Assembly: GCA_964506725.1 (NCBI GenBank)
Contig: CAZDLU010000002.1
Coordinates: forward strand, 44,538-108,537
Source of the DNA: an uncultured Rhizobium sp.
GTDB taxonomy: Bacteria > Pseudomonadota > Alphaproteobacteria > Rickettsiales > UBA1997
Direction of reading: 5' to 3'
DNA: 64,000 bases
Shown: in pieces, positions 1-64,000 of the stretch
How positions within the stretch are numbered: the stretch's first letter is position 1
Layout of the letters: the number at the start of each line of letters is the position of its first letter
Position numbers and translations under genes: made by a program
Notes under the pieces: model-generated
Seen by the model: the letters and a program-made list of their open reading frames with translations, nothing else
Told to the model about the DNA's origin: nothing
Databases searched by the model: none

Positions 1-9033: not shown

Positions 9034-9500
9034 AAAATTACTTCGAAATTTTTTCTATCCCCATCAATTTTACAATCAATCTTGACGATCTTGAAAAAAA
9101 ATATCTAAATTTCCAAAAGCAGTTCCATCCGGATAAATCAAGCCTTGATGACCTTTCCAAATCTATTGAAATTAACGAAGCTTACAAAATTTTATCCGAC
9201 GATTTTTTGCGGGCTTGTTATATTTTGAAATTAAATGACATTGATATTTTGCATGATGAAAAATCTGTTAAAGTAGATTTTTCAACGCTTGAGCATGTTT
9301 TAGAATTGCAGGAAAAAATTGCTGAAATCAAAAAAGATGAAATAAAAAATCTTGAAACGGAAATAAATTCTGAAATAAAATTATTAATTGCGGATGCCTC
9401 TAAAAGCAATAATATCAAGGAAGCAGCGCAAATTTTAGTTAAAGCAAAATACCTAAAAAAAGCTTTGCAAGATTTAAAAAATAAGCGACAAAAATTATAA
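9030..9500 (+). CDS. hscB: Fe-S co-chaperone HscB
   Basis: J-domain MKNYFEIFSIP..LEKKYLNFQKQFHPDK. Positioned upstream of hscA. Confidence 0.85.
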   Translation: MKNYFEIFSIPINFTINLDDLEKKYLNFQKQFHPDKSSLDDLSKSIEINEAYKILSDDFLRACYILKLNDIDILHDEKSVKVDFSTLEHVLELQEKIAEIKKDEIKNLETEINSEIKLLIADASKSNNIKEAAQILVKAKYLKKALQDLKNKRQKL

Positions 9501-11165
9501 ATGGCACTTTTACAAATTAGCGAACCAGGTTTAGAAAAAGAAAAAGACAAGTCTGAAATAATTATCGGAATTGACTTGGGCACTACAAATTCCTTGGTCG
9601 GAGTGGTGCGTGAAAATAAGGTAGAAATTTTGGCTGATGAAAATGGTCGCGATATTATTCCGTCTATTGTGCATTATGGCGACAGAGAAATTTCTTCGAT
9701 TAAGCGTTTGATGGGCAAAGGCAAAGAGGTGCGCGTTGAAACAGATGGCCGTAAAATAAGGCCGGAAGAAGTGTCGGGAGAAATTTTAAAAAAATTAAAA
9801 AAAATCGCGGAAGAAAATTTAAAAACGGAAATACACAAAGCCGTGATTACGGTTCCGGCTTACTTTGATGAAGCGGCAAAAAATGCTACGAAACTTGCAG
9901 CAAATTTAGCTGACTTGGAAGTTGTACGATTGGTTAATGAACCTACTGCGGCGGCGCTTGCTTATGGTTTAGAAAATGGCAGCGAAGGTATGTATTGCGT
10001 GTATGATTTGGGTGGAGGAACTTTTGATGTTTCGATTTTGAAAATGCAAAAAGGCGTGTTTAAGGTTTTAGGTGTGAGTGGTGATAATAATTTAGGTGGC
10101 GACGATTTCGATGATTTGGTGGCGAAGGAATTAGGTGTTAGTAAGGCGGAAGCTAGAAAAATAAAAGAGGAACTTAGTCATCAGTCGTCAGTAATAAGTC
10201 GTCAGTATAATTTAACACAGAAAAAACTTGAAAGCTTACTATCAGAAAAAATTACAAAAACTATTACGCTTACACAAAATCTTTTAGAAGATTTAGAGCT
10301 TGAAAGCTCACAAATAAAGGGCGTAATCCTAGTCGGCGGATCAACACGAATTCCACTAATTAAAAAAAAACTAGCCGAACTTTTCGGCCGAGAAAAAATC
10401 CTCACCAATCTCGATCCCGACCGCGTGGTCGCAATTGGCGCGGCTTGGCAGGCTTATAATCTTTCCGGACAAGGCGAAAATTTATTGCTCGACGTTAACG
10501 CTTTGTCACTTGGAATTGAAATGATGGGCGGCATTGTCGAAAAAATTATTCCGCGCAATTCCACAATTCCCTCGGCTTACGCCAAAGAATTTACCACTTA
10601 CGCCGACAATCAAACCGGCATGAAATTGCACATAGTACAAGGTGAGCGCGAATTGGCCAAAGATTGCAGAAGCTTGGCTGAATTTGAAATAAAAAACATT
10701 CCGGCAATGGCTGCAGGAATGGCGCGCGTTCTTGTCACTTTCAGACTTGATGCTGATGGTCTGCTCACAGTGTTGGCCGAAGAGAAAATCACCAAACAAA
10801 AACAAGAAATTATCGTAAAACCGACTTATCATTTGAACGAAAATGAAGTAAAAGAAATGTTGTTAGATTCAATAAAACATTCCAAAGATGATATTGAAAA
10901 TAGGCTGTTGATCGAGGCAATTGTTGAAGCCAAGCAGGATATTGAAATTATTAAAAAAGATTTAGCTGAAGTTGAAATTGAAAATAAAAAGGAAATTGCG
11001 GAAAAGATTTTTGCTTTGGAAAATTTGGTAAATGCAAAAGCCTCGCGGCACCTGATTTCAGAGGCTAGAGAACAGTTAGAAAAATCGGCTCATGATTTGA
11101 TTTTAGAGAAAGTGAATACGGTTTTGAATAAAAAAATTGCCGGGAAAAAGGTTGAGGAGTTTTAG
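9501..11165 (+). CDS. hscA: Fe-S chaperone HscA (compact, 554 aa)
   Basis: MALLQISEPG, IGIDLGTTNS, VITVPAYFDEA, NEPTAAALAYG and DLGGGTFDVSIL. Confidence 0.92.
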   Translation: MALLQISEPGLEKEKDKSEIIIGIDLGTTNSLVGVVRENKVEILADENGRDIIPSIVHYGDREISSIKRLMGKGKEVRVETDGRKIRPEEVSGEILKKLKKIAEENLKTEIHKAVITVPAYFDEAAKNATKLAANLADLEVVRLVNEPTAAALAYGLENGSEGMYCVYDLGGGTFDVSILKMQKGVFKVLGVSGDNNLGGDDFDDLVAKELGVSKAEARKIKEELSHQSSVISRQYNLTQKKLESLLSEKITKTITLTQNLLEDLELESSQIKGVILVGGSTRIPLIKKKLAELFGREKILTNLDPDRVVAIGAAWQAYNLSGQGENLLLDVNALSLGIEMMGGIVEKIIPRNSTIPSAYAKEFTTYADNQTGMKLHIVQGERELAKDCRSLAEFEIKNIPAMAAGMARVLVTFRLDADGLLTVLAEEKITKQKQEIIVKPTYHLNENEVKEMLLDSIKHSKDDIENRLLIEAIVEAKQDIEIIKKDLAEVEIENKKEIAEKIFALENLVNAKASRHLISEAREQLEKSAHDLILEKVNTVLNKKIAGKKVEEF

Positions 11166-11171
11166 CGTCAC

Positions 11172-11255
11172 TCGTCATCCTTGACGCGAAGCGTCGAGTA
11201 TCTCGGGAGTTTAGTCTCATGAGATCCTCGGCCGCAATGCGGCCAAGGATGACGT
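11172..11255. repeat. Family E composite palindrome (CGTCATCCTTG...CAAGGATGACG)
   Basis: The outer arms cgtcatccttg and caaggatgacg enclose the inner hairpins acgcgaagcgt and gccgcaatgcggc. Related to the hairpin at 26354-26390. Confidence 0.7.
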
Positions 11256-11282
11256 ATTTTCTAAGTATTTATTTTGAATTTT

Positions 11283-11714
11283 ATGAAACAATATTTTTCA
11301 TTATTAATTTTACTTTTAACAAGCTGCACCTTCCTGCAAAAACCGCATTTCATCCTCACCCAATCAAGCAAACACGCCACTTACACCAATAAAACAATCG
11401 AACTAGAAAACGTAAGTAACCACCTCACCTATTTCTCCGACAGCAAAAACCGCATCATCGGCCACATCACTATCGAAAAATTCCAAAAAAAATGGCAGGA
11501 AAAACATGACAAGAAATCACCAGATGCCGCAATTTCTTATTACAACAAAAACAATGAACCAAGGCTTGCCATTGTTGAGATCAACTCAATTAACAAAGGC
11601 GAAAATTCTGTAATTTATAAAGTAAAAATCCTTTCCGGAAAATTGGAAAAAAACATGCAGGATTTTTCACTATTCATTGAAGACGAGGAAAATTTAGCAG
11701 ATATAAAATATTGA
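11283..11714 (+). CDS. hypothetical lipoprotein
   Basis: MKQYFSLLILLLTSC is a signal peptide with an LTSC lipobox. Confidence 0.6.
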   Translation: MKQYFSLLILLLTSCTFLQKPHFILTQSSKHATYTNKTIELENVSNHLTYFSDSKNRIIGHITIEKFQKKWQEKHDKKSPDAAISYYNKNNEPRLAIVEINSINKGENSVIYKVKILSGKLEKNMQDFSLFIEDEENLADIKY

Positions 11715-11720
11715 TAAATT

Positions 11721-12248
11721 TTATTTCCTCGCTCTTTCAATACCTTCTGCAATCAACGCCCTAGCTTTGTCAGCGCCTTCAAAAGATTTCACTTTCACCC
11801 ATTTACCTTTTTCCAAATCCTTATAATGCTCGAAAAAATGTTTAATTTTGGCAATCAAACTAGCCGGCAAATCATCAATTGATTCAGCGCTTTCAAATTG
11901 AGAATTTAATTTTTTTCCGGGAACGGCAATGATTTTTTCATCCATGCCTTTTTCATCTTCCATAATCAAAACACCAACCGGTTTTGCTGAAATTACGGCA
12001 CCGGGAACCACCGGAAAATCTGAAACCACAAGCACATCGCACGGATCGCCGTCATCAGACAAAGTATGCGGCACAAAACCATAATTACACGGATAATACA
12101 TTGGAGTTGCCACAAAACGATCCACAAAAATCGCGCCCGAATCCTTATCCATTTCATATTTTACAGGATCGGCGTTCATTGGAACTTCGATGATAACGTT
12201 TACTTGATTCGGCGCGTCTTTACCGATTGAGATGTTTTCGATTTTCAT
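11721..12248 (-). CDS. ppa: inorganic pyrophosphatase
   Basis: VNVIIEVP..PVKYEMDKDSG..FVDRF, YPCNYGFVPHTLSDDGDPCDVLV and DEKIIAV. Confidence 0.95.
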   Translation of the reverse strand: MKIENISIGKDAPNQVNVIIEVPMNADPVKYEMDKDSGAIFVDRFVATPMYYPCNYGFVPHTLSDDGDPCDVLVVSDFPVVPGAVISAKPVGVLIMEDEKGMDEKIIAVPGKKLNSQFESAESIDDLPASLIAKIKHFFEHYKDLEKGKWVKVKSFEGADKARALIAEGIERARK

Positions 12249-12280
12249 ATTTTTAATTTAGTTTAATACCTTAATGGAAA

Positions 12281-12383
12281 AAGTGCTTAAGTGCTTTCGC
12301 GCTTCGCGCTAGTGCTTAGGTGCTTAAGTAGTTTTCAGTCTACTTAAGCACTAGCGCGTGAGCGCGTAAGCACCTAAGCACTT
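12281..12383. repeat. Family C octamer palindrome (GTGCTTAR variant, longest copy)
   Basis: aagtgcttaagtgctttcgcgcttcgcgctagtgcttaggtgcttaagtag / ctacttaagcactagcgcgtgagcgcgtaagcacctaagcactt. Confidence 0.8.
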
Positions 12384-12385
12384 AT

Positions 12386-13675
12386 TTAATTTACTTCTAG
12401 CAAACAAGCTCCACCTTGTCCGCCGCCGACGCATAAAGTCGCAAGACCGCGATTTTTACCACGTCTTTTTAATTCGCGCAAGAGATGAATTACAATTCTG
12501 GTTCCCGACATTCCAACCGGATGCCCCAGCGCCACGCCGCCACCATTGACGTTTAAAATATTTTCATCAATTTTTCCTAAAGCATTTACGCCAAAATGTT
12601 TTTGGCAAAATTCGTCAGAAGCAAAGGCGCGCGCGCAGCCAATTACTTGAGCAGCAAAGGCTTCGTTGATTTCAATTAATTCCATATCTTGCAAAGAAAG
12701 TCCTGACTTATCAAAAACTTTTTTCGAAGCAAAAACCGGACCAAGCCCCATTCTGCTTGGATCCAAGCCGGCATAAGCAAAATCTGACAAATATCCCAAA
12801 ACTTCCAAACCAAGTTCTTTGGCTTTCGATTCACGCATTACCACCGCAAAAGCTGCGCCGTCAGTGACTTGCGATGAATTTCCAACTGTAACAGTTCCGG
12901 TAACTTTTTCAAAATATGGTTTTAATTTTGCTAAATCTTCAATCTTTTGGCCTTTGCGGATTCCCTCATCCTCTTCCACCATTTTTGAATTTTTTTCATC
13001 GCCGTTAAAAACCGGAATTATTTCTTCCTTAAAAATTCCTTTCGCGGTTGCAGCCTCCGCGCGCTTGTGGCTTCTGAGTGCAAACTCGTCTTGCTCTTCG
13101 CGCGTAATTGAAAAATCTTTTGCGACATTTTCTGCGGTACAACCCATAATCAAACCGGAAATCGGATCAGTCAGACCTTGAACCAAGCCAACTACGGGCG
13201 CTAAATAATTAAAACGAAAAGTCGCAAGTGCCGCTAATTTTTCCCCTAAAGTTTTTGATTTAAATAATTTTTCAAAAAGCCCGGTCATTTTTTTGTTATA
13301 AAATAACGGAATATTGCTCATCGATTCTACGCCGCCAGCCACTATTATTTCAGCATCGCCATTAAGAATTTTTAAAGCCGCACTTGTTATTGCTTCCATT
13401 CCCGAAGCACAATTTCTATGCACAGTATAAGCCGGAATTTTTTCGGGTAATCCGGCCTTTAGAGCAATCACGCGCGCAATATTGGCGGCCTCTGCGGGCT
13501 GCGCCACATTACCGACAATCACTTCATCAATTTTTTCCGGATCAATTTTCGCGCGAATCACCACCTCACGCAAAATGCGGGCTCCCAAATCATGCGCTGT
13601 CAAATTCTTCAAAACCCCACCGGCCTTACCCATTGGCGATCTATAGCCGGCAATTATTGCGATTCTTTCTTTCAT
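12386..13675 (-). CDS. acetyl-CoA C-acyl/acetyltransferase (thiolase)
   Basis: VHRNCASGMEAI, NVNGGGVALGHPVGMSGTR and LCVGGGQGGACLLE. Confidence 0.92.
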   Translation of the reverse strand: MKERIAIIAGYRSPMGKAGGVLKNLTAHDLGARILREVVIRAKIDPEKIDEVIVGNVAQPAEAANIARVIALKAGLPEKIPAYTVHRNCASGMEAITSAALKILNGDAEIIVAGGVESMSNIPLFYNKKMTGLFEKLFKSKTLGEKLAALATFRFNYLAPVVGLVQGLTDPISGLIMGCTAENVAKDFSITREEQDEFALRSHKRAEAATAKGIFKEEIIPVFNGDEKNSKMVEEDEGIRKGQKIEDLAKLKPYFEKVTGTVTVGNSSQVTDGAAFAVVMRESKAKELGLEVLGYLSDFAYAGLDPSRMGLGPVFASKKVFDKSGLSLQDMELIEINEAFAAQVIGCARAFASDEFCQKHFGVNALGKIDENILNVNGGGVALGHPVGMSGTRIVIHLLRELKRRGKNRGLATLCVGGGQGGACLLEVN

Positions 13676-13746
13676 TTTAAAAAATTTTATGGTTAAAGTT
13701 AGATGATTAGAGTTAACTTTAAAAAATTTAAAAATCTATAAATTAG

Positions 13747-13831
13747 TGGATTGTTTCTGCGCTAGCGCTCCTCGCAATTACGAAAAATCATTCCCCGTCA
13801 TTGCGAGGAGCGCTAGCGACGAAGCAATCCA
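13747..13831. repeat. Family D palindrome (GCGCTAGCGCTCCTCGCAAT core)
   Basis: tggattgtttctgcgctagcgctcctcgcaattacg ... ccgtcattgcgaggagcgctagcgacgaagcaatcca. It creates the spurious TTG-start extension of ORF 13801. Confidence 0.75.
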
Positions 13832-13845
13832 TAAACAAAAAACAA

Positions 13846-14634
13846 ATGCTAAATCAAGAAATAATTAACTTCGCCAATCATTTAGCCGATCTTGCAGCAC
13901 CTATTACCAAAAAATATTTTCGTGTATCGAACGGCGAAAATACTAAGTCGGACGACACTCCCGTAACTAAAGCCGATCATGAAATTGAAGCAAAATTACG
14001 CGAAGCAATCATGCAAAAATTTCCGACTCACGGAATTATCGGCGAAGAATTTAGCAATCACAATGAAAATGCCGAATTCAAATGGATCATTGATCCAATT
14101 GACGGCACAGCATCTTTTGTAATCGGCCGTCCGCTTTTTGGAACATTGATTGCCCTCACCTATCAAGGAAAATCGATACTTGGCATTATGGATCAAGCAA
14201 TTACAGGGGAGCGTTTTGTTGGCATAAAAGACCAAGGTTCATTTCTAAACGGCAAAAAAATTAAAACTAGAAACTGTCACGAGCTGAACAACGCCATGCT
14301 TTGCACAACCTCGCCTTTTTTCTTTAAAAATAATGATGCCGAAATTTTAAAAAAACTTTCATCCACTACCAAATATCAAAATTGCGGCGGCATAACTTAT
14401 GGCGGCGATTGTTATCTTTATGCGATGCTCGCTTGCGGATTTGTTGATGTGGTTATTGATACCGGTTTAAAAGTTTTTGATTTTGCCGCATTAATTCCAA
14501 TTATTGAAATGGCCGGTGGTGTAGTATCCGACTGGCAGGGCAATGAATTAGAATTAAAATCAAATGCTAAAATGCTGGCTTGCGGCAGCAAAGAAATTCA
14601 ACAAAAAATTTTAGAGATTATAAATGCGCGGTAG
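13846..14634 (+). CDS. inositol monophosphatase family protein (SuhB/HisN-like)
   Basis: GIIGEEF, WIIDPIDGTASF and a C-terminal DFAALIPIIEMAGG. ATG at 13846 is preferred over the repeat-derived TTG at 13801. Confidence 0.85.
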   Translation: MLNQEIINFANHLADLAAPITKKYFRVSNGENTKSDDTPVTKADHEIEAKLREAIMQKFPTHGIIGEEFSNHNENAEFKWIIDPIDGTASFVIGRPLFGTLIALTYQGKSILGIMDQAITGERFVGIKDQGSFLNGKKIKTRNCHELNNAMLCTTSPFFFKNNDAEILKKLSSTTKYQNCGGITYGGDCYLYAMLACGFVDVVIDTGLKVFDFAALIPIIEMAGGVVSDWQGNELELKSNAKMLACGSKEIQQKILEIINAR

Positions 14635-15346
14635 ACCAATCACAGCAGTTCACTTACCTAGAACTGCAAAAACTTCAATTTTTGAAAATCAAATAGGTTA
14701 CAAAATTTCCAACCAATATTTTAAAAATCTTTTAAGCAAAGAATCACCATTTGAAATATTTAAAATAACGGATTGCAATTTGGGAATGGCTTATGAAACC
14801 GCAAAAAGACTGCGTGAGACTCTTTCTGCAGAACAAAAAGCAAAGGTAAAATTTTTCTTTGAAGATACAGAATTACCGATTGAAGAGTTTACAACAAAAT
14901 CTTTACAACCGCTAAAATTTATTGATGTCGATGATGAAGCATTGGAATATGAATTTGCTGAAGAATTAGAAAAAGCAGCCTGGATTATCGCTGCTAAAGA
15001 TAATAAACATATAGTGCAAGGAATCAGGTTTTTTGCACCTCCAAAAGAATCAGCTAAAGAAATTGCCCCGCACATTCCTAAAATAAAAACAGATTTAATG
15101 ACAAAATGCGAATCAGGTTCGCTAAATGATGATGAAGCAAATTTACTTGTTGAAATGATCAGTAATTCTGAGGCAAAAAAAGGTATGACAAAATTTTCTA
15201 TAAAATTAAATGGAAGAGAGCCGCTATTTTTCCGTGTAATAGAAGGTAAAGTTTACGATGTAACTGATGCTATAAAAGTTAAGGAAAAAGATTTTGAAGT
15301 AGTACGCAAGCTTGCCCCAGTTGATCATAGCCGAATTATTGAGTAA
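14624..15346 (+). CDS. hypothetical protein
   Basis: 240-aa ORF followed by a strong terminator. I recognised no family. Confidence 0.5.
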   Translation: MRGRPITAVHLPRTAKTSIFENQIGYKISNQYFKNLLSKESPFEIFKITDCNLGMAYETAKRLRETLSAEQKAKVKFFFEDTELPIEEFTTKSLQPLKFIDVDDEALEYEFAEELEKAAWIIAAKDNKHIVQGIRFFAPPKESAKEIAPHIPKIKTDLMTKCESGSLNDDEANLLVEMISNSEAKKGMTKFSIKLNGREPLFFRVIEGKVYDVTDAIKVKEKDFEVVRKLAPVDHSRIIE

Positions 15347-15355
15347 AAATAAAAA

Positions 15356-15398
15356 GGGGCCAGGCTACTTTTACCCAAAAGTAGCCTGGCCCCTTTTT
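15356..15398 (+). terminator. rho-independent terminator
   Basis: ggggccaggctactttt-accc-aaaagtagcctggcccc is a perfect 17-bp stem followed by TTTTT. An A-run precedes it, so it is symmetric. Confidence 0.85.
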
Positions 15399-15448
15399 AT
15401 CTGACCCCGATCAATTACTTCCATTTCTAAAAGTTCTAGCATCATTTT

Positions 15449-16507
15449 ATGTTAGATTTTTTAGAAAATTCATCGCATTATCAACAAATAGCCTGGGCAA
15501 TAAAAATGTTTATCATAATTTTTATCTCCTTGGTTTTAAGCTATGTGGCAGGCCGCTTGGTTCGGAATTGCGAAAAGAAACTTTCACATAATAAAGCCAT
15601 TTGGGATGATTTATTGCTGCGCTCAATTCGTAAGCCCCTGATAAGCTTAATTTGGATTTTAGGAGTTGCGCTCGCCATCAATACAACAGGCCAGCATATT
15701 CGCGTTGATTTTTATAATTTTGTTTTAATATTTAAAAATCTCGGAATTATTTTTTGTATTGCCTGGTTTATTTGGCGAATTGTTGCCGAATATGAAAAAT
15801 ATTTAACTTCTGAAAAAAGCGACCATCTAGATGTTACAACAGTTGTTGCCATTACTAAATTACTTAAAATTGCCATCTTAATTACCACCGGATTAATGAT
15901 GTTGCAAAATTTCGGTGTCAATATTAACGGAATAATTGCTTTTGGTGGCATCGGTGGTATCGCCGTTGGATTTGCCGCTAAAGATTTACTGGCAAATTTT
16001 TTCGGAGCGTTGGTGATTTTTCTGGATCGACCATTTTCAGTAGGAGATTTTATTCGCTCCCCAGACCGCCAAATTGATGGCGCGGTACAATATATCAGCT
16101 GGCGCTTAACTCATATTTTAACGCCCGATAAAAGACTTTTATATATTCCAAATTCACTTTTTAGCACCATCATTATCGAAAATCTTTCGCGCACAATTAA
16201 CCGCCGCATTCACGAAGACGTAAGATTGCGTTATCAAGACATAAAAAAATCCGCAAAAATAATTGATGAATTGAAAGAATTTTTAACTAATCATAAGGAA
16301 ATAGACAAAACATTACCTATTACCGTGATTATTTCAAAACTTGATGAATATTGCGTAACGCTTGTAGTTGAGGCCTTCACCGGCAATATCTCTATTCCGG
16401 AATATAATGAAATCAAGCAGGAAATTTTGCTTAAAGTTGATGAGGTAATTTTAAAAAACGGCGCTGAAATTGCTTTGCCACGATCAGTGATAAATATTTT
16501 AGATTAA
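15449..16507 (+). CDS. mechanosensitive ion channel, MscS family
   Basis: Multi-TM N-terminus, then ANFFGALVIFLDRPFSVGDFI, which is the MscS beta-domain signature. Confidence 0.85.
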   Translation: MLDFLENSSHYQQIAWAIKMFIIIFISLVLSYVAGRLVRNCEKKLSHNKAIWDDLLLRSIRKPLISLIWILGVALAINTTGQHIRVDFYNFVLIFKNLGIIFCIAWFIWRIVAEYEKYLTSEKSDHLDVTTVVAITKLLKIAILITTGLMMLQNFGVNINGIIAFGGIGGIAVGFAAKDLLANFFGALVIFLDRPFSVGDFIRSPDRQIDGAVQYISWRLTHILTPDKRLLYIPNSLFSTIIIENLSRTINRRIHEDVRLRYQDIKKSAKIIDELKEFLTNHKEIDKTLPITVIISKLDEYCVTLVVEAFTGNISIPEYNEIKQEILLKVDEVILKNGAEIALPRSVINILD

Positions 16508-19500
16508 GAAATTATTTCAACAAATTCTCCTTCTTTTACCAATTCAATTTCTTCAGCATTACAAACATTTTTTAAATCTTCGCCAATTCTGGTTAAATCA
16601 ATTTCGGAATTAACCTTAATTTTTTTCACAATAGTTTTCATCGAAATATTTTTTTCCGATTTAAATTTACGCACCTCGAAAAGCACAGCCAGCGCGGCTT
16701 CGCCGATGTTGTAAGATTTCTGCTCGAATAAATAATTTTCTAATTTCGGCCAATTTCCGCGTGAATTTATTGATTTATTTTGCGCAAATTCTTCAGCAAA
16801 AATTGTTGCATAAATTTCTTCGCAGATATGCGGAATAAAAGGCGCGAAAAGTTTTAGAATTGTGTTTAAGCAAATTCTTAAAGTTAAAATTGCGCTTTGT
16901 TGTTTGGCGATAATTTCTTGTTTTTGCAACTCGCTCAACTCAACTCCCGCAAGCTTTTCCGCCGCAAGTCCGTAAGATCTAACTTTGCAAATTTCCAAAT
17001 AATTATCACAAAAATCTTTCCAGAAAAATTCTTCAATCGCTTCACGCGCACGTGCATATTCAAATTGCGCAAAACTTTCTGTAGCGCGTTTTACCGTTAA
17101 ATACAACTTCGATAAAATCCATAAGTCAGAGACTTCCGTAATGTCGTGCTTCGACAGGCTCAGCATGACATTACTGCTATTACCACTCAATTGTTTAATG
17201 TCACCCTGAGCCTGTCGAAGGGCGACATCACTCAGAGTTTCAAAATTCATCGAAGCAAATTTCGCCGCATTAAATAACTTCGTCACCAACTTCTGCCCAA
17301 TCTTAAAAACTTCCTCTGAATAAGCGGTATCCGCTCCCAAATGCGAAGTCGAAGCCCAATAACGCACAATGTCCGAGCCCTTCTCCTCAATGAGTGCAAC
17401 CGGAGTCACCACATTTCCTTTCGACTTACTCATTTTGGTTTTATCCGCCGCCAAACACCAACCTGAAATCATCAGATTTTTCCACGGAATACTAGGTTCT
17501 TCCCTCTCCTCTTGAGGGAGAGGGTTAGGGTGAGGGGTTGGTTTAGGCAAGCTGTGAAGATAAGCCTTAACAATCGTATAAAACGCCCAAGTACGAATAA
17601 TCTCGTGCGCCTGCGGCCTTAAGTCAGCAGGAAATAATTTATTATGGCGAGCGCGATCAAAGCTGATATCATTACTAATTCCTTTACTTGAAAGTTGCGG
17701 CGAAATCGACGAAGTCGCCCAGGTGTCCATGATGTCGGTTTCAGCCGTAACTTCATCACGCGAGTAACCGAGCGGCAAATCTACATTTGGATCACAGGGC
17801 AATTGCGAAACATCAGCCACTAAAATTTTTCCTTCTTCACCCACTCGCTTCGAATACCAAACCGGAAAATTCACGCCAAAAAATCTTTGGCGAGAAATAC
17901 ACCAATCCCACGATAAGCCGTCAATCCATTGTTCAATGCGCACCAACATATATTGCGGAAACCAATTACATTCCTGCGCTTTCTTTTTTAATTCCTCTTT
18001 TTTATCAAGAATTTTTATAAACCATTGCGGCACAACAAGAATCTCGATCGGCACGCCAGAACGCTCAGCACACTTCACCGCACGCGTAATTTTTTCCTGC
18101 TTAAGTAAAAGACTCGATCTTTCACCCTCCCCTTGAGGGAGGGTCGAACGCTCTGCGTTCGGGGAGGGGTCAGAAGAGTTCAAGTTTAAATAAATATCTT
18201 CCAACACCCCCGAAATATTTTTAAACACATCATTATTCCAAAATCTTAAAACTTTAAACCCAGCACTTTCCAAAAATTCCGTCCTTTTTTTATCATATTC
18301 CACAGCATCTTTTTCATTATGCTGCCCACCATCCAGCTCAATTACTAATTTCTTTTCAAAGCAAACAAAATCAACAATGTAATTTTCAATTGGTTGTTGT
18401 CTGCGGAATTTATAGCCATCTAGTTGTTTATTTTGTAGGTAATGCCATAAAAGTCCTTCGGCATTGGTTTGGTTATCTCTTAAATTTTGTGCATTTTCTA
18501 GAGTTTCTTGAGAGTAAAATCTTTTTGCTTTGAGTGTGTCTTGACCCCTCCCCGATTCGCTTACGCTCATCGACCCTCCCTCAAGGGGAGGGTGATTAGA
18601 TGGAGTGTTTTTTAAGGCTTCAATAATTATCTCCTTACCTTCCTTTAAAGTTTTTCCATTACCTTTATCATCGAATAAAATTTTGGCCTTCTCTATAAAA
18701 TTAGGAGCCATTAATTGACTATTATTCTGAGCATTGTCACAACCAATTTTAGTTATAGATTTCCAATCAAATCTACCATCCTTTCCTATAATAACACGCA
18801 GTTCTAAATCATACTTTTTCCACCATTTTATATCCGTCTCATCACCAAAAGTACAACACATCACCGCGCCCGTTCCTTTATCTAACTGCACTAAATCATC
18901 GGCAATAATTTTTACACGAACACCAAAAAGCGGCGTTACCGCAAATTTTCCCTGCAAATGTTTGTAACGTGAATCTTCCGGATGAACCATCACCGCAACG
19001 CAGGCCGGAAGTAGTTCCGGACGCGTTGTCATTATTTCAATTTTTTCTTCACTTCCTTCAACACCAAACAAAATATAATTCATGGTGCCTTCAACTTCCT
19101 TATCCACCAAATCCGCCTGCGCTAGAGCTGTGCGGTCTGAGATGTCCCAAAAAACCGGCTCGAATTTTTTTTCAACTAAACCTTTATTAAATAAATCAAC
19201 AAAAGAAGCTTGCGAAATTTTTTGTGATTCCGGAGAAATCGTTTGATATTTTTGTTCCCAATCTACAGATAAAGCGATTGAATTAAATAAAGCTTCAAAT
19301 TCTTTTTCCGCTTCATCTACTACTTCGCGACACTTGTTAACAAATGATCCGTGACCGTTTTCATGTTCGTAAACTCCGGCTTTTTTTCCGATAATTTTTT
19401 CTACCAAACGCTCAGTAGGCAAACCATTATCATCAAAGCCCATTGGATAAAAAACATCCTTACCGATCATTCTTTGAAAACGCGCCACAAAATCAGCCTG

Positions 19501-19683
19501 CGTATAAGAAAAAACGTGACCCATGTGCAGAAGTCCTGAAACTGTGGGAGGTGGCGTATCTATTACAAAAGTTTGGTCTTTCGGTAAATCATTTTTCCAA
19601 GCAAAAATCTTTTCATCCTGCCAATATTTTTGCCATTTTTTTTCGATTAGTTTTGTATCTAGTCTGTCTGGTAATTTTGTCAT
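16504..19683 (-). CDS. valS: valine--tRNA ligase (archaeal/Rickettsia type) with three in-frame repeat-derived insertions
   Basis: PPPTVSGLLHMGHVFSY (HIGH region), KMSKSKGNV (KMSKS) and TFGDETD (editing domain). 1059 aa in a single uninterrupted frame. Confidence 0.93.
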   Translation of the reverse strand: MTKLPDRLDTKLIEKKWQKYWQDEKIFAWKNDLPKDQTFVIDTPPPTVSGLLHMGHVFSYTQADFVARFQRMIGKDVFYPMGFDDNGLPTERLVEKIIGKKAGVYEHENGHGSFVNKCREVVDEAEKEFEALFNSIALSVDWEQKYQTISPESQKISQASFVDLFNKGLVEKKFEPVFWDISDRTALAQADLVDKEVEGTMNYILFGVEGSEEKIEIMTTRPELLPACVAVMVHPEDSRYKHLQGKFAVTPLFGVRVKIIADDLVQLDKGTGAVMCCTFGDETDIKWWKKYDLELRVIIGKDGRFDWKSITKIGCDNAQNNSQLMAPNFIEKAKILFDDKGNGKTLKEGKEIIIEALKNTPSNHPPLEGGSMSVSESGRGQDTLKAKRFYSQETLENAQNLRDNQTNAEGLLWHYLQNKQLDGYKFRRQQPIENYIVDFVCFEKKLVIELDGGQHNEKDAVEYDKKRTEFLESAGFKVLRFWNNDVFKNISGVLEDIYLNLNSSDPSPNAERSTLPQGEGERSSLLLKQEKITRAVKCAERSGVPIEILVVPQWFIKILDKKEELKKKAQECNWFPQYMLVRIEQWIDGLSWDWCISRQRFFGVNFPVWYSKRVGEEGKILVADVSQLPCDPNVDLPLGYSRDEVTAETDIMDTWATSSISPQLSSKGISNDISFDRARHNKLFPADLRPQAHEIIRTWAFYTIVKAYLHSLPKPTPHPNPLPQEEREEPSIPWKNLMISGWCLAADKTKMSKSKGNVVTPVALIEEKGSDIVRYWASTSHLGADTAYSEEVFKIGQKLVTKLFNAAKFASMNFETLSDVALRQAQGDIKQLSGNSSNVMLSLSKHDITEVSDLWILSKLYLTVKRATESFAQFEYARAREAIEEFFWKDFCDNYLEICKVRSYGLAAEKLAGVELSELQKQEIIAKQQSAILTLRICLNTILKLFAPFIPHICEEIYATIFAEEFAQNKSINSRGNWPKLENYLFEQKSYNIGEAALAVLFEVRKFKSEKNISMKTIVKKIKVNSEIDLTRIGEDLKNVCNAEEIELVKEGEFVEIIS
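17141..17228. repeat. Family A palindromic element, in-frame inside valS
   Basis: atgtcgtgcttcgacaggctcagcatgacatt ... aatgtcaccctgagcctgtcgaagggcgacat. Encodes ALRQAQGDIKQLSGNSSNVMLSLSKHDI. Confidence 0.85.
17500..17538. repeat. Family B half-element, in-frame inside valS
   Basis: ttccctctcctcttgagggagagggttagggtgaggggt. Encodes PKPTPHPNPLPQEEREEPS. Matches the arms of the intergenic copies at 27655 and 56612. Confidence 0.8.
18122..18595 (-). mobile_element. DUF559 (Vsr-like PD-(D/E)xK) endonuclease cassette with terminal inverted repeats, in-frame inside valS
   Basis: The outer TIR TCACCCTCCCCTTGAGGGAGGGTCGA (18122-18147) has its exact reverse complement at 18570-18595. The inner 12-mers at 18161-18172 and 18542-18553 are also inverted. 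474 nt. Encodes LLWHYL..YKFRRQQPIENYIVDFVCFEKKLVIELDGGQH..VLRFWNNDV. Confidence 0.8.
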
Positions 19684-19703
19684 TTTTGTTTATTTTTTTT
19701 CTA

Positions 19704-19790
19704 AAAAAATCTCGTCATGCTGAGCTTGTCGAAGCATTGTGGAGCCGAACTCATGAATGCTTCGACAAGCTCAGCATGACGAGATTTTTT
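19704..19790. repeat. Family A palindromic element
   Basis: aaaaaatctcgtcatgctgagcttgtcgaagcat ... atgcttcgacaagctcagcatgacgagatttttt. It fills the gap between the bamB stop and the valS start. Confidence 0.9.
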
Positions 19791-21180
19791 ATTTCACCTC
19801 AAGCAAATCCACCACCCATTTTCCCATCGAATGCAAATAAATTTTTCCATTCACAACCACCGGACTATGATGAGTTTTGCTTTTAGTTTTATAAATTTTT
19901 TCAATTTTACCGTCAAAAGGTGATGCCATCAACACATCGCCGGCAACGCTTGAAATCACAAGCTTGTCACCCGCCATCACTACTCCCGCATAAATAATTT
20001 TCGTCTGCGGTTTTTTATCATTTTTATAATTAGGCAATTGCGAAATCCATTTTATGCCGCCGGTTTTTTTATAAACCGCGAGCAATTTATCATCATTATT
20101 AATCACATATAAAAACTCTCCCGCAGCCCAGAAATCAACGATCCCGGCAATTTCTTTTTTCCAAATATAATTACCGTTTTTAACATTAATCGCCATCATC
20201 AAACCACCATTACCAATCGCATAAATTACATCATCTTTTACCAAAGGTGTCGCATCAATATCATTCAAATAAAAATCAGAACTAGTAGCTTTACTTAAAT
20301 TCAAATCCTGTGACCACAAGGCTTCGCCGGTCTTTTTATCAACGCCGTAAATTTCACCGGAAGAATAAGTTGCAATCACCAAATTTTTATAAATTACCGG
20401 ATTGGCTGCGCCAAAAATTGCCGTTGGGCGCGTAACTCCGGCCTGCATCCAGCGCAAATTACCATTTGCCGCGTCAAGTGCGTAAAGCTTGTTATCATTA
20501 GTTGTAACATAAACCGAATTTTCATCGGCAATCGGTGCTGAAACCGGAATCGCCGAAATATCTTTTGTCCAAATTATCTCACCATTATTTGCCTTTGCCG
20601 CCACGATTCTACTGCTTCCGGCAATTGCAAAAATTTTATCATCACCACCTCCGTCATGCTGGGCTTGTCGAAGCATCGACTCATTTTTTTGCAAAAAAAT
20701 CTTCGGCGTTTGATAATTTTTTAAAAACTGACTTGGAAATAAACGCTTCTTAAAAATTCTTTTATCTTGTTTTATATCATAAGCAATTAAATGCCCGGAA
20801 GCGTTCAAAATAAAGGCTTTATCACCATCAAAAATTGGAGTAAAAACAAAACGATCATTAAAATTTCCGCTATAAAAATTCCAGGTAACAGCCGATTTTT
20901 TTAATGCAATTTCTCCGGATTTTTTATGCGAAAAATCCTTAGCAAAATTTTCAATACGCTGATTTTCATAAGCCACCGATCCGCTCCACAAGCTGTTTTC
21001 TACTTGTTTTGGTAGTTTAATTTCAACTTTGGCTAAATCTTCATCAACTTTAATTTTTTCAACAGCAGCAAAAGCCGAAACAGCTTTTGTCTTGTCATAT
21101 TTTTCATCTTCAGCACAAGAAACAAGTAAAAACACAACGGAAAATAAAACTGCGATGTCATGCTTAACCTGTCGAAACAT
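19789..21180 (-). CDS. bamB: outer membrane protein assembly factor BamB (PQQ-like beta-propeller lipoprotein)
   Basis: MFRQVKHDIAVLFSVVFLLVSC (lipobox). Repeated G.lyA.d...G...W blades such as NKLYALDAANGNLRW and GEIYGVDKKTGEALW. The start at 21180 lies inside a Family A repeat, and upstream in-frame ATGs also exist. Confidence 0.8.
   Translation of the reverse strand: MFRQVKHDIAVLFSVVFLLVSCAEDEKYDKTKAVSAFAAVEKIKVDEDLAKVEIKLPKQVENSLWSGSVAYENQRIENFAKDFSHKKSGEIALKKSAVTWNFYSGNFNDRFVFTPIFDGDKAFILNASGHLIAYDIKQDKRIFKKRLFPSQFLKNYQTPKIFLQKNESMLRQAQHDGGGDDKIFAIAGSSRIVAAKANNGEIIWTKDISAIPVSAPIADENSVYVTTNDNKLYALDAANGNLRWMQAGVTRPTAIFGAANPVIYKNLVIATYSSGEIYGVDKKTGEALWSQDLNLSKATSSDFYLNDIDATPLVKDDVIYAIGNGGLMMAINVKNGNYIWKKEIAGIVDFWAAGEFLYVINNDDKLLAVYKKTGGIKWISQLPNYKNDKKPQTKIIYAGVVMAGDKLVISSVAGDVLMASPFDGKIEKIYKTKSKTHHSPVVVNGKIYLHSMGKWVVDLLEVK
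20653..20680. repeat. Family A single hairpin unit, in-frame inside bamB
   Basis: gtcatgctgggcttgtcgaagcatcgac. Encodes ..ESMLRQAQHDGG.. within the propeller region. Confidence 0.8.
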
Positions 21181-21234
21181 GTGTTTGTACTTCGAGCTAA
21201 ACACATGCTTCGACAGGTTCAGCATGACATCGAG
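21153..21234. repeat. Family A palindromic element overlapping the bamB 5' end
   Basis: cgatgtcatgcttaacctgtcgaaacatgtgttt ... aaacacatgcttcgacaggttcagcatgacatcg. Confidence 0.85.
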
Positions 21235-21253
21235 TTTCTGTAACATAAATTTT

Positions 21254-21961
21254 TTATTTTTTTTCGTCAGCATTATCAACCTTATACCCCCTAGAAACCA
21301 CAATCTTCATGCCATCTTCTGCTCGCGACTTTAAATCCGGTGAAGCTTTTTTATCTTGAGCAATTTTTGTAAAAATTTCATAAGCATCTTTTAAATTTTC
21401 ATTTTGCAAAGCTAATGTCGCGCGTTGCTCGGCAATATAATTTTTTAATAAGCCACTATGCTTTTCAATTTTCAAAAGGCGTTCCGGTAAATCCTTATCT
21501 GCAGCATTTTCCGCCACCAAAATTCTAGCTAAAAGCAATCCTGATAAATCACGCACATATTCATTGCAAAGCCCGCAATCATTGACTTCTTGGTAAATTT
21601 TTAAAGCCTCATCTTTTTTTCCTTCACCTAAAATTATCGAAGCATATCGCAGGGAAGCGATAGACTTCACTCCCAGTGGCGCTGTCGCCGCACCAATAAT
21701 ATTTTTTAATTCTTCTTTAGCCTTTTCTTTTTCTCCGATTTGCTCATTAAAAATCGATTTATATAAAATAACCGAAAATTCTTCTTGTTTGTATTTTTGA
21801 TAAATATTGAAAACAAAATATCCTACTAGCCCAACAACTACAATAATCGCCAAGGTAGTAATATTTTTTCTTCTTTTACGAAAAAAACTTTTTAAAATAT
21901 CAAAACGCGCTTGCGATCTGGCTTGGTTGATAAGATTTAACATTTCATTATTATCGGTCAT
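21254..21961 (-). CDS. YfgM-like membrane-anchored TPR protein
   Basis: N-terminal basic segment plus one TM ([19 protein letters not shown]), then TPR-like helices. Position upstream of bamB matches the yfgM-bamB arrangement. Confidence 0.6.
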
Positions 21962-22826
21962 AAATTTTCAAAAAACAGTTTAGAGTATTTTTTAGCAAAT
22001 AAGCAATTGTCATCGGCCCTACTCCGCCAGGAACCGGTGTAATTGCTGAAGCCACTTCTTTAACATTTTCAAAATCAACATCACCCACCAATTTGGTCTT
22101 ACCGTCACTGGTTGCAACCCTGTTAATTCCTACATCAATTACGATTGCGCCTTTTTTTACCATGTCGGATTTTACAAGTCCAGCAACTCCGGTTGCAGAA
22201 ATTATAATATCAGCTTGCAAACACTCCGCTCTAAGGTCGCGAGTTTTACTGTTAGCAATTGTAACCGTGCATTTTTCATTGATTAAAAGTTTTGCCATCG
22301 GTTTGCCGACAATGTTAGAAGAACCTATTACTACGGCTTTTAAGCCGGCAAGATTATCTCCTTTCACCATTTTTAGCAAATGCAAACAGCCTAAGGGAGT
22401 ACATGGCACAACGGCTGAAGCATCATTGATTGAAAGTTTTCCGACATTTACAACATGAAATCCGTCAACATCCTTATGATAATCAATAGCCTCTATAACC
22501 TTTTGACTATTGAGGTGAGCCGGCAAAGGCAATTGCACTAAAATTCCATGTACTTTTTTATCATGATTTAATTCGGCAATTTTTTTAATTAAATCTTGCT
22601 CGGAAACATCAGCCGCAAGCTTGAATTCAAAGGAATTCATGCCAACCGCAAGTGCTGCTTTTCTTTTATTTGCCACATAAACTTCGCTAGCAGGATCATG
22701 TCCAACAAGCACAACCGCAAGGCCCGGAGTCATGTTAAATTTTTCCTTCATTTCCTTAACATTCTCGACGATGTCCGATTTTATTGATTCGGCAACTTCT
22801 TTGCCGTTAATTATTTTTGCTGTCAT
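21951..22826 (-). CDS. folD: bifunctional methylenetetrahydrofolate dehydrogenase/cyclohydrolase FolD
   Basis: [46 protein letters not shown] and [10 protein letters not shown]. Confidence 0.95.
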
Positions 22827-24228
22827 TTGCTTTTTGTCTTTTCTTTAAAATATTTTGTATCGGCCTTAAGGTCAGATAGGCGTTATATGCCGGAGTTATT
22901 TTATCGCGGAATTTTTCCTGTTTTTTACGGAAAAATTTTATTTTGCTGGTTCTGGCAACGGCTTTTGCAATATCGGATTTATTAAGAGTTTTATTAATCC
23001 ATTCTACATATTTCGGATCAATGACTTCTGACAATAATTTAGCGTCAAGCTCTTCCGGTTTTACGTTGTGCAAGGCGCATAAATCAAGAATATTTTCGCG
23101 GTTAGTTTTCTTAATTTCGTCTTGCACGTAAATGCCGTTTTTCCTGAATAAATCAACTTGCCATTTTCTATCAAGCCATCTTTCTTGAGGAATATTAAGC
23201 ATGGCCAGCGCAATTTCAATATCGTTGTAAGGCGCTCTAGACTTGAATCCAAAGACATCAGGAACTTTCAAAACATAATTAAGCAACATGTTCTTCATGC
23301 GGCACGAAGAAACGATACGATAATACATTTCTTCTTTTAATTTATGCTCGTTTTTTAACCAAAATCTTTCGCGATTTTCATCATCACCTTTCAACAAACA
23401 TTGTGCGCGATCGGCTCTCAAGCCATGCGAATAAGCCAGTGCGCCAAGCTCATGCATATTATTAATTTTTGGCAAGGTAATTTCTCCAGCCCAAATGCTG
23501 CCGTTAAGCCCGCCACTTATCATCGGCAAACCATTTGGAATTCCATGTTCTTTTTTTAACTTATCGTAAAATTCCATGTGATACATGCCGTGACTATGCA
23601 CTGAAATTCCGAAAAGATCATCCCATTGATCGATAAAATTATGAAAATTCCCAAGGCGCACTTGCTCCCAGCGCATATTCATAATTTCTGCCATTCTCTT
23701 GGCATAAAGCACTTCGTAAGAATCATTTTGATCTTTGGAAACACCGAAAGTAAAAGAGCGCGCCCTTGATTTATCACTAACCAACATGGCAAGCATACGC
23801 GCGTCATAGCCGCCGCTTAGAGGCACCACAAACTCACCTTCACATTCATCTTCCCATTTTTTTACGGCTTCTCTTGTGATTTCAACAACATCATCTTCTT
23901 TATAAACCTTGCCGAAATACTTATCGACCGGATCTTCTTTTTCAGTTTCGATTGCAAAACTATTGTCTGAATATTGGATGAATTTGGAAGAGCAATCAAG
24001 AAAACGCACATCTTTTAACATGGTCTGGCCAAAAACCGAATAGCCGAATTCCAAATAATTCTTTAAACCTTCGGCGTGAAATTCAAAATTAGCAAAATCA
24101 ATTACATCATTAACATTTTCACTAACCTTGCCGCTCTTGGCGTTGTAGAATACAGGACGAGAATTAAGCCAATCGGTTTGATAGATTTTTTTTATCTCTT
24201 TCATTTTATAATTGAAAATATTTGTCAA
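22807..24228 (-). CDS. asparagine synthase-like adenylating enzyme lacking the glutaminase domain
   Basis: PP-loop-like [14 protein letters not shown]. There is no N-terminal Cys nucleophile. Overlaps both neighbouring genes by about 20 nt. Confidence 0.55.
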
Positions 24229-25405
24229 CTAATGCTTTCGCTTCATTATCTCTTATATCCGTAATTTCGCCACATAAAATTCCCAAAACAGTTTCCAGTA
24301 AATTTTTATGAGAATCACAGGAAAAAAAGTGATATAACACCGCTAAATCACCAATTCTTTTCTCATAGCGAAGCCTTGCTATCATTAGCTTTATCGCCAA
24401 TTCAAATCTTTTATGAAAAGCTAATTTATTAAGATTTTTGCCAAATAATCTTTGCTTATAATAGCCTTCAAAAAATCTTAGGCAATAATCCTGCCAAATT
24501 TTTTGCAATTGCTTTTCATTATGCAGCGGAGCGTTGCAATCATTGCGATATTCGGCAATTTCATTTTCCGGCTTTTTCTTTAAGTGAAGAATATTTTCTT
24601 GCGAAGAAAGCTCAAGTGCCATCACTTCGCAATCAAAAGAATTATCTGGTCTAAGGTCAACGCTTACTTTCCAAGACCATAAAGTATTTTTATATTCGAG
24701 CCAATTTTTCGGATTAACCAAAAAATTACCAAGTCCATAAAAAATAAAACCGTTTTCATATTTTTCATAGCCTTGCGGCACGTGAGAATGATGCCCGTGA
24801 ATAATGTTCGCACCCGCGTCAATATAGGATCGAAATTGTTTTTGCAATTCCGGATAAGGCCATAAATTCATCTCTTGCGAAGCATGAATTGATAAAATAA
24901 CCAAATCGGAATTTTCCTTAGCCAATTTAATTTTTTTGTAAACTGAACTATCGGCAAAATTCACACCCGACCTTTCATTTTGCGATATGCCGAATTGTTT
25001 TTCACAAAAACAAATTACGGCAATTTTTTTACCGTTTAATTCAATTATTTTATAATCAAAATTATTATTTTTGGAAATTCCGTCGAATTCTATTTTATTT
25101 TTTTCAAGTGCCACAATGCTGTCATTTAGGCCGTCCGCGCCATAATCCATTATGTGATTATTTGCCAGCGACAAAAATAATTTATGGTTTTTTATAGCAT
25201 TTAAAAATTTCTCAAAATCTTTTACGTCACCCTTAATGCTTGGTCCGGCCTTGTTTGCTTTATTGCCCGAATAAGTCAGCGGAAATTCTAAATTGCCTAA
25301 TATTAAATCATCTTGAGAAAAAATTGTCGGCGCGATTGCCAGCTCTTTTTCGAAATTACAGCATATGTCTCCAACCAGGGCAATTCTCATTTGTTTAAAT
25401 ACCAA
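24206..25405 (-). CDS. CapA-family (PGA_cap) metallophosphoesterase-like protein
   Basis: GDICC, LGNLEFPLT, LANNHIMDYG and IIHGHHSHVPQG. Confidence 0.7.
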   Translation of the reverse strand: MVFKQMRIALVGDICCNFEKELAIAPTIFSQDDLILGNLEFPLTYSGNKANKAGPSIKGDVKDFEKFLNAIKNHKLFLSLANNHIMDYGADGLNDSIVALEKNKIEFDGISKNNNFDYKIIELNGKKIAVICFCEKQFGISQNERSGVNFADSSVYKKIKLAKENSDLVILSIHASQEMNLWPYPELQKQFRSYIDAGANIIHGHHSHVPQGYEKYENGFIFYGLGNFLVNPKNWLEYKNTLWSWKVSVDLRPDNSFDCEVMALELSSQENILHLKKKPENEIAEYRNDCNAPLHNEKQLQKIWQDYCLRFFEGYYKQRLFGKNLNKLAFHKRFELAIKLMIARLRYEKRIGDLAVLYHFFSCDSHKNLLETVLGILCGEITDIRDNEAKALVDKYFQL

Positions 25406-26310
25406 TCATAAACTTTTTTAATACCTTCTTCCAAGCCGGTGGTAGCTTTCCAACCTAAAGCATTAATTTTTGAAACATCAAGAACCTTACGCGGAGCACC
25501 GTCCGGCTTGGTTGCGTCAAATTTTATTTCGCCTTTGAAACCGGTAATTTTTTTGATAGTTTCGGCAAGTTCGCGAATTGTTACATCTTCTCCCGTACCA
25601 ATGTTGGTAAGGCCCTGCACCTTTTCATTGTTCATTATATAAACACAGGCTTTAGCTAAATCATCAACATAAAGTAACTCGCGCTTCGGATTGCCGCTAC
25701 CCCAAACTTCCACTTCTTTGGCATTTGCAATTTTTGCTTCGTGAAATTTGCGTAGCAATGCCGGTAAAACGTGTGAGTTTTTTAAATCAAAATTATCATT
25801 AATGCCATAAAGATTTGTCGGCATTACCGGTACGAAATCACACCCATACTGAGTGCGATAAGCTTCGCACATTTTTAACCCGGCAATTTTGGCAATGGCA
25901 TAGCCGTAATTTGTTGGCTCCAACGCTCCGGTTAGCAAATATTCTTCCTTAATCGGTTGCTCGGCAAGACGCGGATAAATGCAGGAACTACCTAGGAAAA
26001 TCAGGCGCTTAACTTTATGCAAATAGGAATTATGAATGATGTTATTTTGAATTTGCAAATTTTCGTAAGTAAAGGCTCCGAGCTGTGATCTGTTGGCTTC
26101 AATACCTCCGACTTTTGCTGCGGCTAAAAAAACATATTCCGGTTTTTCTTTGTTAAAAAAATCGTTAACCGCAGCTTGGTTAAGCAAATCAAGCTCTTGA
26201 TGAGTTCGCGTAACAATATTGCTATAGCCTTGAGCCTCTAGCTCGCGCACAATCGCCGAACCAACCATGCCGCGATGTCCGGCGATATAAATTTTTGAAT
26301 TTTTTTGCAT
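25387..26310 (-). CDS. fcl: GDP-L-fucose synthase
   Basis: IAGHRGMVGSAI, LAAAKVGGI.AN, LFLGSSCIYP, EPTN..YAIAKIAG and VMPTNLYG are nearly collinear with my recollection of E. coli Fcl. Confidence 0.92.
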   Translation of the reverse strand: MQKNSKIYIAGHRGMVGSAIVRELEAQGYSNIVTRTHQELDLLNQAAVNDFFNKEKPEYVFLAAAKVGGIEANRSQLGAFTYENLQIQNNIIHNSYLHKVKRLIFLGSSCIYPRLAEQPIKEEYLLTGALEPTNYGYAIAKIAGLKMCEAYRTQYGCDFVPVMPTNLYGINDNFDLKNSHVLPALLRKFHEAKIANAKEVEVWGSGNPKRELLYVDDLAKACVYIMNNEKVQGLTNIGTGEDVTIRELAETIKKITGFKGEIKFDATKPDGAPRKVLDVSKINALGWKATTGLEEGIKKVYDWYLNK

Positions 26311-26353
26311 TTTATTTAATAAAATAATCAGTCCTTACTTGACTTAAAAAAAA

Positions 26354-26390
26354 CTCGTCATCCTTGGCCAGAATGGCCGAGGATGACGAG
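26354..26390 (-). terminator. rho-independent terminator built from a Family E hairpin
   Basis: ctcgtcatccttggcc-agaa-tggccgaggatgacgag, followed on the minus strand by a run of T. It lies just downstream of the ABC ATPase stop. Confidence 0.75.
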
Positions 26391-26402
26391 TTCTGAATTT
26401 TA

Positions 26403-27116
26403 TCAATTCACTCCAATCTCCCTCAAAAACGCCTTATCCAAATTATCCTGTCCATGCTTGATTTTAAAGCCTTGCGGGCTTCCTTGATAGACAATTTTTT
26501 TATCATGCAAAACCGCAATCGAATCACAAATTTCATCCATATCCGACAAAATATGCGAAGAAAAAAATATGGTTTTGCCTTTGTTTTTATAAGAAATTAA
26601 TTCTTTTTTCAAAGCGATTCTAGCCTTAGGATCCAGACCGCTCATAGGCTCATCAAGAATTACCAATTCCGCTTCCGACAAAAAAACCGCAAGCAATCCC
26701 AATTTTTGCACCATGCCTTTAGAATATTTGGTAACTTTTTCTTTTAAAACTTTTACGTCTAAATCCAAATTTTTACAAATACTTTCAGCCTTAGAAACAT
26801 CTAGCTTCTTGCCATAAAAATCTAAAGTAAATTTTAGAAATTCCTCGCCTTTTAAATAATTTGAAGGCTGAAATTTTTCCGGCAAATAGCAAAGTTTTTT
26901 GCGTGATTTCGGGAGTAATCTCGATACCCCAAAAATTTCTACTTCACCATTATCTTGATCTAACAAATCCAAAATAATTTTAATTAAAGTAGTTTTGCCG
27001 ATACCGTTTAAGCCTATGAAACCAAAGATTTCGCCCGGCTTAACTTCCAAACTGATATTATCTAAAACTTGATGTTTGAAGCTTTTTGATATTTCTGTGA
27101 TTTTGAGTGGTAACAT
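26403..27116 (-). CDS. ABC transporter ATP-binding protein
   Basis: Walker A GLNGIGKTT, signature YSKGMVQKL and Walker B LVILDEP. No adjacent permease gene. Confidence 0.88.
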   Translation of the reverse strand: MLPLKITEISKSFKHQVLDNISLEVKPGEIFGFIGLNGIGKTTLIKIILDLLDQDNGEVEIFGVSRLLPKSRKKLCYLPEKFQPSNYLKGEEFLKFTLDFYGKKLDVSKAESICKNLDLDVKVLKEKVTKYSKGMVQKLGLLAVFLSEAELVILDEPMSGLDPKARIALKKELISYKNKGKTIFFSSHILSDMDEICDSIAVLHDKKIVYQGSPQGFKIKHGQDNLDKAFLREIGVN

Positions 27117-27121
27117 AATTT

Positions 27122-27207
27122 AAGTGCTCGGGTGCTCGGATGCTCGCGCTTCGCTGGTGCTCGGTTTTTTTACCTGAGCACTCGAGCACTTGAGCACTCG
27201 AGCACTT
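27122..27207. repeat. Family C octamer palindrome (GTGCTCGR variant)
   Basis: aagtgctcgggtgctcggatgctcgcgcttcgctggtgctcgg ... tgagcactcgagcacttgagcactcgagcactt. Confidence 0.8.
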
Positions 27208-27643
27208 ATTTCAACAAATTATTTATAGCAAGCAACGCAATCGAATAGCCACTAATTCCAAGCCCGCAGATCACACCATCAACCACTTCCGACATGTAAG
27301 AATGATGACGAAATTCTTCGCGTTTGAAAATATTGGAAATGTGCAATTCGATCTTTGGTTTGGTAAAAATTTCTAAAGCATCGCGAATGGCTACAGACGT
27401 ATGGGTGTAGGCCGCAGCATTAATTATAATGCCATCAAATTTTTCCAAAGAATTTTGAATTATTTCCACAATTTCATGTTCGCTATTTGATTGCACAAAT
27501 TCAAAAGCCAGATTTAATTCACGCGCCACGGCTTCGCAATCTTTCTCAGCTTTTTCCAAAGAAAATTCGCCATAAATACTTTTGTCGCGCTTGTGCAACA
27601 TATTTAAATTCGGGCCGTTGATTATTAGAATATGTTTTTTCAT
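27206..27643 (-). CDS. aroQ: type II 3-dehydroquinate dehydratase
   Basis: ILIINGPNLNML..R....YG, NAAAYTHTSVAIRDA and ELHISNI..RE.FRHHS. Confidence 0.93.
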   Translation of the reverse strand: MKKHILIINGPNLNMLHKRDKSIYGEFSLEKAEKDCEAVARELNLAFEFVQSNSEHEIVEIIQNSLEKFDGIIINAAAYTHTSVAIRDALEIFTKPKIELHISNIFKREEFRHHSYMSEVVDGVICGLGISGYSIALLAINNLLK

Positions 27644-27654
27644 AAAAACTATTT

Positions 27655-27744
27655 ACCCCTCACCCTAACCCTCTCCCGCAAGGGGAGAGGGGAACACTCG
27701 GAGAATTCCCTATCCCCCTGAGGGAGAGGGTTAGGGAGAGGGGT
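27655..27744. repeat. Family B palindromic element (CCCTCTCCC-n4-GGGAGAGGG hairpins)
   Basis: acccctcaccctaaccctctcccgcaaggggagagg ... ccccctgagggagagggttagggagaggggt. The 22-nt lead-in atttacccctcaccctaaccct is identical at 56611. Confidence 0.85.
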
Positions 27745-27749
27745 TGTTG

Positions 27750-28532
27750 CTATTTACTCCCTTCTTTTTTTATTTTCAAATAATAAAAAACTGTCACCGG
27801 AATCGACAATCCATAAACCACACCGATTATTGCCAGAGTAAGCCAAGGCTCAACAAAAAGTCCGATAATAATCGAACCTAAAATTATCAAAGTTAAATAA
27901 GCATTTTTATTTTTTATCGGAATTTTTTTAAGTGAAATTGTCGGCACCAAACTTGCCATCATTATCGCCAGGAAAGCTACGTAAATAATTACCAAAAGCG
28001 GATTAGAATAAAATCCGTCGCCGAATTCATAAGTTAAAACCATTGGCAACATCGCCATTGCTGCACCGCAAGGTGCCGGAATGCCTTTAAAAAAATATTT
28101 TTCCAAAATCGGATTAACCGCAACTTTTGTTAAATCAACATTAAAGCGCGCCAATCTTATAGCGCCGCACATTGCAAAAAACAAAACTAAAGCCCAAGCA
28201 AGACCACTGACATCAGCGTAAGAATTAGTCCAAGCATAAATTATAAAACCGGGCGCAACACCGAAATTTACGAAGTCCGCAAGTGAATCAAGTTGTGCAC
28301 CGAAATCGCTGCTCGAATTTAAAAAGCGCGCCAGTCTGCCGTCAATTCCATCCATGAAACCGGCTAAAATTAGCAACGCCGTAGCCGCTGCAAAATTACC
28401 ATAAATCGAATAGCGAATTGCCGTTAATCCGATACAAATTGTAGAAAGAGTGACAAGGTTCGGAAGCAAGCGAAATAATGGAAAACAACCGTCTTCGGCA
28501 TGGCGAATTTGATGAATAATTCTTTTTGGCAT
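27750..28532 (-). CDS. pssA: CDP-diacylglycerol--serine O-phosphatidyltransferase
   Basis: CDP-alcohol transferase motif DGIDGRLAR....S.FG.QLDSLAD, with a multi-TM body. Confidence 0.88.
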   Translation of the reverse strand: MPKRIIHQIRHAEDGCFPLFRLLPNLVTLSTICIGLTAIRYSIYGNFAAATALLILAGFMDGIDGRLARFLNSSSDFGAQLDSLADFVNFGVAPGFIIYAWTNSYADVSGLAWALVLFFAMCGAIRLARFNVDLTKVAVNPILEKYFFKGIPAPCGAAMAMLPMVLTYEFGDGFYSNPLLVIIYVAFLAIMMASLVPTISLKKIPIKNKNAYLTLIILGSIIIGLFVEPWLTLAIIGVVYGLSIPVTVFYYLKIKKEGSK

Positions 28533-28629
28533 GTTTAGGTAAAAAAATAAATTTGCTTTAATTGAAACTCTTTATTAGTTTTAGCGCCTACAGCTAAAAA
28601 TCAACTGTTAAGTTTAAGTAATTAAAAAA

Positions 28630-28714
28630 CTCTGTGTCTTGCTGAGCTTGTGGTAGATTGTGTGTGTACTCATATGCAATAATCATGCTTCGACAGGCTC
28701 AGCATGACTATGAG
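28630..28714. repeat. Family A palindromic element with a degenerate left arm
   Basis: The right arm tcatgcttcgacaggctcagcatgactatgag is intact. The left arm ctctgtgtcttgctgagcttgtggtag is decayed. Ends 29 nt upstream of the tkt ATG. Confidence 0.7.
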
Positions 28715-28743
28715 TTCTACTACAAATTCCTAATTTCTAAAAA

Positions 28744-30840
28744 ATGAAAAGAGACGAACAAACTAAAGAAATGGCAAATTGCGTGCGTTTTTTGGCAATT
28801 GATGCCGTTGAGCGCGCTAATTCCGGGCATCCGGGCATGGTGATGGGAATTGCCGATGTGGCGACTGTTTTATTTAGTGAGTTTCTAAAATTTGACCCGA
28901 AAAATCCAAAATGGTTAGACCGCGACCGCTTTATTTTATCAGCCGGACACGGTTCGATGTTGCTTTACGCCCTGCTCTATTTAACCGGTTACAAGGATAT
29001 TGATATTAATGATTTAAAAGATTTTCGTCAGCTAAATGCTAAATGCGCCGGGCATCCGGAATTTGGGCATTTAGATGGTATTGAAACTACCACCGGCCCA
29101 CTGGGGCAAGGTCTTGCAAATGCCGTTGGTATGGCTTTAGCTGAAAAAATGCTCTCTGCACGTGTCGGCAAAGATTTAATTAATCACAAAACTTATTGTT
29201 TGGTAGGAGACGGCTGTTTGATGGAAGGCATTTCACAAGAAGCAATTTCAATTGCCGGACATTTAGCTTTAAATAATTTAATTGTTTTGTGGGACAATAA
29301 TTCAATTTCAATTGACGGCAAAACTTCGCTGACGACTTCGGAAAACATGAAGATGCGTTTTGAAGCTTGTAATTTCGAAGTAATACAAATTGACGGACAT
29401 GATTTTGACGCGATCAGAAAAGCTTTGACGAAAGCCCAAAATTCAACAAAACCGGTGATGATTGATTGCAAAACAACAATTGCTTTCGGATCACCGAATA
29501 AAGCCGGTTCGCAAAAATCGCACGGCTCGCCGCTTGGCGCTGACGAAGTTACCAAAGTTCGTGAAAAATTAAATTGGAAGCATGCGCCATTTATTCTTCC
29601 CGAAGATTTAGAAGAAGCCTGGGCACAGGCCGGAAAAAGATCGCGCAAAGTTTCTAAAGAATGGGAAGAGAAGTTTGAAAAATTAGACAGCGATTTAAAA
29701 AGAATTTTGAAAAAAGAATTGCCGCAAGATTTTCAAAAAAAATTAGAGCTTTTCAAACAAAAAACTTTTTTAGGCAAGCCGAAGCAAGCTACACGTAAAT
29801 CATCACATGATGTTTTGGAATTTTTAACTGCTGAATTAAAAGAATTGATCGGTGGTTCTGCCGACTTAACCGAATCAGTTTTAACCAAAACTTCACATAC
29901 AAAAATTATTGATAAGGATAATTTTTCCGGAAGTTACATTCATTACGGAGTTAGGGAACACGCTATGGCAGCCATGATGAACGGCATCGCCCTTCACGGC
30001 GGCTTCATTCCTTACGGCGGAACATTTTTAGTTTTTTCGGATTATATGAAGCCGGCTGTTAGGTTGTCAGCTTTGATGAAACAGCAAGTGATTTATATTT
30101 TTACTCACGACTCAATCGGTCTTGGTGAAGACGGCCCAACACACCAGCCAATCGAGCATTTGGCGGCACTTCGCGCAATTCCGAACTTAAATGTTTTCAG
30201 ACCGGCTGATGCACAAGAAACAATTGATAGTTTTGAATTGGCTTTGAAGTCAGATAAAACGCCATCGGCCATTGTTTTAACCAGACAAAATGTGCCTTTC
30301 CTGCGTAGCGAATATAAAAAAGAAGAATGTTCTTCACTACGCGGCGGCTATATAATTTCCAACACGGCGCTGGAAATTGAACCCGATGTTGTAATTATTG
30401 CAACCGGTTCAGAAGTTGGAATCGCCATCGAAACCAAAGAAAAATTACACAAGCACGGACTCGCTGTTCGCGTGGTTTCAATGCCTTGTTTTGAAATTTT
30501 TGATAAGCAGGAACAATCTTATAAAAATAGTGTTTTAGGTGCGGATAATATTTTAAAAGCCGGCATCGAAGCTGCGATTTCGCAAGGTTGGCACCAATAT
30601 ATCGGCAAAGACGGGGTTTTCATCGGCATGTCTGATTTCGGCGCTTCGGGCAAGGCCGAAGATTTATACAAGCATTTCAAAATCACTGCTGATGACGCAG
30701 CCGCACGCATTGCTACTGAGTTAAAAACTCGCCGCCGCAATGCTAAAAAATTCATGGATAAGGATGATATTCTTGATGAGCTTGATAAATATAAAGAGCA
30801 AATCAAAAAGGATATTGATGATGAGGATGACGAAGATTAG
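28744..30840 (+). CDS. tkt: transketolase with a ~37-aa acidic C-terminal extension
   Basis: RFLAIDAVERANSGHPG, GHGSMLLY, GPLGQGLANAVGMA, GDGCLMEG and THDSIGLGEDGPTHQP. Confidence 0.95.
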   Translation: MKRDEQTKEMANCVRFLAIDAVERANSGHPGMVMGIADVATVLFSEFLKFDPKNPKWLDRDRFILSAGHGSMLLYALLYLTGYKDIDINDLKDFRQLNAKCAGHPEFGHLDGIETTTGPLGQGLANAVGMALAEKMLSARVGKDLINHKTYCLVGDGCLMEGISQEAISIAGHLALNNLIVLWDNNSISIDGKTSLTTSENMKMRFEACNFEVIQIDGHDFDAIRKALTKAQNSTKPVMIDCKTTIAFGSPNKAGSQKSHGSPLGADEVTKVREKLNWKHAPFILPEDLEEAWAQAGKRSRKVSKEWEEKFEKLDSDLKRILKKELPQDFQKKLELFKQKTFLGKPKQATRKSSHDVLEFLTAELKELIGGSADLTESVLTKTSHTKIIDKDNFSGSYIHYGVREHAMAAMMNGIALHGGFIPYGGTFLVFSDYMKPAVRLSALMKQQVIYIFTHDSIGLGEDGPTHQPIEHLAALRAIPNLNVFRPADAQETIDSFELALKSDKTPSAIVLTRQNVPFLRSEYKKEECSSLRGGYIISNTALEIEPDVVIIATGSEVGIAIETKEKLHKHGLAVRVVSMPCFEIFDKQEQSYKNSVLGADNILKAGIEAAISQGWHQYIGKDGVFIGMSDFGASGKAEDLYKHFKITADDAAARIATELKTRRRNAKKFMDKDDILDELDKYKEQIKKDIDDEDDED

Positions 30841-30859
30841 GGATTTTTTAAATTCCACA

Positions 30860-30945
30860 CCCACAATCATACTGAGCTTGTCGAAGCATGTGGGTACAAT
30901 CCGGTGTTTAAACACATGCTTCGACAAGCTCAGCATGATTGTGGG
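30860..30945. repeat. Family A palindromic element
   Basis: cccacaatcatactgagcttgtcgaagcatgtggg ... aaacacatgcttcgacaagctcagcatgattgtggg. Confidence 0.9.
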
Positions 30946-31900
30946 CGTTATTTTTTTTCTCCTCCTCACCAGCTGCTCAAGTCCCCAACCTTACTATCAA
31001 GGCCCTAAATCAGATCATTTCAATGGCATAAATTTCACTTCGGAAATCAAAACGCTCAATAGTTTCGACAAAATCAAATCACTCTTCCTTATAAAAAAAT
31101 CTTGGGACGAAGAAGAAATTTATGCCAAACCCAAAAACCACGAATTCGCTGAAATAAAGAATGCCCGTGTAACCTTCATCGGACAAGCAACTTTGCTGAT
31201 TCAAACACCGCAAGCCAATATTTTAACCGATCCCACTTGGTCAAATGATATAACGCGCAAGAACCGCCCCGCTCTTGATTTTGATAGCTTGCCAAAGATT
31301 AACTATGTTTTGATCAGCAGTAATTTTAAATACCACATGGATATTGACACCATCAAAAAACTGCAAGAAAAATTTGCGCCAAAATTCATCACCGGCTTAG
31401 GAAATTGCTATCTTCTAAATAATGTAAAAAATCTAGGAATTACTTGTCTTGAACTGGACTGGAACCAAAAAATTACCTTACAAAATGAATTAAAGTTTTA
31501 TTTTCTTAAAGCTAAAAATTATGAGAATAAAACACTGTCTGGATCATTTGCTATCATAGCTCAAAACTTCAAAATTTATTTCGGCGGCGATGGCGGATAT
31601 GGTGATCACATGCGCCAAATTGGCCTTGATTACGGACCATTCGATTTGGCATTGCTTTCAATTGGCAATTATCAACCAAGATGGTTGTTTAAAGAAATTC
31701 ATATGAACCCTGAGGAAGCAGTAAAATCGCACATTGTTCTGCAATCAAAAAAATCAATCGCCATGAATTTTAATAGTTTTCATATCGGCAATGAAACTTA
31801 TTTAGAACCATTGATTGATTTGGAAGAAGCAAAAATAAAATATAATTTGCGCAAGGATGAATTTGTAGCGCCAAAATTTGGGGAAAGTTTTGAGTTTTAA
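30935..31900 (+). CDS. MBL-fold metallo-hydrolase lipoprotein
   Basis: MIVGVIFFLLLTSC (lipobox), VTFIGQATLLIQT and ILTDPTWS. The ATG lies inside the right arm of a Family A repeat. The longer track ORF (30740) runs through the repeat and the end of tkt. Confidence 0.7.
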   Translation: MIVGVIFFLLLTSCSSPQPYYQGPKSDHFNGINFTSEIKTLNSFDKIKSLFLIKKSWDEEEIYAKPKNHEFAEIKNARVTFIGQATLLIQTPQANILTDPTWSNDITRKNRPALDFDSLPKINYVLISSNFKYHMDIDTIKKLQEKFAPKFITGLGNCYLLNNVKNLGITCLELDWNQKITLQNELKFYFLKAKNYENKTLSGSFAIIAQNFKIYFGGDGGYGDHMRQIGLDYGPFDLALLSIGNYQPRWLFKEIHMNPEEAVKSHIVLQSKKSIAMNFNSFHIGNETYLEPLIDLEEAKIKYNLRKDEFVAPKFGESFEF

Positions 31901-31955
31901 CTTGCTTATTTTTTTAAAAAAATCTCTTATGAAATAAATTATTTAAACAAATCAA

Positions 31956-32825
31956 ATGACAGATAATCAAACGAAATTGTTAATTGCAGCTATCAATCAA
32001 AGCAATGAGACAGAGGCTGCAGCGGCTATTGCCAACGGTGCTGATATTAATTATGTAATTGGTGAAGGCGTATTTTCAGGATTAACTTTGCTATGCTATG
32101 CCATCAGAAAAAAGGCTGATAAAATTGCCAGTCGGTTAATTAATGCCAGGGCTCAGATCGATACTATAATTAATAGCGGATTTTACACCGGACAAACAGC
32201 TTTAATGATTGCCGCCTATGATAATTATTTGGAAATTGTTAAAAAATTAATTGCTGCAGGCGCTGATATTAATTTAAAAATTCCTTTCGGAATCTTTGCC
32301 GAAGAAACAGCTATAAGCCTTGCAACCACACAAGGCAATAGCGAAATTTTAAAGCTGCTTTTACAAAATGATAATAAAAATTTAGAAATTACCAGCGGAC
32401 CTTTTGAAGGCATGAATCCAATAATTATCGCTATTCGTGATAATAAATTAGAGTCATTAAAAACATTAATTGACTTAGACGTCAATCTAGATCATGAAAT
32501 TAGTCGCGGGCTTTATCAAGGCTATACGCCTTTATTTTTTGCAATTGAGAAAGGCATGGATGAAGCGGTTAAAATTCTAATTAATAGCGGCAGCAATATT
32601 AATTATATAGCAAAATCAGGCTATCATCTAGGCCGCAATGCATTAGATATTGCACAAAAATATAATAGAAAAAATATTATAAAAATTCTTGAAGAGATAC
32701 AAATTATTAAAGTGCAAGATGATTGGAAAATAGAAGATGAATTTATAGCAGTAGAAGAACCTAAACCAGAGAAGAAAAAAAATAGCGGATTTTTATCATC
32801 GATTTTTTCCCGGTTTAAAAAATAA
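31956..32825 (+). CDS. ankyrin repeat protein
   Basis: Multiple ANK-like units, for example GQTALMIAAYDNYLEIVKKLIAAGADIN and GYTPLFFAIEKGMDEAVKILINSGSNIN. Confidence 0.88.
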   Translation: MTDNQTKLLIAAINQSNETEAAAAIANGADINYVIGEGVFSGLTLLCYAIRKKADKIASRLINARAQIDTIINSGFYTGQTALMIAAYDNYLEIVKKLIAAGADINLKIPFGIFAEETAISLATTQGNSEILKLLLQNDNKNLEITSGPFEGMNPIIIAIRDNKLESLKTLIDLDVNLDHEISRGLYQGYTPLFFAIEKGMDEAVKILINSGSNINYIAKSGYHLGRNALDIAQKYNRKNIIKILEEIQIIKVQDDWKIEDEFIAVEEPKPEKKKNSGFLSSIFSRFKK

Positions 32826-32866
32826 AAAAAGCTGCGACTGAATTTGTAACCAGTCGCAGCTTTTTT
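32825..32866. terminator. bidirectional rho-independent terminator
   Basis: aaaaaa-gctgcgactg-aatttgtaac-cagtcgcagc-tttttt. Lies between the convergent ankyrin gene and rpsD. Confidence 0.8.
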
Positions 32867-32877
32867 AAACAAAGAAA

Positions 32878-33495
32878 CTATCTTGAATAGAATTCCGTAA
32901 TAAAATGTGGTTGCATTTCTGCAGCATAAGGCACTTCAGCAAATGCCGCTTTCGCAGTCAAAGTTATGGAAAAATTATCTTTTTCAAGCTTTAAATATGA
33001 TGGAATATCGCGTTCCATTTTTTGCATTGATTCAAGAACAATGTTTAAATTACGTGACTTTTCACGAACTTGTACCACGTCACCGATCTTTAATCTGTAA
33101 GATGCAATATTAACAACTTTACCGTTAACAGTAACATGTTTATGGCTCACAAATTGTCTTGCCGCAAAAACTGTTGGCACGAAATTAGCGCGATAAACTA
33201 CAGCGTCTAATCTGCTTTCAAGTAGAGAAATAAAGTTTTCGCTCACGTCACCTTTCATTTTAGATGCCAAAGTGAAAGTGTTGAAAAATTGTTTTTCCGA
33301 AATATTTCCGTAATAGAATTTCAATCTTTGTTTAGCGCGCAACTGAACACCATAGTCAGAACTTCTGCCTTTTGATGCCGCACCATGCTGACCGGGTTTA
33401 AAATTACGTTTAAGATAAGGATCTTTAGCTTGTCCCCAAAGGCTCGCGCCCATTTTTCTGCTAAGCTTTTTCTTAGCATTAATTCTTTTTGTCAT
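32878..33495 (-). CDS. rpsD: 30S ribosomal protein S4
   Basis: GQHG, YG.QLRAKQRLKFYYG..EKQF, LESRLD.VVYR and an S4 domain ARQ.V.H.H..VNG. Ends ..TEFYSR. Confidence 0.95.
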   Translation of the reverse strand: MTKRINAKKKLSRKMGASLWGQAKDPYLKRNFKPGQHGAASKGRSSDYGVQLRAKQRLKFYYGNISEKQFFNTFTLASKMKGDVSENFISLLESRLDAVVYRANFVPTVFAARQFVSHKHVTVNGKVVNIASYRLKIGDVVQVREKSRNLNIVLESMQKMERDIPSYLKLEKDNFSITLTAKAAFAEVPYAAEMQPHFITEFYSR

Positions 33496-33599
33496 GATTT
33501 TTTAAAGTTAAATTGCCATTAGTTTTTCGGGATATCTGACGTTTGCCCCGAAAAATTCTCTTTTGTTAAAGAGAGGATTCCTAGTAAAAGGAGCGCGAA

Positions 33600-33627
33600 A
33601 CTATAATGATATGTTTGCATTTGTCAA
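33600..33627 (-). promoter_or_regulatory. candidate sigma70 promoter for rpsD
   Basis: On the minus strand: TTGACA (33627-33622), a 16-nt spacer, then TATAGT (33605-33600). This leaves a ~100-nt leader with two hairpins before the ATG. Confidence 0.45.
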
Positions 33628-33633
33628 TAGCTT

Positions 33634-35079
33634 CTAGAGTGAACCTCTTGTATTAGGTTTTAAGGCGGAAGCAAACGGAGATGTACCTTTAGGATAAGAA
33701 ACCGCATGCTTATCTGAATGGAAAAACTCATCATCATCTTTTGCAGGACCTTTTAGGCTATAATCAACACTAGAAACAGAAGCCGAAGCGGCAGCAGCAG
33801 CCGGAGATTTTTTTGATCCTCCGCGTGGACGAGCAAATGCACTAGATACCGGCAAGGCCTCGCGCAAATCATTATCGACATCCTTGGCAGTAGTAGCATC
33901 AGTATCTATAGTTGGCGTTAGATCTGAAGTTGGAACTAATGCCTCCGTAACAGAAGCCATACCAACAGCGCCACCGGAGCTTACAAGGCGACCACTACGA
34001 AATGAACCACGTGAAGCACCATCTGGTGCTACAGGCTTATATATAGGCAATTGAGCACCATCAACACTGGGAGCAACAATCCCGGAGCGAAGCCTACTTT
34101 CGTCTGCGATCGATTTAATTTTTCTTCTACTCAACGGACTTCTAACGGAAACAGCTGCTTTTCTCATATTACTAACCGTATCATGAACCAACATCCTATG
34201 TTCATCTTTGCTCTTCAAAGTTTCAGGCGCAATATTCTCCAATTTATAAGATTTTAGAACTTCCTTCATGACCCCTTCACGATTCTTTGCTTCTACAATA
34301 TTGTTAAACTCTACACTAAAATCGACAAAATTTTTCATGCGCGCACTTGTCGGCTCATAATCCTCGAATGTTAAACCATGAGAAATAAATAACGGAATAA
34401 ATTTATAATTATTATTCTCTTCAAAAAAATTATAGTCATTAATAGCCGCATCCTTCACACTAATTCCTAAAGCTTTTAATTTTTGAATATTATCCTCATC
34501 ATCAAACATAATAGCTCTGCATAACAATTGAGCGTTCAGTTCAACTTCGCTTAAATCAATAATTTTTTTATCATCCGGTCTTTTTTCGTTTTCCTTAAGC
34601 AAAACCCTCAAGACATCCATATGAATATAATTGCGAGTAACTGATAAAAATTCTTCTCCCGATAAAAAAGTTTTCTCTTCATCATTATCAAGTAGAAACT
34701 GAATCGCAACCGCTCCCAAAGGCCTGCCAACCTGGGAAAAACAAATATTAGATAAACTAGCTGATGAAAAATATTTAGTTTTAAAATTTCCATCTTTGTT
34801 CAATGCATCTAAAAAGCGCTTATATTGTTTAATTTCTTCAGCTTCAGCTTTCTCTTCACTCAATGTTAAGGTATCTGTTTTTGTTGCCTCGACTCCGTTA
34901 CGAAAACGAGAAAAATTAACTGAAAATTTGTTATCTAAGGCAATTTGCAGAAGATTTGTCGCACCAAATTCTGCAACGGCTTCTTTTACTTTCTCTTCAA
35001 ACTCATCACTATTTAAAAGTCCAAATAAATATTCCAATATACTTTCCGGATCACTAATCCCTGTCAAAGAAGCACTCAT
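33634..35079 (-). CDS. hypothetical effector-like protein with a Ser/Ala/Pro/Gly-rich disordered C-terminal third
   Basis: 481-aa ORF. The N-terminus MSASLTGI matches MSASLKGI of the 844..2043 product. No family recognised. Confidence 0.55.
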   Translation of the reverse strand: MSASLTGISDPESILEYLFGLLNSDEFEEKVKEAVAEFGATNLLQIALDNKFSVNFSRFRNGVEATKTDTLTLSEEKAEAEEIKQYKRFLDALNKDGNFKTKYFSSASLSNICFSQVGRPLGAVAIQFLLDNDEEKTFLSGEEFLSVTRNYIHMDVLRVLLKENEKRPDDKKIIDLSEVELNAQLLCRAIMFDDEDNIQKLKALGISVKDAAINDYNFFEENNNYKFIPLFISHGLTFEDYEPTSARMKNFVDFSVEFNNIVEAKNREGVMKEVLKSYKLENIAPETLKSKDEHRMLVHDTVSNMRKAAVSVRSPLSRRKIKSIADESRLRSGIVAPSVDGAQLPIYKPVAPDGASRGSFRSGRLVSSGGAVGMASVTEALVPTSDLTPTIDTDATTAKDVDNDLREALPVSSAFARPRGGSKKSPAAAAASASVSSVDYSLKGPAKDDDEFFHSDKHAVSYPKGTSPFASALKPNTRGSL

Positions 35080-35087
35080 AAAATCAA

Positions 35088-35930
35088 TTAATTTAATATC
35101 TTGGCATAATGACCAATAGTTTTTATGTAAGGTTTTAATTTTGACTTTGCAACATTTTTCAAATCCTCCTCTAAAAAAAATCCATCGGCCTCAAGCAAGT
35201 AAAACTGCATATGCGCGACTTGTTTTAGTTTTACGCTTTGTAAAATTTTTACGGAAATATTTTGTTCCCTAAAAACAGAAATTAATTGCTGTTTGGAAAA
35301 TTCATCACTTAATTCGACGTAAATTAAACTATTGTCAGCACTTGATTTTTCTGGCTCCTTGATGGCAACCGCCAGCAAATCAAAATCTTTTTTTGTTGGA
35401 AGAAAAGGAATTTTAGCAAAAACTTTTATGTTGGATTTGTTGTTCGCAAGCGCCAACCACCAAGGCTCGGCAGAGTTTTCCTCATTTTTTGGCAAAGCAA
35501 AAACTCCAATTTGGGCTTTATGATTTTCTAATTCCACAACTACATTTGTCACCGAATCCAAATCAAAAATCGGCACGATGTCGCTATAATATTCTTTAAG
35601 TAAATGATGATATTCAGAATTTTTTTTCGGGTTGTGAAGCGCGATATTTAGCGGTTGCTCCATCATATTCGCCGCCGTAATAATTTTGCGCCAAATACTT
35701 ACGATTAATTCCGGAGGAAATTTATTTTCACTGCGCACAATCAGACTTTTTATCATGTCAGCTTCGCGGCTTGATTTAATAAAAAACTTTTCACCGTTTT
35801 TTTTCTTAAACTCACCAACCCTTGCGATTACTGACATGCGAGCTTTTAGCAAATCGATAATCTGATTATCAATTTCATCAATTTCCTGGCGCAAAAGCCC
35901 GAGGCCGCTTTCTTTTTGTTGATTTTGCAT
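35088..35930 (-). CDS. chorismate mutase domain protein with a divergent PheA-like C-terminal domain
   Basis: LRQEIDEIDNQIIDLLKARMSVIARVGEFKK is an AroQ-class chorismate mutase helix. The C-terminal domain is only weakly like prephenate dehydratase. Confidence 0.55.
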   Translation of the reverse strand: MQNQQKESGLGLLRQEIDEIDNQIIDLLKARMSVIARVGEFKKKNGEKFFIKSSREADMIKSLIVRSENKFPPELIVSIWRKIITAANMMEQPLNIALHNPKKNSEYHHLLKEYYSDIVPIFDLDSVTNVVVELENHKAQIGVFALPKNEENSAEPWWLALANNKSNIKVFAKIPFLPTKKDFDLLAVAIKEPEKSSADNSLIYVELSDEFSKQQLISVFREQNISVKILQSVKLKQVAHMQFYLLEADGFFLEEDLKNVAKSKLKPYIKTIGHYAKILN

Positions 35931-35971
35931 TATTTTGTAATTAGATTTTTTTAAAAAAACTATTTACCTAA

Positions 35972-37129
35972 ATGAAAATTAAGTCAAGTTTTGGCCCAGC
36001 ATACAAGGAATTCGAGGTCGGCGATGTTATTTTTTTAGCGCAAGACCAACCGCTTAAATTAACCAGCGGCGTTGAAATCAACAATTTTCCCCTTGCTTAC
36101 CAAACTTACGGAACTCTTAATGCTGACAAAACAAATGCTATTTTAATTTGTCACGCTTTAACCGGCGATCAATATGTGGCCTCAAAAAATCCGGTAACCG
36201 GAAAAGATGGCTGGTGGGAAAATATGGTGGGAGAAGGCAAAATCATCGATACCAAAAAATTTTTCGTAATTTGCCCGAATATTCTTGGCGGTTGTATGGG
36301 TTCTTTTAGTCCAAAAACAATAAATCCCGAAACCAACCTGCCCTACGGCCTTGATTTTCCCATGGTTACCGTGCATGACACGGTGCGTGCCCAAAATCTT
36401 TTGATTGAACATTTCGGTATCAAAAAATTACACGCCATCATCGGCGGCTCAACCGGCGGAATGCAAGCGCTTATTTGGTCAATTCTTTATCCGCAAAAAA
36501 CAAAATTAATTACCTTACTTGCAACTTCCTATCGCCACAGCCCGCAAAATATCGCCTTCCACGAAGCCGGACGCCAAGCGATTATGGCCGATCCCAATTG
36601 GTGCGGCGGTAAATATTATTTAGAAAAAAAATATCCGGCTAAGGGCCTTTCCGTAGCGCGCATGATCGCTCACATTACTTACTTGTCGGAATCAGCTTTA
36701 CAAAAAAAATTCGGCCGCAATTTGCAAAATAAAGAAAGTTTTTCTTTTAGTTTTGATCCGGAATTTCAAGTTGAAAGTTATCTACATCACCAAGGTGCCA
36801 GCTTTGTTGAACGCTTTGATCCGAACTGCTATTTATATATCACCAAAGCCATAAATTATTTTGATTTGGAAAGTGATTTTGGTGGAAAATTAAGCAATGC
36901 TTTCGCTAATTTTGCCAAAGAAAATCCCGGCGCAAAATTTTGTATAATTTCTTTTTCTGATGATTGGCTTTTTCCAACATCTTCTGCAAAAAAATTAACA
37001 CAAGCATTAAGCGCCTGCGGAATTAATGTCAGCAGCCTTACCATTGAAGGCACAGCCGGACATGACTCTTTTCTACTGGAAAATCAGGCGTTGAAAGACA
37101 CGATTTTCGGCTTTATTAATCAAACTTAA
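35972..37129 (+). CDS. metX: homoserine O-acetyltransferase
   Basis: NAILICHALTGD, FVICPN.LGGC.GS, IGGSTGGMQAL and HDSFLLE. Confidence 0.93.
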   Translation: MKIKSSFGPAYKEFEVGDVIFLAQDQPLKLTSGVEINNFPLAYQTYGTLNADKTNAILICHALTGDQYVASKNPVTGKDGWWENMVGEGKIIDTKKFFVICPNILGGCMGSFSPKTINPETNLPYGLDFPMVTVHDTVRAQNLLIEHFGIKKLHAIIGGSTGGMQALIWSILYPQKTKLITLLATSYRHSPQNIAFHEAGRQAIMADPNWCGGKYYLEKKYPAKGLSVARMIAHITYLSESALQKKFGRNLQNKESFSFSFDPEFQVESYLHHQGASFVERFDPNCYLYITKAINYFDLESDFGGKLSNAFANFAKENPGAKFCIISFSDDWLFPTSSAKKLTQALSACGINVSSLTIEGTAGHDSFLLENQALKDTIFGFINQT

Positions 37130-37135
37130 AACACC

Positions 37136-37870
37136 ATGAAAAACATCGGAGAAAATATTACCAAACATAAAATTAGATACGACCTTGAAATCATTGCCGA
37201 TTTGGTCAAAGAAGATTCGCGTGCCCTTGATATTGGCTGCGCAGAGGGTGAGCTTTTGGAATTTTTACAAAAAAATAAAAATGTCGATGCCAGAGGTTTG
37301 GAAATTTCGCAAGTAAAAGTCAGTAATGCCTTAAGGCGTGGGCTTTCAGTTATTCAAGGTGACGCTGAAAATGATTTAAGTTTTTATCCTGATAATAGTT
37401 TTGATTACGCAATTTTAAGCCAAACAATTCAAGCCACTCATCGTCCAAAAGAAATTTTACAAGAAATGTTGAGAATTGCTAATTATGCGATTGTTTCTTT
37501 ACCAAATTTTGCTCATTACAAAAACCGTTTGCACCTACTGTTAAAAGGCACGATGCCGGTTAATAAAAATATTCCTTTTTCCTGGTACGAAACACCGAAC
37601 ATACATTTTTGTTCAATAAAAGACTTTGAAGAATTATGTTGTGATTTGGGTTTTTCCATTGAGAAAAAAATATTTTTAACAACAAAACATCGCCTAAATG
37701 AGATTTTAAGCCATGAAATAATCGCTAATTTTTTTGCTGAATATGGCATATTTCTAATTAGCAAAAAGAATTTTTCTCCAACATTTCAAGAAGAAATTGT
37801 CTTTGCCAAAAAACCACTTAACTTTACCGCTGCAAGTGTCACGGCCTTTAGTTTTGAACAAAAAAATTAA
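37136..37870 (+). CDS. metW: methionine biosynthesis protein MetW
   Basis: RYDLEIIADLV....R.LDIGCAEGELL and FDYAILSQTIQATHRPKEIL.EMLRI. It follows metX. Confidence 0.88.
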   Translation: MKNIGENITKHKIRYDLEIIADLVKEDSRALDIGCAEGELLEFLQKNKNVDARGLEISQVKVSNALRRGLSVIQGDAENDLSFYPDNSFDYAILSQTIQATHRPKEILQEMLRIANYAIVSLPNFAHYKNRLHLLLKGTMPVNKNIPFSWYETPNIHFCSIKDFEELCCDLGFSIEKKIFLTTKHRLNEILSHEIIANFFAEYGIFLISKKNFSPTFQEEIVFAKKPLNFTAASVTAFSFEQKN

Positions 37871-37872
37871 TA

Positions 37873-38535
37873 ATGAAAAAAAGTTATTTAATCATTTTCG
37901 CCCTACTCTTTTCTTGCGCTGAAAACGGACATCAAAATTACTCGGCAAAAAAACGCTATCACTTAACCAACAATCAAGTGCAAAGAGTTGCCAGCAGATA
38001 TGGCCGCGTGCTGCGTCCTTCCGAATCAATTTCTTTAAATAATATAAGCTTGAATGATGACGATGAATATGAGCGCGATGACATTGTTTTACGCACTACC
38101 GATGATATTACCGATGACAACGGCGATTATAAAGGCACCTTTAAAATCGGCGATCCTTATAAAATTTTTGGCGTAAATTACGTACCGCAAAATTATGATG
38201 ATTTTGAGGAAATCGGCGTGGCTTCTTGGTATGGCGATGATTTTAACGGTAAACTTACAGCTAACGGCGAAATTTATAATATGGATACCCTTACAGCGGC
38301 GCACCGCACTCTGCCTTTGCCGTCATTGGTTCGCGTCACCAATTTAGATAATGGTAAAACTGTCGTGGTACGCGTTAACGACCGCGGACCTTACGCCAAA
38401 GACCGTATAATTGACCTTTCCAAAAAAGCCGCTACAATGCTTGACTTCAAGAAAACCGGTACGACCGAGGTTAAAATTCAATTACTTCGTAGCGATACTG
38501 ATGAATTGCTGAAAAAATTAAGAATTAAGAATTAA
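37873..38535 (+). CDS. rlpA: RlpA-like (DPBB) lipoprotein
   Basis: LLFSCA lipobox, then GVASWYGDDFNGKLTANGEIYNMDTLTAAHRTLPLPSLVRVTNLDNGKTVVVRVNDRGPY. Confidence 0.9.
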   Translation: MKKSYLIIFALLFSCAENGHQNYSAKKRYHLTNNQVQRVASRYGRVLRPSESISLNNISLNDDDEYERDDIVLRTTDDITDDNGDYKGTFKIGDPYKIFGVNYVPQNYDDFEEIGVASWYGDDFNGKLTANGEIYNMDTLTAAHRTLPLPSLVRVTNLDNGKTVVVRVNDRGPYAKDRIIDLSKKAATMLDFKKTGTTEVKIQLLRSDTDELLKKLRIKN

Positions 38536-38536
38536 A

Positions 38537-39736
38537 ATGAACTACAAAAACAAAAAAATCGATTTTTCCAACTTACATCTGGAAACCAAATTAGTCCGCG
38601 GCGGTACAAATCGCTCTAACTTCGGCGAAACTTCCGAAGCTATCTTTTTAAATTCCGGATTTTCTTATAATTCTGCCGAAATAGCTGAAAGCAGATTCAA
38701 CGGCGAAGATCCAAGCTTCGTTTATTCGCGCTATTTGAACCCCAGTTTAAAAATGCTCGAAGACCGTTTGGCGCTGCTTGAGGGTGCTGAAAGTGCTTGC
38801 GTAATGGGCAGCGGCATGGCAGCAGTTTTTGCCTCAATCATGTGTCAAATCAGGGCCGGCGATCATTTAATTGCTTCACGCGTTTTGTTCAGCTCATGTT
38901 TTTACATCATTAAAAATTTACTACCAAATTACGGTGTGGAAGTAACTTTTGTCGATGGCACTTCAAAAGAAGAATGGCAAAAAGCTTTTAAGAAAAATAC
39001 CAAATTAGTTTTTATTGAAAGCCCGGCTAATCCTACTCTTGAGCTTGTCGATATTAAATTCGTAGCTGACCTTTGTCACAAAAACGGCGCGCAATTAATC
39101 ATGGATAATATTTTGGCCTCACCTTATTGCCAAAAACCTTTTGAACTTGGTGCCGATATTGTGGTTTACTCAACAACCAAGCATATCGAAGGCCAAGGTC
39201 GAACTTTGGGTGGCTGCATTTTAGGTAGCGAGAAATTCATTAAAGAAACCGTTGTGCCCTTTTATCGCCACACCGGTCCGGCCTTAAGCCCGTTTAATGC
39301 GTGGATAATTTTAAAATCGCTGGAAACTTTTGCTTTAAGAATGGAAAGACAATGCGCCAATGCTTTAAAAATTGCGCAATTTTTAGAAACGCAATCAAAA
39401 ATTGAAAAAACTTTATATCCACAATTAAAGTCTCATCCGCAATTTGAGCTGGCACAAAGGCAAATGAAAAACGGTGGCGCTATGATCGCTTTTGAAATTA
39501 AAGGTGACAAAAAAGATGCTTTTAATTTTATGAATCGCTTAAAAATTATTGATATTTCCAATAATTTGGGGGATTCCAAATCATTGGTAACGCATCCTGC
39601 AAGTACTACGCATTACAGCATGGGAGCTGAGGAGCGCGCTAAAATCGGAATCAAAGATAACATGTGCCGCCTCTCGGTTGGGTTAGAACATGTTGATGAT
39701 TTGATTAGTGATTTGAAACAGGCTTTGCTTGACTAA
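38537..39736 (+). CDS. metZ: O-succinyl/O-acetylhomoserine sulfhydrylase (Cys/Met PLP enzyme)
   Basis: YSRY.NP....LE.RLA.LEGAE and VVYSTTKHIEGQGR (PLP Lys). Ends RLSVGLEHVDDLI.DL. Confidence 0.9.
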   Translation: MNYKNKKIDFSNLHLETKLVRGGTNRSNFGETSEAIFLNSGFSYNSAEIAESRFNGEDPSFVYSRYLNPSLKMLEDRLALLEGAESACVMGSGMAAVFASIMCQIRAGDHLIASRVLFSSCFYIIKNLLPNYGVEVTFVDGTSKEEWQKAFKKNTKLVFIESPANPTLELVDIKFVADLCHKNGAQLIMDNILASPYCQKPFELGADIVVYSTTKHIEGQGRTLGGCILGSEKFIKETVVPFYRHTGPALSPFNAWIILKSLETFALRMERQCANALKIAQFLETQSKIEKTLYPQLKSHPQFELAQRQMKNGGAMIAFEIKGDKKDAFNFMNRLKIIDISNNLGDSKSLVTHPASTTHYSMGAEERAKIGIKDNMCRLSVGLEHVDDLISDLKQALLD

Positions 39737-39761
39737 AGTCTGAATTTTAATGCAATATAAC

Positions 39762-39800
39762 CTCATAGCCATGCTTCGACAGGCTCAGCATGACTATGAG
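39762..39800. repeat. Family A single hairpin unit
   Basis: ctcatagccatgcttcgacaggctcagcatgactatgag. Ends 21 nt upstream of the yajQ ATG and causes the spurious 5' extension of ORF 39750. Confidence 0.85.
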
Positions 39801-39821
39801 ATTTTTAATAATTTATTACTT

Positions 39822-40313
39822 ATGCCAAGTTTCGATATAGTTTCAAAAATAGATTACCAAGAAATCGATAACGCTGTTAATTCTGTAAAACGCGAGCTTA
39901 CAAACCGCTATGATTTCAAGGGTGCAAAATTTGATGTTATGCTCGACACAAAAGAAAATCTTATAAATATTTCCTGCGAAGATGAATATAAATTGGGCCA
40001 AATCGGCGATTCGCTAAAAGTCTATGTAACCAAGCGCGGCATAGACGCACGTGCACTTGATTTTCAAGAATTAGAAAAAGCCGGAGGCAATTCTTTGCGC
40101 CAAAAAGTAAAATTAAAAAACGGCATCGAACAAGAAATTGCTAAAAAAATTACTAAAGAAATCAAAGATAAAAAATTAAAAGTTCAGGCTTCAATCCGCG
40201 GCGATGAAGTGCGCGTTGAAGGCAAGAAGCGTGATGATTTACAAGAAGTAATCAGTCTTTTGCGCTCTACTAATTATGAAATTCCGCTACAATTTATAAA
40301 TTTTCGTGATTAG
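39822..40313 (+). CDS. yajQ: YajQ-family nucleotide-binding protein (UPF0234)
   Basis: MPSFDIVSKIDYQEIDNAVN...RE...RYDFKG is the canonical YajQ N-terminus. Confidence 0.88.
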   Translation: MPSFDIVSKIDYQEIDNAVNSVKRELTNRYDFKGAKFDVMLDTKENLINISCEDEYKLGQIGDSLKVYVTKRGIDARALDFQELEKAGGNSLRQKVKLKNGIEQEIAKKITKEIKDKKLKVQASIRGDEVRVEGKKRDDLQEVISLLRSTNYEIPLQFINFRD

Positions 40314-40318
40314 AAATT

Positions 40319-41347
40319 ATGTTTAAACTTTTAAGAATGCTCGCTTCGGCGGCAATTGGTTTGCCAGTTTCGCTTGTATCTAACGCCGTAGCCGGCATTG
40401 CCTGGTCAGCAGTAAAAGTTGCAAGTATTGCCCATACTCATACCGTTAAAATATTTACGGGTGCCACTACAATTCAAAAAAACCCCATCATTGAAGATCT
40501 AAGGCAAAATATCGAAGGCTTTATCGGCTCAACTTGGAGTAAGTTCGGCTTTTACTGGATCTTAGAGGGAACAAAACTTGGCTATGAACAACTTAGTTCT
40601 TCAATGGCAGAATTAGGTTTTGGTGACAGCCTTAATCAAAGCGCTGACAGCGGCAGCGACATAGCACTAGCAGTTGAAAACAACATTAAAAAAATGCTCA
40701 AGAAAAAGCTTGAACCTCTTGATGAAGAAATAACAAAAGTTGATGATGAAAAACTTGCAGAATCACTTTCTGCATTACACAAAGGAACGGTGGCATTATT
40801 TAATGATGATGTAACTCTAACACTCGATGATATAGTAAAAATAGATGATGGCTTACAAATAGTGGATCTTGCTAAAAAAAGTCTGACAGAAGGTTTGCCA
40901 TTTGGATCAATTCCTTCGGAAAAATTACGTGAAATGTTCGCAGAATCCTACGAAGCAAGGCGCAAAGTCGAGCTTGATTATGAAACCGGAATTAATTTAG
41001 ACGAAATAAAAAGTGCATTTTTTACTTTAGTTATGGCTGAAAGAAATCCGGATGCACCTTTTACCAGCAAGCAATTAGGACGAGCGGTTTATACTATTGA
41101 GGCCCTGGAAAAATCAATTGCCATCGGAGAAAATGTTGGTGCAGTTAACAGCACAGACGGAAAAAATATTTTTGCAAAATTGCAGGAATTTGAAAAATCT
41201 CTAGAAGCCATAAGCCACGATGACTTCAAAACATTGGATATTGATAAGTTAACGCAAGCATTTACTGAATATGAACGCGGAAATATCATCCCCATTTCCG
41301 GCATAGCTGTAGCGCCGCAGCACTTAGCCGGGAAAAGCAAACTCTAA
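40319..41347 (+). CDS. hypothetical protein with a hydrophobic N-terminus and an acidic helical body
   Basis: 342-aa ORF with N-terminal LASAAIGLPVSLVSNAVAGIAWSAVKVASIA. No family recognised. Confidence 0.5.
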   Translation: MFKLLRMLASAAIGLPVSLVSNAVAGIAWSAVKVASIAHTHTVKIFTGATTIQKNPIIEDLRQNIEGFIGSTWSKFGFYWILEGTKLGYEQLSSSMAELGFGDSLNQSADSGSDIALAVENNIKKMLKKKLEPLDEEITKVDDEKLAESLSALHKGTVALFNDDVTLTLDDIVKIDDGLQIVDLAKKSLTEGLPFGSIPSEKLREMFAESYEARRKVELDYETGINLDEIKSAFFTLVMAERNPDAPFTSKQLGRAVYTIEALEKSIAIGENVGAVNSTDGKNIFAKLQEFEKSLEAISHDDFKTLDIDKLTQAFTEYERGNIIPISGIAVAPQHLAGKSKL

Positions 41348-41550
41348 CCACCACCAATAAAATGCACGATTTCCACGCGGTTTCCCTCGTCTAGAATCAC
41401 TTCACTAAACTGCGCCGGTGCAACAATTTCCAAGTCCTTTTCAATCGCAATTTTTTTAACATCAAGCCCCAAATCCGCAATCAATTGCGCAACCGTAGTA
41501 TCACGATCAATCAACCTATCTTCACCATTTAGAGTAATTTTTACTTTCAT
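41344..41550 (-). CDS. thiS: ThiS/MoaD-type sulfur carrier protein
   Basis: MKVKITLNGE......TVAQLI..L is a ubiquitin-like fold ending ...FIGGG. ATG at 41550 is preferred over the repeat-extended ORF. Confidence 0.75.
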   Translation of the reverse strand: MKVKITLNGEDRLIDRDTTVAQLIADLGLDVKKIAIEKDLEIVAPAQFSEVILDEGNRVEIVHFIGGG

Positions 41551-41570
41551 ATTATAGCATAAGAAATATT

Positions 41571-41601
41571 TTAAGCACCTGACACTTAAGCACCTAAGCA
41601 C
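41571..41601. repeat. Family C half-element (one arm only)
   Basis: ttaagcacctgacacttaagcacctaagcac. Lies between the divergent genes thiS and lptF. Confidence 0.65.
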
Positions 41602-41606
41602 ATAAA

Positions 41607-42677
41607 ATGTTACTTCACAATCGCTACATTTTCAACAAAGTTCTCACAACTTTCCTCGGCTTCATCGCCGTTTTCGTAACTTTAATATGGTTTAGTCGCG
41701 CCATGGTTTTCGTTAAATATGTTACGGAAAATGGTGTTGAATTAAGCCAATTTTTTTACCTCTTCATCCTGATTTTACCTTGGTTGTTGCTCTTCATAAT
41801 TCCGGTTTCGCTTTTTGCCGCAATATTACTCACCTACAACCGCCTGATTATAAACAATGAAATCAGTATTTTGAAAAATGCCGGATTAAATAAAATTGCC
41901 ATTTGCAAATCCACAATTTCGCTTGGAATTTTATTATCAATTTTATGTTTTCTAATTTCGTTTTTTTTAATGCCTTACGCTAATAAAGAATTACGCATTT
42001 CGCGCAATAATTTTAGCAATAATTATGCCAGCCTTTCCTTTAATCCCAAGACTTTCGAGACTTTAAAAAATTTAACAATTTACACTAAAAATCGTGATAA
42101 AAATAATCAATTATACGGAATTTTATTGCATGATAAAAGAGACCAAAATTATTCAATTACCATAACTGCCAAAAGCGGTTACATAAGCTCGCAAAATACT
42201 TCAACATTGCTTTACATGAAAAACGGCACTGTCCAAAAATTCAATTATAGCAACAACCAGTCAGAAATTTTACATTTCGATGATTATGTTTTTAATTTGA
42301 CCCAAAATAATGATGCAGAATTATTCAAACGCTGGAAGCCTAAGGAGCGCTATTTGAATGAATTAATAAACCCAAACGATGATTCTGAACCCGCAGATTT
42401 AGCCAAATATCGCGTTGAATTAAATCAAAGGTTAACTTATCCGTTATTGTCTTTAGTCTTCACTCTCATAGCTCTTGCCACCATTTTACACGGCAATTTT
42501 AATCGTCGCGGCAATGTTAAAAATATTACTTACGGAATCTTTACTGCTACAATATTTTTCGCCGCGATCTTAATAAATTACAACATGCTTGAAAGGATGC
42601 CAAACCTGACACCACTGCTGTACACTACCTTTGTTTTATTCATCTTTTTCGGCATAAGAATTCTTAGGGAGAAATGA
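41607..42677 (+). CDS. lptF: LPS export ABC permease LptF
   Basis: YjgP/YjgQ-type topology (3 TM, a periplasmic beta-jellyroll, then 3 TM). Paired with lptG. Confidence 0.85.
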   Translation: MLLHNRYIFNKVLTTFLGFIAVFVTLIWFSRAMVFVKYVTENGVELSQFFYLFILILPWLLLFIIPVSLFAAILLTYNRLIINNEISILKNAGLNKIAICKSTISLGILLSILCFLISFFLMPYANKELRISRNNFSNNYASLSFNPKTFETLKNLTIYTKNRDKNNQLYGILLHDKRDQNYSITITAKSGYISSQNTSTLLYMKNGTVQKFNYSNNQSEILHFDDYVFNLTQNNDAELFKRWKPKERYLNELINPNDDSEPADLAKYRVELNQRLTYPLLSLVFTLIALATILHGNFNRRGNVKNITYGIFTATIFFAAILINYNMLERMPNLTPLLYTTFVLFIFFGIRILREK

Positions 42678-43783
42678 AATTTTCTAAAATAAATAAATAT
42701 TTAGCTAAAGGTTTCCTAACGAAATTTATCGAGATTTTATTAGCATTTTCCTTGCTGATTTTTTTTATAAATTTAATCGACACTTTAGACAAAGTGCGCG
42801 GAAGCGATGTACCTTTTAGCGCCATTGCTTTAATGTCCGCCCTACAAATACCTGACTTCCTCGGCGATATAGTTTCATCATTAATTCTAATTTCCGCTCT
42901 TGCAACTTTTTTCCTACTGTCAACAAAAAGTGAAATAACCATCATTAGAAATAGCGGATTTTCTCTGTGGCAAATGCTAAAACCAATAGCAATTTCTGCT
43001 TTTGTACTTGGTATTTTTTGGACAATTGTTTTAGATCCGCTTTCGATAATAATGATAAAAAAATTTAATAGTCTGGAAGGAAAATATGTAAAAAACGAAT
43101 CAAGAGAATATGTCGCGCCACAAACAGGTATCTGGATTAAACAAGTTAATACAAATAATCCTGACGAAGAAATAATCATTCAGGCAAAAAAAGTTTACAG
43201 CCAAAATATGGAACTAAACGATGTGAATTTATGGTTCTTTGATAAGAATGGAGAATTCTACAAAAAAATCGATGCACCAAAAATTATTTTACGCGAAAAG
43301 AAATGGCTGGTTTTTGACGCAATTATAAATGATGAACAAAATTTAAACAAAAAAATTGATAAATTACAAATTCCGACTTCTTTGGAAGCAGATTTTATCA
43401 TGCATAAAATCGTCAATAATTTTCAAAATGTTAAGTTTTTTTCTATTTACGAATTACCCAATTTAATCATGGATTTACGTGCTTCCGGCTTTGATTCGAT
43501 AAAATTTATTGTTTATTTTAACAAATTAATTTCCCAACCTTTTTTATTTGTCGCCATGATTTTGATTGCCTGTTATTTCGGCATCAATCATATACGCAAC
43601 AACAACACGGTGTTAATGGGATTTTTAGGAATTGTTTTCGGCCTGATTTTATATATCACCAGTAGTATCATCAACAGCCTCGGCTCTTCCGGGCTTATTT
43701 CGGTTTTTGCTTCAACCTGGCTTATTGTAATAATATGCCTTGCGATTGGAATATTATTAATTTACCGTAAAGAAAATATTTAA
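42674..43783 (+). CDS. lptG: LPS export ABC permease LptG
   Basis: YjgP/YjgQ family. Overlaps the lptF stop (ATGA). Confidence 0.85.
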   Translation: MKFSKINKYLAKGFLTKFIEILLAFSLLIFFINLIDTLDKVRGSDVPFSAIALMSALQIPDFLGDIVSSLILISALATFFLLSTKSEITIIRNSGFSLWQMLKPIAISAFVLGIFWTIVLDPLSIIMIKKFNSLEGKYVKNESREYVAPQTGIWIKQVNTNNPDEEIIIQAKKVYSQNMELNDVNLWFFDKNGEFYKKIDAPKIILREKKWLVFDAIINDEQNLNKKIDKLQIPTSLEADFIMHKIVNNFQNVKFFSIYELPNLIMDLRASGFDSIKFIVYFNKLISQPFLFVAMILIACYFGINHIRNNNTVLMGFLGIVFGLILYITSSIINSLGSSGLISVFASTWLIVIICLAIGILLIYRKENI

Positions 43784-43797
43784 TTAATTTTTTAACT

Positions 43798-44385
43798 ATG
43801 AAAAAAATCATTTCCGCAATTGCTATTGCAGCACTTTCTCTTACTTTTTCTTGTGCTAAAAAAACTAAACCTGTTACTAATCCGAAATTAACCGGCGATT
43901 TATCTGATTTACCGGAATGGGTAATTGATCCTTCAGTGTCTGATGGCGTTGGCGCTGTTGGTATTGCACAACCTTCTCGCGGTGGAATCAAATTCCAAAT
44001 TCCGCAAGCTGAGCTTGATGCCAAAGCTAATATTGCGGCAACAATTCAATCGGAAATAAGTCGCGTAACCAAGAATTCTCTAAGATCGGCGAAAGTTAAT
44101 GAAAATGACGATGTTGAAGAATTTTTTGCGCAAGCTACTAAAGACGTAGTAAAAAATTTCCCGCTTTCCGGCGTAAAAAGATTGCATATTTATCAAGGCA
44201 AAGATGGTACGCTTTACATACACATGGCTTTAACCGATCAAGATTATTCTAAATTTTTGGAAAAAAGCCAAAAAACAATGGCCGCGAAAATTGCTAAATC
44301 AAATTTAGGCCGCGAAAATATTGATAAAAGCCAAGCTGCCAATAAGGAATTATTCGAAGAGCTTGATAAAGAAAGAAAAGAATAA
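43798..44385 (+). CDS. LPP20-family lipoprotein
   Basis: LSLTFSCA lipobox, then PEWVIDPS...GAVGIAQPS.GG...Q...AELDAKANIAATIQSEIS, an LPP20-like motif. Confidence 0.7.
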   Translation: MKKIISAIAIAALSLTFSCAKKTKPVTNPKLTGDLSDLPEWVIDPSVSDGVGAVGIAQPSRGGIKFQIPQAELDAKANIAATIQSEISRVTKNSLRSAKVNENDDVEEFFAQATKDVVKNFPLSGVKRLHIYQGKDGTLYIHMALTDQDYSKFLEKSQKTMAAKIAKSNLGRENIDKSQAANKELFEELDKERKE

Positions 44386-44555
44386 TGAAAAAAATATTTT
44401 TAATTACTTGTTTATTTTTGGCTTCTTGCGAATCTTTTTTTGAAGAAGAACAAAAAGCCACAATCAGGTCAAACAGCGCATCGGAGCGCATAAATTCCAC
44501 TGCAAAAAATAGTGAAGGAGTTTTTAGGGAAGTTGATGAGCAGAGTAAAAAATAA
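44385..44555 (+). CDS. small hypothetical lipoprotein (56 aa, below the ORF-track cutoff)
   Basis: MKKIFLITCLFLASCESFF... has an LASC lipobox. Its ATG overlaps the upstream stop (TAATG). Confidence 0.45.
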   Translation: MKKIFLITCLFLASCESFFEEEQKATIRSNSASERINSTAKNSEGVFREVDEQSKK

Positions 44556-44556
44556 A

Positions 44557-44639
44557 CTCAATGTCATGCTGAGCCTGTCGAAGCATGATTCAAGCCTGTA
44601 CCTAAAATCATGCTTCGACAGGCTCAGCATGACATTGAG
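44557..44639. repeat. Family A palindromic element (best-preserved copy)
   Basis: ctcaatgtcatgctgagcctgtcgaagcatga ... atcatgcttcgacaggctcagcatgacattgag. Confidence 0.92.
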
Positions 44640-45582
44640 TTTGATTCTTTTTTTTATCCTTACCGCTTGCGCAAGCAATAATAATGCACAAATACCAAGC
44701 TGGTATGTTTCTCCTGCGGCCAATAATTCAAATAATCTTTACGGCGTTGGAGAAGGTTTTACTTTAGAAGAAGCTACAAAATCCGCTCTTGCCGACATGG
44801 CTTCGCGCCTTATGATTACAGTATCAGCCGAAACTACTTCTCTTAGCGAATCAAATAATATCAGCGTTAATGAAGAATTTAAAAAAAGCATAAAAGCCAA
44901 TATTGAAAAAATAAGTTTTACTAATTTTGAAGTAAGTAAAAGTCAAAAAATCGGCCAAAATTTTTACACAGAAGTTACTGTAAAGCGCGACGAATTTATA
45001 AAAAGCCAAAAAGAAAATCATGAATTTTTACAAGAAAAAATTTCCAATTTAACAAAAAATTCTGCAACGAATCCTGTAGAAAAAAGAAATAATTTAGTAA
45101 AAGTTTTAGATTTGGCAAAACAAGACGAGCTTTCAAGCCGCATATTATCTGGACTTAAGGCCGATGTTAATTTAAAGCAAACATTGAAAAATATTGCCAC
45201 TTGGCAAAATCAACTTGATAAAATTAATGATAAAATTGAATTTTATTTTGAAATAAATTCTAAGCCCGAAATCGCCAAAGTAATTCGCAGCGCCCTAAAT
45301 AAAGAAAAAATAAAAATTGCCACAAGCCACGAAGTCTCACAAAATCAGGTTGTAATCCGTATAACGTCAGACGTTATAGCAAATAAAATTTATGAAGCCT
45401 ACATCACAAAATTAAAAATCGATTTTGAAAACTTGTCCGGAAGTAAAATCATCGCAAGCAATGCAATTGAAGTCACGGGAAGCTCAAGCATTGACGAAAA
45501 AGAATCTTACCGCGCGGCTATTACAGCGCTTACAGGCAAAATTAAAGAAGAAGGAATTTTGTCGATCTTGGGAATAAATTAA
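44629..45582 (+). CDS. LPP20-domain lipoprotein
   Basis: MTLSLILFFILTAC (lipobox), then PSWYVSP...LYGVGEG.TLEEATKSALADMASRL. The ATG lies inside the right arm of a Family A repeat. Confidence 0.65.
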   Translation: MTLSLILFFILTACASNNNAQIPSWYVSPAANNSNNLYGVGEGFTLEEATKSALADMASRLMITVSAETTSLSESNNISVNEEFKKSIKANIEKISFTNFEVSKSQKIGQNFYTEVTVKRDEFIKSQKENHEFLQEKISNLTKNSATNPVEKRNNLVKVLDLAKQDELSSRILSGLKADVNLKQTLKNIATWQNQLDKINDKIEFYFEINSKPEIAKVIRSALNKEKIKIATSHEVSQNQVVIRITSDVIANKIYEAYITKLKIDFENLSGSKIIASNAIEVTGSSSIDEKESYRAAITALTGKIKEEGILSILGIN

Positions 45583-45587
45583 AAAAT

Positions 45588-46619
45588 ATGAAAAGAATAT
45601 TATTTCTACTTCTCCTCACCTCTTGCGCTCCAAGCATTAGTCATTTCAATGATTATCAAAAACAATTTATAACGAAATCAAATTTTTTGCCAAGCGAAGC
45701 ACAAATAAATAACAAAACCCCGAAAGTGGTAGTTTTCGCTTTAGATGAAAACGGCAATGATATAGCAAAGCAGGCTGGTCTTGGCTTGGCAGCTACAAAC
45801 AATATTGAAAATATTTTATCACGTTACAAATTAGCACAATTAATTGATCGCGGCGCTGCCACCAAACTACAAAAAGAAATTGCCTTGGCCGAGATGAATA
45901 AAACCGGCTCTTATAAAGGGCCGCAAATCGCCGATTATGCAATTTCGGGTGCCATTTCTAATGCTTCTTTTACCAGCAAATATTCCAGCGGCTATACTTT
46001 TATAAATCCTAAAACTCACGAAATAATAACCGTTCCTCCTAGATATACCTACAGCGCCGAAGTTGGCGGTAATATTAAAATTTACGAACTACCGAATTTA
46101 GCAGTAACCAAAACTATTGAATTTAAAGGCAAGGCTTCGCGCGTTGAAAATGTACAACAAAAAGGTGGTTTGCAATTTGGTGCAATACAAATAGGCGGGG
46201 AAAAAGTTGAAGGCACTAAACGCGATGACAACTTGGTACGTAATGCCGCGCAAGCAGCGCTAAATGATATTGATACAGATTTAAGAAATGAACTTTCTGC
46301 AATTGGTTATATTTTAGAAAAACGTGTTTATAAAAATAAAGAAATTTTCAAAATTAATTTGGGGTCAAACAACGGACTTGCTAAAGGCGATAATTTTGAA
46401 GTAACCGGAAAATATGAAGTGGAAAATCCGCTAACTAATAAAAGCGAGATTGAAAAGCGCGTAATTGCTCACGGCAAAGTAAGCGATAAAATTGATCCGG
46501 ATAATTCTTGGGTAATAATTGATGATAAGGAGGAAGCTAGAAACATAAGGATTGGTGACGTAGTTAAAATGAAATATGAAAGCGGATTTTTTGCTAAAAT
46601 TGCGCGTTTTTTTAAATGA
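45588..46619 (+). CDS. lipoprotein with a CsgG/LpoB-like N-terminal domain
   Basis: LLLLTSCA lipobox. PKVVVFALDENG........LIDRGAATKLQKEIALAE....ADYAISGAISN resembles the CsgG/LpoB-type pattern. Confidence 0.4.
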   Translation: MKRILFLLLLTSCAPSISHFNDYQKQFITKSNFLPSEAQINNKTPKVVVFALDENGNDIAKQAGLGLAATNNIENILSRYKLAQLIDRGAATKLQKEIALAEMNKTGSYKGPQIADYAISGAISNASFTSKYSSGYTFINPKTHEIITVPPRYTYSAEVGGNIKIYELPNLAVTKTIEFKGKASRVENVQQKGGLQFGAIQIGGEKVEGTKRDDNLVRNAAQAALNDIDTDLRNELSAIGYILEKRVYKNKEIFKINLGSNNGLAKGDNFEVTGKYEVENPLTNKSEIEKRVIAHGKVSDKIDPDNSWVIIDDKEEARNIRIGDVVKMKYESGFFAKIARFFK

Positions 46620-46637
46620 CATAACTAGGGCAACAAC

Positions 46638-47519
46638 ATGATTTTTCTAAATAAATTAAACGATATAATAGATTCCTACGACTATTATTTTCTGGATGTT
46701 TGGGGCGTAATTCATGATGGCATTACTGCTTATCCCGGCGTTCTTGAAGCTATGAAACTTTTGCGGGCAAAAAATAAAAAAGTTTGTTTTCTATCTAATG
46801 CTCCGCGGCGTGCCTCTAAGGTTGCTGAAGTTTTAAAAGGCTATGGAATTACCACGGATTTTTATGATTTTATTTTAACTTCCGGCGAAGCTACATATTT
46901 GGATTTGGAAAAAAACCAAAAAGAAAATTTTAAAAATTTTGGCAAAAAATATTTTTATATCGGGCCCAAGAAAGATATGGGCTTGCTTGATGGCTTAAAT
47001 TATGAAAAAGTTGAAAGTGCTGCAATTGCCGATTTTGCCGTTACAACCGGTTTCGATCACGATGAATCAAAACTTGAAGAAAAATTGCCGCAAGCTTTAG
47101 AAGCTAAAAAACATAATTTACCCATGATTTGCGTTAATCCCGACCTAATCGTGATAAGACAAAATGGCAATATTATGATTTGTGCCGGCACTTTGGCTCA
47201 GGAATATGAACGGCTCGAAGGCCAAGTCATTTATTACGGCAAACCTTTTTCTTTGGTTTATAAAATCGCTTGCGAGATTTTTTTTAATATTGAAAATAGA
47301 GAAATTCCTAAGGATAAAATAATTGCTATCGGAGACGGCTTAGAGACTGATATTAAAGGCGCGAACGCCTTTGGCATCGATAATATTCTTGTTACCGGCG
47401 GAATTTTGAGTAAATCACTTGGAATCAGATATGACGAAGTCGCAGACAAGTCAAAACTTGAAGCGATTTGCAATGAATATCAAATTTTTCCTAAATTCGT
47501 AATTTCAAATTTTAAATAA
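46638..47519 (+). CDS. HAD-superfamily hydrolase, subfamily IIA
   Basis: YYFLDVWGVIHDG, FLSNAPRR and IAIGDGLETDIKGA. Confidence 0.8.
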   Translation: MIFLNKLNDIIDSYDYYFLDVWGVIHDGITAYPGVLEAMKLLRAKNKKVCFLSNAPRRASKVAEVLKGYGITTDFYDFILTSGEATYLDLEKNQKENFKNFGKKYFYIGPKKDMGLLDGLNYEKVESAAIADFAVTTGFDHDESKLEEKLPQALEAKKHNLPMICVNPDLIVIRQNGNIMICAGTLAQEYERLEGQVIYYGKPFSLVYKIACEIFFNIENREIPKDKIIAIGDGLETDIKGANAFGIDNILVTGGILSKSLGIRYDEVADKSKLEAICNEYQIFPKFVISNFK

Positions 47520-47520
47520 T

Positions 47521-48492
47521 ATGAGACGCTCTTCGAGAAGAAAAAATTCTACTAAAATTTTTGTCGCAACTACTTTGATTATTGCGGTAACACTTGGTGT
47601 TTTTAATTATTTTTTCAATAAAACCAATGAAACTTTGATTGCAACCGTTAACGGGCAAAAAATTTTCAAATCAGAAATTGAAAGAAAATTAAACGATGTT
47701 TTTTCAAATCAGGAACAAGATGTAAAATCACCTGATGTTGCTAAATTACCAAAAGATGTTTTGGAAATTTTGGCCAAAGAAATTTATTTAGAAAAAGAAT
47801 TAACAAAAGAAGCCAAGAAATCGAATGTAGCCAAGGATGAAGAGCTAAAACAAAAAATCAAAGATGTAAAAAATAAAATTTTGCGTCAGGCTTACATTAA
47901 TTCCGTGATTAAAGAAGAAATCAGCGAGCAAAAAATTAATGATAAATATGCCGAATTAACTAACGAAGTTAATGGTAAAAAAGAATATTTAATCGCTCAT
48001 ATTGTCGTAAAAGACAAATCTGAAGCCGAAAAATTATTAAAGGAAATCAAGAAAGCTAAAAAGTCATCAGCTGAATTTGATAAATTAGCAAAAAAATATT
48101 CAATTGATAAAGAAAGCGCTGAAAATGGCGGAAAGCTCGGTTATGTTTTAGAAAATAATTTGGTTAAAGAAATTTCTGATGCAGTTACAACTTTGAAAAA
48201 AGGTCAAATTTCTGAACCTATTCAAACTAAATTCGGCTGGCATTTAGTAAAAGTTGAAGATGCGCGCAATGCTACTCTTCCGTCGTTTGAAACTGTAAAA
48301 GATAATATTCGCAACCAATTAATTCAGGATAAATTAAATGAGATCAACTCTAAATTTATTAAAGATGCAAAGGTGCAAATTTTATTGAAGGACGAAGTTA
48401 AGGAAGAAAATAAAGATGAATTGAAAGAAGAGCAAAAAGAAGAAGCTCCTGCAACTGTTGAAGAAGAAAAAGTTGAAGAGAAAAAAGAATAA
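47521..48492 (+). CDS. parvulin-type peptidyl-prolyl isomerase (SurA/PpiD-like)
   Basis: N-terminal TM, then the parvulin core AHIVVKD..EAEKLL.EI.........FDKLAKKYS.D..SAENGG.LGY and FGWHLVKVED. Confidence 0.85.
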   Translation: MRRSSRRKNSTKIFVATTLIIAVTLGVFNYFFNKTNETLIATVNGQKIFKSEIERKLNDVFSNQEQDVKSPDVAKLPKDVLEILAKEIYLEKELTKEAKKSNVAKDEELKQKIKDVKNKILRQAYINSVIKEEISEQKINDKYAELTNEVNGKKEYLIAHIVVKDKSEAEKLLKEIKKAKKSSAEFDKLAKKYSIDKESAENGGKLGYVLENNLVKEISDAVTTLKKGQISEPIQTKFGWHLVKVEDARNATLPSFETVKDNIRNQLIQDKLNEINSKFIKDAKVQILLKDEVKEENKDELKEEQKEEAPATVEEEKVEEKKE

Positions 48493-48586
48493 ACTTATTA
48501 AATGGCTGGAACATTTTGCTCCTTAAGCCTAAAAATAGATTGAGGGGCGGGATTACAAATCTCGCCCCTTCGTTCATGTCAAAACA

Positions 48587-49342
48587 ATGTCCAAACCAAA
48601 AACCGAAAATCAAATCTGGCTTTATGGCAAACATGCTATTTTCGGGGCTTTAGGCCATAAGAAGCGCAAAGTCTTTGAAATTCTTGCTACAAGAAATTCC
48701 ATCGCTGAACTGGAAAAATTTCTGAAAAATAATTCACTAACTAACCTTAAACCAAAATTAGTTGATAATAATCAGATTGAAAAATTTGTCGGACAAAACC
48801 AAGTACATCAAGGTTTGGCAATGCTTTGTTCAAAGTTAACTATTAAAACTCAAAATGATTTATTAGAAGAGCTTTACAAAATTGATGATAAAAATAACCT
48901 CCCTAACCTGCTTTTTTTAGACCAAATTTCTGATCCGCATAATGTGGGCGCGATCATACGCAGCGCAGCGGCCTTTGGCGTTAAAAAAATTATTTTCCCG
49001 GAACATAATTGCCCGAAAGAAAATGCCACGATTGTTAAAACATCAGCCGGAACAATTGATATTGTTGATTTGGTGGCAGTTGTAAATTTTAGCAATTTAT
49101 TTGAGAAGTTAAAAAAAATCGGCTATTGGTGCATTGGTCTTGACGGAAGCGCAAAAACATTGATTTCAGAGATTAAAGATTACAAAAATATCGCGCTTGT
49201 TATTGGCTCGGAAGGCGATGGCATAAGGGATCTGGTCAAGAAAAATTGTGATGTTCTGGCAAAAATTACAATTGACAAAGAAGTGGAAAGTCTTAATGCT
49301 TCTGTGGCAGCGTCCTTGGCGCTGTATGAATTGCAGAGATAA
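48587..49342 (+). CDS. rlmB: TrmH-family 23S rRNA 2'-O-methyltransferase (RlmB-like)
   Basis: LYGKHAIFGAL, LDQISDPHNVGAIIRSAAAFG, LVIGSEGDGIR and ESLNASVAASLALYE. Confidence 0.85.
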   Translation: MSKPKTENQIWLYGKHAIFGALGHKKRKVFEILATRNSIAELEKFLKNNSLTNLKPKLVDNNQIEKFVGQNQVHQGLAMLCSKLTIKTQNDLLEELYKIDDKNNLPNLLFLDQISDPHNVGAIIRSAAAFGVKKIIFPEHNCPKENATIVKTSAGTIDIVDLVAVVNFSNLFEKLKKIGYWCIGLDGSAKTLISEIKDYKNIALVIGSEGDGIRDLVKKNCDVLAKITIDKEVESLNASVAASLALYELQR

Positions 49343-49352
49343 TACTTAAGCT

Positions 49353-49442
49353 AACTTCGGTGTCATACTGAGCCTGTCGAAGCATGCGTTTAGACTAAGA
49401 GTAAAACACATGCTTCGACAGGCTCAGTATGACACCGAAGTT
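49353..49442. repeat. Family A palindromic element
   Basis: aacttcggtgtcatactgagcctgtcgaagcatgcgttt ... aaacacatgcttcgacaggctcagtatgacaccgaagtt. Ends 14 nt upstream of the nadK ATG. Confidence 0.9.
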
Positions 49443-49456
49443 ATATATTATAAACT

Positions 49457-50245
49457 ATGAACTCCAAAAATATCGCAGTAATTGCCGCAAAAAATAATGT
49501 TGAGGCTTTAAAACGGGCTAAGCTTTTGGTGCAAAAATATGGTTTTACCGATATTACCGCAAACCATAGAAATACTAGCGGCATAGAACTTGTAATTGCA
49601 ATTGGCGGTGATGGTTTAATGTTACATTTACTTCACGAATATGAAAAAAATCCGCTGCCGATTTACGGCATAAATTGTGGCACTGTTGGATTTTTGATGA
49701 ATTCTTTTAGCGAAGAAAATTTTCTGGAAGTGCTTTCCCAGGCCCAAGAATCAACTCTTCATCCCTTAAAAATGACGGCAACTGATTTGCAAAATAACAA
49801 ACATTCCCACATCGCAATCAATGAGGTTTCTCTTTTGCGACAATCAAGCCAAGCTGCAAAAATCAAGGTCAAAGTTAATGGCAAAGTTAGAATTGAACAA
49901 TTAGCCGCTGACGGAATTTTGGTTTCAACATCTGCCGGAAGCACAGCCTACAACCTTTCAGCCGGTGGTCCGATAATTCCTTTTGCTGCCGAAATTTTAG
50001 CATTAACTCCTATCAGCCCTTTCCGCCCGCGCAATTGGCATGGCGCTTTACTTCCAGCGAGCAGCAAAATTGAATTTAGTGTAATTGATCCGGAGACACG
50101 CCCGGTGTCTGCTATTGCTGATTCCATCGAAGTTGAAAATATTAAAGAAGTCTTCATCACCGAAGATAAATCAATAACTTTTAAAATTCTTTTCGATCCG
50201 AATCACTCACTTGAAGAAAGAATTATTCGCGAACAATTTTCTTAA
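49457..50245 (+). CDS. nadK: NAD kinase
   Basis: VIAIGGDGLMLH, GINCGTVGFL, NEV and DGILVSTSAGSTAYNLSAGGPI. Confidence 0.92.
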   Translation: MNSKNIAVIAAKNNVEALKRAKLLVQKYGFTDITANHRNTSGIELVIAIGGDGLMLHLLHEYEKNPLPIYGINCGTVGFLMNSFSEENFLEVLSQAQESTLHPLKMTATDLQNNKHSHIAINEVSLLRQSSQAAKIKVKVNGKVRIEQLAADGILVSTSAGSTAYNLSAGGPIIPFAAEILALTPISPFRPRNWHGALLPASSKIEFSVIDPETRPVSAIADSIEVENIKEVFITEDKSITFKILFDPNHSLEERIIREQFS

Positions 50246-50246
50246 A

Positions 50247-51032
50247 ATGAAATTCTCACCAAAAACTTCCACATTATTTATCTCACACGGCGCACCGGAT
50301 TTACTTACGCGCGACATTCCCGCACATCAATTTTTAAAAGATCTTTCCAAAAATTTTGAAAAACCAAAAGCCATAATTGTTTTTTCGGCGCATTATGAAA
50401 GTGAAATTATCGAAGTAACCGGCAATCACAAATTAGCCACGATTCATGATTTCGGCGGATTTTCGCCGGAATTGCATAAAATGGAATATAATGCTGAAGG
50501 CGCTCCGGAACTTGCTTCAGAAGTTGTTGAACTTTTCAAAGAAGTTGGATTTGAAGCAAAAATAAACCCGAAGCGCGGCCTTGATCACGGTGCTTGGGTG
50601 CCGCTAAAATTAATGTATCCTTTAGCAGACATTCCCATAATTCAAATTTCAATTCAGCCCAATGAAAGCGCAATTTACCACTATAAAATCGGCATGATAA
50701 TTTCGGAAATGAAACAAAAAAATATTTTAATTATCGGTAGCGGAAGTTTGACTCACAATTTAAACATGGCTTTCCAAAATAGTGACCGCCCTACTCCTGT
50801 TTGGGCTAAAGAATTTAGCGAAGAAATTCTTAATAAATTGCAAAAACAAGATTTAAATGCTTTACTTAATTGGCACGAATTAAAATTCGCCCAAGAAAAT
50901 CATCCAAGCCCGGAACATTTAGTTCCACTATTAATCGCACTTGGTGCAGCAGCGCAGGATTTTACTGCTGCAAGGCTGCATCATAGTTTTGATTATTCGG
51001 TTCTGGCAATGGATTGTTATATTTTTAATTAA
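50247..51032 (+). CDS. extradiol ring-cleavage dioxygenase, class III subunit B (YgiD/DODA-like)
   Basis: LFISHGAP, VFSAHY, GLDHGAWVPL and GSGSLTHNL. ATG at 50247 follows directly after the nadK stop. Confidence 0.85.
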   Translation: MKFSPKTSTLFISHGAPDLLTRDIPAHQFLKDLSKNFEKPKAIIVFSAHYESEIIEVTGNHKLATIHDFGGFSPELHKMEYNAEGAPELASEVVELFKEVGFEAKINPKRGLDHGAWVPLKLMYPLADIPIIQISIQPNESAIYHYKIGMIISEMKQKNILIIGSGSLTHNLNMAFQNSDRPTPVWAKEFSEEILNKLQKQDLNALLNWHELKFAQENHPSPEHLVPLLIALGAAAQDFTAARLHHSFDYSVLAMDCYIFN

Positions 51033-51044
51033 AATTTAGTAATT

Positions 51045-51749
51045 ATGAGCTCTCCTGTATCAGAAGATATTTATGAAAAATTTGTTAGCCTAGTAGGACA
51101 AAATAAAGTACAGCAGGTAAAAACCATGTTAGATACTGGAGAAATAGATATTAACCATGAACGCATAAAAGAATGGGTAGATAATCATTGTGAAGAAAGT
51201 TTACTGGGAGTTGCTGTTATTAATAGAAGTTATGAGACCGCTAGATTTCTGTTAGAACAAACAAACTATAACATTAATATTGATCCAGCTGAACTCTCCG
51301 GAGGATTTAATTTGCCTTATGATTTGTTCAAAATATTAGGTGAAGATTTAACCGAAGAAACGAAATCATGGATTAAAATCATATTGAAAAAAATAGAAAC
51401 ATCTGGTGTTGATGTGAAAGAACAACTCAATACGGCTCTTTTAGCATCAGGTGAACCAAGCGGAAATGCATTAAATATGGCAGATGAAACTAGAGAATAT
51501 GTAGAATCTTTAGTAAAAGACCTGGAAGCCGGTATCTCCTTAGATTCTATTTTTGCTGAAGATGATACTCGTAGTAAAAAAAGAAGTCGAAAATCAGACG
51601 ATACTGCATTGACAGATTCTAAATTTAAAGACTTAGATAAGCCAGACGATGATGATACTCCATCTAAAGACTTAACAGGAAGTAGTGCTAAACGTGCCGC
51701 TTCCACGCCTTCTGAAGGCCGTGGTGGTAGTGCTGGTGGTAGAGAATAA
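51045..51749 (+). CDS. hypothetical effector-like protein with an ANK-like N-terminal region and a charged disordered tail
   Basis: LLGVAVINRSYETARFLLEQTNYNINID is ANK-like. The tail is ...DDTRSKKRSRKSDD...GRGGSAGGRE. Confidence 0.5.
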   Translation: MSSPVSEDIYEKFVSLVGQNKVQQVKTMLDTGEIDINHERIKEWVDNHCEESLLGVAVINRSYETARFLLEQTNYNINIDPAELSGGFNLPYDLFKILGEDLTEETKSWIKIILKKIETSGVDVKEQLNTALLASGEPSGNALNMADETREYVESLVKDLEAGISLDSIFAEDDTRSKKRSRKSDDTALTDSKFKDLDKPDDDDTPSKDLTGSSAKRAASTPSEGRGGSAGGRE

Positions 51750-51759
51750 TTTTACCACT

Positions 51760-52230
51760 CTACTTAATAATTTCTCGTCCCAATATTTGCAGAGTTTCTA
51801 GCAGTTCTTGATTTTCTATATCTTTGGTTTTTTGTTGCAAAAAACTTTCTTTCTTATCATCAAGTTTAAAATCAATTTCGGCCTTGTTATCAACATCTTT
51901 CGGTTCTTGTTTTACAATAATTCTATGAATTGATTTAAAACCGTAAAGAGTCGCGATGCGCTCTATTATTAATTCTGAGCTATTATCAATAAAAAATCCG
52001 GTAGCCGGATTATGCACCGCGATTGTTAGGCTGGCTTTATTTTCGCGATCGAATCTAACGCTTTTTACGTAGCAAAATTTGGCATAAGTTTTACCGATTA
52101 TTTCCGGCCAGTTTTTGGTTAGATTGTTGATTAAAATAAATTCTTTTTTGCTGCCTTGGAAAATTGGCTTGAGCAGCGCCGTCATTTTGTCATCGATGGT
52201 TTGGAGGCCGTAAGATTTTCTTTTAACCAT
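51760..52230 (-). CDS. DUF721/DciA-like protein
   Basis: L..NW.EIIG...AK......V........LTIAV.N.A.......S..IIERI....G follows the DUF721 pattern. Confidence 0.55.
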   Translation of the reverse strand: MVKRKSYGLQTIDDKMTALLKPIFQGSKKEFILINNLTKNWPEIIGKTYAKFCYVKSVRFDRENKASLTIAVHNPATGFFIDNSSELIIERIATLYGFKSIHRIIVKQEPKDVDNKAEIDFKLDDKKESFLQQKTKDIENQELLETLQILGREIIK

Positions 52231-53056
52231 AAATTATTTTTGTCTCTCTTACAAAAAATCCCGGAAATTTTTTGGCAAAGTTTTCTTTCGCTAAGAATAA
52301 CTCCTCATCCTTTTCAAAAACCGCAAAACAAGTTGCACCACTTCCCGACATTTTAGAGGCAATTGCCTTTGATTTTTTAAATTCTTCTAAAATTTCACCA
52401 ATCTCAGCACAACTTGAAATTGCTGCATCCGTTAGATCATTAGAATCTTTTATTAATTCCAAAATATTTTTCTTTCTTATTTCTTCATCAGAAATTTCTT
52501 TAGAAAAATTGCCGTTAAAAGCAGAAAAAATTTCTTTAGTTGAGCAATGAATTCGCGGGTTAACAAGTAAAATTTTCAATGGTTTAAATTCAGGAAATTC
52601 GGTGATTATTTCACCACGTCCGCGCACAATGCTGGCGCGACCTTCGAAAAAAAATGGAATATCCGAACCAAAGTTAAGCACAATTTTTTGCAACTGATTT
52701 TTGCTTAAATTTAATTCAAAAATTCTATTTAATTCCATTATAAAAAAAGCGGCATCAGATGAGCCACCTCCTAATCCCGCACCAACCGGAATATTTTTTC
52801 TCAATTCAATTTTTATATTTTTTGAAATTGAAAATCTTTCGGCAAAATAATCTAAAATTTTGGTAAAAAGATTATTTTCCAATTCAATAAATTCAGCAAA
52901 TTCGCCGGTAATTTTTAAAGAAAATTTATCAGATTTTTCAACATGCAACTCATCGCTCAAATCAAGAAAAGCAAAAACTGATTCTAAGTTGAAATAGCCA
53001 TCAGAGCGCTTTTTTATTAGCTTGAGGAAGAGATTGATTTTGGCTGGACAAAACAC
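52223..53056 (-). CDS. ispE: 4-diphosphocytidyl-2-C-methyl-D-erythritol kinase
   Basis: PAKINLFLKLIKKRSDGYF and the GHMP motif KNIPVGAGLGGGSSDAA. Confidence 0.92.
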   Translation of the reverse strand: MFCPAKINLFLKLIKKRSDGYFNLESVFAFLDLSDELHVEKSDKFSLKITGEFAEFIELENNLFTKILDYFAERFSISKNIKIELRKNIPVGAGLGGGSSDAAFFIMELNRIFELNLSKNQLQKIVLNFGSDIPFFFEGRASIVRGRGEIITEFPEFKPLKILLVNPRIHCSTKEIFSAFNGNFSKEISDEEIRKKNILELIKDSNDLTDAAISSCAEIGEILEEFKKSKAIASKMSGSGATCFAVFEKDEELFLAKENFAKKFPGFFVRETKIIYG

Positions 53057-53092
53057 AATGATTGCGAACTATAGGAATTAATTAATTTGTAA

Positions 53093-54577
53093 TTATTTAA
53101 CAGTAAGCACCACTGCGTAGCTATTCTCACCGCGCTTAATGAATAAAAATAATTTCTTGGAGGATTTCTTGCTTTCTTCCACGATTTTTTGCAAATCACC
53201 AATTGTAGAAATCGGTGTTTGATTGGCTGACAAAATTATATCACCGGATTTTACGCCTTTTTCTTCAGCTTCTGACTTACCGACAACGTCGACAACCAAC
53301 AGCCCTTTGATATTAATTGATGATTTTCCGCCATTAATTTTGGCACTTAATTCCGCAACATTCAAACCCAAAATTTGCGTGGTAGTTTTTGCCACCTGTT
53401 TTTTTTCTACAACTTTGGTTTTGCGATCTTCATCATCTTTCACTTTTAAAATTTTTACTTTAAAAATTTTCACCTTTCCTTGACGCAACACCGTAATTTC
53501 AGCACTTTGACCAATCGGATATTTCGCCACAAATTTAGGCAAAGCCTTCATATCGGCAATTTCATTGTCATTAAATTTTGTGATAATGTCAGTTGGCAAA
53601 ATTCCCGCCTTTTCTGCCGGACTGTCTTTACTGACTTCAATGACAAAAGCACCTTTGGGTTTTTCCATTTTCATCGATTCGGCAATGTCTTCGGTTACAT
53701 CTTGCACCGAAACACCAAGCCAACCGCGAACTACTTCGCCCTTGTCTTTTAACTGCTCAACAACTTGCATCGCAGTTGCGGAAGGCGTGCCAAATCCAAT
53801 ACCTACACTGCCACCCGATGGTGAAAAAATTGCCGTGCTAATTGCAATAACTTCGCCGCGGCTATTAAACATTGGACCGCCGGAATTACCTTTATTTATT
53901 GCTGCATCGGTTTGAATAAATTCATCAGATTGACCATTGTTAATATCGCGACTGCGTGCTGATACAATACCCACCGACACTGATCCGCCAAGGCCGTAAG
54001 GATTACCTATCACAATTATCCAATCACCGATTCGAGCTTTATTAGAATCACCGAATTTCGCAAATTTTAATTCACGATTAGCTTCAATTTTTAGTAAAGC
54101 CAAATCGGTTTTTTTATCAATCCCGATCATTTTTGCTTTAAATTTTGCACCGTCATTAAGACTTACGGTAATTTCATCAGCATCTTCAACCACGTGACTG
54201 TTGGTTACCACGAAACCATCAGCCGAAATTACAAAACCCGATCCAATTGAAGAAAGTTTTTTCTTACCGCCTTGTTGCCCGCGCAATTGTGATTCCAGCT
54301 GATTTTTAAAATCATCAAATAGCGGACCTTTCGGCAAATCACTTGAAAGAATTTGATCAATTACACTGGAACTTTCTGCCGAAACATTCTGCACAGCGCT
54401 AATATTTACAACAGCCGGTAGTAAATCTTCAACGATGTCAGCAAAACCGGAAACCGCAATTTGCTTTGGATTCAACTCTTGCCTTGGCGCAACCGCTTGT
54501 TTTTTGGGCGCAGCAAAAAGTGATGAAGCGGCAAAAACTAAAATTAATGAATAAAAAAAGGTTTTATAGGAAAACAT
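53093..54577 (-). CDS. degP: Do/DegP/HtrA serine protease with two PDZ domains
   Basis: GSGFVISADGFVVTNSHVV, DLALLKI, TDAAINKGNSGGPMF and two PDZ-like segments. Confidence 0.93.
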   Translation of the reverse strand: MFSYKTFFYSLILVFAASSLFAAPKKQAVAPRQELNPKQIAVSGFADIVEDLLPAVVNISAVQNVSAESSSVIDQILSSDLPKGPLFDDFKNQLESQLRGQQGGKKKLSSIGSGFVISADGFVVTNSHVVEDADEITVSLNDGAKFKAKMIGIDKKTDLALLKIEANRELKFAKFGDSNKARIGDWIIVIGNPYGLGGSVSVGIVSARSRDINNGQSDEFIQTDAAINKGNSGGPMFNSRGEVIAISTAIFSPSGGSVGIGFGTPSATAMQVVEQLKDKGEVVRGWLGVSVQDVTEDIAESMKMEKPKGAFVIEVSKDSPAEKAGILPTDIITKFNDNEIADMKALPKFVAKYPIGQSAEITVLRQGKVKIFKVKILKVKDDEDRKTKVVEKKQVAKTTTQILGLNVAELSAKINGGKSSINIKGLLVVDVVGKSEAEEKGVKSGDIILSANQTPISTIGDLQKIVEESKKSSKKLFLFIKRGENSYAVVLTVK

Positions 54578-54585
54578 ATTTAGTG

Positions 54586-55458
54586 TTAATTATTATTGAT
54601 TTGTTTTCTGCCGAAATATTTAAAAAATTCACTGTCGGGTGCTATCACCATAGTTGTTTTTTCAGGCTGCAAAGCTTGTTTATAAGCATTCATCGAGCGA
54701 TAAAAATCAGCAAATTCTGCATCGCGACCGTAAGAATTTGCATAAACTCTATTAGCTTCCGATTCACCTTTACCACGATTTAAATCCGATTTTTTCTTGG
54801 CCTCAGCAATAATAATTGTTTTTTGCTTATCAGCTTCCGCCCTTATTTTCGCAGCTTCCTCAGCACCTTTCGCTCTAATTTCACGCGCTTCTTTTTCACG
54901 TTCAGTTTGCATACGCGCAAAAATCGCATCAGAATTTTCTTTCGGCAAATCAGCACGCATAATTCTGACATCAATAATTTCTATGCCGAAAATTTTAGAT
55001 TCTTCACTTACAATTTCCTTAATCTCGGCCATAATATTGCCGCGATTTTCAGTTAACAATTCACTTAAAGTAACTTCCCCAATCACTTGGCGCAGGCTAG
55101 AATCAAGGATCCCTGACAATTTACTTTCCAAGCCAAAATTAGTACGCACCGTAGTATAAAATTTCAGCGGATCAGTAATTCTATATTTTGCAAAAGCATT
55201 AATGATTAATCTTTTTTGATCTGACGCAATCACCTCTTCTTCCGCAGCATTTAAATCAATAATTCGCTTATCAAAAAATAACGCATCTTGCATCAGCGGA
55301 ATTTTAAATTTTATCCCGGGAGTAGTAATTAAGCGCATCGGTTCCCCAAATTGCAAAATCAAAACTTGTTGCCTTTGATCAACGGTAAACATTGAACTAC
55401 CGAGAATTGCAAAAATTACGGTTAGAATTATTAGAATTTTTTTGGTCGTTTTAGTCAT
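54586..55458 (-). CDS. hflC: protease modulator HflC
   Basis: SPFH/band-7 domain with an N-terminal TM. Follows hflK. Confidence 0.9.
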   Translation of the reverse strand: MTKTTKKILIILTVIFAILGSSMFTVDQRQQVLILQFGEPMRLITTPGIKFKIPLMQDALFFDKRIIDLNAAEEEVIASDQKRLIINAFAKYRITDPLKFYTTVRTNFGLESKLSGILDSSLRQVIGEVTLSELLTENRGNIMAEIKEIVSEESKIFGIEIIDVRIMRADLPKENSDAIFARMQTEREKEAREIRAKGAEEAAKIRAEADKQKTIIIAEAKKKSDLNRGKGESEANRVYANSYGRDAEFADFYRSMNAYKQALQPEKTTMVIAPDSEFFKYFGRKQINNN

Positions 55459-55461
55459 AAT

Positions 55462-56571
55462 TTAATTCTCCTTCTTCACGTTTTTCTTCACTTCACTAAG
55501 CGGATAATAAGGCGCCACTCCTGATTTTATGGCATTATTATCAATTATAACTTTGTCAGTGTTACTTAAAATTTTCTCCATTGTTTCCAAATAAATGCGC
55601 TTTCTGGTAACTTGTTTGGCTTTTAAATATTGATTATAGACTTCCAAAAATCTTCCGGCCTCACCTTCCGCATTTGCTACCACTTCTTTACTGTAGGCTT
55701 CTGATTCTTCAATCATTTGCGAAGCGGTACCGCGCGCTCTCGGCACTATATCATTAGCATAGGCTTGTGCTTGATTTATTTCTTTTTCCTTATCCGCTTT
55801 CGCAGTTTGTACATCGCGAAAAGCATCAATAACTTGAGACGGTGGATCCACGCGCCGTAGTTGCACTAACACAATACGCACACCTGATTTGTAAGAATCT
55901 AAAATTTCCTGCAATAATTCTTTGGTTTCTACTTCAATTTTGCTTTTACCATCGGACAAAGCACTAACAATCGGTGTGCGCGCAATAATTTCACGCATTG
56001 CGCTTTCGGTAGCTTTACGAATTGATTCACGTGGCGCTGCAGTATTAAAGACAAAATCTTTAATATCAGAAATTTGCCATTGCACCTGGAATTCAATATC
56101 GACAATATTTTCATCGCCGGTTAACATTAAACTTTCAGCTTCCAAATTTCTTTTGTTCGACTTACTGGCATTTGAAGTAAAGCCGAATTCTTCCACATTA
56201 ACAATCGTTACACTTTCTTTAATAACTTTGCCGAAAGGAAAAGGAATATGGTAATTCAAACCCGGAGTTGTTACCGAATTGAATTTACCAAAATATAAAA
56301 CAACGGCGTTTTCATCAGAATCAACCTTGTAAAAACCGGTTGCAAGCCACAATAAAATTAAAGATAAAATAATAATTCCGACAATTGATTTTGGCGATTT
56401 TACACCCTTATCGCCAAAGAAATTTTTTATTTTTTTAATAAAATCATTAAAGCCATCCTCATTATTTGGCTTAGAAAATTTTTGTTCCGGCTTTTTTTGC
56501 TCTTCCTGCTTACCGCCAAATGAACCGCCCCACGGGCCTTGCATTTGATTTATGGTTAGAAATTTTAACAT
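55462..56571 (-). CDS. hflK: protease modulator HflK
   Basis: GPWGG...KP N-terminus, a TM, an SPFH domain, and ..AEGEA.RF..... An alternative start is MQGPWGG at 56544. Confidence 0.9.
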   Translation of the reverse strand: MLKFLTINQMQGPWGGSFGGKQEEQKKPEQKFSKPNNEDGFNDFIKKIKNFFGDKGVKSPKSIVGIIILSLILLWLATGFYKVDSDENAVVLYFGKFNSVTTPGLNYHIPFPFGKVIKESVTIVNVEEFGFTSNASKSNKRNLEAESLMLTGDENIVDIEFQVQWQISDIKDFVFNTAAPRESIRKATESAMREIIARTPIVSALSDGKSKIEVETKELLQEILDSYKSGVRIVLVQLRRVDPPSQVIDAFRDVQTAKADKEKEINQAQAYANDIVPRARGTASQMIEESEAYSKEVVANAEGEAGRFLEVYNQYLKAKQVTRKRIYLETMEKILSNTDKVIIDNNAIKSGVAPYYPLSEVKKNVKKEN

Positions 56572-56611
56572 TTTACTTGTTGTTGATTTTAGTGGATGTT
56601 TTAAAGTATTA

Positions 56612-56695
56612 TTTACCCCTCACCCTAACCCTATCCCTCAAGGGGAGAGGGAACATTCCGAGCTTTTCCCTCTCCCCTTGAGGGAGAGGGGTAAA
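56612..56695. repeat. Family B palindromic element
   Basis: tttacccctcaccctaaccctatccctcaaggggagagg ... ccctctccccttgagggagaggggtaaa. Lies in the divergent hflK/mrp intergenic region. Confidence 0.85.
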
Positions 56696-56731
56696 TAACA
56701 AACTCTAAATTATAATTTTACTCTTTTTAAA

Positions 56732-57523
56732 ATGACAGAAAAAACTCTTTCCGATTTTATGCAGCAAATTCCTGATGTCGTGGGGGTAAAAAAAATTATT
56801 GCTGTAGCCTCGGCCAAAGGCGGAGTAGGAAAATCAACAATTGCCTGTAATCTTGCTTTAGCCCTAAAAGCCGAAGGTCTTAATGTTGCATTGGTTGATG
56901 CCGACATTTACGGCCCTTCAATTCCGCACTTGCTTGGCACTGATGACAAACCGCAAATAAAAGATAATTTACTTTTGCCGGTAATCGCTCATGGCCTAAA
57001 GGCAATTTCAATTGGCATGTTAGTAGATGCCAAACAGGCTGGAGTTTGGCGCGGTCCCATGGTCACTAAAATTCTGCACCAATTAATCAGAAGCGTAAAT
57101 TGGAAAGATGATGGCAAAGAAGTTGATGTTATGGTAATAGATATGCCGCCCGGCACCGGAGATGTTTATTTAAGCATTGCCGAAAAATTTCCTTTAAGCG
57201 GAGTAGTAATTGTCTCAACCCCACAAAGCCTTGCTCTTATTGATGTGATAAAGTCTATCGATTGTTTTGAAAAATTAAAAATTCCAATTTTAGGTTTAAT
57301 TCAAAATATGTCTTTTTTGGAAGTTAATGGTGAAAAAAATTATATTTTCGGCAAAAACGGCGCTAAAGATTTAGCGGCAAAACATAATATAAATTTTTTA
57401 GGAGATATGGCTTTGATGCCCGAAATATCTGAAAGCAACAATGTTCCGATATTTTTGCGCGATGAGAAAATAAGAAATATTTTTACTGAGATTTCCAAAA
57501 AATTAGTCTTGTATTCTTCCTAA
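56732..57523 (+). CDS. apbC: Mrp/ApbC Fe-S cluster carrier ATPase
   Basis: IAVASAKGGVGKST (deviant Walker A), DADIYGPSIP, VIDMPPGTGD and QNMS. Confidence 0.92.
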   Translation: MTEKTLSDFMQQIPDVVGVKKIIAVASAKGGVGKSTIACNLALALKAEGLNVALVDADIYGPSIPHLLGTDDKPQIKDNLLLPVIAHGLKAISIGMLVDAKQAGVWRGPMVTKILHQLIRSVNWKDDGKEVDVMVIDMPPGTGDVYLSIAEKFPLSGVVIVSTPQSLALIDVIKSIDCFEKLKIPILGLIQNMSFLEVNGEKNYIFGKNGAKDLAAKHNINFLGDMALMPEISESNNVPIFLRDEKIRNIFTEISKKLVLYSS

Positions 57524-57970
57524 TGCTTTGCCTTTTAGACGAGAAGCAGTTGCATCAGACACAGATGGTGCGGGCTCACCGGGCTTTCTTTTATATTCCC
57601 GAGCATCTTCAGCATATTCTGCACGATCATTAGCTCGCCCACCACTGGTGCGAACTTGAGCCTGGCTTTGGGCTTTTGCAGCTTGTGCTACTTGAACTTC
57701 TTTTTCATTATCACTAGAGCTAGCACTAGTAGCAACAATCCCAAGGCCAATAGCAGCAACTAACGATGACACACCAATCATCAAAATATTAAAACCAACT
57801 CCCAAACCTGCCAAACTAATGCCACCGGAAAATGGCGCTAAAGCCACGGCAGTAGCAATGCCGGCAATACCGGCAAGAAGTATCAAAACCCCGGCAAAAA
57901 GCCCAAATCTTGATTTATTACCGGCTTGATTACCTTCAGGATTCACTTGTTTTATTCCAGGTCTTGGCAC
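57503..57970 (-). CDS. hypothetical membrane protein with a long bilobed hydrophobic segment
   Basis: GLFAGVLILLAGIAGIATAVALAPF-SGG-ISLAGLGVGFNILMIGVSSLVAAIGLGIVATSA, followed by a Gln/Ala-rich charged tail. Confidence 0.55.
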   Translation of the reverse strand: MPRPGIKQVNPEGNQAGNKSRFGLFAGVLILLAGIAGIATAVALAPFSGGISLAGLGVGFNILMIGVSSLVAAIGLGIVATSASSSDNEKEVQVAQAAKAQSQAQVRTSGGRANDRAEYAEDAREYKRKPGEPAPSVSDATASRLKGKALGRIQD

Positions 57971-58048
57971 AATTTTTACCTAAAATTATTATTAAAAAAT
58001 TAATTTCGCACTTATATATCATATTTAGGAAGACTTTGCAAGCTTTAC

Positions 58049-59488
58049 TTAAACCGCGCCACTTCTGCCTCCAACTAATCTGTCAACTTTTTGAGATAAT
58101 TTTGTTAAAGCAAATGTAGTACCGTAATTCAACCCGCTTATTCCGTTACGCAGGTAAGAAACGAAAAGCGCCACTTCTTTACTGATATCTTTAACTATTC
58201 CATATTTTCCCACTTCTTCTGTTCTACTGCTTGAACCTGCCGTTGTTGCGGCTGCTGCCTCGGTTTCACTATCTGAACCTGCCATCGCTGCCTCATCATC
58301 TTTTTCTGCAACATCAGGAGAAACATATGATCCCGCTTTAAAAGTTTTAGCAATACCACAAAAAGTTTTATCAAAAGCAAGAGTAACTAAGGCTAATTTT
58401 CCACAACGTCTAAAAGTATCATTATGTTCGGATTTTATATCTTGAAAGTTTTTCATGGTAAGCCTTATTTCTTCAGCTCTACCATAAAAATCATTCGGTC
58501 CCGCTTCTTCAGAATCTTGAATAAATTTAAATTTTTCCACAACATCTTGTACAATTCTTAATTTATCTGCATCGGGTATTTCTTTGCTATTTACGACATT
58601 ATTGCAAATGTTGTACATAAATTTGAATGGAAGTGATATTTTACTATCATCTTTCACGATTCCACCATCCATAGCAAAATAAATAGGCGTTCCATCATAA
58701 ATTTTATTTTCCCTAAAATAATCCCTTAACTCATCAACTGAGGAAATTTTCTTCTCCAATTCATCATATTTGTCTTTTGTAACTTTATAATCCACACTCA
58801 TATCCCACAAATGATATAAAGAATGAAATTGCCGCTCATTTAATTCTTTTTGCTCTCCATATTCCATCGTAGTATCACTTATTCTAAAACGCGGACGAGG
58901 TGTTGTGCTTGGAATACGGGGTTCTGCCGGTCTAGTTGGATATATTGGCGGAAGTGTTGTTGCTGGAGCAATTGCGGCTACTGCCACACCTCTAGTCTCC
59001 TCAAGTGTTGATGTTGCTTTTGTTGGCGTATTATCAGTGGAAGTGCTGGGGGCGGAAACTGTAGAACCAGTACTTCTTGAATTACGCTTTACTCTATCAT
59101 ATCTAAGAGCATCATCAGAACTTCCTTGTGGCCTCTTGGGATCTGCGCTCGCAGCAAATGCAAAGCGACTAGCTTGATTAGGATTAGGACTAACAATACC
59201 AGTAGATAAGGCATCGTATGGCGTATCTACATCAGTATCGGATGATCTCTCTACGTCATTTGCATCAGCCCACGCATAAAGATATTCTATATCACTTTTA
59301 TAATCTTTCCTTGTTAAACCACTATGTTTACTAGTAGGAGAAGCTCCAAAAGGAGATACAGAAATAGCCGGCAAAGAAAGAGGAACAGCATCGGCATCAT
59401 TGGTACTTGATGATTTTGGTCTAGGAAATTGCGCACCACCAATTGCGGGAAGATAAGAACCGTTGCTGTTTTTTGGGCTTCCCGACAT
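58049..59488 (-). CDS. hypothetical effector-like protein with a ~200-aa Ser/Thr/Pro/Ala-rich disordered N-terminus
   Basis: 479-aa ORF. The N-terminal half is low complexity and the C-terminal half is predicted folded. No family recognised. Confidence 0.55.
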   Translation of the reverse strand: MSGSPKNSNGSYLPAIGGAQFPRPKSSSTNDADAVPLSLPAISVSPFGASPTSKHSGLTRKDYKSDIEYLYAWADANDVERSSDTDVDTPYDALSTGIVSPNPNQASRFAFAASADPKRPQGSSDDALRYDRVKRNSRSTGSTVSAPSTSTDNTPTKATSTLEETRGVAVAAIAPATTLPPIYPTRPAEPRIPSTTPRPRFRISDTTMEYGEQKELNERQFHSLYHLWDMSVDYKVTKDKYDELEKKISSVDELRDYFRENKIYDGTPIYFAMDGGIVKDDSKISLPFKFMYNICNNVVNSKEIPDADKLRIVQDVVEKFKFIQDSEEAGPNDFYGRAEEIRLTMKNFQDIKSEHNDTFRRCGKLALVTLAFDKTFCGIAKTFKAGSYVSPDVAEKDDEAAMAGSDSETEAAAATTAGSSSRTEEVGKYGIVKDISKEVALFVSYLRNGISGLNYGTTFALTKLSQKVDRLVGGRSGAV

Positions 59489-59610
59489 ATAACTTAAAAG
59501 CAGTCCAAATTAAAAATTAAAATGGTGATAATAGGCTGTTTCCAGACCGTTCAGTCAAGCATTTTTAGATCATAATTCTAAAACAAAAATCCCTTTCCAA
59601 AATCGAGATT

Positions 59611-61140
59611 TTAGTGTTTAAAATGTCTGGTTTTTACAAAATAAAGTGCAATGCCTTTTTCATTAGCTTTGGCAATAACTTCTTCATCACGAACCGATCC
59701 ACGCGGCGCTACTATTGCTTTCACATCATATTGTGCTGCAATTTCAATATTATCAGCGAAAGGAAAAAAAGCATCGGACGCTAAATAGATATTTTGCAAA
59801 TTATTGTTTTTAGCAAATTCTGCCGCTTTTTTACATGCTATTTCGCAAGAATCAACACGGCTGGTTTGCCCTACTCCTAGGCCAATTGTTTGCATGTTAC
59901 TAACCGCCACAATAGCATTTGATTTTACATGTTTGCAAACTGACATGGCAAAAACAAGTTGTTCGATTTCGTTTTTCTCAACCGACCTCTGACTTACTTG
60001 CTCCAGGCTTGCTGACGTGATAGTTTCAGCATCTAAATCCTGAGTTAAAAATCCGCCGGAAATTGTTTTTACTTGTACTTGATTTAATTTTTTAAAATCG
60101 GCAATTAAAACGCGTAGATTTTTCTTTTTCGCCAGTATCTCTTGCGCCTTAGAATCTATTGATTTGGCAATAATTACTTCATAAAAAATTTGCGCTAATT
60201 TACCCGCTAAATTTTCATCAATATTGCCGTTTAAAGCAACAATTCCGCCAAATGCCGATTTTGGATCCGATGATAAAGCGCGATCATAAGCCTCTTCCAA
60301 AGTAGCGCCAATTGCCGCTCCGCAAGGATTAGCATGTTTTATAATCGCTACAGCAGGCATTGAAAATTCCAAAACTAAATTATAGGCCGCATCAGAATCG
60401 TTAAAATTATTGTAACTTAATTCTTTGCCTTGCAACTGCTTGGCATTAACAATTCCGCTGGTCGAATTGCTATAAAGCGCCGCTTTTTGATGAGCATTTT
60501 CGCCGTAACGTAAAGTTTGTTTTAAATTTCCAACTAATGAAAAATCATTTTTGTTAAACCAATTTGAAATCGCTAAATCATATTCGGCAATATTTCTAAA
60601 AGCCTGCGCCGCCGCGTTTTTCCTGAACTCAAACGAAGTTGCACCATTATTTTTTTCCAATTCCGCAACTAAATTTTTATAACCTGAAGCATCAGTAATC
60701 ACCGTTTTATAAGCAAAATTCTTGGAAGCCGAGCGCACCATTGCCGGTCCGCCAATATCAATATTTTCAATTATTTCCTCTTCGTTATCAGTTTTTGCCA
60801 CAGTTTCAACAAAGGGATAAAGATTAATAATCAGCAAATCAATCGCCTCAATTTCATTTTCGCGCGCTTGCTTTAAGTGCGTAGCATTATCAAGCACCGC
60901 AAGCAACCCACCATGAACTTTCGGATGCAAAGTTTTAACCCGCCCATCCATAATTTCCGGAAATCCGGTAAATTCCGAAATGTCTTTCGCCTTGATTTTA
61001 TTGTCTTGCAGAAGTTTAAAAGTTCCGCCGGTAGAAATTATTTCGATATTTTTTTCCGCTAATTTTTTGGCTAGTTCAACAATGCCTGATTTATCCGAAA
61101 CCGAAATTAAGCAACGCGATATTTTTTGTAAATTTTGCAT
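59611..61140 (-). CDS. purH: bifunctional AICAR transformylase/IMP cyclohydrolase
   Basis: ALISVSDKSGIVELA, STGGT, GRVKTLHPKVHGG, NLYPF and a C-terminal ..RHFKH. Confidence 0.95.
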   Translation of the reverse strand: MQNLQKISRCLISVSDKSGIVELAKKLAEKNIEIISTGGTFKLLQDNKIKAKDISEFTGFPEIMDGRVKTLHPKVHGGLLAVLDNATHLKQARENEIEAIDLLIINLYPFVETVAKTDNEEEIIENIDIGGPAMVRSASKNFAYKTVITDASGYKNLVAELEKNNGATSFEFRKNAAAQAFRNIAEYDLAISNWFNKNDFSLVGNLKQTLRYGENAHQKAALYSNSTSGIVNAKQLQGKELSYNNFNDSDAAYNLVLEFSMPAVAIIKHANPCGAAIGATLEEAYDRALSSDPKSAFGGIVALNGNIDENLAGKLAQIFYEVIIAKSIDSKAQEILAKKKNLRVLIADFKKLNQVQVKTISGGFLTQDLDAETITSASLEQVSQRSVEKNEIEQLVFAMSVCKHVKSNAIVAVSNMQTIGLGVGQTSRVDSCEIACKKAAEFAKNNNLQNIYLASDAFFPFADNIEIAAQYDVKAIVAPRGSVRDEEVIAKANEKGIALYFVKTRHFKH

Positions 61141-61148
61141 AATATTAA

Positions 61149-62069
61149 TTATTTTTTTCCATGTTGTGCATAAAATCTGGCAATTGGATCCGCCTTGGCG
61201 CCGACAACGCCTTTTCCGGTTCCGGAAGCAGCTGCATCTGTTTTAGCAGAAGAAATAAATTTTGGAGGCTCATATCCAGGTTCTACTGCAGGAATTTCTC
61301 CTAGAATAAAATCTCGCATTTCTGCTATTTTATCCTCCTTTAATACGAAACATGTTTTATCATCTTCATCACTCTTAAATTCACGCACCAAATTACTCGA
61401 TGTTAACTTTATAATTCTTGCTTCGTGCTTTTTTCGGTCTTCTTGAGAAAAAACACAAAAAAAATCAGGAGTTCCTTTTATCTTTTCAAGATGGAAATGA
61501 TGCGGAATAGTTTCGTCAAAGAAAAGTTTTTTGAAGAACTGTTCTTTTTGTTTAAATTCCGCTTGATCAATTCTTTGTCTTTTAGTGCACAACTCCTCTA
61601 GCTTTTTATAGGAGAGCCTTGCTGCAGGATCCCCATAGCCTTTACGTCCAAAATCTTCTTTAAGTTCCCCGAAATCTTCCCGCGATAAAATACCTAAACT
61701 TTTTTCTGCCAATTTACCGAAAAAATCTGAATCAATAATTTTATCATAAAAGGTGTGACCGAAACCCATTCCACCTAATACATAGTTTAATTCTGTTTTG
61801 TTTAGCGGTTCATCACTATTTCTTGGCGATGCCGTTAACAAAAATTCAGATATACTAGAAGCATCATAACCAGAACTACTCCAACCGCCGTGCTGCAAGG
61901 ATAGTGCCTTACAAAAATAGGCAATTGCTTGGGAGTTATCCCCTTTTTCTCGATAAAAATTACCAAGCAAAACCGCTGCGTTCAGAGCCTCATGACTATC
62001 GCCTTTAGCAACTTCACTCTTAAGCACTTTCACATCAATAACAGGCGTTTCTATAGGACGTGACGACAT
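61149..62069 (-). CDS. hypothetical protein with one TPR/Sel1-like N-terminal unit
   Basis: ALNAAVLLGNFYREKGDNSQAIAYFCKALSL. Wedged between cmk and purH with gaps of 0 and 8 nt. Confidence 0.5.
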   Translation of the reverse strand: MSSRPIETPVIDVKVLKSEVAKGDSHEALNAAVLLGNFYREKGDNSQAIAYFCKALSLQHGGWSSSGYDASSISEFLLTASPRNSDEPLNKTELNYVLGGMGFGHTFYDKIIDSDFFGKLAEKSLGILSREDFGELKEDFGRKGYGDPAARLSYKKLEELCTKRQRIDQAEFKQKEQFFKKLFFDETIPHHFHLEKIKGTPDFFCVFSQEDRKKHEARIIKLTSSNLVREFKSDEDDKTCFVLKEDKIAEMRDFILGEIPAVEPGYEPPKFISSAKTDAAASGTGKGVVGAKADPIARFYAQHGKK

Positions 62070-62693
62070 TTACTGAATAATTTTTAAAATTTTTTGCAAA
62101 CTTTCTTCCACTGTCAAATTGCCATTATCAATAACAATCGCATCTTTAGCAATCAACAACGGAGACTCTTTACGAGTTTTATCATTTTCATCACGTAATT
62201 GCAACTGTTGTAAAATTTCTTCATAATTAGCATTCGGCAATTGAGCAAAACGCCTACGCGCCCTAATTTCAACATCCGCCGTTACAAAAAATTTAAAATC
62301 AGCATCAGGACAAATTACCGTCGTCGTATCACGTCCGTCAAGCACCGCGCCACCGAAATTTTTTTTGCCATTTTTAACAAAATCAATTTGGAAATCAAAA
62401 ATCGCAGCGCGTAGTTTTTTGCTCTTGGCAATCACGGATGCTACAGCCCCGGTCTTTTCCGTGAATAACTCGGGATTTACCATTTCTTCCGCAGCAATAT
62501 TTTTCACCAATTGCGGAATTTCTTTTTCAAAATTATTCACATCAATTCCCAAAGAAATTGTACGAAAAGCAATCAAACGATAAATCGCCCCGGTATCTAA
62601 ATGCGGCAAATTAAAATGCTGTGCCAACTTCTTGGCCAGCGTTCCCTTTCCTGAGGCCGAAGGGCCGTCGATGGCGATTACGAGAGATTTCAT
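62070..62693 (-). CDS. cmk: cytidylate kinase
   Basis: IAIDGPSASGKGTLAK.LA..........GAIYR and DGRD. Confidence 0.93.
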   Translation of the reverse strand: MKSLVIAIDGPSASGKGTLAKKLAQHFNLPHLDTGAIYRLIAFRTISLGIDVNNFEKEIPQLVKNIAAEEMVNPELFTEKTGAVASVIAKSKKLRAAIFDFQIDFVKNGKKNFGGAVLDGRDTTTVICPDADFKFFVTADVEIRARRRFAQLPNANYEEILQQLQLRDENDKTRKESPLLIAKDAIVIDNGNLTVEESLQKILKIIQ

Positions 62694-62711
62694 TTTGTCA
62701 AATTTTCTTGT

Positions 62712-63020
62712 TTAAGAATCTTGTTTAGAGATATTTGTTTTATAAGATTTAGAATAAATTGTTAAAGCTAAAATTTCTTTCGATCTTTTTAGGTAATAAA
62801 TAATTCTAAAACCTCCGCTTTTACCAACAGAGCCCGATGAATTCTTAATTCGAGCTTTGTAAATTTCTACATTTTTAAACTCTTATAACTTATTACCCAC
62901 AATAAATCCTTGAGATAATTTTAAAAATAAATCATCAAGATCTTTATTAATATTGCGGAATTTTCTTTTTAGATTTTTTAAATCTTTAACAGCTTTTTTT
63001 GAAAGGTTTATTTTTAGCAT
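62712..63020 (-). pseudogene. RelE/ParE-superfamily toxin gene interrupted by an in-frame TAA
   Basis: My translation is MLKINLSKKAVKDLKNLKRKFRNINKDLDDLFLKLSQGFIVGNKL*EFKNVEIYKARIKNSSGSVGKSGGFRIIYYLKRSKEILALTIYSKSYKTNISKQDS*. The internal stop is at 62883-62885. Confidence 0.65.
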
Positions 63021-63040
63021 AGTTTGTGGTGTAATGAAAT

Positions 63041-63355
63041 TTACATTTTTTCCAACTCTTGTTTTACTTCATCCCAAGAGTAAGTCTCCTCCTCCCCACT
63101 TTCAATCCGCTTAATCATACGCAGCAAATAAGGTTTAAGCATTTTCTCCGCTTCTTTTTCGGTAATATATTTAGAATTTTTTTTCTTAGTTTTTTTCATA
63201 GGCTTTTTAGCAATTGGTTTTTTCTTGGAAGTTTTTTTTAATTTTTCCGTCACTGCATCAATAAAAAAATCTTTTATCGTTTCGCCATGAGCCGAAGCCA
63301 TAGACTTAACAGCGCGATGGAGTGAATCGGGAATTTCTAAAGTTAATTTTGACAT
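63041..63355 (-). CDS. ribbon-helix-helix (CopG/ParD-like) antitoxin with a Lys-rich linker
   Basis: MSKLTLEIPDSLHRAVKSMASAHGETIKDFFIDAVTEKL is an RHH N-terminus. Lies 20 nt upstream of the toxin remnant. Confidence 0.6.
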   Translation of the reverse strand: MSKLTLEIPDSLHRAVKSMASAHGETIKDFFIDAVTEKLKKTSKKKPIAKKPMKKTKKKNSKYITEKEAEKMLKPYLLRMIKRIESGEEETYSWDEVKQELEKM

Positions 63356-63363
63356 AAATATTT

Positions 63364-63402
63364 AAAAACTGTAAAACTGTATTTATTGTATTTACAGTTT
63401 TT
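63364..63402. promoter_or_regulatory. perfect 12-bp inverted repeat; candidate antitoxin operator and/or terminator of the upstream gene
   Basis: aaaaactgtaaa-n15-tttacagttttt. Begins 8 nt upstream of the antitoxin start on the minus strand. Confidence 0.3.

Positions 63403-64000: not shown

Follow-up and report, generated by a model that had tools for sequence, protein, structure and literature searches.

A DUF559 nuclease gene at the centre of a palindromic repeat inside valS: a candidate selfish element translated through its host genes

What kind of sequence is an intact nuclease gene, bracketed by inverted repeats, that lies in frame within the essential gene valS? We address this question in a 64,000-nucleotide stretch of DNA from an uncultured bacterium of the Rickettsiales (contig CAZDLU010000002.1), the whole of which we call the window. 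The host gene product matches Pfam tRNA-synt_1 (E=2.8e-76) and Anticodon_1, and the gene order folD-TPR-bamB-valS is kept at orthologous loci. The first-pass annotation had described a stop-free block of 474 nt inside the valS ORF, and its coordinates hold; the block is one base out of register with the codon boundaries (codon phase from 18594), which is immaterial. It sits within a longer element, whose limits we set from the sequence and from a comparison of empty, ends-only and filled valS alleles, and whose extended terminus (CTCGATCTTATCACCC) recurs at another locus, L097. The features, in coding order within the element, are as follows.

16504..19683, minus strand: valS, valyl-tRNA synthetase (archaeal/Rickettsia-type), 1059 amino acids, the host gene (ORF listing, Pfam and synteny)
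18112..18606, minus strand: whole element, 495 nt or 165 codons, with an extended imperfect terminal inverted repeat
18122-18595, minus strand: the 474-nt block described earlier
18570..18595, minus strand: 5' (coding-sense) outer arm, 26/26 inverted repeat, containing hairpin HP1
18573-18593, minus strand: hairpin HP1, stem ACCCTCCC/GGGAGGGT, loop 5 nt (hairpin scan)
18556..18569, minus strand: 5' second hairpin HP2, imperfect in the window copy (GATGAGCGTAAGCGAATC; orthologue comparison)
18542..18555, minus strand: G-box on the coding strand (TCGGGGAGGGGTCA), one arm of the inner pair, 14/14 inverted repeat
18181..18504, minus strand: DUF559/Vsr-like (EDxHD-type) nuclease domain, ValRS residues 394-501 (Pfam, PDB 3HRL, AF2, Foldseek)
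18159..18172, minus strand: C-box on the coding strand (TGACCCCTCCCCGA), the other arm of the inner pair (inverted repeat)
18148..18158, minus strand: 3' second hairpin HP2' (GAACGCAGAGCGTTC with flanking bases; locus comparison)
18122..18147, minus strand: 3' outer arm (inverted repeat), containing hairpin HP1' (18124-18144) and encoding ..TLPQGEGE..

The outer repeat is as the first-pass annotation gave it, with 18122-18147 and 18570-18595 complementary at 26/26 positions, and beyond these arms an imperfect inverted repeat runs approximately 10 nt further on each side (ACTCCATCTAATCACCC / ACTCGATCTTTCACCC). The inner inverted pair is also real, with arms of 14 nt rather than the 12 first given (18159-18172 / 18542-18555, 100%). 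No further copy of the 26-nt outer repeat occurs in the 64-kb window with three mismatches or fewer (0 expected from 100 shuffles). The insert had been placed, by the layout of E. coli ValRS, at the return from the editing domain, and an alignment with Thermus thermophilus ValRS (1GAX) agrees: residues 311-523, which comprise the insert and an adjoining variable stretch, align opposite approximately 23 residues (306-328) of 1GAX, at the C-terminal edge of the editing domain and immediately before the return strand. It had further been proposed that an internal Shine-Dalgarno sequence and start codon could express the nuclease separately. The in-frame ATG (18570-18568) is present; it is private to the window genome, with AAG or GTG in the orthologues, and we reject it as a feature of the element.

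The insertion is neither recent nor private to this genome. Fourteen orthologous ValRS (60-79% identical, syntenic) from across a Rickettsiales clade, in which ValRS identity is down to approximately 66%, have it at the same site, with conserved end peptides. Other valS alleles hold the ends only (P0127, P0130) or are empty (P0128 and others), and in the ValRS host tree the three states are intermixed; at the DNA level, ORF-less copies of the element lie in frame in valS at L054 and L055. P0132, read from a weak protein alignment alone, may carry an eroded remnant of the cassette. Related ValRS proteins that have the segment also have the repeats, and among close relatives some are without the ORF and others without the element as a whole. 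The insertion recurs in independent assemblies and is therefore not a chimera; from these comparisons the insertion is judged to be neither an artefact nor an ancestral ValRS domain. From at least 14 maintained reading frames we infer that the chimeric ValRS is expressed. Insert and host trees are congruent for the three major valS clades (r=0.79), so that most of the valS distribution can be put down to long vertical descent with losses, and no homing need be invoked. In one pair (P0145 and P0150), the inserts are 95% identical and the hosts 88% identical. Local incongruence between host and insert, the shared site and the three kinds of allele are indirect evidence that the element is copied into alleles that lack it. 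The empty and filled junctions are too diverged for a target-site duplication to be defined at the valS site.

The assignment of the encoded domain to DUF559, made at first by eye, stands up in a profile search (Pfam PF04480, E=4e-44; 149 bits against a cut-off of 20.6; profile positions 3-108 of 109), and the domain also matches PDB 3HRL (E=3e-28 by sequence) and NCBIfam PRK09767 (E=7e-33). Six residues (D75, E86, D88, G89, H92, R104) are invariant across 85-92 homologues and a seventh, D101, is at least 90% conserved; all are found in the window copy, so that the catalytic constellation of DUF559 is complete (an Asp on strand 2, E-x-D-G-x-x-H, and the downstream Asp/Arg). The AF2 model predicts a restriction-endonuclease-like alpha/beta fold with pLDDT 83-96 (core 90-96), flanked by two linkers with pLDDT below 50. 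A Foldseek search with the modelled domain returns 3HRL first (TM 0.88) and the homing endonuclease I-Bth0305I second (3R3P, TM 0.76-0.77, E=5e-5), with Vsr at TM 0.50. DUF559-type nucleases and I-Bth0305I belong to a common PD-(D/E)xK clade (PMC3424549). Purifying selection on the nuclease is as strong as on its host, to judge from a nuclease dN/dS of 0.06-0.13 against 0.06-0.18 in ValRS; synonymous divergence is saturated. The element holds no DDE, HUH, serine or tyrosine recombinase; its sole ORF is the nuclease domain of approximately 110 amino acids, from a hydrolytic family. Searches for an anti-phage defence identity with PADLOC and NCBIfam give weak, sub-threshold matches to the nuclease domain only.

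The ends of the element are conserved in a different manner. Their dN/dS is 0.55-1.3, while pS is just 0.13-0.39, and the peptides that they encode (..HPPLEGGS.. from the 5' outer arm) are predicted to be disordered linkers. HP1 has three covarying pairs and 100% pairing across the orthologues. Over the hairpins, 94.5% of cells are paired, versus 40-48% in slid controls; of 16 pairs, 8 have changed at both partners and none at a single partner, and the covariation score is reached in 0 of 500 shuffles. By these comparisons the ends are under nucleotide-level and structural selection, with compensatory changes in the hairpins. At the position of HP2, imperfect in the window, the orthologues have perfect hairpins of divergent sequence (e.g., GAAGTCGC/GCGACTTC, GAAGACGC/GCGTCTTC, GAAGGGC/GCCCTTC). 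A stem of at least 6 bp forms here in 81 of 104 unique metagenome sequences, compared with 0.6% of shuffles; HP2 is hypervariable yet hairpin-forming.

We also considered pairing between the two distant arms as the conserved structure and rejected it in favour of local hairpins, because the left HP1 is compensated internally in L001, L056 and L004 while the right arm is still CCCTCCC. The full palindrome is the minimum-energy fold of ORF-less copies, and a mini-element built from the window ends has a dG of -58 kcal/mol. The second hairpins are mosaic among copies. The window HP2' is of the type found in a cassette in recJ (L002) and unlike that of the valS orthologues L056, L001 and L004, and the left HP2 of the recJ cassette matches L001. 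These mosaic ends suggest exchange between copies.

The same cassette is found in other host genes. Its in-frame hosts include RecJ, HydF, IleRS and PriA (the last in two lineages), as well as an M14 peptidase and a TaqI_C restriction-modification protein. Nearly half of the closest nuclease cluster representatives (72 of 150) are proteins of at least 300 amino acids with an internal DUF559, spanning 55 Pfam families. The RecJ cassette has a 29-nt terminus almost identical to that of the window, and a 23-nt terminus is common to the valS, recJ and L070 cassettes. At 52 loci picked by protein similarity alone, C/T-run hairpins lie within 200 nt of the ORF in 45, a 52-fold enrichment. In all copies in all hosts, one frame is open through the ends, and indels and tandem duplications come in multiples of three. 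On the coding strand of the valS element the modules run HP1 (outer hairpin), HP2 (variable hairpin), G-box, ORF, C-box, HP2', HP1'. Two different module orders exist among the cassettes, and at L097 the ORF lies between two complete miniature copies (MITE-ORF-MITE); the relation of ORF to repeat is therefore not one fixed structure.

Copies of the repeat that carry no ORF are far more abundant. At least 120 metagenome stretches contain that 23-nt end without a mismatch; it forms 51 convergent pairs, of which 50 span 120-216 nt and one 509 nt. These miniature elements keep a conserved TCGGGGAGGGGT that matches the G-box. They range over AT-rich Rickettsiales, soil bacteria of 60-68% GC and proviral contigs, and one genome may hold several loci (Ga0209579 contigs L062, L121, L090, L107, L126 and L115). 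The 23-nt end is present on 20 viral or proviral contigs, some with two elements; a pattern-based scan found no close relative of the nuclease on viral contigs, where the ORF-less repeat does occur. In the flanks of 34 ORF-less copies there is no consistent direct repeat that could be a target-site duplication, only a terminal preference for CA...TG or TA...TA, and by inspection the termini ((C/T)ACCCTCCCC...) have no GTAG or CGTC heads of the REP type.

A sister type of repeat accounts for the solo miniature elements of the window, which are not of the type that flanks the valS ORF.

17497..17541, minus strand: in-frame half-element of the sister type (C-box and HP1; PTPHPNPLPQEEREE), separate from the main element
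27655..27744, no strand assigned: intergenic ORF-less miniature element of the sister type (C-box - HP1 - spacer - HP1' - G-box)
56615..56692, no strand assigned: second intergenic ORF-less miniature element of the sister type

The half-element holds a 22-mer (GGGAGAGGGTTAGGGTGAGGGG) identical to the repeat beside E. coli ycjD, and the ends of the element at 27655..27744 match those around DUF559 in the PriA loci L005 and L006. In E. coli, the single DUF559 gene, ycjD, adjoins the dispersed sister repeat, of which a genome has a median of 18 copies; at the end of ycjD lies an HP1-like hairpin, followed by a hairpin and G-box repeat. Down to the nucleotide, the boxes are the same in E. coli, Rickettsiales and soil bacteria. 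The E. coli repeat next to ycjD/fabI may be the "box C" family, which we offer as a lead.

What element would unite these observations? We consider it probable that this is an autonomous selfish element, like RPEs in lifestyle, like REP/RAYT systems in organisation and like homing endonucleases in its enzyme. A gene for a small Vsr-like nuclease (DUF559, EDxHD-type) would occupy the dyad centre of a structured repeat, and the far commoner ORF-less copies of 120-216 nt would be its miniature (MITE-like) derivatives or its targets. Such an element could survive in essential genes of compact AT-rich genomes because one frame is free of stops, because it sits in tolerant surface loops and because its GC-rich ends would translate into flexible linkers rich in Pro, Gly, Ser and Glu. 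The product would therefore be a host protein with an extra, independently folded nuclease on two tethers, expressed through host translation; in ValRS the nuclease would hang from the distal edge of the editing domain. For the mobility we infer that the hairpins and boxes, the sole conserved cis elements, are what the nuclease recognises. The enzyme would nick or cleave ORF-less or empty copies, and the break would be repaired by recombination from a filled copy, with the arms of approximately 50 nt as homology, giving a homing-like spread among alleles and miniature copies. New sites would be colonised by a rarer, transposition-like step. Strand transfer is beyond a hydrolytic nuclease of 110 amino acids, which leaves de novo insertion elsewhere in the genome without a mechanism.

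The first-pass annotation had read the locus as a selfish endonuclease element tolerated as an in-frame surface insertion in an essential gene, a cargo-carrying analogue of the Rickettsia palindromic elements. This reading gains support here and is considerably broadened, except that passive cargo is probably the wrong description of the nuclease. No other protein is consistently linked to the cross-phylum family of miniature repeats, which makes the nuclease the candidate autonomous partner.

We turn to the known systems that come closest. RPEs and in-frame MITEs such as the QMITEs of Coxiella are small palindromes in frame in unrelated, often essential genes of reduced intracellular bacteria, and the peptide that they add is tolerated at the protein surface (PMC10969869, PMC5896051). 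The ORF-less valS alleles L054 and L055, the half-element at 17497-17541 and L097 are RPE-like, and in-frame palindromes of ~100-150 bp are found here as in that class. However, RPEs carry no enzyme gene, and no protein is known to mobilise them, whereas the valS element has an intact nuclease under purifying selection; the repeat family also differs in range, extending past the Rickettsiales (soil bacteria, E. coli, proviral contigs). As in REP/REPIN elements with their RAYT (TnpA-REP), GC-rich hairpin repeats stand on both sides of one small enzyme gene, and there are many dispersed non-autonomous copies and doublets in inverted orientation; E. coli ycjD with its approximately 18 dispersed repeats and the MITE-ORF-MITE of L097 are laid out in this way. 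In contrast to RAYT, the enzyme is a Vsr-like hydrolase of the PD-(D/E)xK superfamily and not an HUH/Y1 transposase, and in contrast to REP, the repeats lack GTAG/CGTC heads and the elements lie within coding sequence and are translated. Terminal repeats common to a coding element and to many short non-coding copies, with several copies per genome, are what a MITE and its autonomous partner would show, but the encoded protein is no strand-transfer transposase.

The likeness to EDxHD homing endonucleases such as I-Bth0305I lies in the modelled nuclease fold and its catalytic constellation, and the one precise site in a conserved gene, the patchy distribution and the ORF-less and empty alleles recall a homing cycle. 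Unlike those enzymes, the valS nuclease does not reside in an intron or intein, and the pattern-based scan of viral contigs gave no close relative; with neither intron nor intein, it would be translation through the insert, and not splicing, that saves the host gene. The insert has no counterpart of the extended N-terminal DNA-binding region of I-Bth0305I, and homing endonuclease genes lack the structured inverted-repeat ends and miniature derivatives of the valS element. Inteins are likewise in-frame selfish insertions in essential genes, often with an endonuclease, but the valS insert has no Hint domain, no splice-junction residues and no sign of excision. E. coli YcjD and 3HRL (NGO0050) belong to the same protein family; they differ in that each stands as a separate gene, with a start and a stop codon of its own, rather than inside a host protein.

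Among other explanations, the one that survives best, though we think it unlikely, is that the repeat is moved in trans by an unlinked enzyme and that DUF559 merely invaded the centre of the repeat as a homing gene, a parasite of a parasite. The ORF lies exactly at the dyad centre, in the place of the short spacer, variable or palindromic, of ORF-less copies; for each ORF-bearing copy there are approximately 50 without an ORF; the MITE-ORF-MITE layout exists; and the nearest solved functional relative of the nuclease is a homing endonuclease. Yet no other enzyme is consistently linked to the repeats, the hairpins and boxes accompany the nuclease at 45 of 52 protein-selected loci in many phyla, and the nucleotide-level conservation of the boxes from E. 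coli to Rickettsiales and soil bacteria points to a recognition factor that travels along.

Decidedly improbable, in our estimate, is a single ancient insertion in Rickettsiales that has since been inherited vertically, as an immobile relic or as a domesticated domain whose nuclease or bulky loop gained a function in ValRS. The agreement of host and insert trees at the clade level would fit such a history, as would the match in purifying selection between nuclease and ValRS (again over saturated synonymous divergence) and the stable retention of the domain at orthologous sites in valS, hydF and priA. This history does not account for the cassette in 55 unrelated host families, nor for close relatives that function with the ORF deleted or without the insert. 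The linkers are predicted to be disordered, the ends are common to an abundant non-coding repeat, and their synonymous-site conservation and compensatory hairpin changes are unexplained by a function at the protein level.

We regard as very remote the removal of the insert before ValRS matures, whether by intein-like splicing, RNA excision or translational bypass across a long arm stem. The arms can indeed pair as a very stable long hairpin, as the folding of the mini-element showed, and the essential-gene niche resembles that of inteins. But the absence of intein motifs that the first-pass annotation had noted is borne out by a search in which no Pfam intein or Hint family matched, and the junctions (..KN|TPSNHPP.. 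and ..GEGERSS|LLLKQ..) lack the Cys/Ser/Thr and His-Asn signatures of splicing. Rfam over the whole window finds no intron, no ribozyme and no match of any kind, and we reject intein, intron and ribozyme as identities for the element. Excision before or during translation would make a universally open frame, with indels in multiples of three, needless. Lastly, an assembly chimera or annotation artefact, conceivable since this is a metagenome-type assembly and GC-rich palindromes are hard to assemble, is effectively refuted by an identical recorded protein (P0121), by 13 more ValRS from independent NCBI/ENA/JGI/Logan assemblies with the insert at the same site and by the same junctions in the DNA of four other assemblies.

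The autonomous selfish element that we favour thus has a wider setting. Its DUF559 family counts 27,300 cluster representatives. DUF559 genes are over-represented among the targets of inversions (PMC9881135), which is expected because these genes are flanked by inverted repeats. We found no account in the literature of DUF559 in inverted-repeat cassettes, of MITEs or RPEs that carry a nuclease, or of the terminal motif, and the literature searched contained no report on the function or repeat association of YcjD or 3HRL. What we describe is apparently an undescribed, widespread family of selfish elements, each a nuclease with miniature repeats, that are translated through in dozens of host genes. 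More tentatively, DUF559 proteins in general, E. coli YcjD included, may be the mobilising or maintenance nucleases of cross-phylum palindromic elements, which would then be mobile elements of a new type with a Vsr-like hydrolase as their driver, and read-through, in which the end repeats also serve to encode flexible linkers, may be a third strategy beside introns and inteins by which endonuclease genes come to live in essential genes; we hold this to be a real possibility, somewhat short of probable.

If true, this would give a concrete, testable function to a large orphan family: to our knowledge DUF559 has been a structural-genomics target with a solved structure and has never been characterised. 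It would also supply a candidate autonomous partner for the in-frame palindromic repeats of the RPE type, whose mobility, as far as we know, has gone unexplained since RPEs were discovered in 2000, and for the E. coli repeat beside ycjD. Because E. coli has one member of the family beside a dispersed sister repeat, the hypothesis can be tested in a model organism. A compact sequence- or structure-specific nuclease with conserved candidate recognition sequences of 20-25 nt could be of practical interest. More broadly, a nuclease gene would be able to inhabit valS, ileS, priA, recJ, aroA and the murein ligases without splicing, by encoding its own flexible tethers, which would bear on how domains enter proteins and on how "fusion" architectures in domain databases are read.

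The valS frame is open through the whole of a 474-nt block bounded by inverted repeats:

16504-19683, minus strand: valS, 1059-aa product
18122-18147 and 18570-18595: outer arms, 26 nt, perfectly complementary
18159-18172 and 18542-18555: inner pair, 14 nt, perfect, just inside the outer arms

The first-pass annotation had described the 26-nt terminal repeats, the stop-free block and a second inverted pair; all are present, the second pair being 14 rather than 12 nt long. The window holds no further copy of the outer or inner repeat, and none is expected by chance. An imperfect inverted repeat extends both arms outward by approximately 10 nt, so that 18112-18606 (495 nt) is the best delimitation of the element. 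An HMM check against Pfam bears out the DUF559 assignment, the block encoding the full-length domain (PF04480, E=4e-44, profile positions 3-108 of 109), and, as also claimed, no intein or Hint family matches the valS product. Aligned with T. thermophilus ValRS (1GAX), query residues 311-523 stand in place of approximately 23 residues at the C-terminal edge of the editing domain, immediately before the return strand. This agrees with the earlier placement at the return to the core.

A whole-protein database search finds an identical sequence and 13 other ValRS (60-79% identical) carrying PF04480, as well as dozens of equally close ValRS without it. The block had been thought lineage-specific; in the orthologue alignment it is indeed absent from many close ValRS, and it is not private to one genome. 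All 14 PF04480-bearing ValRS are interrupted at the identical site, and the conserved peptides flanking the insert in this alignment (..NTRSNHPPLEGGSK.. and ..STLPQGEG..) are the translated repeats. An assembly artefact or a private insertion is ruled out by the identical record and the 13 other proteins with the same site. The folD-TPR-bamB-valS synteny indicates that the valS loci are orthologues. Among them, P0127 and P0130 are ends-only alleles (both end modules kept, no ORF), and in P0128, P0129, P0137, P0147 and P0234 the site is cleanly empty (..K-x-Q/K-N-LLLKQEK..); these two states rule out an ancestral ValRS domain. In a host tree based on 786 ungapped ValRS columns, filled (ends plus ORF), ends-only and empty alleles are intermingled in one clade, and two additional deeper clades are filled throughout. 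Host and insert trees are concordant for the three clades (r=0.79), and this agreement at clade level indicates long residence. Two cases are discordant: clade-B inserts are only 48% identical to other inserts, with hosts 70-74% identical; between P0145 and P0150 the inserts are 95% and the hosts 88% identical. P0278 (847 aa), a second ValRS of the same archaeal/Rickettsia type, is interrupted elsewhere, between ..DTWATSSITPQ.. and ..KLFPADLRPQAHEIIRTW.., by a DUF559 cassette of a different subtype whose ends read ..QPSPRGRGLSE..LPLPLGEGRGEG..; it is one of the 72 long cluster representatives described below.

Every valS-type cassette has the coding-strand order HP1, HP2, G-box, ORF, C-box, HP2', HP1', where HP1 (CCCTCCC-CTTGA-GGGAGGG) and HP2 are the outer and second hairpins of the left end, HP2' and HP1' their right-end counterparts, and the G-box (TCGGGGAGGGGT) and C-box (ACCCCTCCCCGA) the inner inverted pair. 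A sister type is arranged C-box-HP1 / ORF / HP1'-G-box (L005, L006, L017). Orthologous valS copies carry compensatory variants of HP1 (CCCTCCC/GGGAGGG, CCCGCCC/GGGCGGG, CTCCCCC/GGGGGAG) and of HP2 (GAAGTCGC/GCGACTTC, GAAGACGC/GCGTCTTC, GAAGGGC/GCCCTTC). When a hairpin changes, the opposite arm does not change with it; compensation takes place inside each hairpin. In a count over eight left modules aligned by position, pairing holds in 94.5% of cells versus 40-48% with slid partners; changes are two-sided in eight of 16 pairs and one-sided in none of the 16, and none of 500 shuffles reaches the observed covariation score. Since G-U-type intermediates are absent, a constraint on DNA (both strands) fits at least as well as one on RNA. 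End modules also amplify in tandem, in frame, in L003, L009 and valS clade B:

L003, 6440-6600: 48-nt unit, three times, at the right end
L009, 5630-5810: four to five end-module copies
P0145, P0150 and P0173 (valS clade B), columns 420-470 of alignment A1: left modules duplicated

Are the two parts of the element maintained in the same way? We compared five filled valS alleles pairwise (Nei-Gojobori):

Nuclease core: dN/dS 0.06-0.13; pS 0.63-0.87
ValRS itself: dN/dS 0.06-0.18; pS 0.51-0.75
End modules: dN/dS 0.55-1.3; pS 0.13-0.39

The nuclease core and ValRS are indistinguishable in dN/dS, and synonymous sites are two to four times more conserved in the end modules than elsewhere, which argues that the nuclease is kept as protein and the ends as nucleic acid. 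The window copy has all the family-invariant residues (D75, E86, D88, G89, H92, R104); D101 is nearly invariant. AlphaFold2, run on the full-length protein (mean pLDDT 72), gives the DUF559 segment (approximately 390-503) 83-93 and both end-module translations (363-384 and 504-522) less than 50; modeled alone, the domain has a core of 90-96 with disordered tails. The best structural match of the domain-only model is 3HRL, a DUF559 protein of unknown function (TM 0.88), followed by the catalytic domain of the intron homing endonuclease I-Bth0305I (TM 0.76-0.77, E=5e-5) and Vsr (TM 0.50). Vsr, DUF559, 3HRL and 3R3P form one clade in a 2012 survey of PD-(D/E)xK proteins (PMC3424549). The models suggest a picture in which the nuclease would fold independently on two flexible tethers, with the GC-rich repeats as tether coding sequence.

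The 158-aa insert, used as query against one genome per species, gave 52 loci, in which in-frame cassettes were identified by open-frame analysis, translation and Pfam:

L002: RecJ, in-frame cassette; 29-nt terminus nearly identical to the window's
L005, L006, L021: PriA, in-frame cassettes in two lineages
L007-L009: HydF, in-frame cassette
L033: IleRS, in-frame cassette
L012: M14 peptidase, in-frame cassette
L017: RimM, cassette as an N-terminal fusion

Read from the translation, the HydF cassettes lie between what we take to be the G4 and G5 GTPase motifs. The IleRS (L033:5047-9336, from a Rickettsiales MAG) has an extra GNAT acetyltransferase insert (PF13302, E=6e-25, residues 911-1053). 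The 52 loci, picked by protein similarity alone, span Alpha-, Gamma- and Deltaproteobacteria, Chloroflexi, Nitrospirae, Patescibacteria, Melainabacteria and others. A perfect C/T-run hairpin lies within 200 nt of the DUF559 ORF in 45 of them and on both sides in 28; hairpin density is 2.85 per kb near the ORF versus 0.055 per kb elsewhere in the same loci. Among 1.84 billion cluster representatives, searched exhaustively and without a profile, 27,300 are DUF559 proteins. Of the best 150 matches to the valS insert among these, 72 are at least 300 aa long with DUF559 internal, and these 72 carry 55 different Pfam families. The largest group is the type I specificity subunits (HsdS; 31 of 72), all of which have the cassette at the same point of the central conserved region, following LFKSWFxDFDPVxAK (e.g., P0242, P0246, P0250-P0252; alignment A6); arm-to-arm inversion could be an off-switch for these genes. 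Other hosts among the 72 include EPSP synthase, PrmA, RecO, Mur ligase, NUDIX, YkuD and GHMP kinases.

The ends also exist without the ORF. At least 120 metagenome stretches contain exact matches to the 23-mer CCCTCCCCTTGAGGGAGGGTCGA. Among the matches listed, most come from genomes of 58-69% GC, and of 51 convergent pairs 50 are ORF-less (120-216 nt); the other is a 509-nt cassette whose ORF, reading GGQP where the family has GGQH, is probably degenerate. Several of the copies share a genome. HP1, G-box, C-box and HP1' are near-invariant in these listed miniature elements. HP2/HP2' is hypervariable, and the arms of a single element differ in it; 110 arms yield 104 unique sequences, of which 81 form a perfect stem of at least 6 bp versus 0.6% of shuffles. 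Predicted folds of ORF-less copies are very stable (dG -34 to -68 kcal/mol, z -5 to -17). At one low-GC metagenome locus (L097), a TaqI_C restriction-modification protein contains an ORF-less miniature copy (MITE), DUF559 and a second MITE, all in frame. An ORF-less element with the exact 23-nt terminus is found on 20 viral or proviral contigs (IMG/VR, L177-L196), some with two complete copies, a possible route between phyla.

The window itself has further repeats:

27655-27744: intergenic ORF-less element, sister type
56615-56692: intergenic ORF-less element, sister type
17497-17541: half-element, sister type, in frame in valS
17143-17223: second palindromic family, in frame in valS (ALRQAQGD..VMLSLSKHD)
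19720-19774, 20659-20673, 21163-21222, 28642-28702: second palindromic family
30872-30933, 39774-39788, 44569-44627, 49368-49427: second palindromic family

The sister-type modules (C-box ACCCCTCACCC, HP1 CCCTCTCCC..GGGAGAGGG, G-box GGGTGAGGGG) match the DUF559-flanking ends of the PriA loci L005 and L006. The second miniature family (at least eight places; terminal repeat CTTCGACAGGCTCAG / CTGAGCCTGTCGAAG) is unrelated, and some copies lie within a bamB-like ORF; with its copy, valS holds three separate in-frame repeat insertions. Between an ORF end (15346) and the next ORF start (15449), positions 15349-15400 hold a perfect 24-bp stem closed by a 4-nt loop, a probable intrinsic terminator. 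Across the whole 64-kb window no Rfam match attains the gathering score of its family, and hence the window has no tRNAs or known small RNAs.

How might the element spread? Strand transfer is beyond the capacity of a small hydrolase, and entirely new sites would be reached by a rarer, transposition-like step. We propose that the nuclease would act on the conserved hairpin/box sequences, or on the dyad center, of ORF-less or empty copies; a filled copy would serve as repair template for the break, its approximately 50-nt arms providing homology, and repair would spread the ORF among alleles and miniature copies. Consistent with break-repair spread are the mosaic ends (the right HP2' in the window belongs to the recJ type, and recJ and L001 share one left HP2), local host/insert incongruence and tandem end-module amplification, as is the over-representation of DUF559 genes among predicted inversion targets in an independent survey (odds ratio 14.3; PMC9881135). 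The flanks of 34 ORF-less copies have no consistent direct repeat as a target duplication, and the valS empty and filled junctions are too diverged for one to be read. The main rival, that something else moves the repeat and DUF559 merely homes into it, is less likely. We consider a purely vertical relic or domesticated domain rather improbable: it is hard to square with 55 host families, with ends conserved at the nucleotide level and with alleles that function ORF-less or empty. Removal of the insert by splicing or bypass is very improbable, being contradicted by a reading frame maintained in every copy.

The valS element has partial parallels. RPEs and other in-frame MITEs (PMC10969869, PMC5896051) share the lifestyle but lack an enzyme. 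REP/RAYT systems have the same organization, with hairpin repeats bracketing an enzyme gene and many dispersed doublets, but differ in enzyme family and repeat heads. A homing endonuclease gene is similar in enzyme and population pattern; the valS element, however, has no intron or intein. It joins two known kinds, the in-frame MITE and the homing-type nuclease. We found no functional name for the domain in NCBIfam, PADLOC or PHROGs, and no description of the DUF559/repeat association or terminal motif in the literature searched.

The first-pass view of a selfish, tolerated in-frame endonuclease element is essentially right. Architecture, host breadth, allele series, two kinds of selection and the predicted fold are established here; our confidence is high for the anatomy and selfish read-through lifestyle, and moderate to low for the specific mobility mechanism. 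The valS element is one instance of a large, cross-phylum, apparently undescribed class, and the chance is substantial that a Vsr-like nuclease drives this class, which would then be a new kind of mobile element.

The sole DUF559 gene of E. coli K-12, ycjD (b1289), has a 3' end that forms an HP1-like hairpin. The adjoining region (L197; NC_000913.3, 1351190-1351430) has a hairpin plus G-box repeat (..CCCCTCTGGGGAGAGGGTTAGGGTGAGGGG..) downstream of the gene and a partial duplicate of the ycjD 3' end between two hairpins. The repeat shares the exact 22-mer GGGAGAGGGTTAGGGTGAGGGG with window positions 17515-17536, and may be the "box C" family, known first from the region downstream of envM/fabI. 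This 61-nt segment is dispersed in all 5,426 complete genomes, at a median of 18 places per genome. E. coli K-12 ycjD and its adjoining repeat provide a bridge to a model organism.

Follow-up and report, generated by a model that had tools for sequence, protein, structure and literature searches.

In the BIMEs of Escherichia coli, two types of hairpin, the Y and Z REPs, are combined into mixed dimers, and in Rickettsia a series of palindromic elements, RPE-1 to RPE-10, was reportedly described by Ogata et al. in 2000 and 2002. Rickettsia palindromic elements are dispersed palindromic repeats of 100 to 150 bp that are abundant in intergenic and protein-coding regions alike (PMC1779305). Among REP dimers, the head-to-head arrangement is the commonest, tail-to-tail dimers are fewer, and head-to-tail dimers are absent or rare (Di Nocera et al. 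2013; PMC3733652). The CGTC-type REPs, which are mainly alphaproteobacterial and include RPE-4 and RPE-6, have a CGTC (or TGTC/CCTC) tag, an 8- to 9-bp stem, a 4- to 5-nt loop, and a short CCA-like tail, with no dedicated transposase; intragenic REP copies also occur, tRNA synthetase genes being among the hosts (PMC3733652). The locus that we describe here, a pair of hairpins translated within a valyl-tRNA synthetase, is most probably an in-frame insertion of non-autonomous hairpin repeats of this REP/RPE-like kind (family A) that is carried as a tolerated passenger.

The genome under study (G000) is a 1.62-Mb metagenome-assembled genome in 51 contigs, with 37% G+C and a freshwater metagenome as its source, and it contains about 223 family A units at 134 loci. 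The unit is a 27-nt hairpin composed of an (A/T)GTC lead-in, a 5- to 8-bp stem, and the 11-nt loop GAGCYTGTCGA; the lead-ins are mostly ATAGTCA, GATGTCA, and AATGTCA, with GTAGTCA in 15 of 223 units and CGTC rare. Single units of 27 nt occur together with dimers of 66 to 87 nt (~85 to 100 nt with their ACTC...GAGT flanks), and most apparent single units are dimers with one decayed arm. The dimers are nearly all in "+-" orientation (85 loci, against 4 that are "-+" and none that are direct, or head to tail), and these "+-" dimers form long palindromes with centers of 17 to 21 nt and ACTCNNN/NNNGAGT flanks. Within the window, by which we mean the whole 64-kb stretch of DNA that was analyzed, unit matches number 8 against 0.00 expected. 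They include a canonical "+-" element with two homotypic arms at 44563 to 44633 (C2:89100-89170; units at 44563 to 44589 on the plus strand and 44607 to 44633 on the minus strand), useful for comparison, and another "+-" element at 49362 to 49433, as well as the first arm of a two-armed copy that has diverged (21202 to 21228; C2:65739), one arm of another two-armed copy, now degraded (28682 to 28708; C2:73219), and a single hairpin with CTCATA/TATGAG flanks (39768 to 39794; C2:84305).

Long ORFs harbor 21 of the 134 loci, valS included. The in-frame hosts confirmed by Pfam are acetyl-CoA synthetase, PheRS beta, LigA, AlaRS, MnmG, and a second class I synthetase, and further coding hosts, judged by eye, are Mfd, a P-type ATPase, LigD, and NadE. 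Among copies with exact loops, hairpin integrity was 5.61 pairs of 6 in coding regions versus 5.68 in non-coding regions (P = 0.28). A signal of greater decay in coding copies that had appeared in a looser scan was discarded; it carried ~70 expected chance matches by a rough estimate and was gone once exact loops were used.

The valS gene lies at 16504 to 19683 on the minus strand and encodes a protein of 1,059 amino acids, identified from its ORF translation and Pfam, of which ~240 amino acids are repeat-derived inserts. The product is a class I synthetase (Pfam tRNA-synt_1, E = 2.8e-76; Anticodon_1, E = 4.4e-29) whose best solved relative is the ValRS of T. thermophilus (1GAX; E = 3e-60); ValRS lengths in congeners range from 811 to 999 amino acids, with a basal form of 811 to 825, and congeners that have the basal form carry no insert at the site described below. 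The earlier note on this DNA had described a two-armed palindrome in frame in this gene, and the arms and translation that it quoted are exact. The inverted repeat has arms of 36 nt each at 17138 to 17173 and 17196 to 17231, which are 86% complementary and 22 nt apart. The insert itself, two family A units and a spacer, occupies 17143 to 17226 on the minus strand (84 nt; ValRS residues 820 to 847) and is translated as VALRQAQGD-IKQLSGNSSN-VMLSLSKHD; the peptide ALRQAQGDIKQLSGNSSNVMLSLSKHDI corresponds to residues 821 to 848, in the C-terminal quarter of the protein. The frame used has no stop codon; 28 residues are added, and the valS ORF is intact.

In coding order, unit 1 (17200 to 17226, minus strand; the right arm of the earlier note) encodes VALRQAQGD and has a CCCT-type stem. 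It reads GTCGCCCT-TCGACAGGCTC-AGGGTGAC on the mRNA strand, with one G.U pair in the stem, and GTCACCCT-GAGCCTGTCGA-AGGGCGAC on the plus strand, with one A.C mismatch. The spacer (17170 to 17199, minus strand) is 30 nt long and encodes IKQLSGNSSN. Unit 2 (17143 to 17169, minus strand; the left arm) encodes VMLSLSKHD and has an ATGCT-type stem, reading GTCATGCT-GAGCCTGTCGA-AGCACGAC on the mRNA strand, with one A.C mismatch in the stem, and GTCGTGCT-TCGACAGGCTC-AGCATGAC on the plus strand. An Rfam scan of positions 16000 to 20000 (E ≤ 1) gave as its only element match mir-1781, a sub-threshold palindrome artifact at 33.9 bits against a cut-off of 68, and the valS locus was absent from the content of the one RNA run considered (X13).

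We collected valS from 17 congeners and from 9 other genera of the same order. Eight congeners (G002, G005, G006, G007, G008, G012, G015, and G018) have an empty site, where the loop is 18 to 21 amino acids long and reads NFxxLQxxAxITExSDLW. The sister species, G009, carries a homologous insert with identical boundaries and with its hairpin types in matching order (VARRQAQGD-DNANNAHSS-VMLSLSKHD); the insertion is common to G000 and G009 and missing from most congeners. The earlier note had taken the element for one member of a dispersed family of palindromic repeats that is translated within ValRS, a reading that is supported, and orthologues from genomes without family A have no such peptide. 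Other repeats have entered the same place. G001 has a shorter family A insert whose hairpins stand in the opposite order, 3 nt apart, which represents an independent insertion because the sister of G001, G007, has an empty site; G003 and G011 share one unrelated repeat at this spot; and G004 and G017, which are nested among empty-site species in the ValRS tree, have a third repeat whose hairpin layout is the same but whose loop is GAGCGYAGCGA. On comparison of these sequences, the ValRS loop has been struck in five or more independent events, which involved at least three repeat families of the genus. A second insertion hot spot in ValRS lies after residue 358.

On the T. thermophilus enzyme, the insert site falls between residues ~594 and ~598. 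In an AlphaFold2 model of ValRS built on 27 orthologues (mean pLDDT, 70), residues 827 to 844 have a pLDDT below 50, and the flanking helices (790 to 814 and 851 to 872) score 76 to 95. Mapping the insertion on a structure model, as had been proposed, thus places it in a loop of low confidence that is bounded on each side by a confidently modeled helix; the loop joins the last helix of the catalytic body to the first helix of the Anticodon_1 bundle, and the insert peptide is predicted to be disordered. Repeated insertion into one loop of an essential enzyme is, in effect, a natural survey of the places where ValRS can accommodate additional residues.

The stems of family A fall into three mutually exclusive, fully paired types, ATGCT/AGCAT, ACCCT/AGGGT, and ATCCT/AGGAT. 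Among 147 distinct units, the pair at positions 9 and 27 is U-A in 90 and C-G in 55, the pair at positions 10 and 26 is G-C in 80 and C-G in 62, and unpaired cells are almost absent. Stem cells were paired in 88% of observed cases versus 79% after shuffling in this set, with 30 to 53% in slid controls, and the covariation score was reached by none of 500 shuffles; the stem of the unit therefore covaries across copies far beyond chance, which was one of the checks suggested at the outset. The covariation count stems from a small number of ancient events that many copies have inherited, rather than from numerous independent changes.

In valS, the right arm had been described as departing from the canonical unit by paired substitutions that restore two base pairs and leave one mismatch, and these differences are real: compared with the ATGCT/AGCAT type, unit 1 has two stem pairs changed on both sides. 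They are also a common subfamily signature, however, since a CCCT..AGGG stem is present in 93 of the 223 units (55 to 62 of the 147 distinct rows), and the unit 1 variant recurs as the right arm of canonical elements (e.g., C19:2391 and C23:1459) and in a dimer of G001 (L169). The variant with the A.C mismatch, AGGGCGAC, is found in 19 units, where it pairs correctly with the GTCGCCCT of the partner arm. Dimers in "-+" orientation are heterotypic in 10 of 12 cases (8 read in G001 and G009 plus the 4 of G000), and "+-" dimers in 9 of 85 (Fisher P = 4e-7), so that one CCCT and one ATGCT hairpin are the normal build of "-+" dimers. The valS copy is itself such a pair, arranged tail to tail, so its "paired substitutions" are inherited subfamily differences, and the difference between the arms predates the split of G000 and G009, since the G009 orthologue has matching hairpin types in matching order. 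The further claim that the paired substitutions indicate selection or repair inside a coding region is not supported, as they are shared with G009 and none of the six differences between the orthologous unit copies is compensated. The case carries a general caution, namely that a paired difference between the arms of a repeat may simply mark the subfamily from which the repeat descends and is not by itself a sign of compensation at the site.

The 30-nt spacer is either an unusually long dimer linker or a native loop between two single-unit insertions. According to the second of these readings, two single 27-nt hairpins of different subfamilies landed separately ~30 nt apart, and the spacer is native valS sequence. 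We consider this a serious possibility, albeit one that we think falls short of even odds. Spacer length speaks for it, at 27 to 30 nt here compared with 1 to 9 nt in 7 of 8 "-+" dimers of G001 and G009, but the eighth, the intergenic G009 dimer L167, has a spacer of 29 nt. Both valS units have an extended stem (TAAT...ATTA) of their own, other proteins (LigA, Mfd, NadE, PheT, and more) contain single units of 9 codons, the ValRS loop is a proven hot spot, and the spacer evolves like unconstrained loop sequence, all of which would fit separate landings. Against them, CCCT plus ATGCT in "-+" order is precisely the make-up of ready-made dimers, and the loop minus its units would measure 25 amino acids compared with 18 to 21 at the empty sites.

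The G000 and G009 copies of valS share 73.8% DNA identity overall and 53.6% at third codon positions. The two units are identical at 48 of 54 nt (naive binomial P = 0.006), and at third codon positions they match in 14 of 18 cases versus 54% gene-wide (P = 0.03); in the spacer, 15 of 31 aligned positions match. A pure passenger reading leaves this unevenness (units at 48/54, gene at 73.8%, spacer at 15/31) without explanation. In the first unit of G009, the loop-closing pair and three loop bases have been lost. At the AlaRS site, G000, G001, and G253 all carry family A with differing stem haplotypes, and in the left arm of the G253 copy a single side of the stem has changed, from TG to CC; the change matches the other haplotype of the family exactly and disrupts the hairpin. 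The 85 "+-" elements contain 32 rare variants, of which 4 appear in mirrored form in the two arms.

Such a pattern might arise if ectopic gene conversion (templated repair) or arm-to-arm correction keeps the units uniform, coding ones included, a process that is compatible with the element as a passenger and that we regard as possible but rather doubtful. In its favor are the unit identity between the two species, which at 89% exceeds that of the gene (74%) and of the spacer (48%), the partial conversion tract that the one-sided TG>CC change in AlaRS resembles, and the mirrored rare variants, which independent mutation would almost never produce. In addition, the private-looking variants of G000, AGCACGAC in unit 2 and GTCGCCCT, exist elsewhere in its genome, the former at C10:16576 and C3:74573. 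Yet 28 of the 32 rare variants are unmirrored, the losses in the first G009 unit stand uncorrected, the differing AlaRS haplotypes could be explained by independent insertions, and the species comparison draws on a single orthologous pair, for which third codon positions give P ~0.03. As far as these sequences go, the changes after insertion lend weak support to gene conversion and none to selection on pairing inside valS. The closer match of the units across the two species, relative to the gene and the spacer, together with the mirrored variants leaves some support for the "templated repair" that the earlier note had envisaged, although a constraint acting on the DNA or RNA may also account for the conservation of the units.

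It is improbable, in our judgment, that selection maintains the hairpins for some role in valS, whether through mRNA structure that paces translation or stabilizes the transcript or through a useful loop. The insert region is predicted to fold into a very stable mRNA structure (−56.7 kcal/mol; z = −9.7), and the units show raised conservation at synonymous sites between the two species; however, such stability is common to every copy of the family, most of them intergenic, the six G000/G009 differences are uncompensated, and the peptide is predicted to be disordered. Moreover, most congeners lack any insert at this site, and others have unrelated repeats at the same spot. Finally, although a 51-contig assembly with an abundant repeat could invite a repeat-induced chimera, the chance of such an assembly artifact is negligible, as an independent assembly of the source metagenome run yielded a 597-nt contig over 16966 to 17500 with zero differences and without any junction that bypasses the element, the different species G009 has a homologous insert, and the reading frame is intact.

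Under the passenger model, which we prefer, the hairpin would serve the propagation of the element itself, probably as single-stranded DNA recognized by a putative enzyme, and such recognition would explain why the stem covaries throughout the family around an invariant loop. Inside valS, the element would be a tolerated passenger in a permissive loop with no function there, its sequence presumably decaying slowly and possibly refreshed at times by gene conversion from the ~130 other loci. Mobility is inferred solely from patchy copy number and empty sites, as no mobilizing enzyme was found. The ORFs bracketed by family A are housekeeping genes only, with no transposase-like ORF among them. 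A RAYT was considered as the mobilizer and rejected: the repeats beside the two Y1_Tnp genes of the genome (50 bits each) belong to the GGTTCCAGGTTAC and GAGTATACTGTCCCTGGAATTA types rather than to family A, and copy number does not track Y1_Tnp, with a borderline match in G011 (23.3 bits, at the cut-off) and none in G014, which has 35 family A copies. A role for DUF559 was likewise rejected; a tblastn search with the DUF559 domain of valS gave no match at 118 hairpin loci of other phyla, and the domain is present also in congeners with zero family A copies.

The exact loop 15-mer occurs 174 times in G000, 207 times in G011, and 16 to 41 times in five other congeners, with few or no copies in most, and 16 other genera of the order lack it altogether. 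It was nevertheless recovered in 36 of 201 alphaproteobacterial genomes (one per genus), in up to ~100 copies, with ~0 for a reversed control, and the loop is found in many other phyla as well. The 15-mer alone is no proof of kinship across phyla, given that, by a rough estimate, chance alone would produce ~1,100 matches in 596 Gb, but the cross-phylum matches are real because the flanking positions pair far above shuffled levels (97% and 89% for the two motif-adjacent pairs versus 55% and 54%). The wider lead here is an invariant 11-nt loop with covarying stems in many phyla. We tentatively suggest, while holding it unlikely on balance, that NNCU-GAGCYUGUCGA-AGNN represents an old cross-phylum REP-like superfamily whose invariant loop and free stem point to one loop-reading enzyme (other than RAYT or DUF559) and whose copies, including translated ones in essential genes, may be homogenized by ectopic gene conversion rather than by host-gene selection.

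Several features set family A beside described systems. In common with REPs in general, it is a 20- to 40-nt hairpin in high copy, its inverted dimers are strongly preferred over tandem ones, it contains several stem/loop subtypes within one family, and some of its copies are intragenic, tRNA synthetase genes included; its "-+" dimers, which mix two hairpin types, recall the Y and Z REPs of BIMEs. Family A differs from the GTAG-REP/RAYT system in that it has no conserved GTAG tag (GTAGTCA being the reading in those 15 of 223 units) and no cognate RAYT, the RAYT-like genes being flanked by other repeats. It resembles CGTC-type REPs in that no partner gene was found, in its intragenic copies, and in the presence of its loop in 36 of 201 alphaproteobacterial genomes, but its loop is 11 nt rather than 4 to 5 nt and there is no CCA tail; the lead-in is NGTC, mostly TGTC or AGTC, so that the tag is arguable. 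No REP-encoded peptide in the supplement of the study of those elements (PMC3733652) matches LSLSK, FDKL, or LRQAQ, and full-text literature searches for the loop, its variants, and the encoded peptides returned unrelated primers or nothing. Correia/NEMIS, ERIC, and other MITEs are likewise small non-autonomous palindromes that fill intergenic gaps and form stable RNA hairpins, but MITEs have IS-matching terminal inverted repeats and target-site duplications, and for family A we saw neither of these nor an IS partner.

The closest likeness in behavior is to the RPE. Both are short palindromes located between genes and in frame within housekeeping genes of a small alphaproteobacterial genome, both expand in lineage-specific bursts, and both occupy predicted surface loops while the host protein is kept intact; insertion of family A leaves the host ORF open, at positions that vary among orthologues, as with RPE. 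Aminoacyl-tRNA synthetases receive inserts in both cases, all Rickettsia PheT carrying an RPE-7-like insert. The differences are that family A has a 27-nt unit with an invariant 11-nt loop, present singly or as 66- to 87-nt dimers, compared with 100 to 150 bp for RPE, and that its loop 15-mer is missing from 16 other genera of the order. Family A is thus best filed as a new family of the known REP/RPE kind, set apart from RPE by description only, and the Rickettsia-type phenomenon of selfish palindromes that survive through translation is hereby extended to a freshwater genus of uncultured Alphaproteobacteria.

The valS gene of the source genome carries a complete DUF559 (Vsr-like nuclease) domain as an in-frame insert (window 18121-18609, ValRS residues ~359-521; Pfam, E=9.9e-43; PDB 3HRL, E=1e-26), and this domain is bordered by the repeat-derived peptides HPPLEGG.../...LPQGEGE. 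The same cassette is present at the identical site in the valS gene of one congener (G013), while other congeners have short repeats in its place. A third in-frame insert, SLPKPTPHPNPLPQEERE (window 17500-17553, ValRS residues ~711-728), is located immediately upstream of KMSKS; it was found in the source genome only, and at the same position the valS gene of another congener (G016) has a different insert of 17 aa.

The AlaRS gene, alaS, contains another recurrent insertion site. Family A, the dispersed hairpin repeat, is found at one AlaRS position in three species (loci L182 in G001, L183 in G253, and L181 in the source genome, G000), none of which is the nearest relative of another of the three on the ValRS tree. 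The position is empty in G009 and G013, and in G012 it is occupied by a different short tandem repeat (AGCACGA, four copies).

Elsewhere in the source genome, along a run of ~10 housekeeping genes (contig C20, 17000-30000), almost each intergenic gap holds one family A dimer. At four loci (C21:18494, C9:44246, C6:14194, and C38:2265), family A elements are nested within another element, enclosed by its outer 13 nt (GTCAYYCYGAGCC...GGCTCRGGGTGAC), and it looks as if one copy had inserted into the center of another.

Two genes resembling REP-associated Y1 transposases (RAYTs) were identified in this genome, each flanked by its own set of tandem repeats. The first (C2:38171-38797), ~6 kb upstream of the window, has four copies of AAAAAGGTTCCAGGTTACTTT upstream and four of the inverse downstream, and the second (C22:19009-19911) has GAGTATACTGTCCCTGGAATTA-type repeats downstream. 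Together with their repeats, these genes are two REPtron-like units that are distinct from family A.

In two congeners, a hairpin repeat is present in the valS loop after residue 819, at the same site as family A (loci L024 in G004 and L036 in G017). This hairpin, GTCATTCT-GAGCGTAGCGA-AGAAT, is translated as HSERSEESQ; it shares the layout of family A but differs in the loop, and the two hairpin types together suggest a wider superfamily with the loop pattern GAGC-NNNN-CGA.

Follow-up and report, generated by a model that had tools for sequence, protein, structure and literature searches.

Nine copies of a hairpin repeat, which we call Family A, lie in the window (the whole stretch of DNA analysed here, 64 kb in length, from an uncultured, Rickettsiales-like alphaproteobacterium), and some of them indeed extend over the 5′ coding ends of lipoprotein genes. 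The copy in the LPP20-like lipoprotein gene raises the question of whether such repeats donate start codons, as the original prediction held, or are merely tolerated where they lie. We consider it likely that the Family A repeats are short, palindromic and non-autonomous, elements of the same type as REP/REPIN and RPE, and that copies survive where they are harmless. The donation of start codons by Family A repeats is not well supported.

The Family A element and its loci

All nine copies originally listed were recovered by searches with the 27-nt unit, which with up to three mismatches has eight matches in the window and none in 100 shuffles, and with the 15-nt core CTGAGCYTGTCGAAG, which at the same tolerance finds 16 half-units confined to these nine places, where none is expected by chance. 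The unit has the 8-bp stem (GTCATGCT/AGCATGAC) and the 11-nt loop described earlier, and the loop, GAGCYTGTCGA, is invariant. The basic element, of about 90–100 nt, comprises two inverted units joined by a spacer of 12–22 nt, and the units are flanked by the element's own arms of about 20 nt, an A-rich run followed by CTCNNNGTCATG. Six loci are forward–reverse doublets (19704, 21153, 28630, 30860, 44557 and 49353) and one is a reverse–forward doublet in which the second unit has another stem, GTCACCC/GGGCGAC (17141). The remaining two (20653 and 39762) are single units, which probably arose by deletion between the CATGC/GCATG repeats of the stem. RNA folds of the seven doublet loci range from -41 to -72 kcal/mol, with z from -6 to -17. 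The loci are given below without strand.

17138..17231: reverse–forward doublet, in frame inside valS, reading …VALRQAQGDIKQLSGNSSNVMLSLSKHD…; RNA fold -56.7 kcal/mol, z -9.7
19704..19790: forward–reverse doublet with perfect 35-nt arms, filling the bamB–valS spacer from the bamB stop codon, which it abuts, to 20 nt ahead of the valS ATG (19683); RNA fold -63.7 kcal/mol, z -13.5
20653..20679: single unit, in frame inside bamB, reading …NESMLRQAQHDGGG…; no stable fold by itself
21147..21238: forward–reverse doublet where the charged part of the bamB signal peptide meets the hydrophobic part, open frame KLDVMLNLSKHVFSSKYKHMFRQVKHDIAV; RNA fold -60.6 kcal/mol
28630..28716: doublet lying in the divergent spacer between pssA and tkt, its left unit degenerate; the tkt ATG (28744) follows 27 nt downstream; RNA fold -40.9 kcal/mol
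30857..30948: forward–reverse doublet that follows the tkt stop (30840) and precedes the hydrophobic core of an MBL-fold lipoprotein, the open frame across it reading TPTIILSLSKHVGTIRCLNTCFDKLSMIVG; RNA fold -61.3 kcal/mol
39762..39800: single unit in the yajQ 5′ untranslated region, enclosed by a 7-bp outer stem of its own, CTCATAG/CTATGAG; RNA fold -16.9 kcal/mol, z -4.9
44547..44649: forward–reverse doublet (core palindrome 44553-44643) in the LPP20-like lipoprotein gene, in frame, with MSRVKN on one side and the hydrophobic core LILFFILTAC on the other; 44-nt arms, 93% complementary; one frame only is open, reading KLNVMLSLSKHDSSLYLKSCFDRLSMTLSL; RNA fold -68.4 kcal/mol, z -16
49352..49443: forward–reverse doublet in the SpoU-methylase/nadK spacer, 9 nt past the upstream stop and 13 nt ahead of the nadK ATG (49457); 40-nt arms, 98% complementary; RNA fold -72.3 kcal/mol, z -17

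The CT/AG, TT/AA and AACC pairings of the arms had been read correctly, and arm identity over 45 nt is 80% within a doublet against 67% between loci (permutation p = 0.00015). The claim that the arms co-vary within each copy holds in general, the exception being the doublet at 28630, in which TT stands against AG.

Relatives, whose genomes are denoted by L numbers, differ in the sites that are occupied. The valS doublet is common to the window and the sister genome L123, in which the doublet of the bamB signal peptide is also present, with a spacer shorter by 2 nt, 5 nt more after the right arm and an open reading frame. No repeat occupies the latter site in L247, L248 or L272, where the reading is MKKSA…/MKKLSALFLVIILISAC. 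The sister genome L121 lacks about 120 nt upstream of tkt and has no copy at that site; its orthologue of 30857..30948 has CT/AG arms, other flanks and an additional tandem repeat, and the reading frame across it is still open. The LPP20-like doublet is absent from L122, L244, L245 and L246, the SpoU-methylase/nadK junction in relatives is either 23 nt long or overlapping, and the yajQ start ATGCCAAGTTT is conserved in four relatives without the unit. Differences of this type also occur at hscA and at a further lipoprotein gene, here named lipoX. A sister genome holds ten further half-units within 13 kb, and none was seen in six more distant relatives.

Copies in reading frames and in spacers

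Five of the nine window loci fall in reading frames. Two of these, 17141 and 20653, had been overlooked as in-frame copies within valS and bamB. The valS insert (residues 815-844) has no counterpart in the Thermus thermophilus ValRS (PDB 1GAX), where it corresponds to chain residues 594-598. The 15-residue bamB insert encoded by the unit at 20653 is present in the window and in a sister protein of 80% identity, and in none of 14 other BamB orthologues. The hscA gene of the sister genome also holds an in-frame copy. In lipoprotein signal peptides, too, copies are found repeatedly, each separating the charged part from the hydrophobic part.

Usually exactly one of the three frames is open through a doublet, and the usual spacer length couples the VMLSLSKH frame of the left arm to the CFDRLSMT frame of the right arm. 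The open frame is thus partly built in, and continuity of an ORF is weak evidence for a start upstream of the repeat. We had considered such continuity as strong proof of the upstream starts, and set it aside since one frame is open by construction in most doublets.

Copies persist in this compact genome at harmless sites, namely in tiny spacers and in coding DNA where the stop-free frame falls in phase. Surface loops of ValRS, BamB and HscA are among the in-phase sites. At the signal-peptide junction the A-rich arm codes for Lys/Asn and the T-rich arm for Leu/Phe, and the inserted peptide would later be cut off.

Copies had been taken to favour gene starts. Element edges do lie 13–27 nt from the valS, tkt, yajQ and nadK starts, but the same elements are 0–29 nt from the upstream stop; since they nearly fill their spacers, closeness to a start is not specific. 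There is an in-frame stop 9 nt upstream of the valS ATG, so that the repeat at 19704..19790 is untranslated there, and one 6 nt upstream of the nadK ATG. The conserved yajQ start, MPSFD, is at 39822, and the Pfam DUF520 profile begins at residue 26 of the ORF. A proxy census of 59 related elements, drawn from AT-rich metagenome relatives rather than the source genome and dependent on crude ORF calls, places 22 in convergent, 19 in co-directional and four in divergent spacers, with 6/59 in ORFs; for convergent against divergent spacers the binomial p = 0.0005. In co-directional spacers the median gap is 131 nt to the upstream stop and 123 nt to the downstream start. The census thus has no excess near starts, the very outcome that the original prediction had set against its proposed 5′-end preference, and it shows that the elements of the metagenome relatives associate with gene 3′ ends. 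The REP-like extragenic location is therefore seen in those relatives, whereas the window has most of its loci in frames.

A position of this type could itself be functional. It is possible, although we hold it to be rather doubtful, that the hairpins are kept because they are useful after a gene, where they would stabilise the 3′ end, terminate transcription or attenuate the next gene; where they lie would then reflect function and not tolerance. In support of such a role we note that the folds are very stable, that the bias to convergent and co-directional spacers is strong, and that REPs have such roles in Escherichia coli (discussed in PMC3733652). In four lineages the bamB–valS spacer holds a palindromic repeat, and the family differs from lineage to lineage (three other repeats in L123, L247 and L248), the hscA–lipoX spacer carries two different palindromic repeats, and an Aggregatibacter transcript (Rfam RF02901) contains the same doublet, so that such elements are transcribed somewhere. 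Nevertheless, many sites are empty in close relatives without replacement, the in-frame copies within valS, bamB and hscA cannot be terminators, and about 30% of doublets are discordant at the variable arm positions.

Start codons of the lipoprotein genes

The ATGs in the repeat arms are, as had been reported, in frame with three lipoprotein genes (at 44629, 30935 and 21180). They are not, as had been stated, the sole ATGs from which a signal peptide could begin: each of the three genes has in-frame ATGs upstream, with no intervening stop and with Lys/Arg-rich residues next, like the MNK/MKK of the orthologues. The candidate starts and the small ORF that adjoins one of them are as follows.

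44536..44538, + strand: putative ancestral start ATG of the LPP20-like gene (MSRVKNK…), overlapping Asp-Glu codons (GAT GAG) close to the end of a small upstream ORF
44629..44631, + strand: arm ATG of the LPP20-like gene, the start first proposed, inside a 38-bp stem
44385..44555, + strand: small lipoprotein ORF of 56 residues, MKKIFLITCLFLASC…, between two LPP20-family genes
21244..21246, - strand: upstream in-frame ATG of bamB (MLQKLD…), 5 nt past the yfgM stop
21271-21273, - strand: further in-frame ATG of bamB, the start of the public annotation (494 residues)
30827..30829, + strand: upstream in-frame ATG of the MBL-fold lipoprotein gene (MTKIRD…), overlapping the end of tkt

On the sequence evidence, ATG 44536 is probably the ancestral start of the LPP20-like gene and still in use. 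It is in frame with no stop before the lipobox, and an overlap of the same type (GAT GAA TAA or GAT GAG TAA) is kept in L122, L244 and L246 even though these lack the repeat, with GAT GAA in two relatives. The ATG is also constrained by the overlapping small ORF. The stop of that ORF is at the hairpin base; a lipobox scan recovers the ORF again, and it is conserved in L122 and annotated as a 54-residue gene in L246. For bamB, the ATG of the relatives follows the yfgM stop directly. The L121 MBL gene has an equivalent upstream reading, MKMRRIRR…, which is open through the repeat.

The arm ATGs are buried in stems of 34–38 bp, with a calculated opening cost of 36–50 kcal/mol against 3.5–6 kcal/mol for accepted starts. 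In the LPP20-like gene the cost is 7.7 kcal/mol at ATG 44536 and 50.1 kcal/mol at the arm ATG 44629; in bamB it is 8.6 (21244) and 5.4 (21271) against 36.4 kcal/mol at the arm ATG 21180, and in the MBL gene 17.9 (30827) against 43.0 kcal/mol (arm ATG 30935-30937). The valS, tkt, nadK and yajQ starts have no Shine–Dalgarno sequence, so start choice should depend on unstructured leaders. The retained upstream ATGs and the buried arm ATGs together weaken the case for donated starts. On balance we favour a model in which the three genes would be translated from the old upstream ATG, reading through the repeat to give signal peptides of 44–52 residues, with the repeat's own ATGs not serving as starts. 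From either ATG, the mature protein would begin at the lipidated Cys.

The alternative, that insertion displaced or disabled the native start and the genes begin at the right-arm ATG (giving MTLSLILFFILTAC, MIVGVIFFLLLTSC and MFRQVKHDIAV…), we regard as unlikely. In all cases an in-frame right-arm ATG directly precedes the hydrophobic core, and the same is found in the bamB (MTLRLLVVFLVFSC) and lipoX (MTLKLFLILILTNC) genes of the sister genome; however, every unit carries two CATG, which makes an in-frame ATG in a doublet close to guaranteed. Starting at the arm would give normal signal peptides of 14–22 residues, those from the upstream ATGs being unusually long, but two of the three peptides would lack Lys/Arg near the N-terminus, unlike every repeat-free lipoprotein considered here, and the ATGs at the native position are kept upstream, in frame and open. 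In L123 the lipoX arm ATG falls no more than one codon from where the repeat-free orthologue in the window, MKQYFSLLILLLTSC, has its native ATG. A reading in which the native ATG of the sister lipoX is out of frame was dropped for a simpler one, with the TTTATG 30 nt after the hscA stop as the native start. In a variant of start donation, RNase III processing of the long hairpin might leave an mRNA with a short leader, in which the arm ATG could become accessible; ribosomes on the upstream gene stop before or at the hairpin base and so cannot open the right arm. Public calls take the arm ATG for the L121 MBL gene and for the LPP20-like gene, the annotation of which (P0001, 317 residues, MTLSLILFFILTAC) is 100% identical to the arm-ATG reading, but gene callers are inconsistent and use the upstream ATG for bamB.

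Origin and kinship of the repeats

No direct target duplication is visible at the empty/filled pairs of tkt, hscA, nadK and lipoX, in line with the original reading; a target-site duplication, TA or ACT, was sought in these comparisons and none was consistent, and a clean insertion boundary was not recovered at tkt and hscA. The outer flanks had been described as inverted and partly copy-specific. Inverted they are, but the copy-specific part is small: in 57 doublets the identity within a doublet exceeds background only to about 20 nt from the core, a stretch in which the outer arms follow the family consensus, with background beyond. The A-rich run and CTCNNNGTCATG arms flank single units as well. 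Foldback of a unit together with its host flank, as originally put forward, is not needed, since the arms are a family-wide consensus.

It thus seems improbable that the doublets formed where they now lie, each by an inverted foldback or template-switch duplication of one unit that also copied adjacent host sequence. Such an origin would account for mirrored, copy-specific flanks and the lack of a direct target duplication. Also in its favour are the closer resemblance of arms within a doublet (33–34 of 39 positions alike, against 28–30 of 39 with orthologues in the sister genome) and the right flank at bamB, ATCGCAGTTT, which aligns with codons of the host hydrophobic core in relatives. It is opposed by the end of mirrored identity in consensus sequence, by the same arms at intergenic, intragenic and single copies, by subfamilies with long, non-palindromic ends that recur at many loci and by the dominance of doublets in every phylum sampled. 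Orthologous copies also differ in inner-flank subtype (CATGTGTT against CATGATT), which fits replacement by another copy as well as correction between arms. A match in signal-peptide length (21 residues after removal of 72 nt) was discarded as proof that the AAACTCAAT/ATTGAGTTT flanks are host DNA, given that the same arms flank unrelated copies.

The core CTGAGCYTGTCGAAG recurs, usually in doublets, at no fewer than 120 loci in genomes of many phyla and on at least 120 viral contigs, and a covarying 5-bp stem is retained across phyla. For 90 units unconstrained by the search pattern, 89% of stem cells are paired compared with 74% in shuffles, and there are 84 double-sided changes compared with 30, a value reached by none of 500 shuffles. 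Among the matches listed, inverted doublets make up 82 of 102 unit pairs within 90 nt at genome loci of other phyla and 31 of 55 at viral loci. Family A has the conserved 15-nt core, the covarying stem and the inverted doublets by which we define the cross-phylum CTGAGCYTGTCGAAG hairpin repeat, a term coined here for a superfamily much wider than Family A. From the conserved core and covarying stem pairs we infer a putative conserved protein that would recognise the folded single strand and spread the element. No mobilising enzyme was found and no transposase was seen when about 40 window ORFs were scanned against Pfam. A link to DUF559 nucleases was rejected, as a DUF559 gene occurs at one of 240 superfamily loci (those listed), 5 kb away.

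We tentatively suggest, as a less secure extension of the non-autonomous repeat model, that Family A may be the AT-rich branch of a new superfamily spanning phyla and viral contigs, in which the loop would be the recognition site of a putative conserved enzyme, as in REP/RAYT, and the open frame would be routinely translated, as a disposable spacer in signal peptides and as loops in essential proteins.

Palindromic elements of Rickettsia (RPE) were reportedly described by Ogata et al. in 2000. Family A resembles them as short palindromic repeats of a small, AT-rich alphaproteobacterial genome that have entered housekeeping genes, one of them for a tRNA synthetase, in frame and have not destroyed them, occur also at protein N-termini and have copies inherited by sister species. 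In-frame insertion in functional genes is evident for the valS, bamB and hscA inserts by comparison with orthologues and PDB 1GAX. The peptides differ, at least from those of RPE-4 and RPE-6, the two compared (SFLRKQES…/WIPWSNHGMT against VMLSLSKHD/MLRQAQHD/CFDRLSMT in Family A); the host is not Rickettsia, the core is common to distant phyla, and we have not found recurrent insertion at the charged/hydrophobic junction of signal peptides described for RPE.

RAYT-mobilised REP elements and REPINs, known from E. coli and Pseudomonas, share with Family A the imperfect palindrome of 20–40 nt, arranged mostly as inverted doublets that form a long hairpin. The 27-nt unit and the 16 half-units in 64 kb agree in size and copy number, and seven of the nine loci are inverted doublets across 12–22-nt spacers. 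We know of no RAYT for Family A. REPs lie mainly between convergent or co-directional genes, near stops, as do the elements of the metagenome relatives. Occasional in-frame intragenic copies and copies at ORF N-termini occur in both kinds; the N-terminal copies of REPs are suspected often to be extragenic (PMC3733652). Two REP superfamilies, GTAG and CGTC, have been described (Di Nocera et al., 2013; PMC3733652), with RPE-4 and RPE-6 treated as CGTC-type REPs; the families have a GTAG or CGTC tag, a stem of 8–9 bp, a loop of 4–5 nt and a CCA tail. Family A has no unpaired tag, its (C/T/A)GTC lying in the 8-bp stem, and it has no CCA tail and an 11-nt loop. REP sequences are usually species-specific, in contrast to the core conserved across phyla, and the Family A peptides are not in the intragenic REP table of PMC3733652.

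MITEs are likewise non-coding elements of about 100–150 nt, with terminal inverted repeats and subfamilies with defined ends, which may be co-transcribed with neighbouring genes and alter them. Family A has inverted ends but no consistent target-site duplication; we know of no parent insertion sequence with matching ends, and the interior consists of two hairpins with conserved loops and not of IS ends.

Nowhere in the 64-kb window does a match to an Rfam family attain the gathering score of that family. The sole model to pick up the LPP20-like doublet is RF02901 (AaHKsRNA41, Aggregatibacter actinomycetemcomitans sRNA 41), at 53.4 bits (E 1e-11) and below the gathering score of 97. Its consensus holds the same doublet, GCUGAGCUUGCCGAAGCAU … AUGGUUCGGCAAGCUCAGC, but the hairpin part alone matches, and the Rfam family represents a single-locus transcript from RNA-seq; the paper behind it does not mention repeats. 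No paper was found with the core DNA, the encoded peptides or an account linking Family A to the Aggregatibacter sRNA. This cross-phylum core hairpin with its covarying stem thus has no Rfam family and no searchable description.

After Rickettsia, Family A is the second clear example of palindromic repeats that essential genes tolerate in frame, and it suggests that signal peptides are a preferred safe harbour for them. If a dedicated protein recognises the hairpin, a new mobile-DNA or RNA-processing system should be findable by comparative genomics. The repeats also affect annotation: a profile of the repeat-encoded signal-peptide segment matches tiny hypothetical ORFs only, and gene callers turn Family A repeats into dozens of 'hypothetical proteins' of 30–85 residues.

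Copies, arms and core of the Family A hairpin

In the window, which has a G+C content of 36.9%, the 27-nt unit GTCATGCTGAGCCTGTCGAAGCATGAC of the Family A hairpin repeat occurs eight times with at most three mismatches; 100 dinucleotide shuffles of the window gave no occurrence. The 15-nt core CTGAGCYTGTCGAAG is found 16 times at the same tolerance, exactly at the nine loci of the original prediction, and that observation is largely real. The loci, named by their start positions, are as follows.

19704, 21153, 28630, 30860, 44557, 49353: forward–reverse doublets (n = 6)
17141: reverse–forward doublet, the stem of the second unit differing
20653, 39762: single units (n = 2)

Five of the six forward–reverse doublets have RNA folding energies of −61 to −72 kcal/mol. 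The corresponding values are −56.7 kcal/mol for 17141 and −40.9 kcal/mol for 28630, the left unit of which is degenerate, and Z-scores of the doublets range from −6 to −17. No Rfam family reached its gathering score over the whole window. The only responding model was RF02901 (Aggregatibacter sRNA; 53 bits against a threshold of 97), the consensus of which holds the same doublet. At the centre of this family (AaHKsRNA41; matched to window 44556–44709) is a copy of the interspersed doublet, so that the family may represent a transcript containing a repeat and not a small RNA gene in its own right.

The core extends well beyond this lineage. The 19-mer TGCTGAGCYTGTCGAAGCA is present at at least 120 loci in species-representative genomes, against about nine matches expected by chance (our own estimate; 596 Gb, both strands). 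Hosts among the matches listed include Sphingomonadales, Hymenobacter, Chloroflexota, Nitrospirota, Turneriella, gamma-, beta- and deltaproteobacteria and others. A 17-mer is present at at least 120 viral loci in IMG/VR. Inverted doublets number at least 59 forward–reverse and at least 23 reverse–forward among the genome loci listed, and at least 20 and at least 11, respectively, among the viral loci listed. The stems often differ between the two units of one doublet, e.g. GTGC/GCAC versus GCCC/GGGC. In 90 partner units left unconstrained by the search pattern, the 5-bp stem was paired in 89% of cells compared with 74% in shuffles, with 84 double-sided changes compared with 30; none of 500 shuffles attained 84, and pairing collapsed once the partner was slid by 1–3 columns. 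What is conserved is therefore a small hairpin in which the 11-nt loop is fixed and the stem is free. In our literature search neither the core sequence nor its typical peptides appeared in any paper found. Family A is best described as being of the REP/REPIN-RPE kind, with a core hairpin conserved unusually widely.

The original prediction also held that the mirrored outer flanks were partly copy-specific and could have arisen by foldback or template-switch duplication. A metagenome scan with a Family A-specific 31-mer returned 66 loci, 46 of them AT-rich and several syntenic with the window (66–78% identity). Across 57 forward–reverse doublets from the window, sister contigs and these loci, the arm consensus is an A-rich run from −20 to −13, then CTC, a variable triplet and GTCATG. 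Identity within doublets exceeds that between doublets only at the triplet (0.68–0.70 versus 0.38–0.45) and at two stem positions, and past −20 it is at background level. Both arms also flank the single unit 39762 and the insert in hscA of the sister contig L123. For the most part, therefore, the mirrored flanks are arms belonging to the element itself, and their copy-specific part is small. Several subfamilies have long non-palindromic ends, each at many loci. Orthologous doublets of the two sister genomes carry different inner-flank subtypes, and arm-to-arm similarity is higher within one doublet than between orthologues. Subfamilies, or replacement by other copies, explain the mirrored variation at least as well as local foldback.

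Gene context and relatives

Genes neighbouring Family A loci were named by Pfam.

16504..19683, minus strand: valS
19789..21303, minus strand: bamB
Others: a YfgM-like TPR_21 gene, pssA, tkt, an MBL-fold gene, yajQ, the LPP20-like gene and nadK

Two elements are intragenic and in frame, which had been overlooked: the 17141 doublet in valS (…VALRQAQGDIKQLSGNSSNVMLSLSKHD…) and the 20653 unit in bamB (…SMLRQAQHDGGG…). In ValRS, query residues 815–844 lie opposite residues 594–598 of the Thermus thermophilus chain (1GAX). The 15-residue BamB insert, on comparison with 14 orthologues, is confined to the window and its 80%-identical sister. At valS, tkt and nadK the repeat is untranslated, since an in-frame stop lies 6–9 nt upstream of the ATG; the conserved yajQ start, MPSFD, is 22 nt past the unit. 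In bamB and in the MBL and LPP20-like genes, no stop codon interrupts the frame from upstream ATGs through the repeat.

A preference for 5' ends had been proposed. The window elements nearly fill their spacers, equally close to the upstream stop (0–29 nt) and the next start (13–27 nt); the same spacers in relatives measure 0–30 nt. A census at AT-rich metagenome loci with crude ORF calls (≥100 aa) gave 22 convergent, 19 co-directional and four divergent elements, six inside ORFs and eight undetermined. The excess of convergent over divergent positions (22 versus 4; binomial p = 0.0005) is the opposite of the proposed preference and matches the distribution of REP elements (PMC3733652). In co-directional spacers the median gaps, 131 nt to the stop and 123 nt to the start, were called equal.

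The sister genome GCA_031972755.1 (contigs L121 and L123) shares about 78–83% DNA identity with the window; its nearest named relatives are labelled 'Rickettsiales bacterium' and 'Alphaproteobacteria bacterium RIFCSPHIGHO2_02_FULL_40_34'. Both genomes carry the bamB N-terminal doublet, the bamB internal unit, and the valS and tkt–MBL doublets. The sister has no copy upstream of tkt; additional copies lie in frame within its hscA and at the N-terminus of lipoX, another lipoprotein gene, and the window orthologues of both are repeat-free. No Family A copy was found in contigs of more distant relatives (L122, L244–L248; about 55–61% protein identity), although gene order is kept.

Three local rearrangements were noted. 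The second doublet unit of the sister valS (L123 5860–5890) has 24 extra nucleotides with another core within the loop of the older unit (VMLS[SACPELVEG]SKHD); they arose, by nested insertion or slipped duplication, after the species split. At the 5' end of the sister MBL gene (L121 2830–2900), the right outer arm of the Family A doublet has given rise to three tandem copies of about 21 nt (GTAACATCGAGTTTGGGTTTT), which lie in frame between repeat and lipobox and add about 20 residues to the signal-peptide region. In four lineages the bamB–valS spacer is occupied by a palindromic repeat, each time from a different family (window 19704–19790; L123 3261–3378; L247 and L248 5342–5438); this spacer is either a permissive hot spot or a site where a hairpin is needed after bamB.

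Start codons of the lipoprotein genes

Three lipoprotein genes have an in-frame ATG in the right arm of the doublet (arm ATG): the LPP20-like gene (44629), the MBL gene (30935) and bamB (21180). These had been proposed as donated start codons. In L122, L244 and L246 a small lipoprotein ORF lies upstream of the LPP20-like gene, the ATG of which overlaps the last Asp-Glu codons of that ORF (GAT GAA TAA or GAT GAG TAA). The window keeps this ORF (44385–44555), and its GAT GAG Asp-Glu codons, located four codons ahead of the stop, are overlapped by the same ATG (44536); from this ATG MSRVKNK, the repeat, a hydrophobic core and the lipobox follow in frame. The small ORF, previously unlisted, encodes a 56-aa lipoprotein (MKKIFLITCLFLASC…) between two LPP20-family genes; it is conserved in relatives, its last codons overlapping the start of the next gene. 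In relatives, bamB begins with ATG AAA AAA directly after a TAA. The window bamB has an ATG 5 nt past the yfgM stop and another 27 nt further upstream that overlaps the yfgM end, and the sister ATG overlaps the yfgM stop. Between the sisters the bamB doublet differs by −2 nt in the spacer and +5 nt past the right arm, and the long frame stays open. The MBL gene in both sisters has ATGs within the tkt tail with Arg/Lys-rich continuations.

Opening cost, the energy to expose −12 to +14 around a candidate ATG
Arm ATGs: 36–50 kcal/mol
Accepted starts (valS, tkt, nadK, yajQ, LPP20a, small ORF): 3.5–6 kcal/mol
Upstream ATGs of bamB and the LPP20-like gene: 5.4–8.6 kcal/mol
Upstream ATG of the MBL gene: 17.9 kcal/mol

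On reading the sequence, the accepted starts inspected have no Shine–Dalgarno motif and only A/U-rich leaders; we therefore take start choice to depend on open structure. The lipoprotein genes probably initiate at the upstream ATGs. Initiation at the arm ATG is unlikely, although it would give peptides of 14–22 aa rather than 44–52 aa, and the arm ATG of lipoX in L123 lies within one codon of the native ATG of its repeat-free window orthologue. Continuity of the ORF through the repeat weighs little against it, because most doublets have one open frame by construction. Other or mixed outcomes are improbable. Comparative, energetic and distributional evidence thus leaves start-codon donation with 5'-end targeting unsupported.

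In four lipoprotein genes of the two sister genomes (LPP20-like, bamB, MBL and lipoX) the doublet lies exactly between the charged and hydrophobic regions, as it does in one non-lipoprotein signal peptide of a metagenome relative (L284); lipoproteins of the window that lack the repeat begin with MKK or MKQ. Read in the open frame, the A-rich arm would encode Lys/Asn and the T-rich arm Leu/Phe, and the insert would be removed together with the signal peptide. For these reasons the junction would be one of few coding sites at which an insertion of about 30 aa is harmless. A putative target preference for A-run/T-run junctions is possible. Such 5'-terminal in-frame elements are rare in metagenome relatives (3/59), and their high proportion in the window may be due to the very short spacers there.

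Short tandem heptamer runs resembling AGCGCGT/AAGCACT follow several genes (window 7618–7652, 12353–12395 and 27177–27211). A related run, STKHEARSTKHEARK, lies in frame in the signal-peptide region of a relative's LPP20-like protein (P0019), another repeat lodged at this N-terminus.

Other repeats and modules

A second family, B (CCCTCTCC…GGGAGAGGGTTAGGGTGAGGGGT), comprises two intergenic doublets and an in-frame valS insert (…PHPNPLPQEEREEP…) opposite a gap in T. thermophilus ValRS.

17500–17540, 18121–18161, 27650–27746, 56610–56706: family B
18122–18595, minus strand: in-frame valS module, 474 nt, 158 codons
13747–13831, about 11166–11250, and the L247 bamB–valS spacer: CGTC-tagged palindromic repeats

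The valS module encodes a DUF559 endonuclease-like domain (PF04480, E = 1e-42; PDB 3hrl). Its borders are perfect 26-nt inverted repeats, TCACCCTCCCCTTGAGGGAGGGTCGA, supplemented by an inner 14-nt pair, and each end is itself a hairpin of the family B type. The sister valS carries the module too; the ValRS proteins of two relatives (883 and 898 aa) lack it, as does 1GAX. The module resembles a nuclease gene enclosed by hairpin repeats of its own and lodged within an essential gene; among the titles and abstracts listed, for 15 of 25 papers on DUF559, none appears to describe such an arrangement.

The CGTC-tagged repeats (CGTCATTGCGAGGAGCG…GCAATCCA; CGTCATCCTTGACG…CAAGGATGACG), belonging to the type that Di Nocera et al. 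catalogued, coexist with Family A and occupy spacers where the sister genome has Family A, or vice versa. Window 24–4582 contains four ORFs (269, 399, 478 and 311 aa) without a Pfam match; those at 844–2043 and 2074–3510 are tandem paralogues, with DNA blocks 70–76% identical at a spacing of about 1.3 kb.
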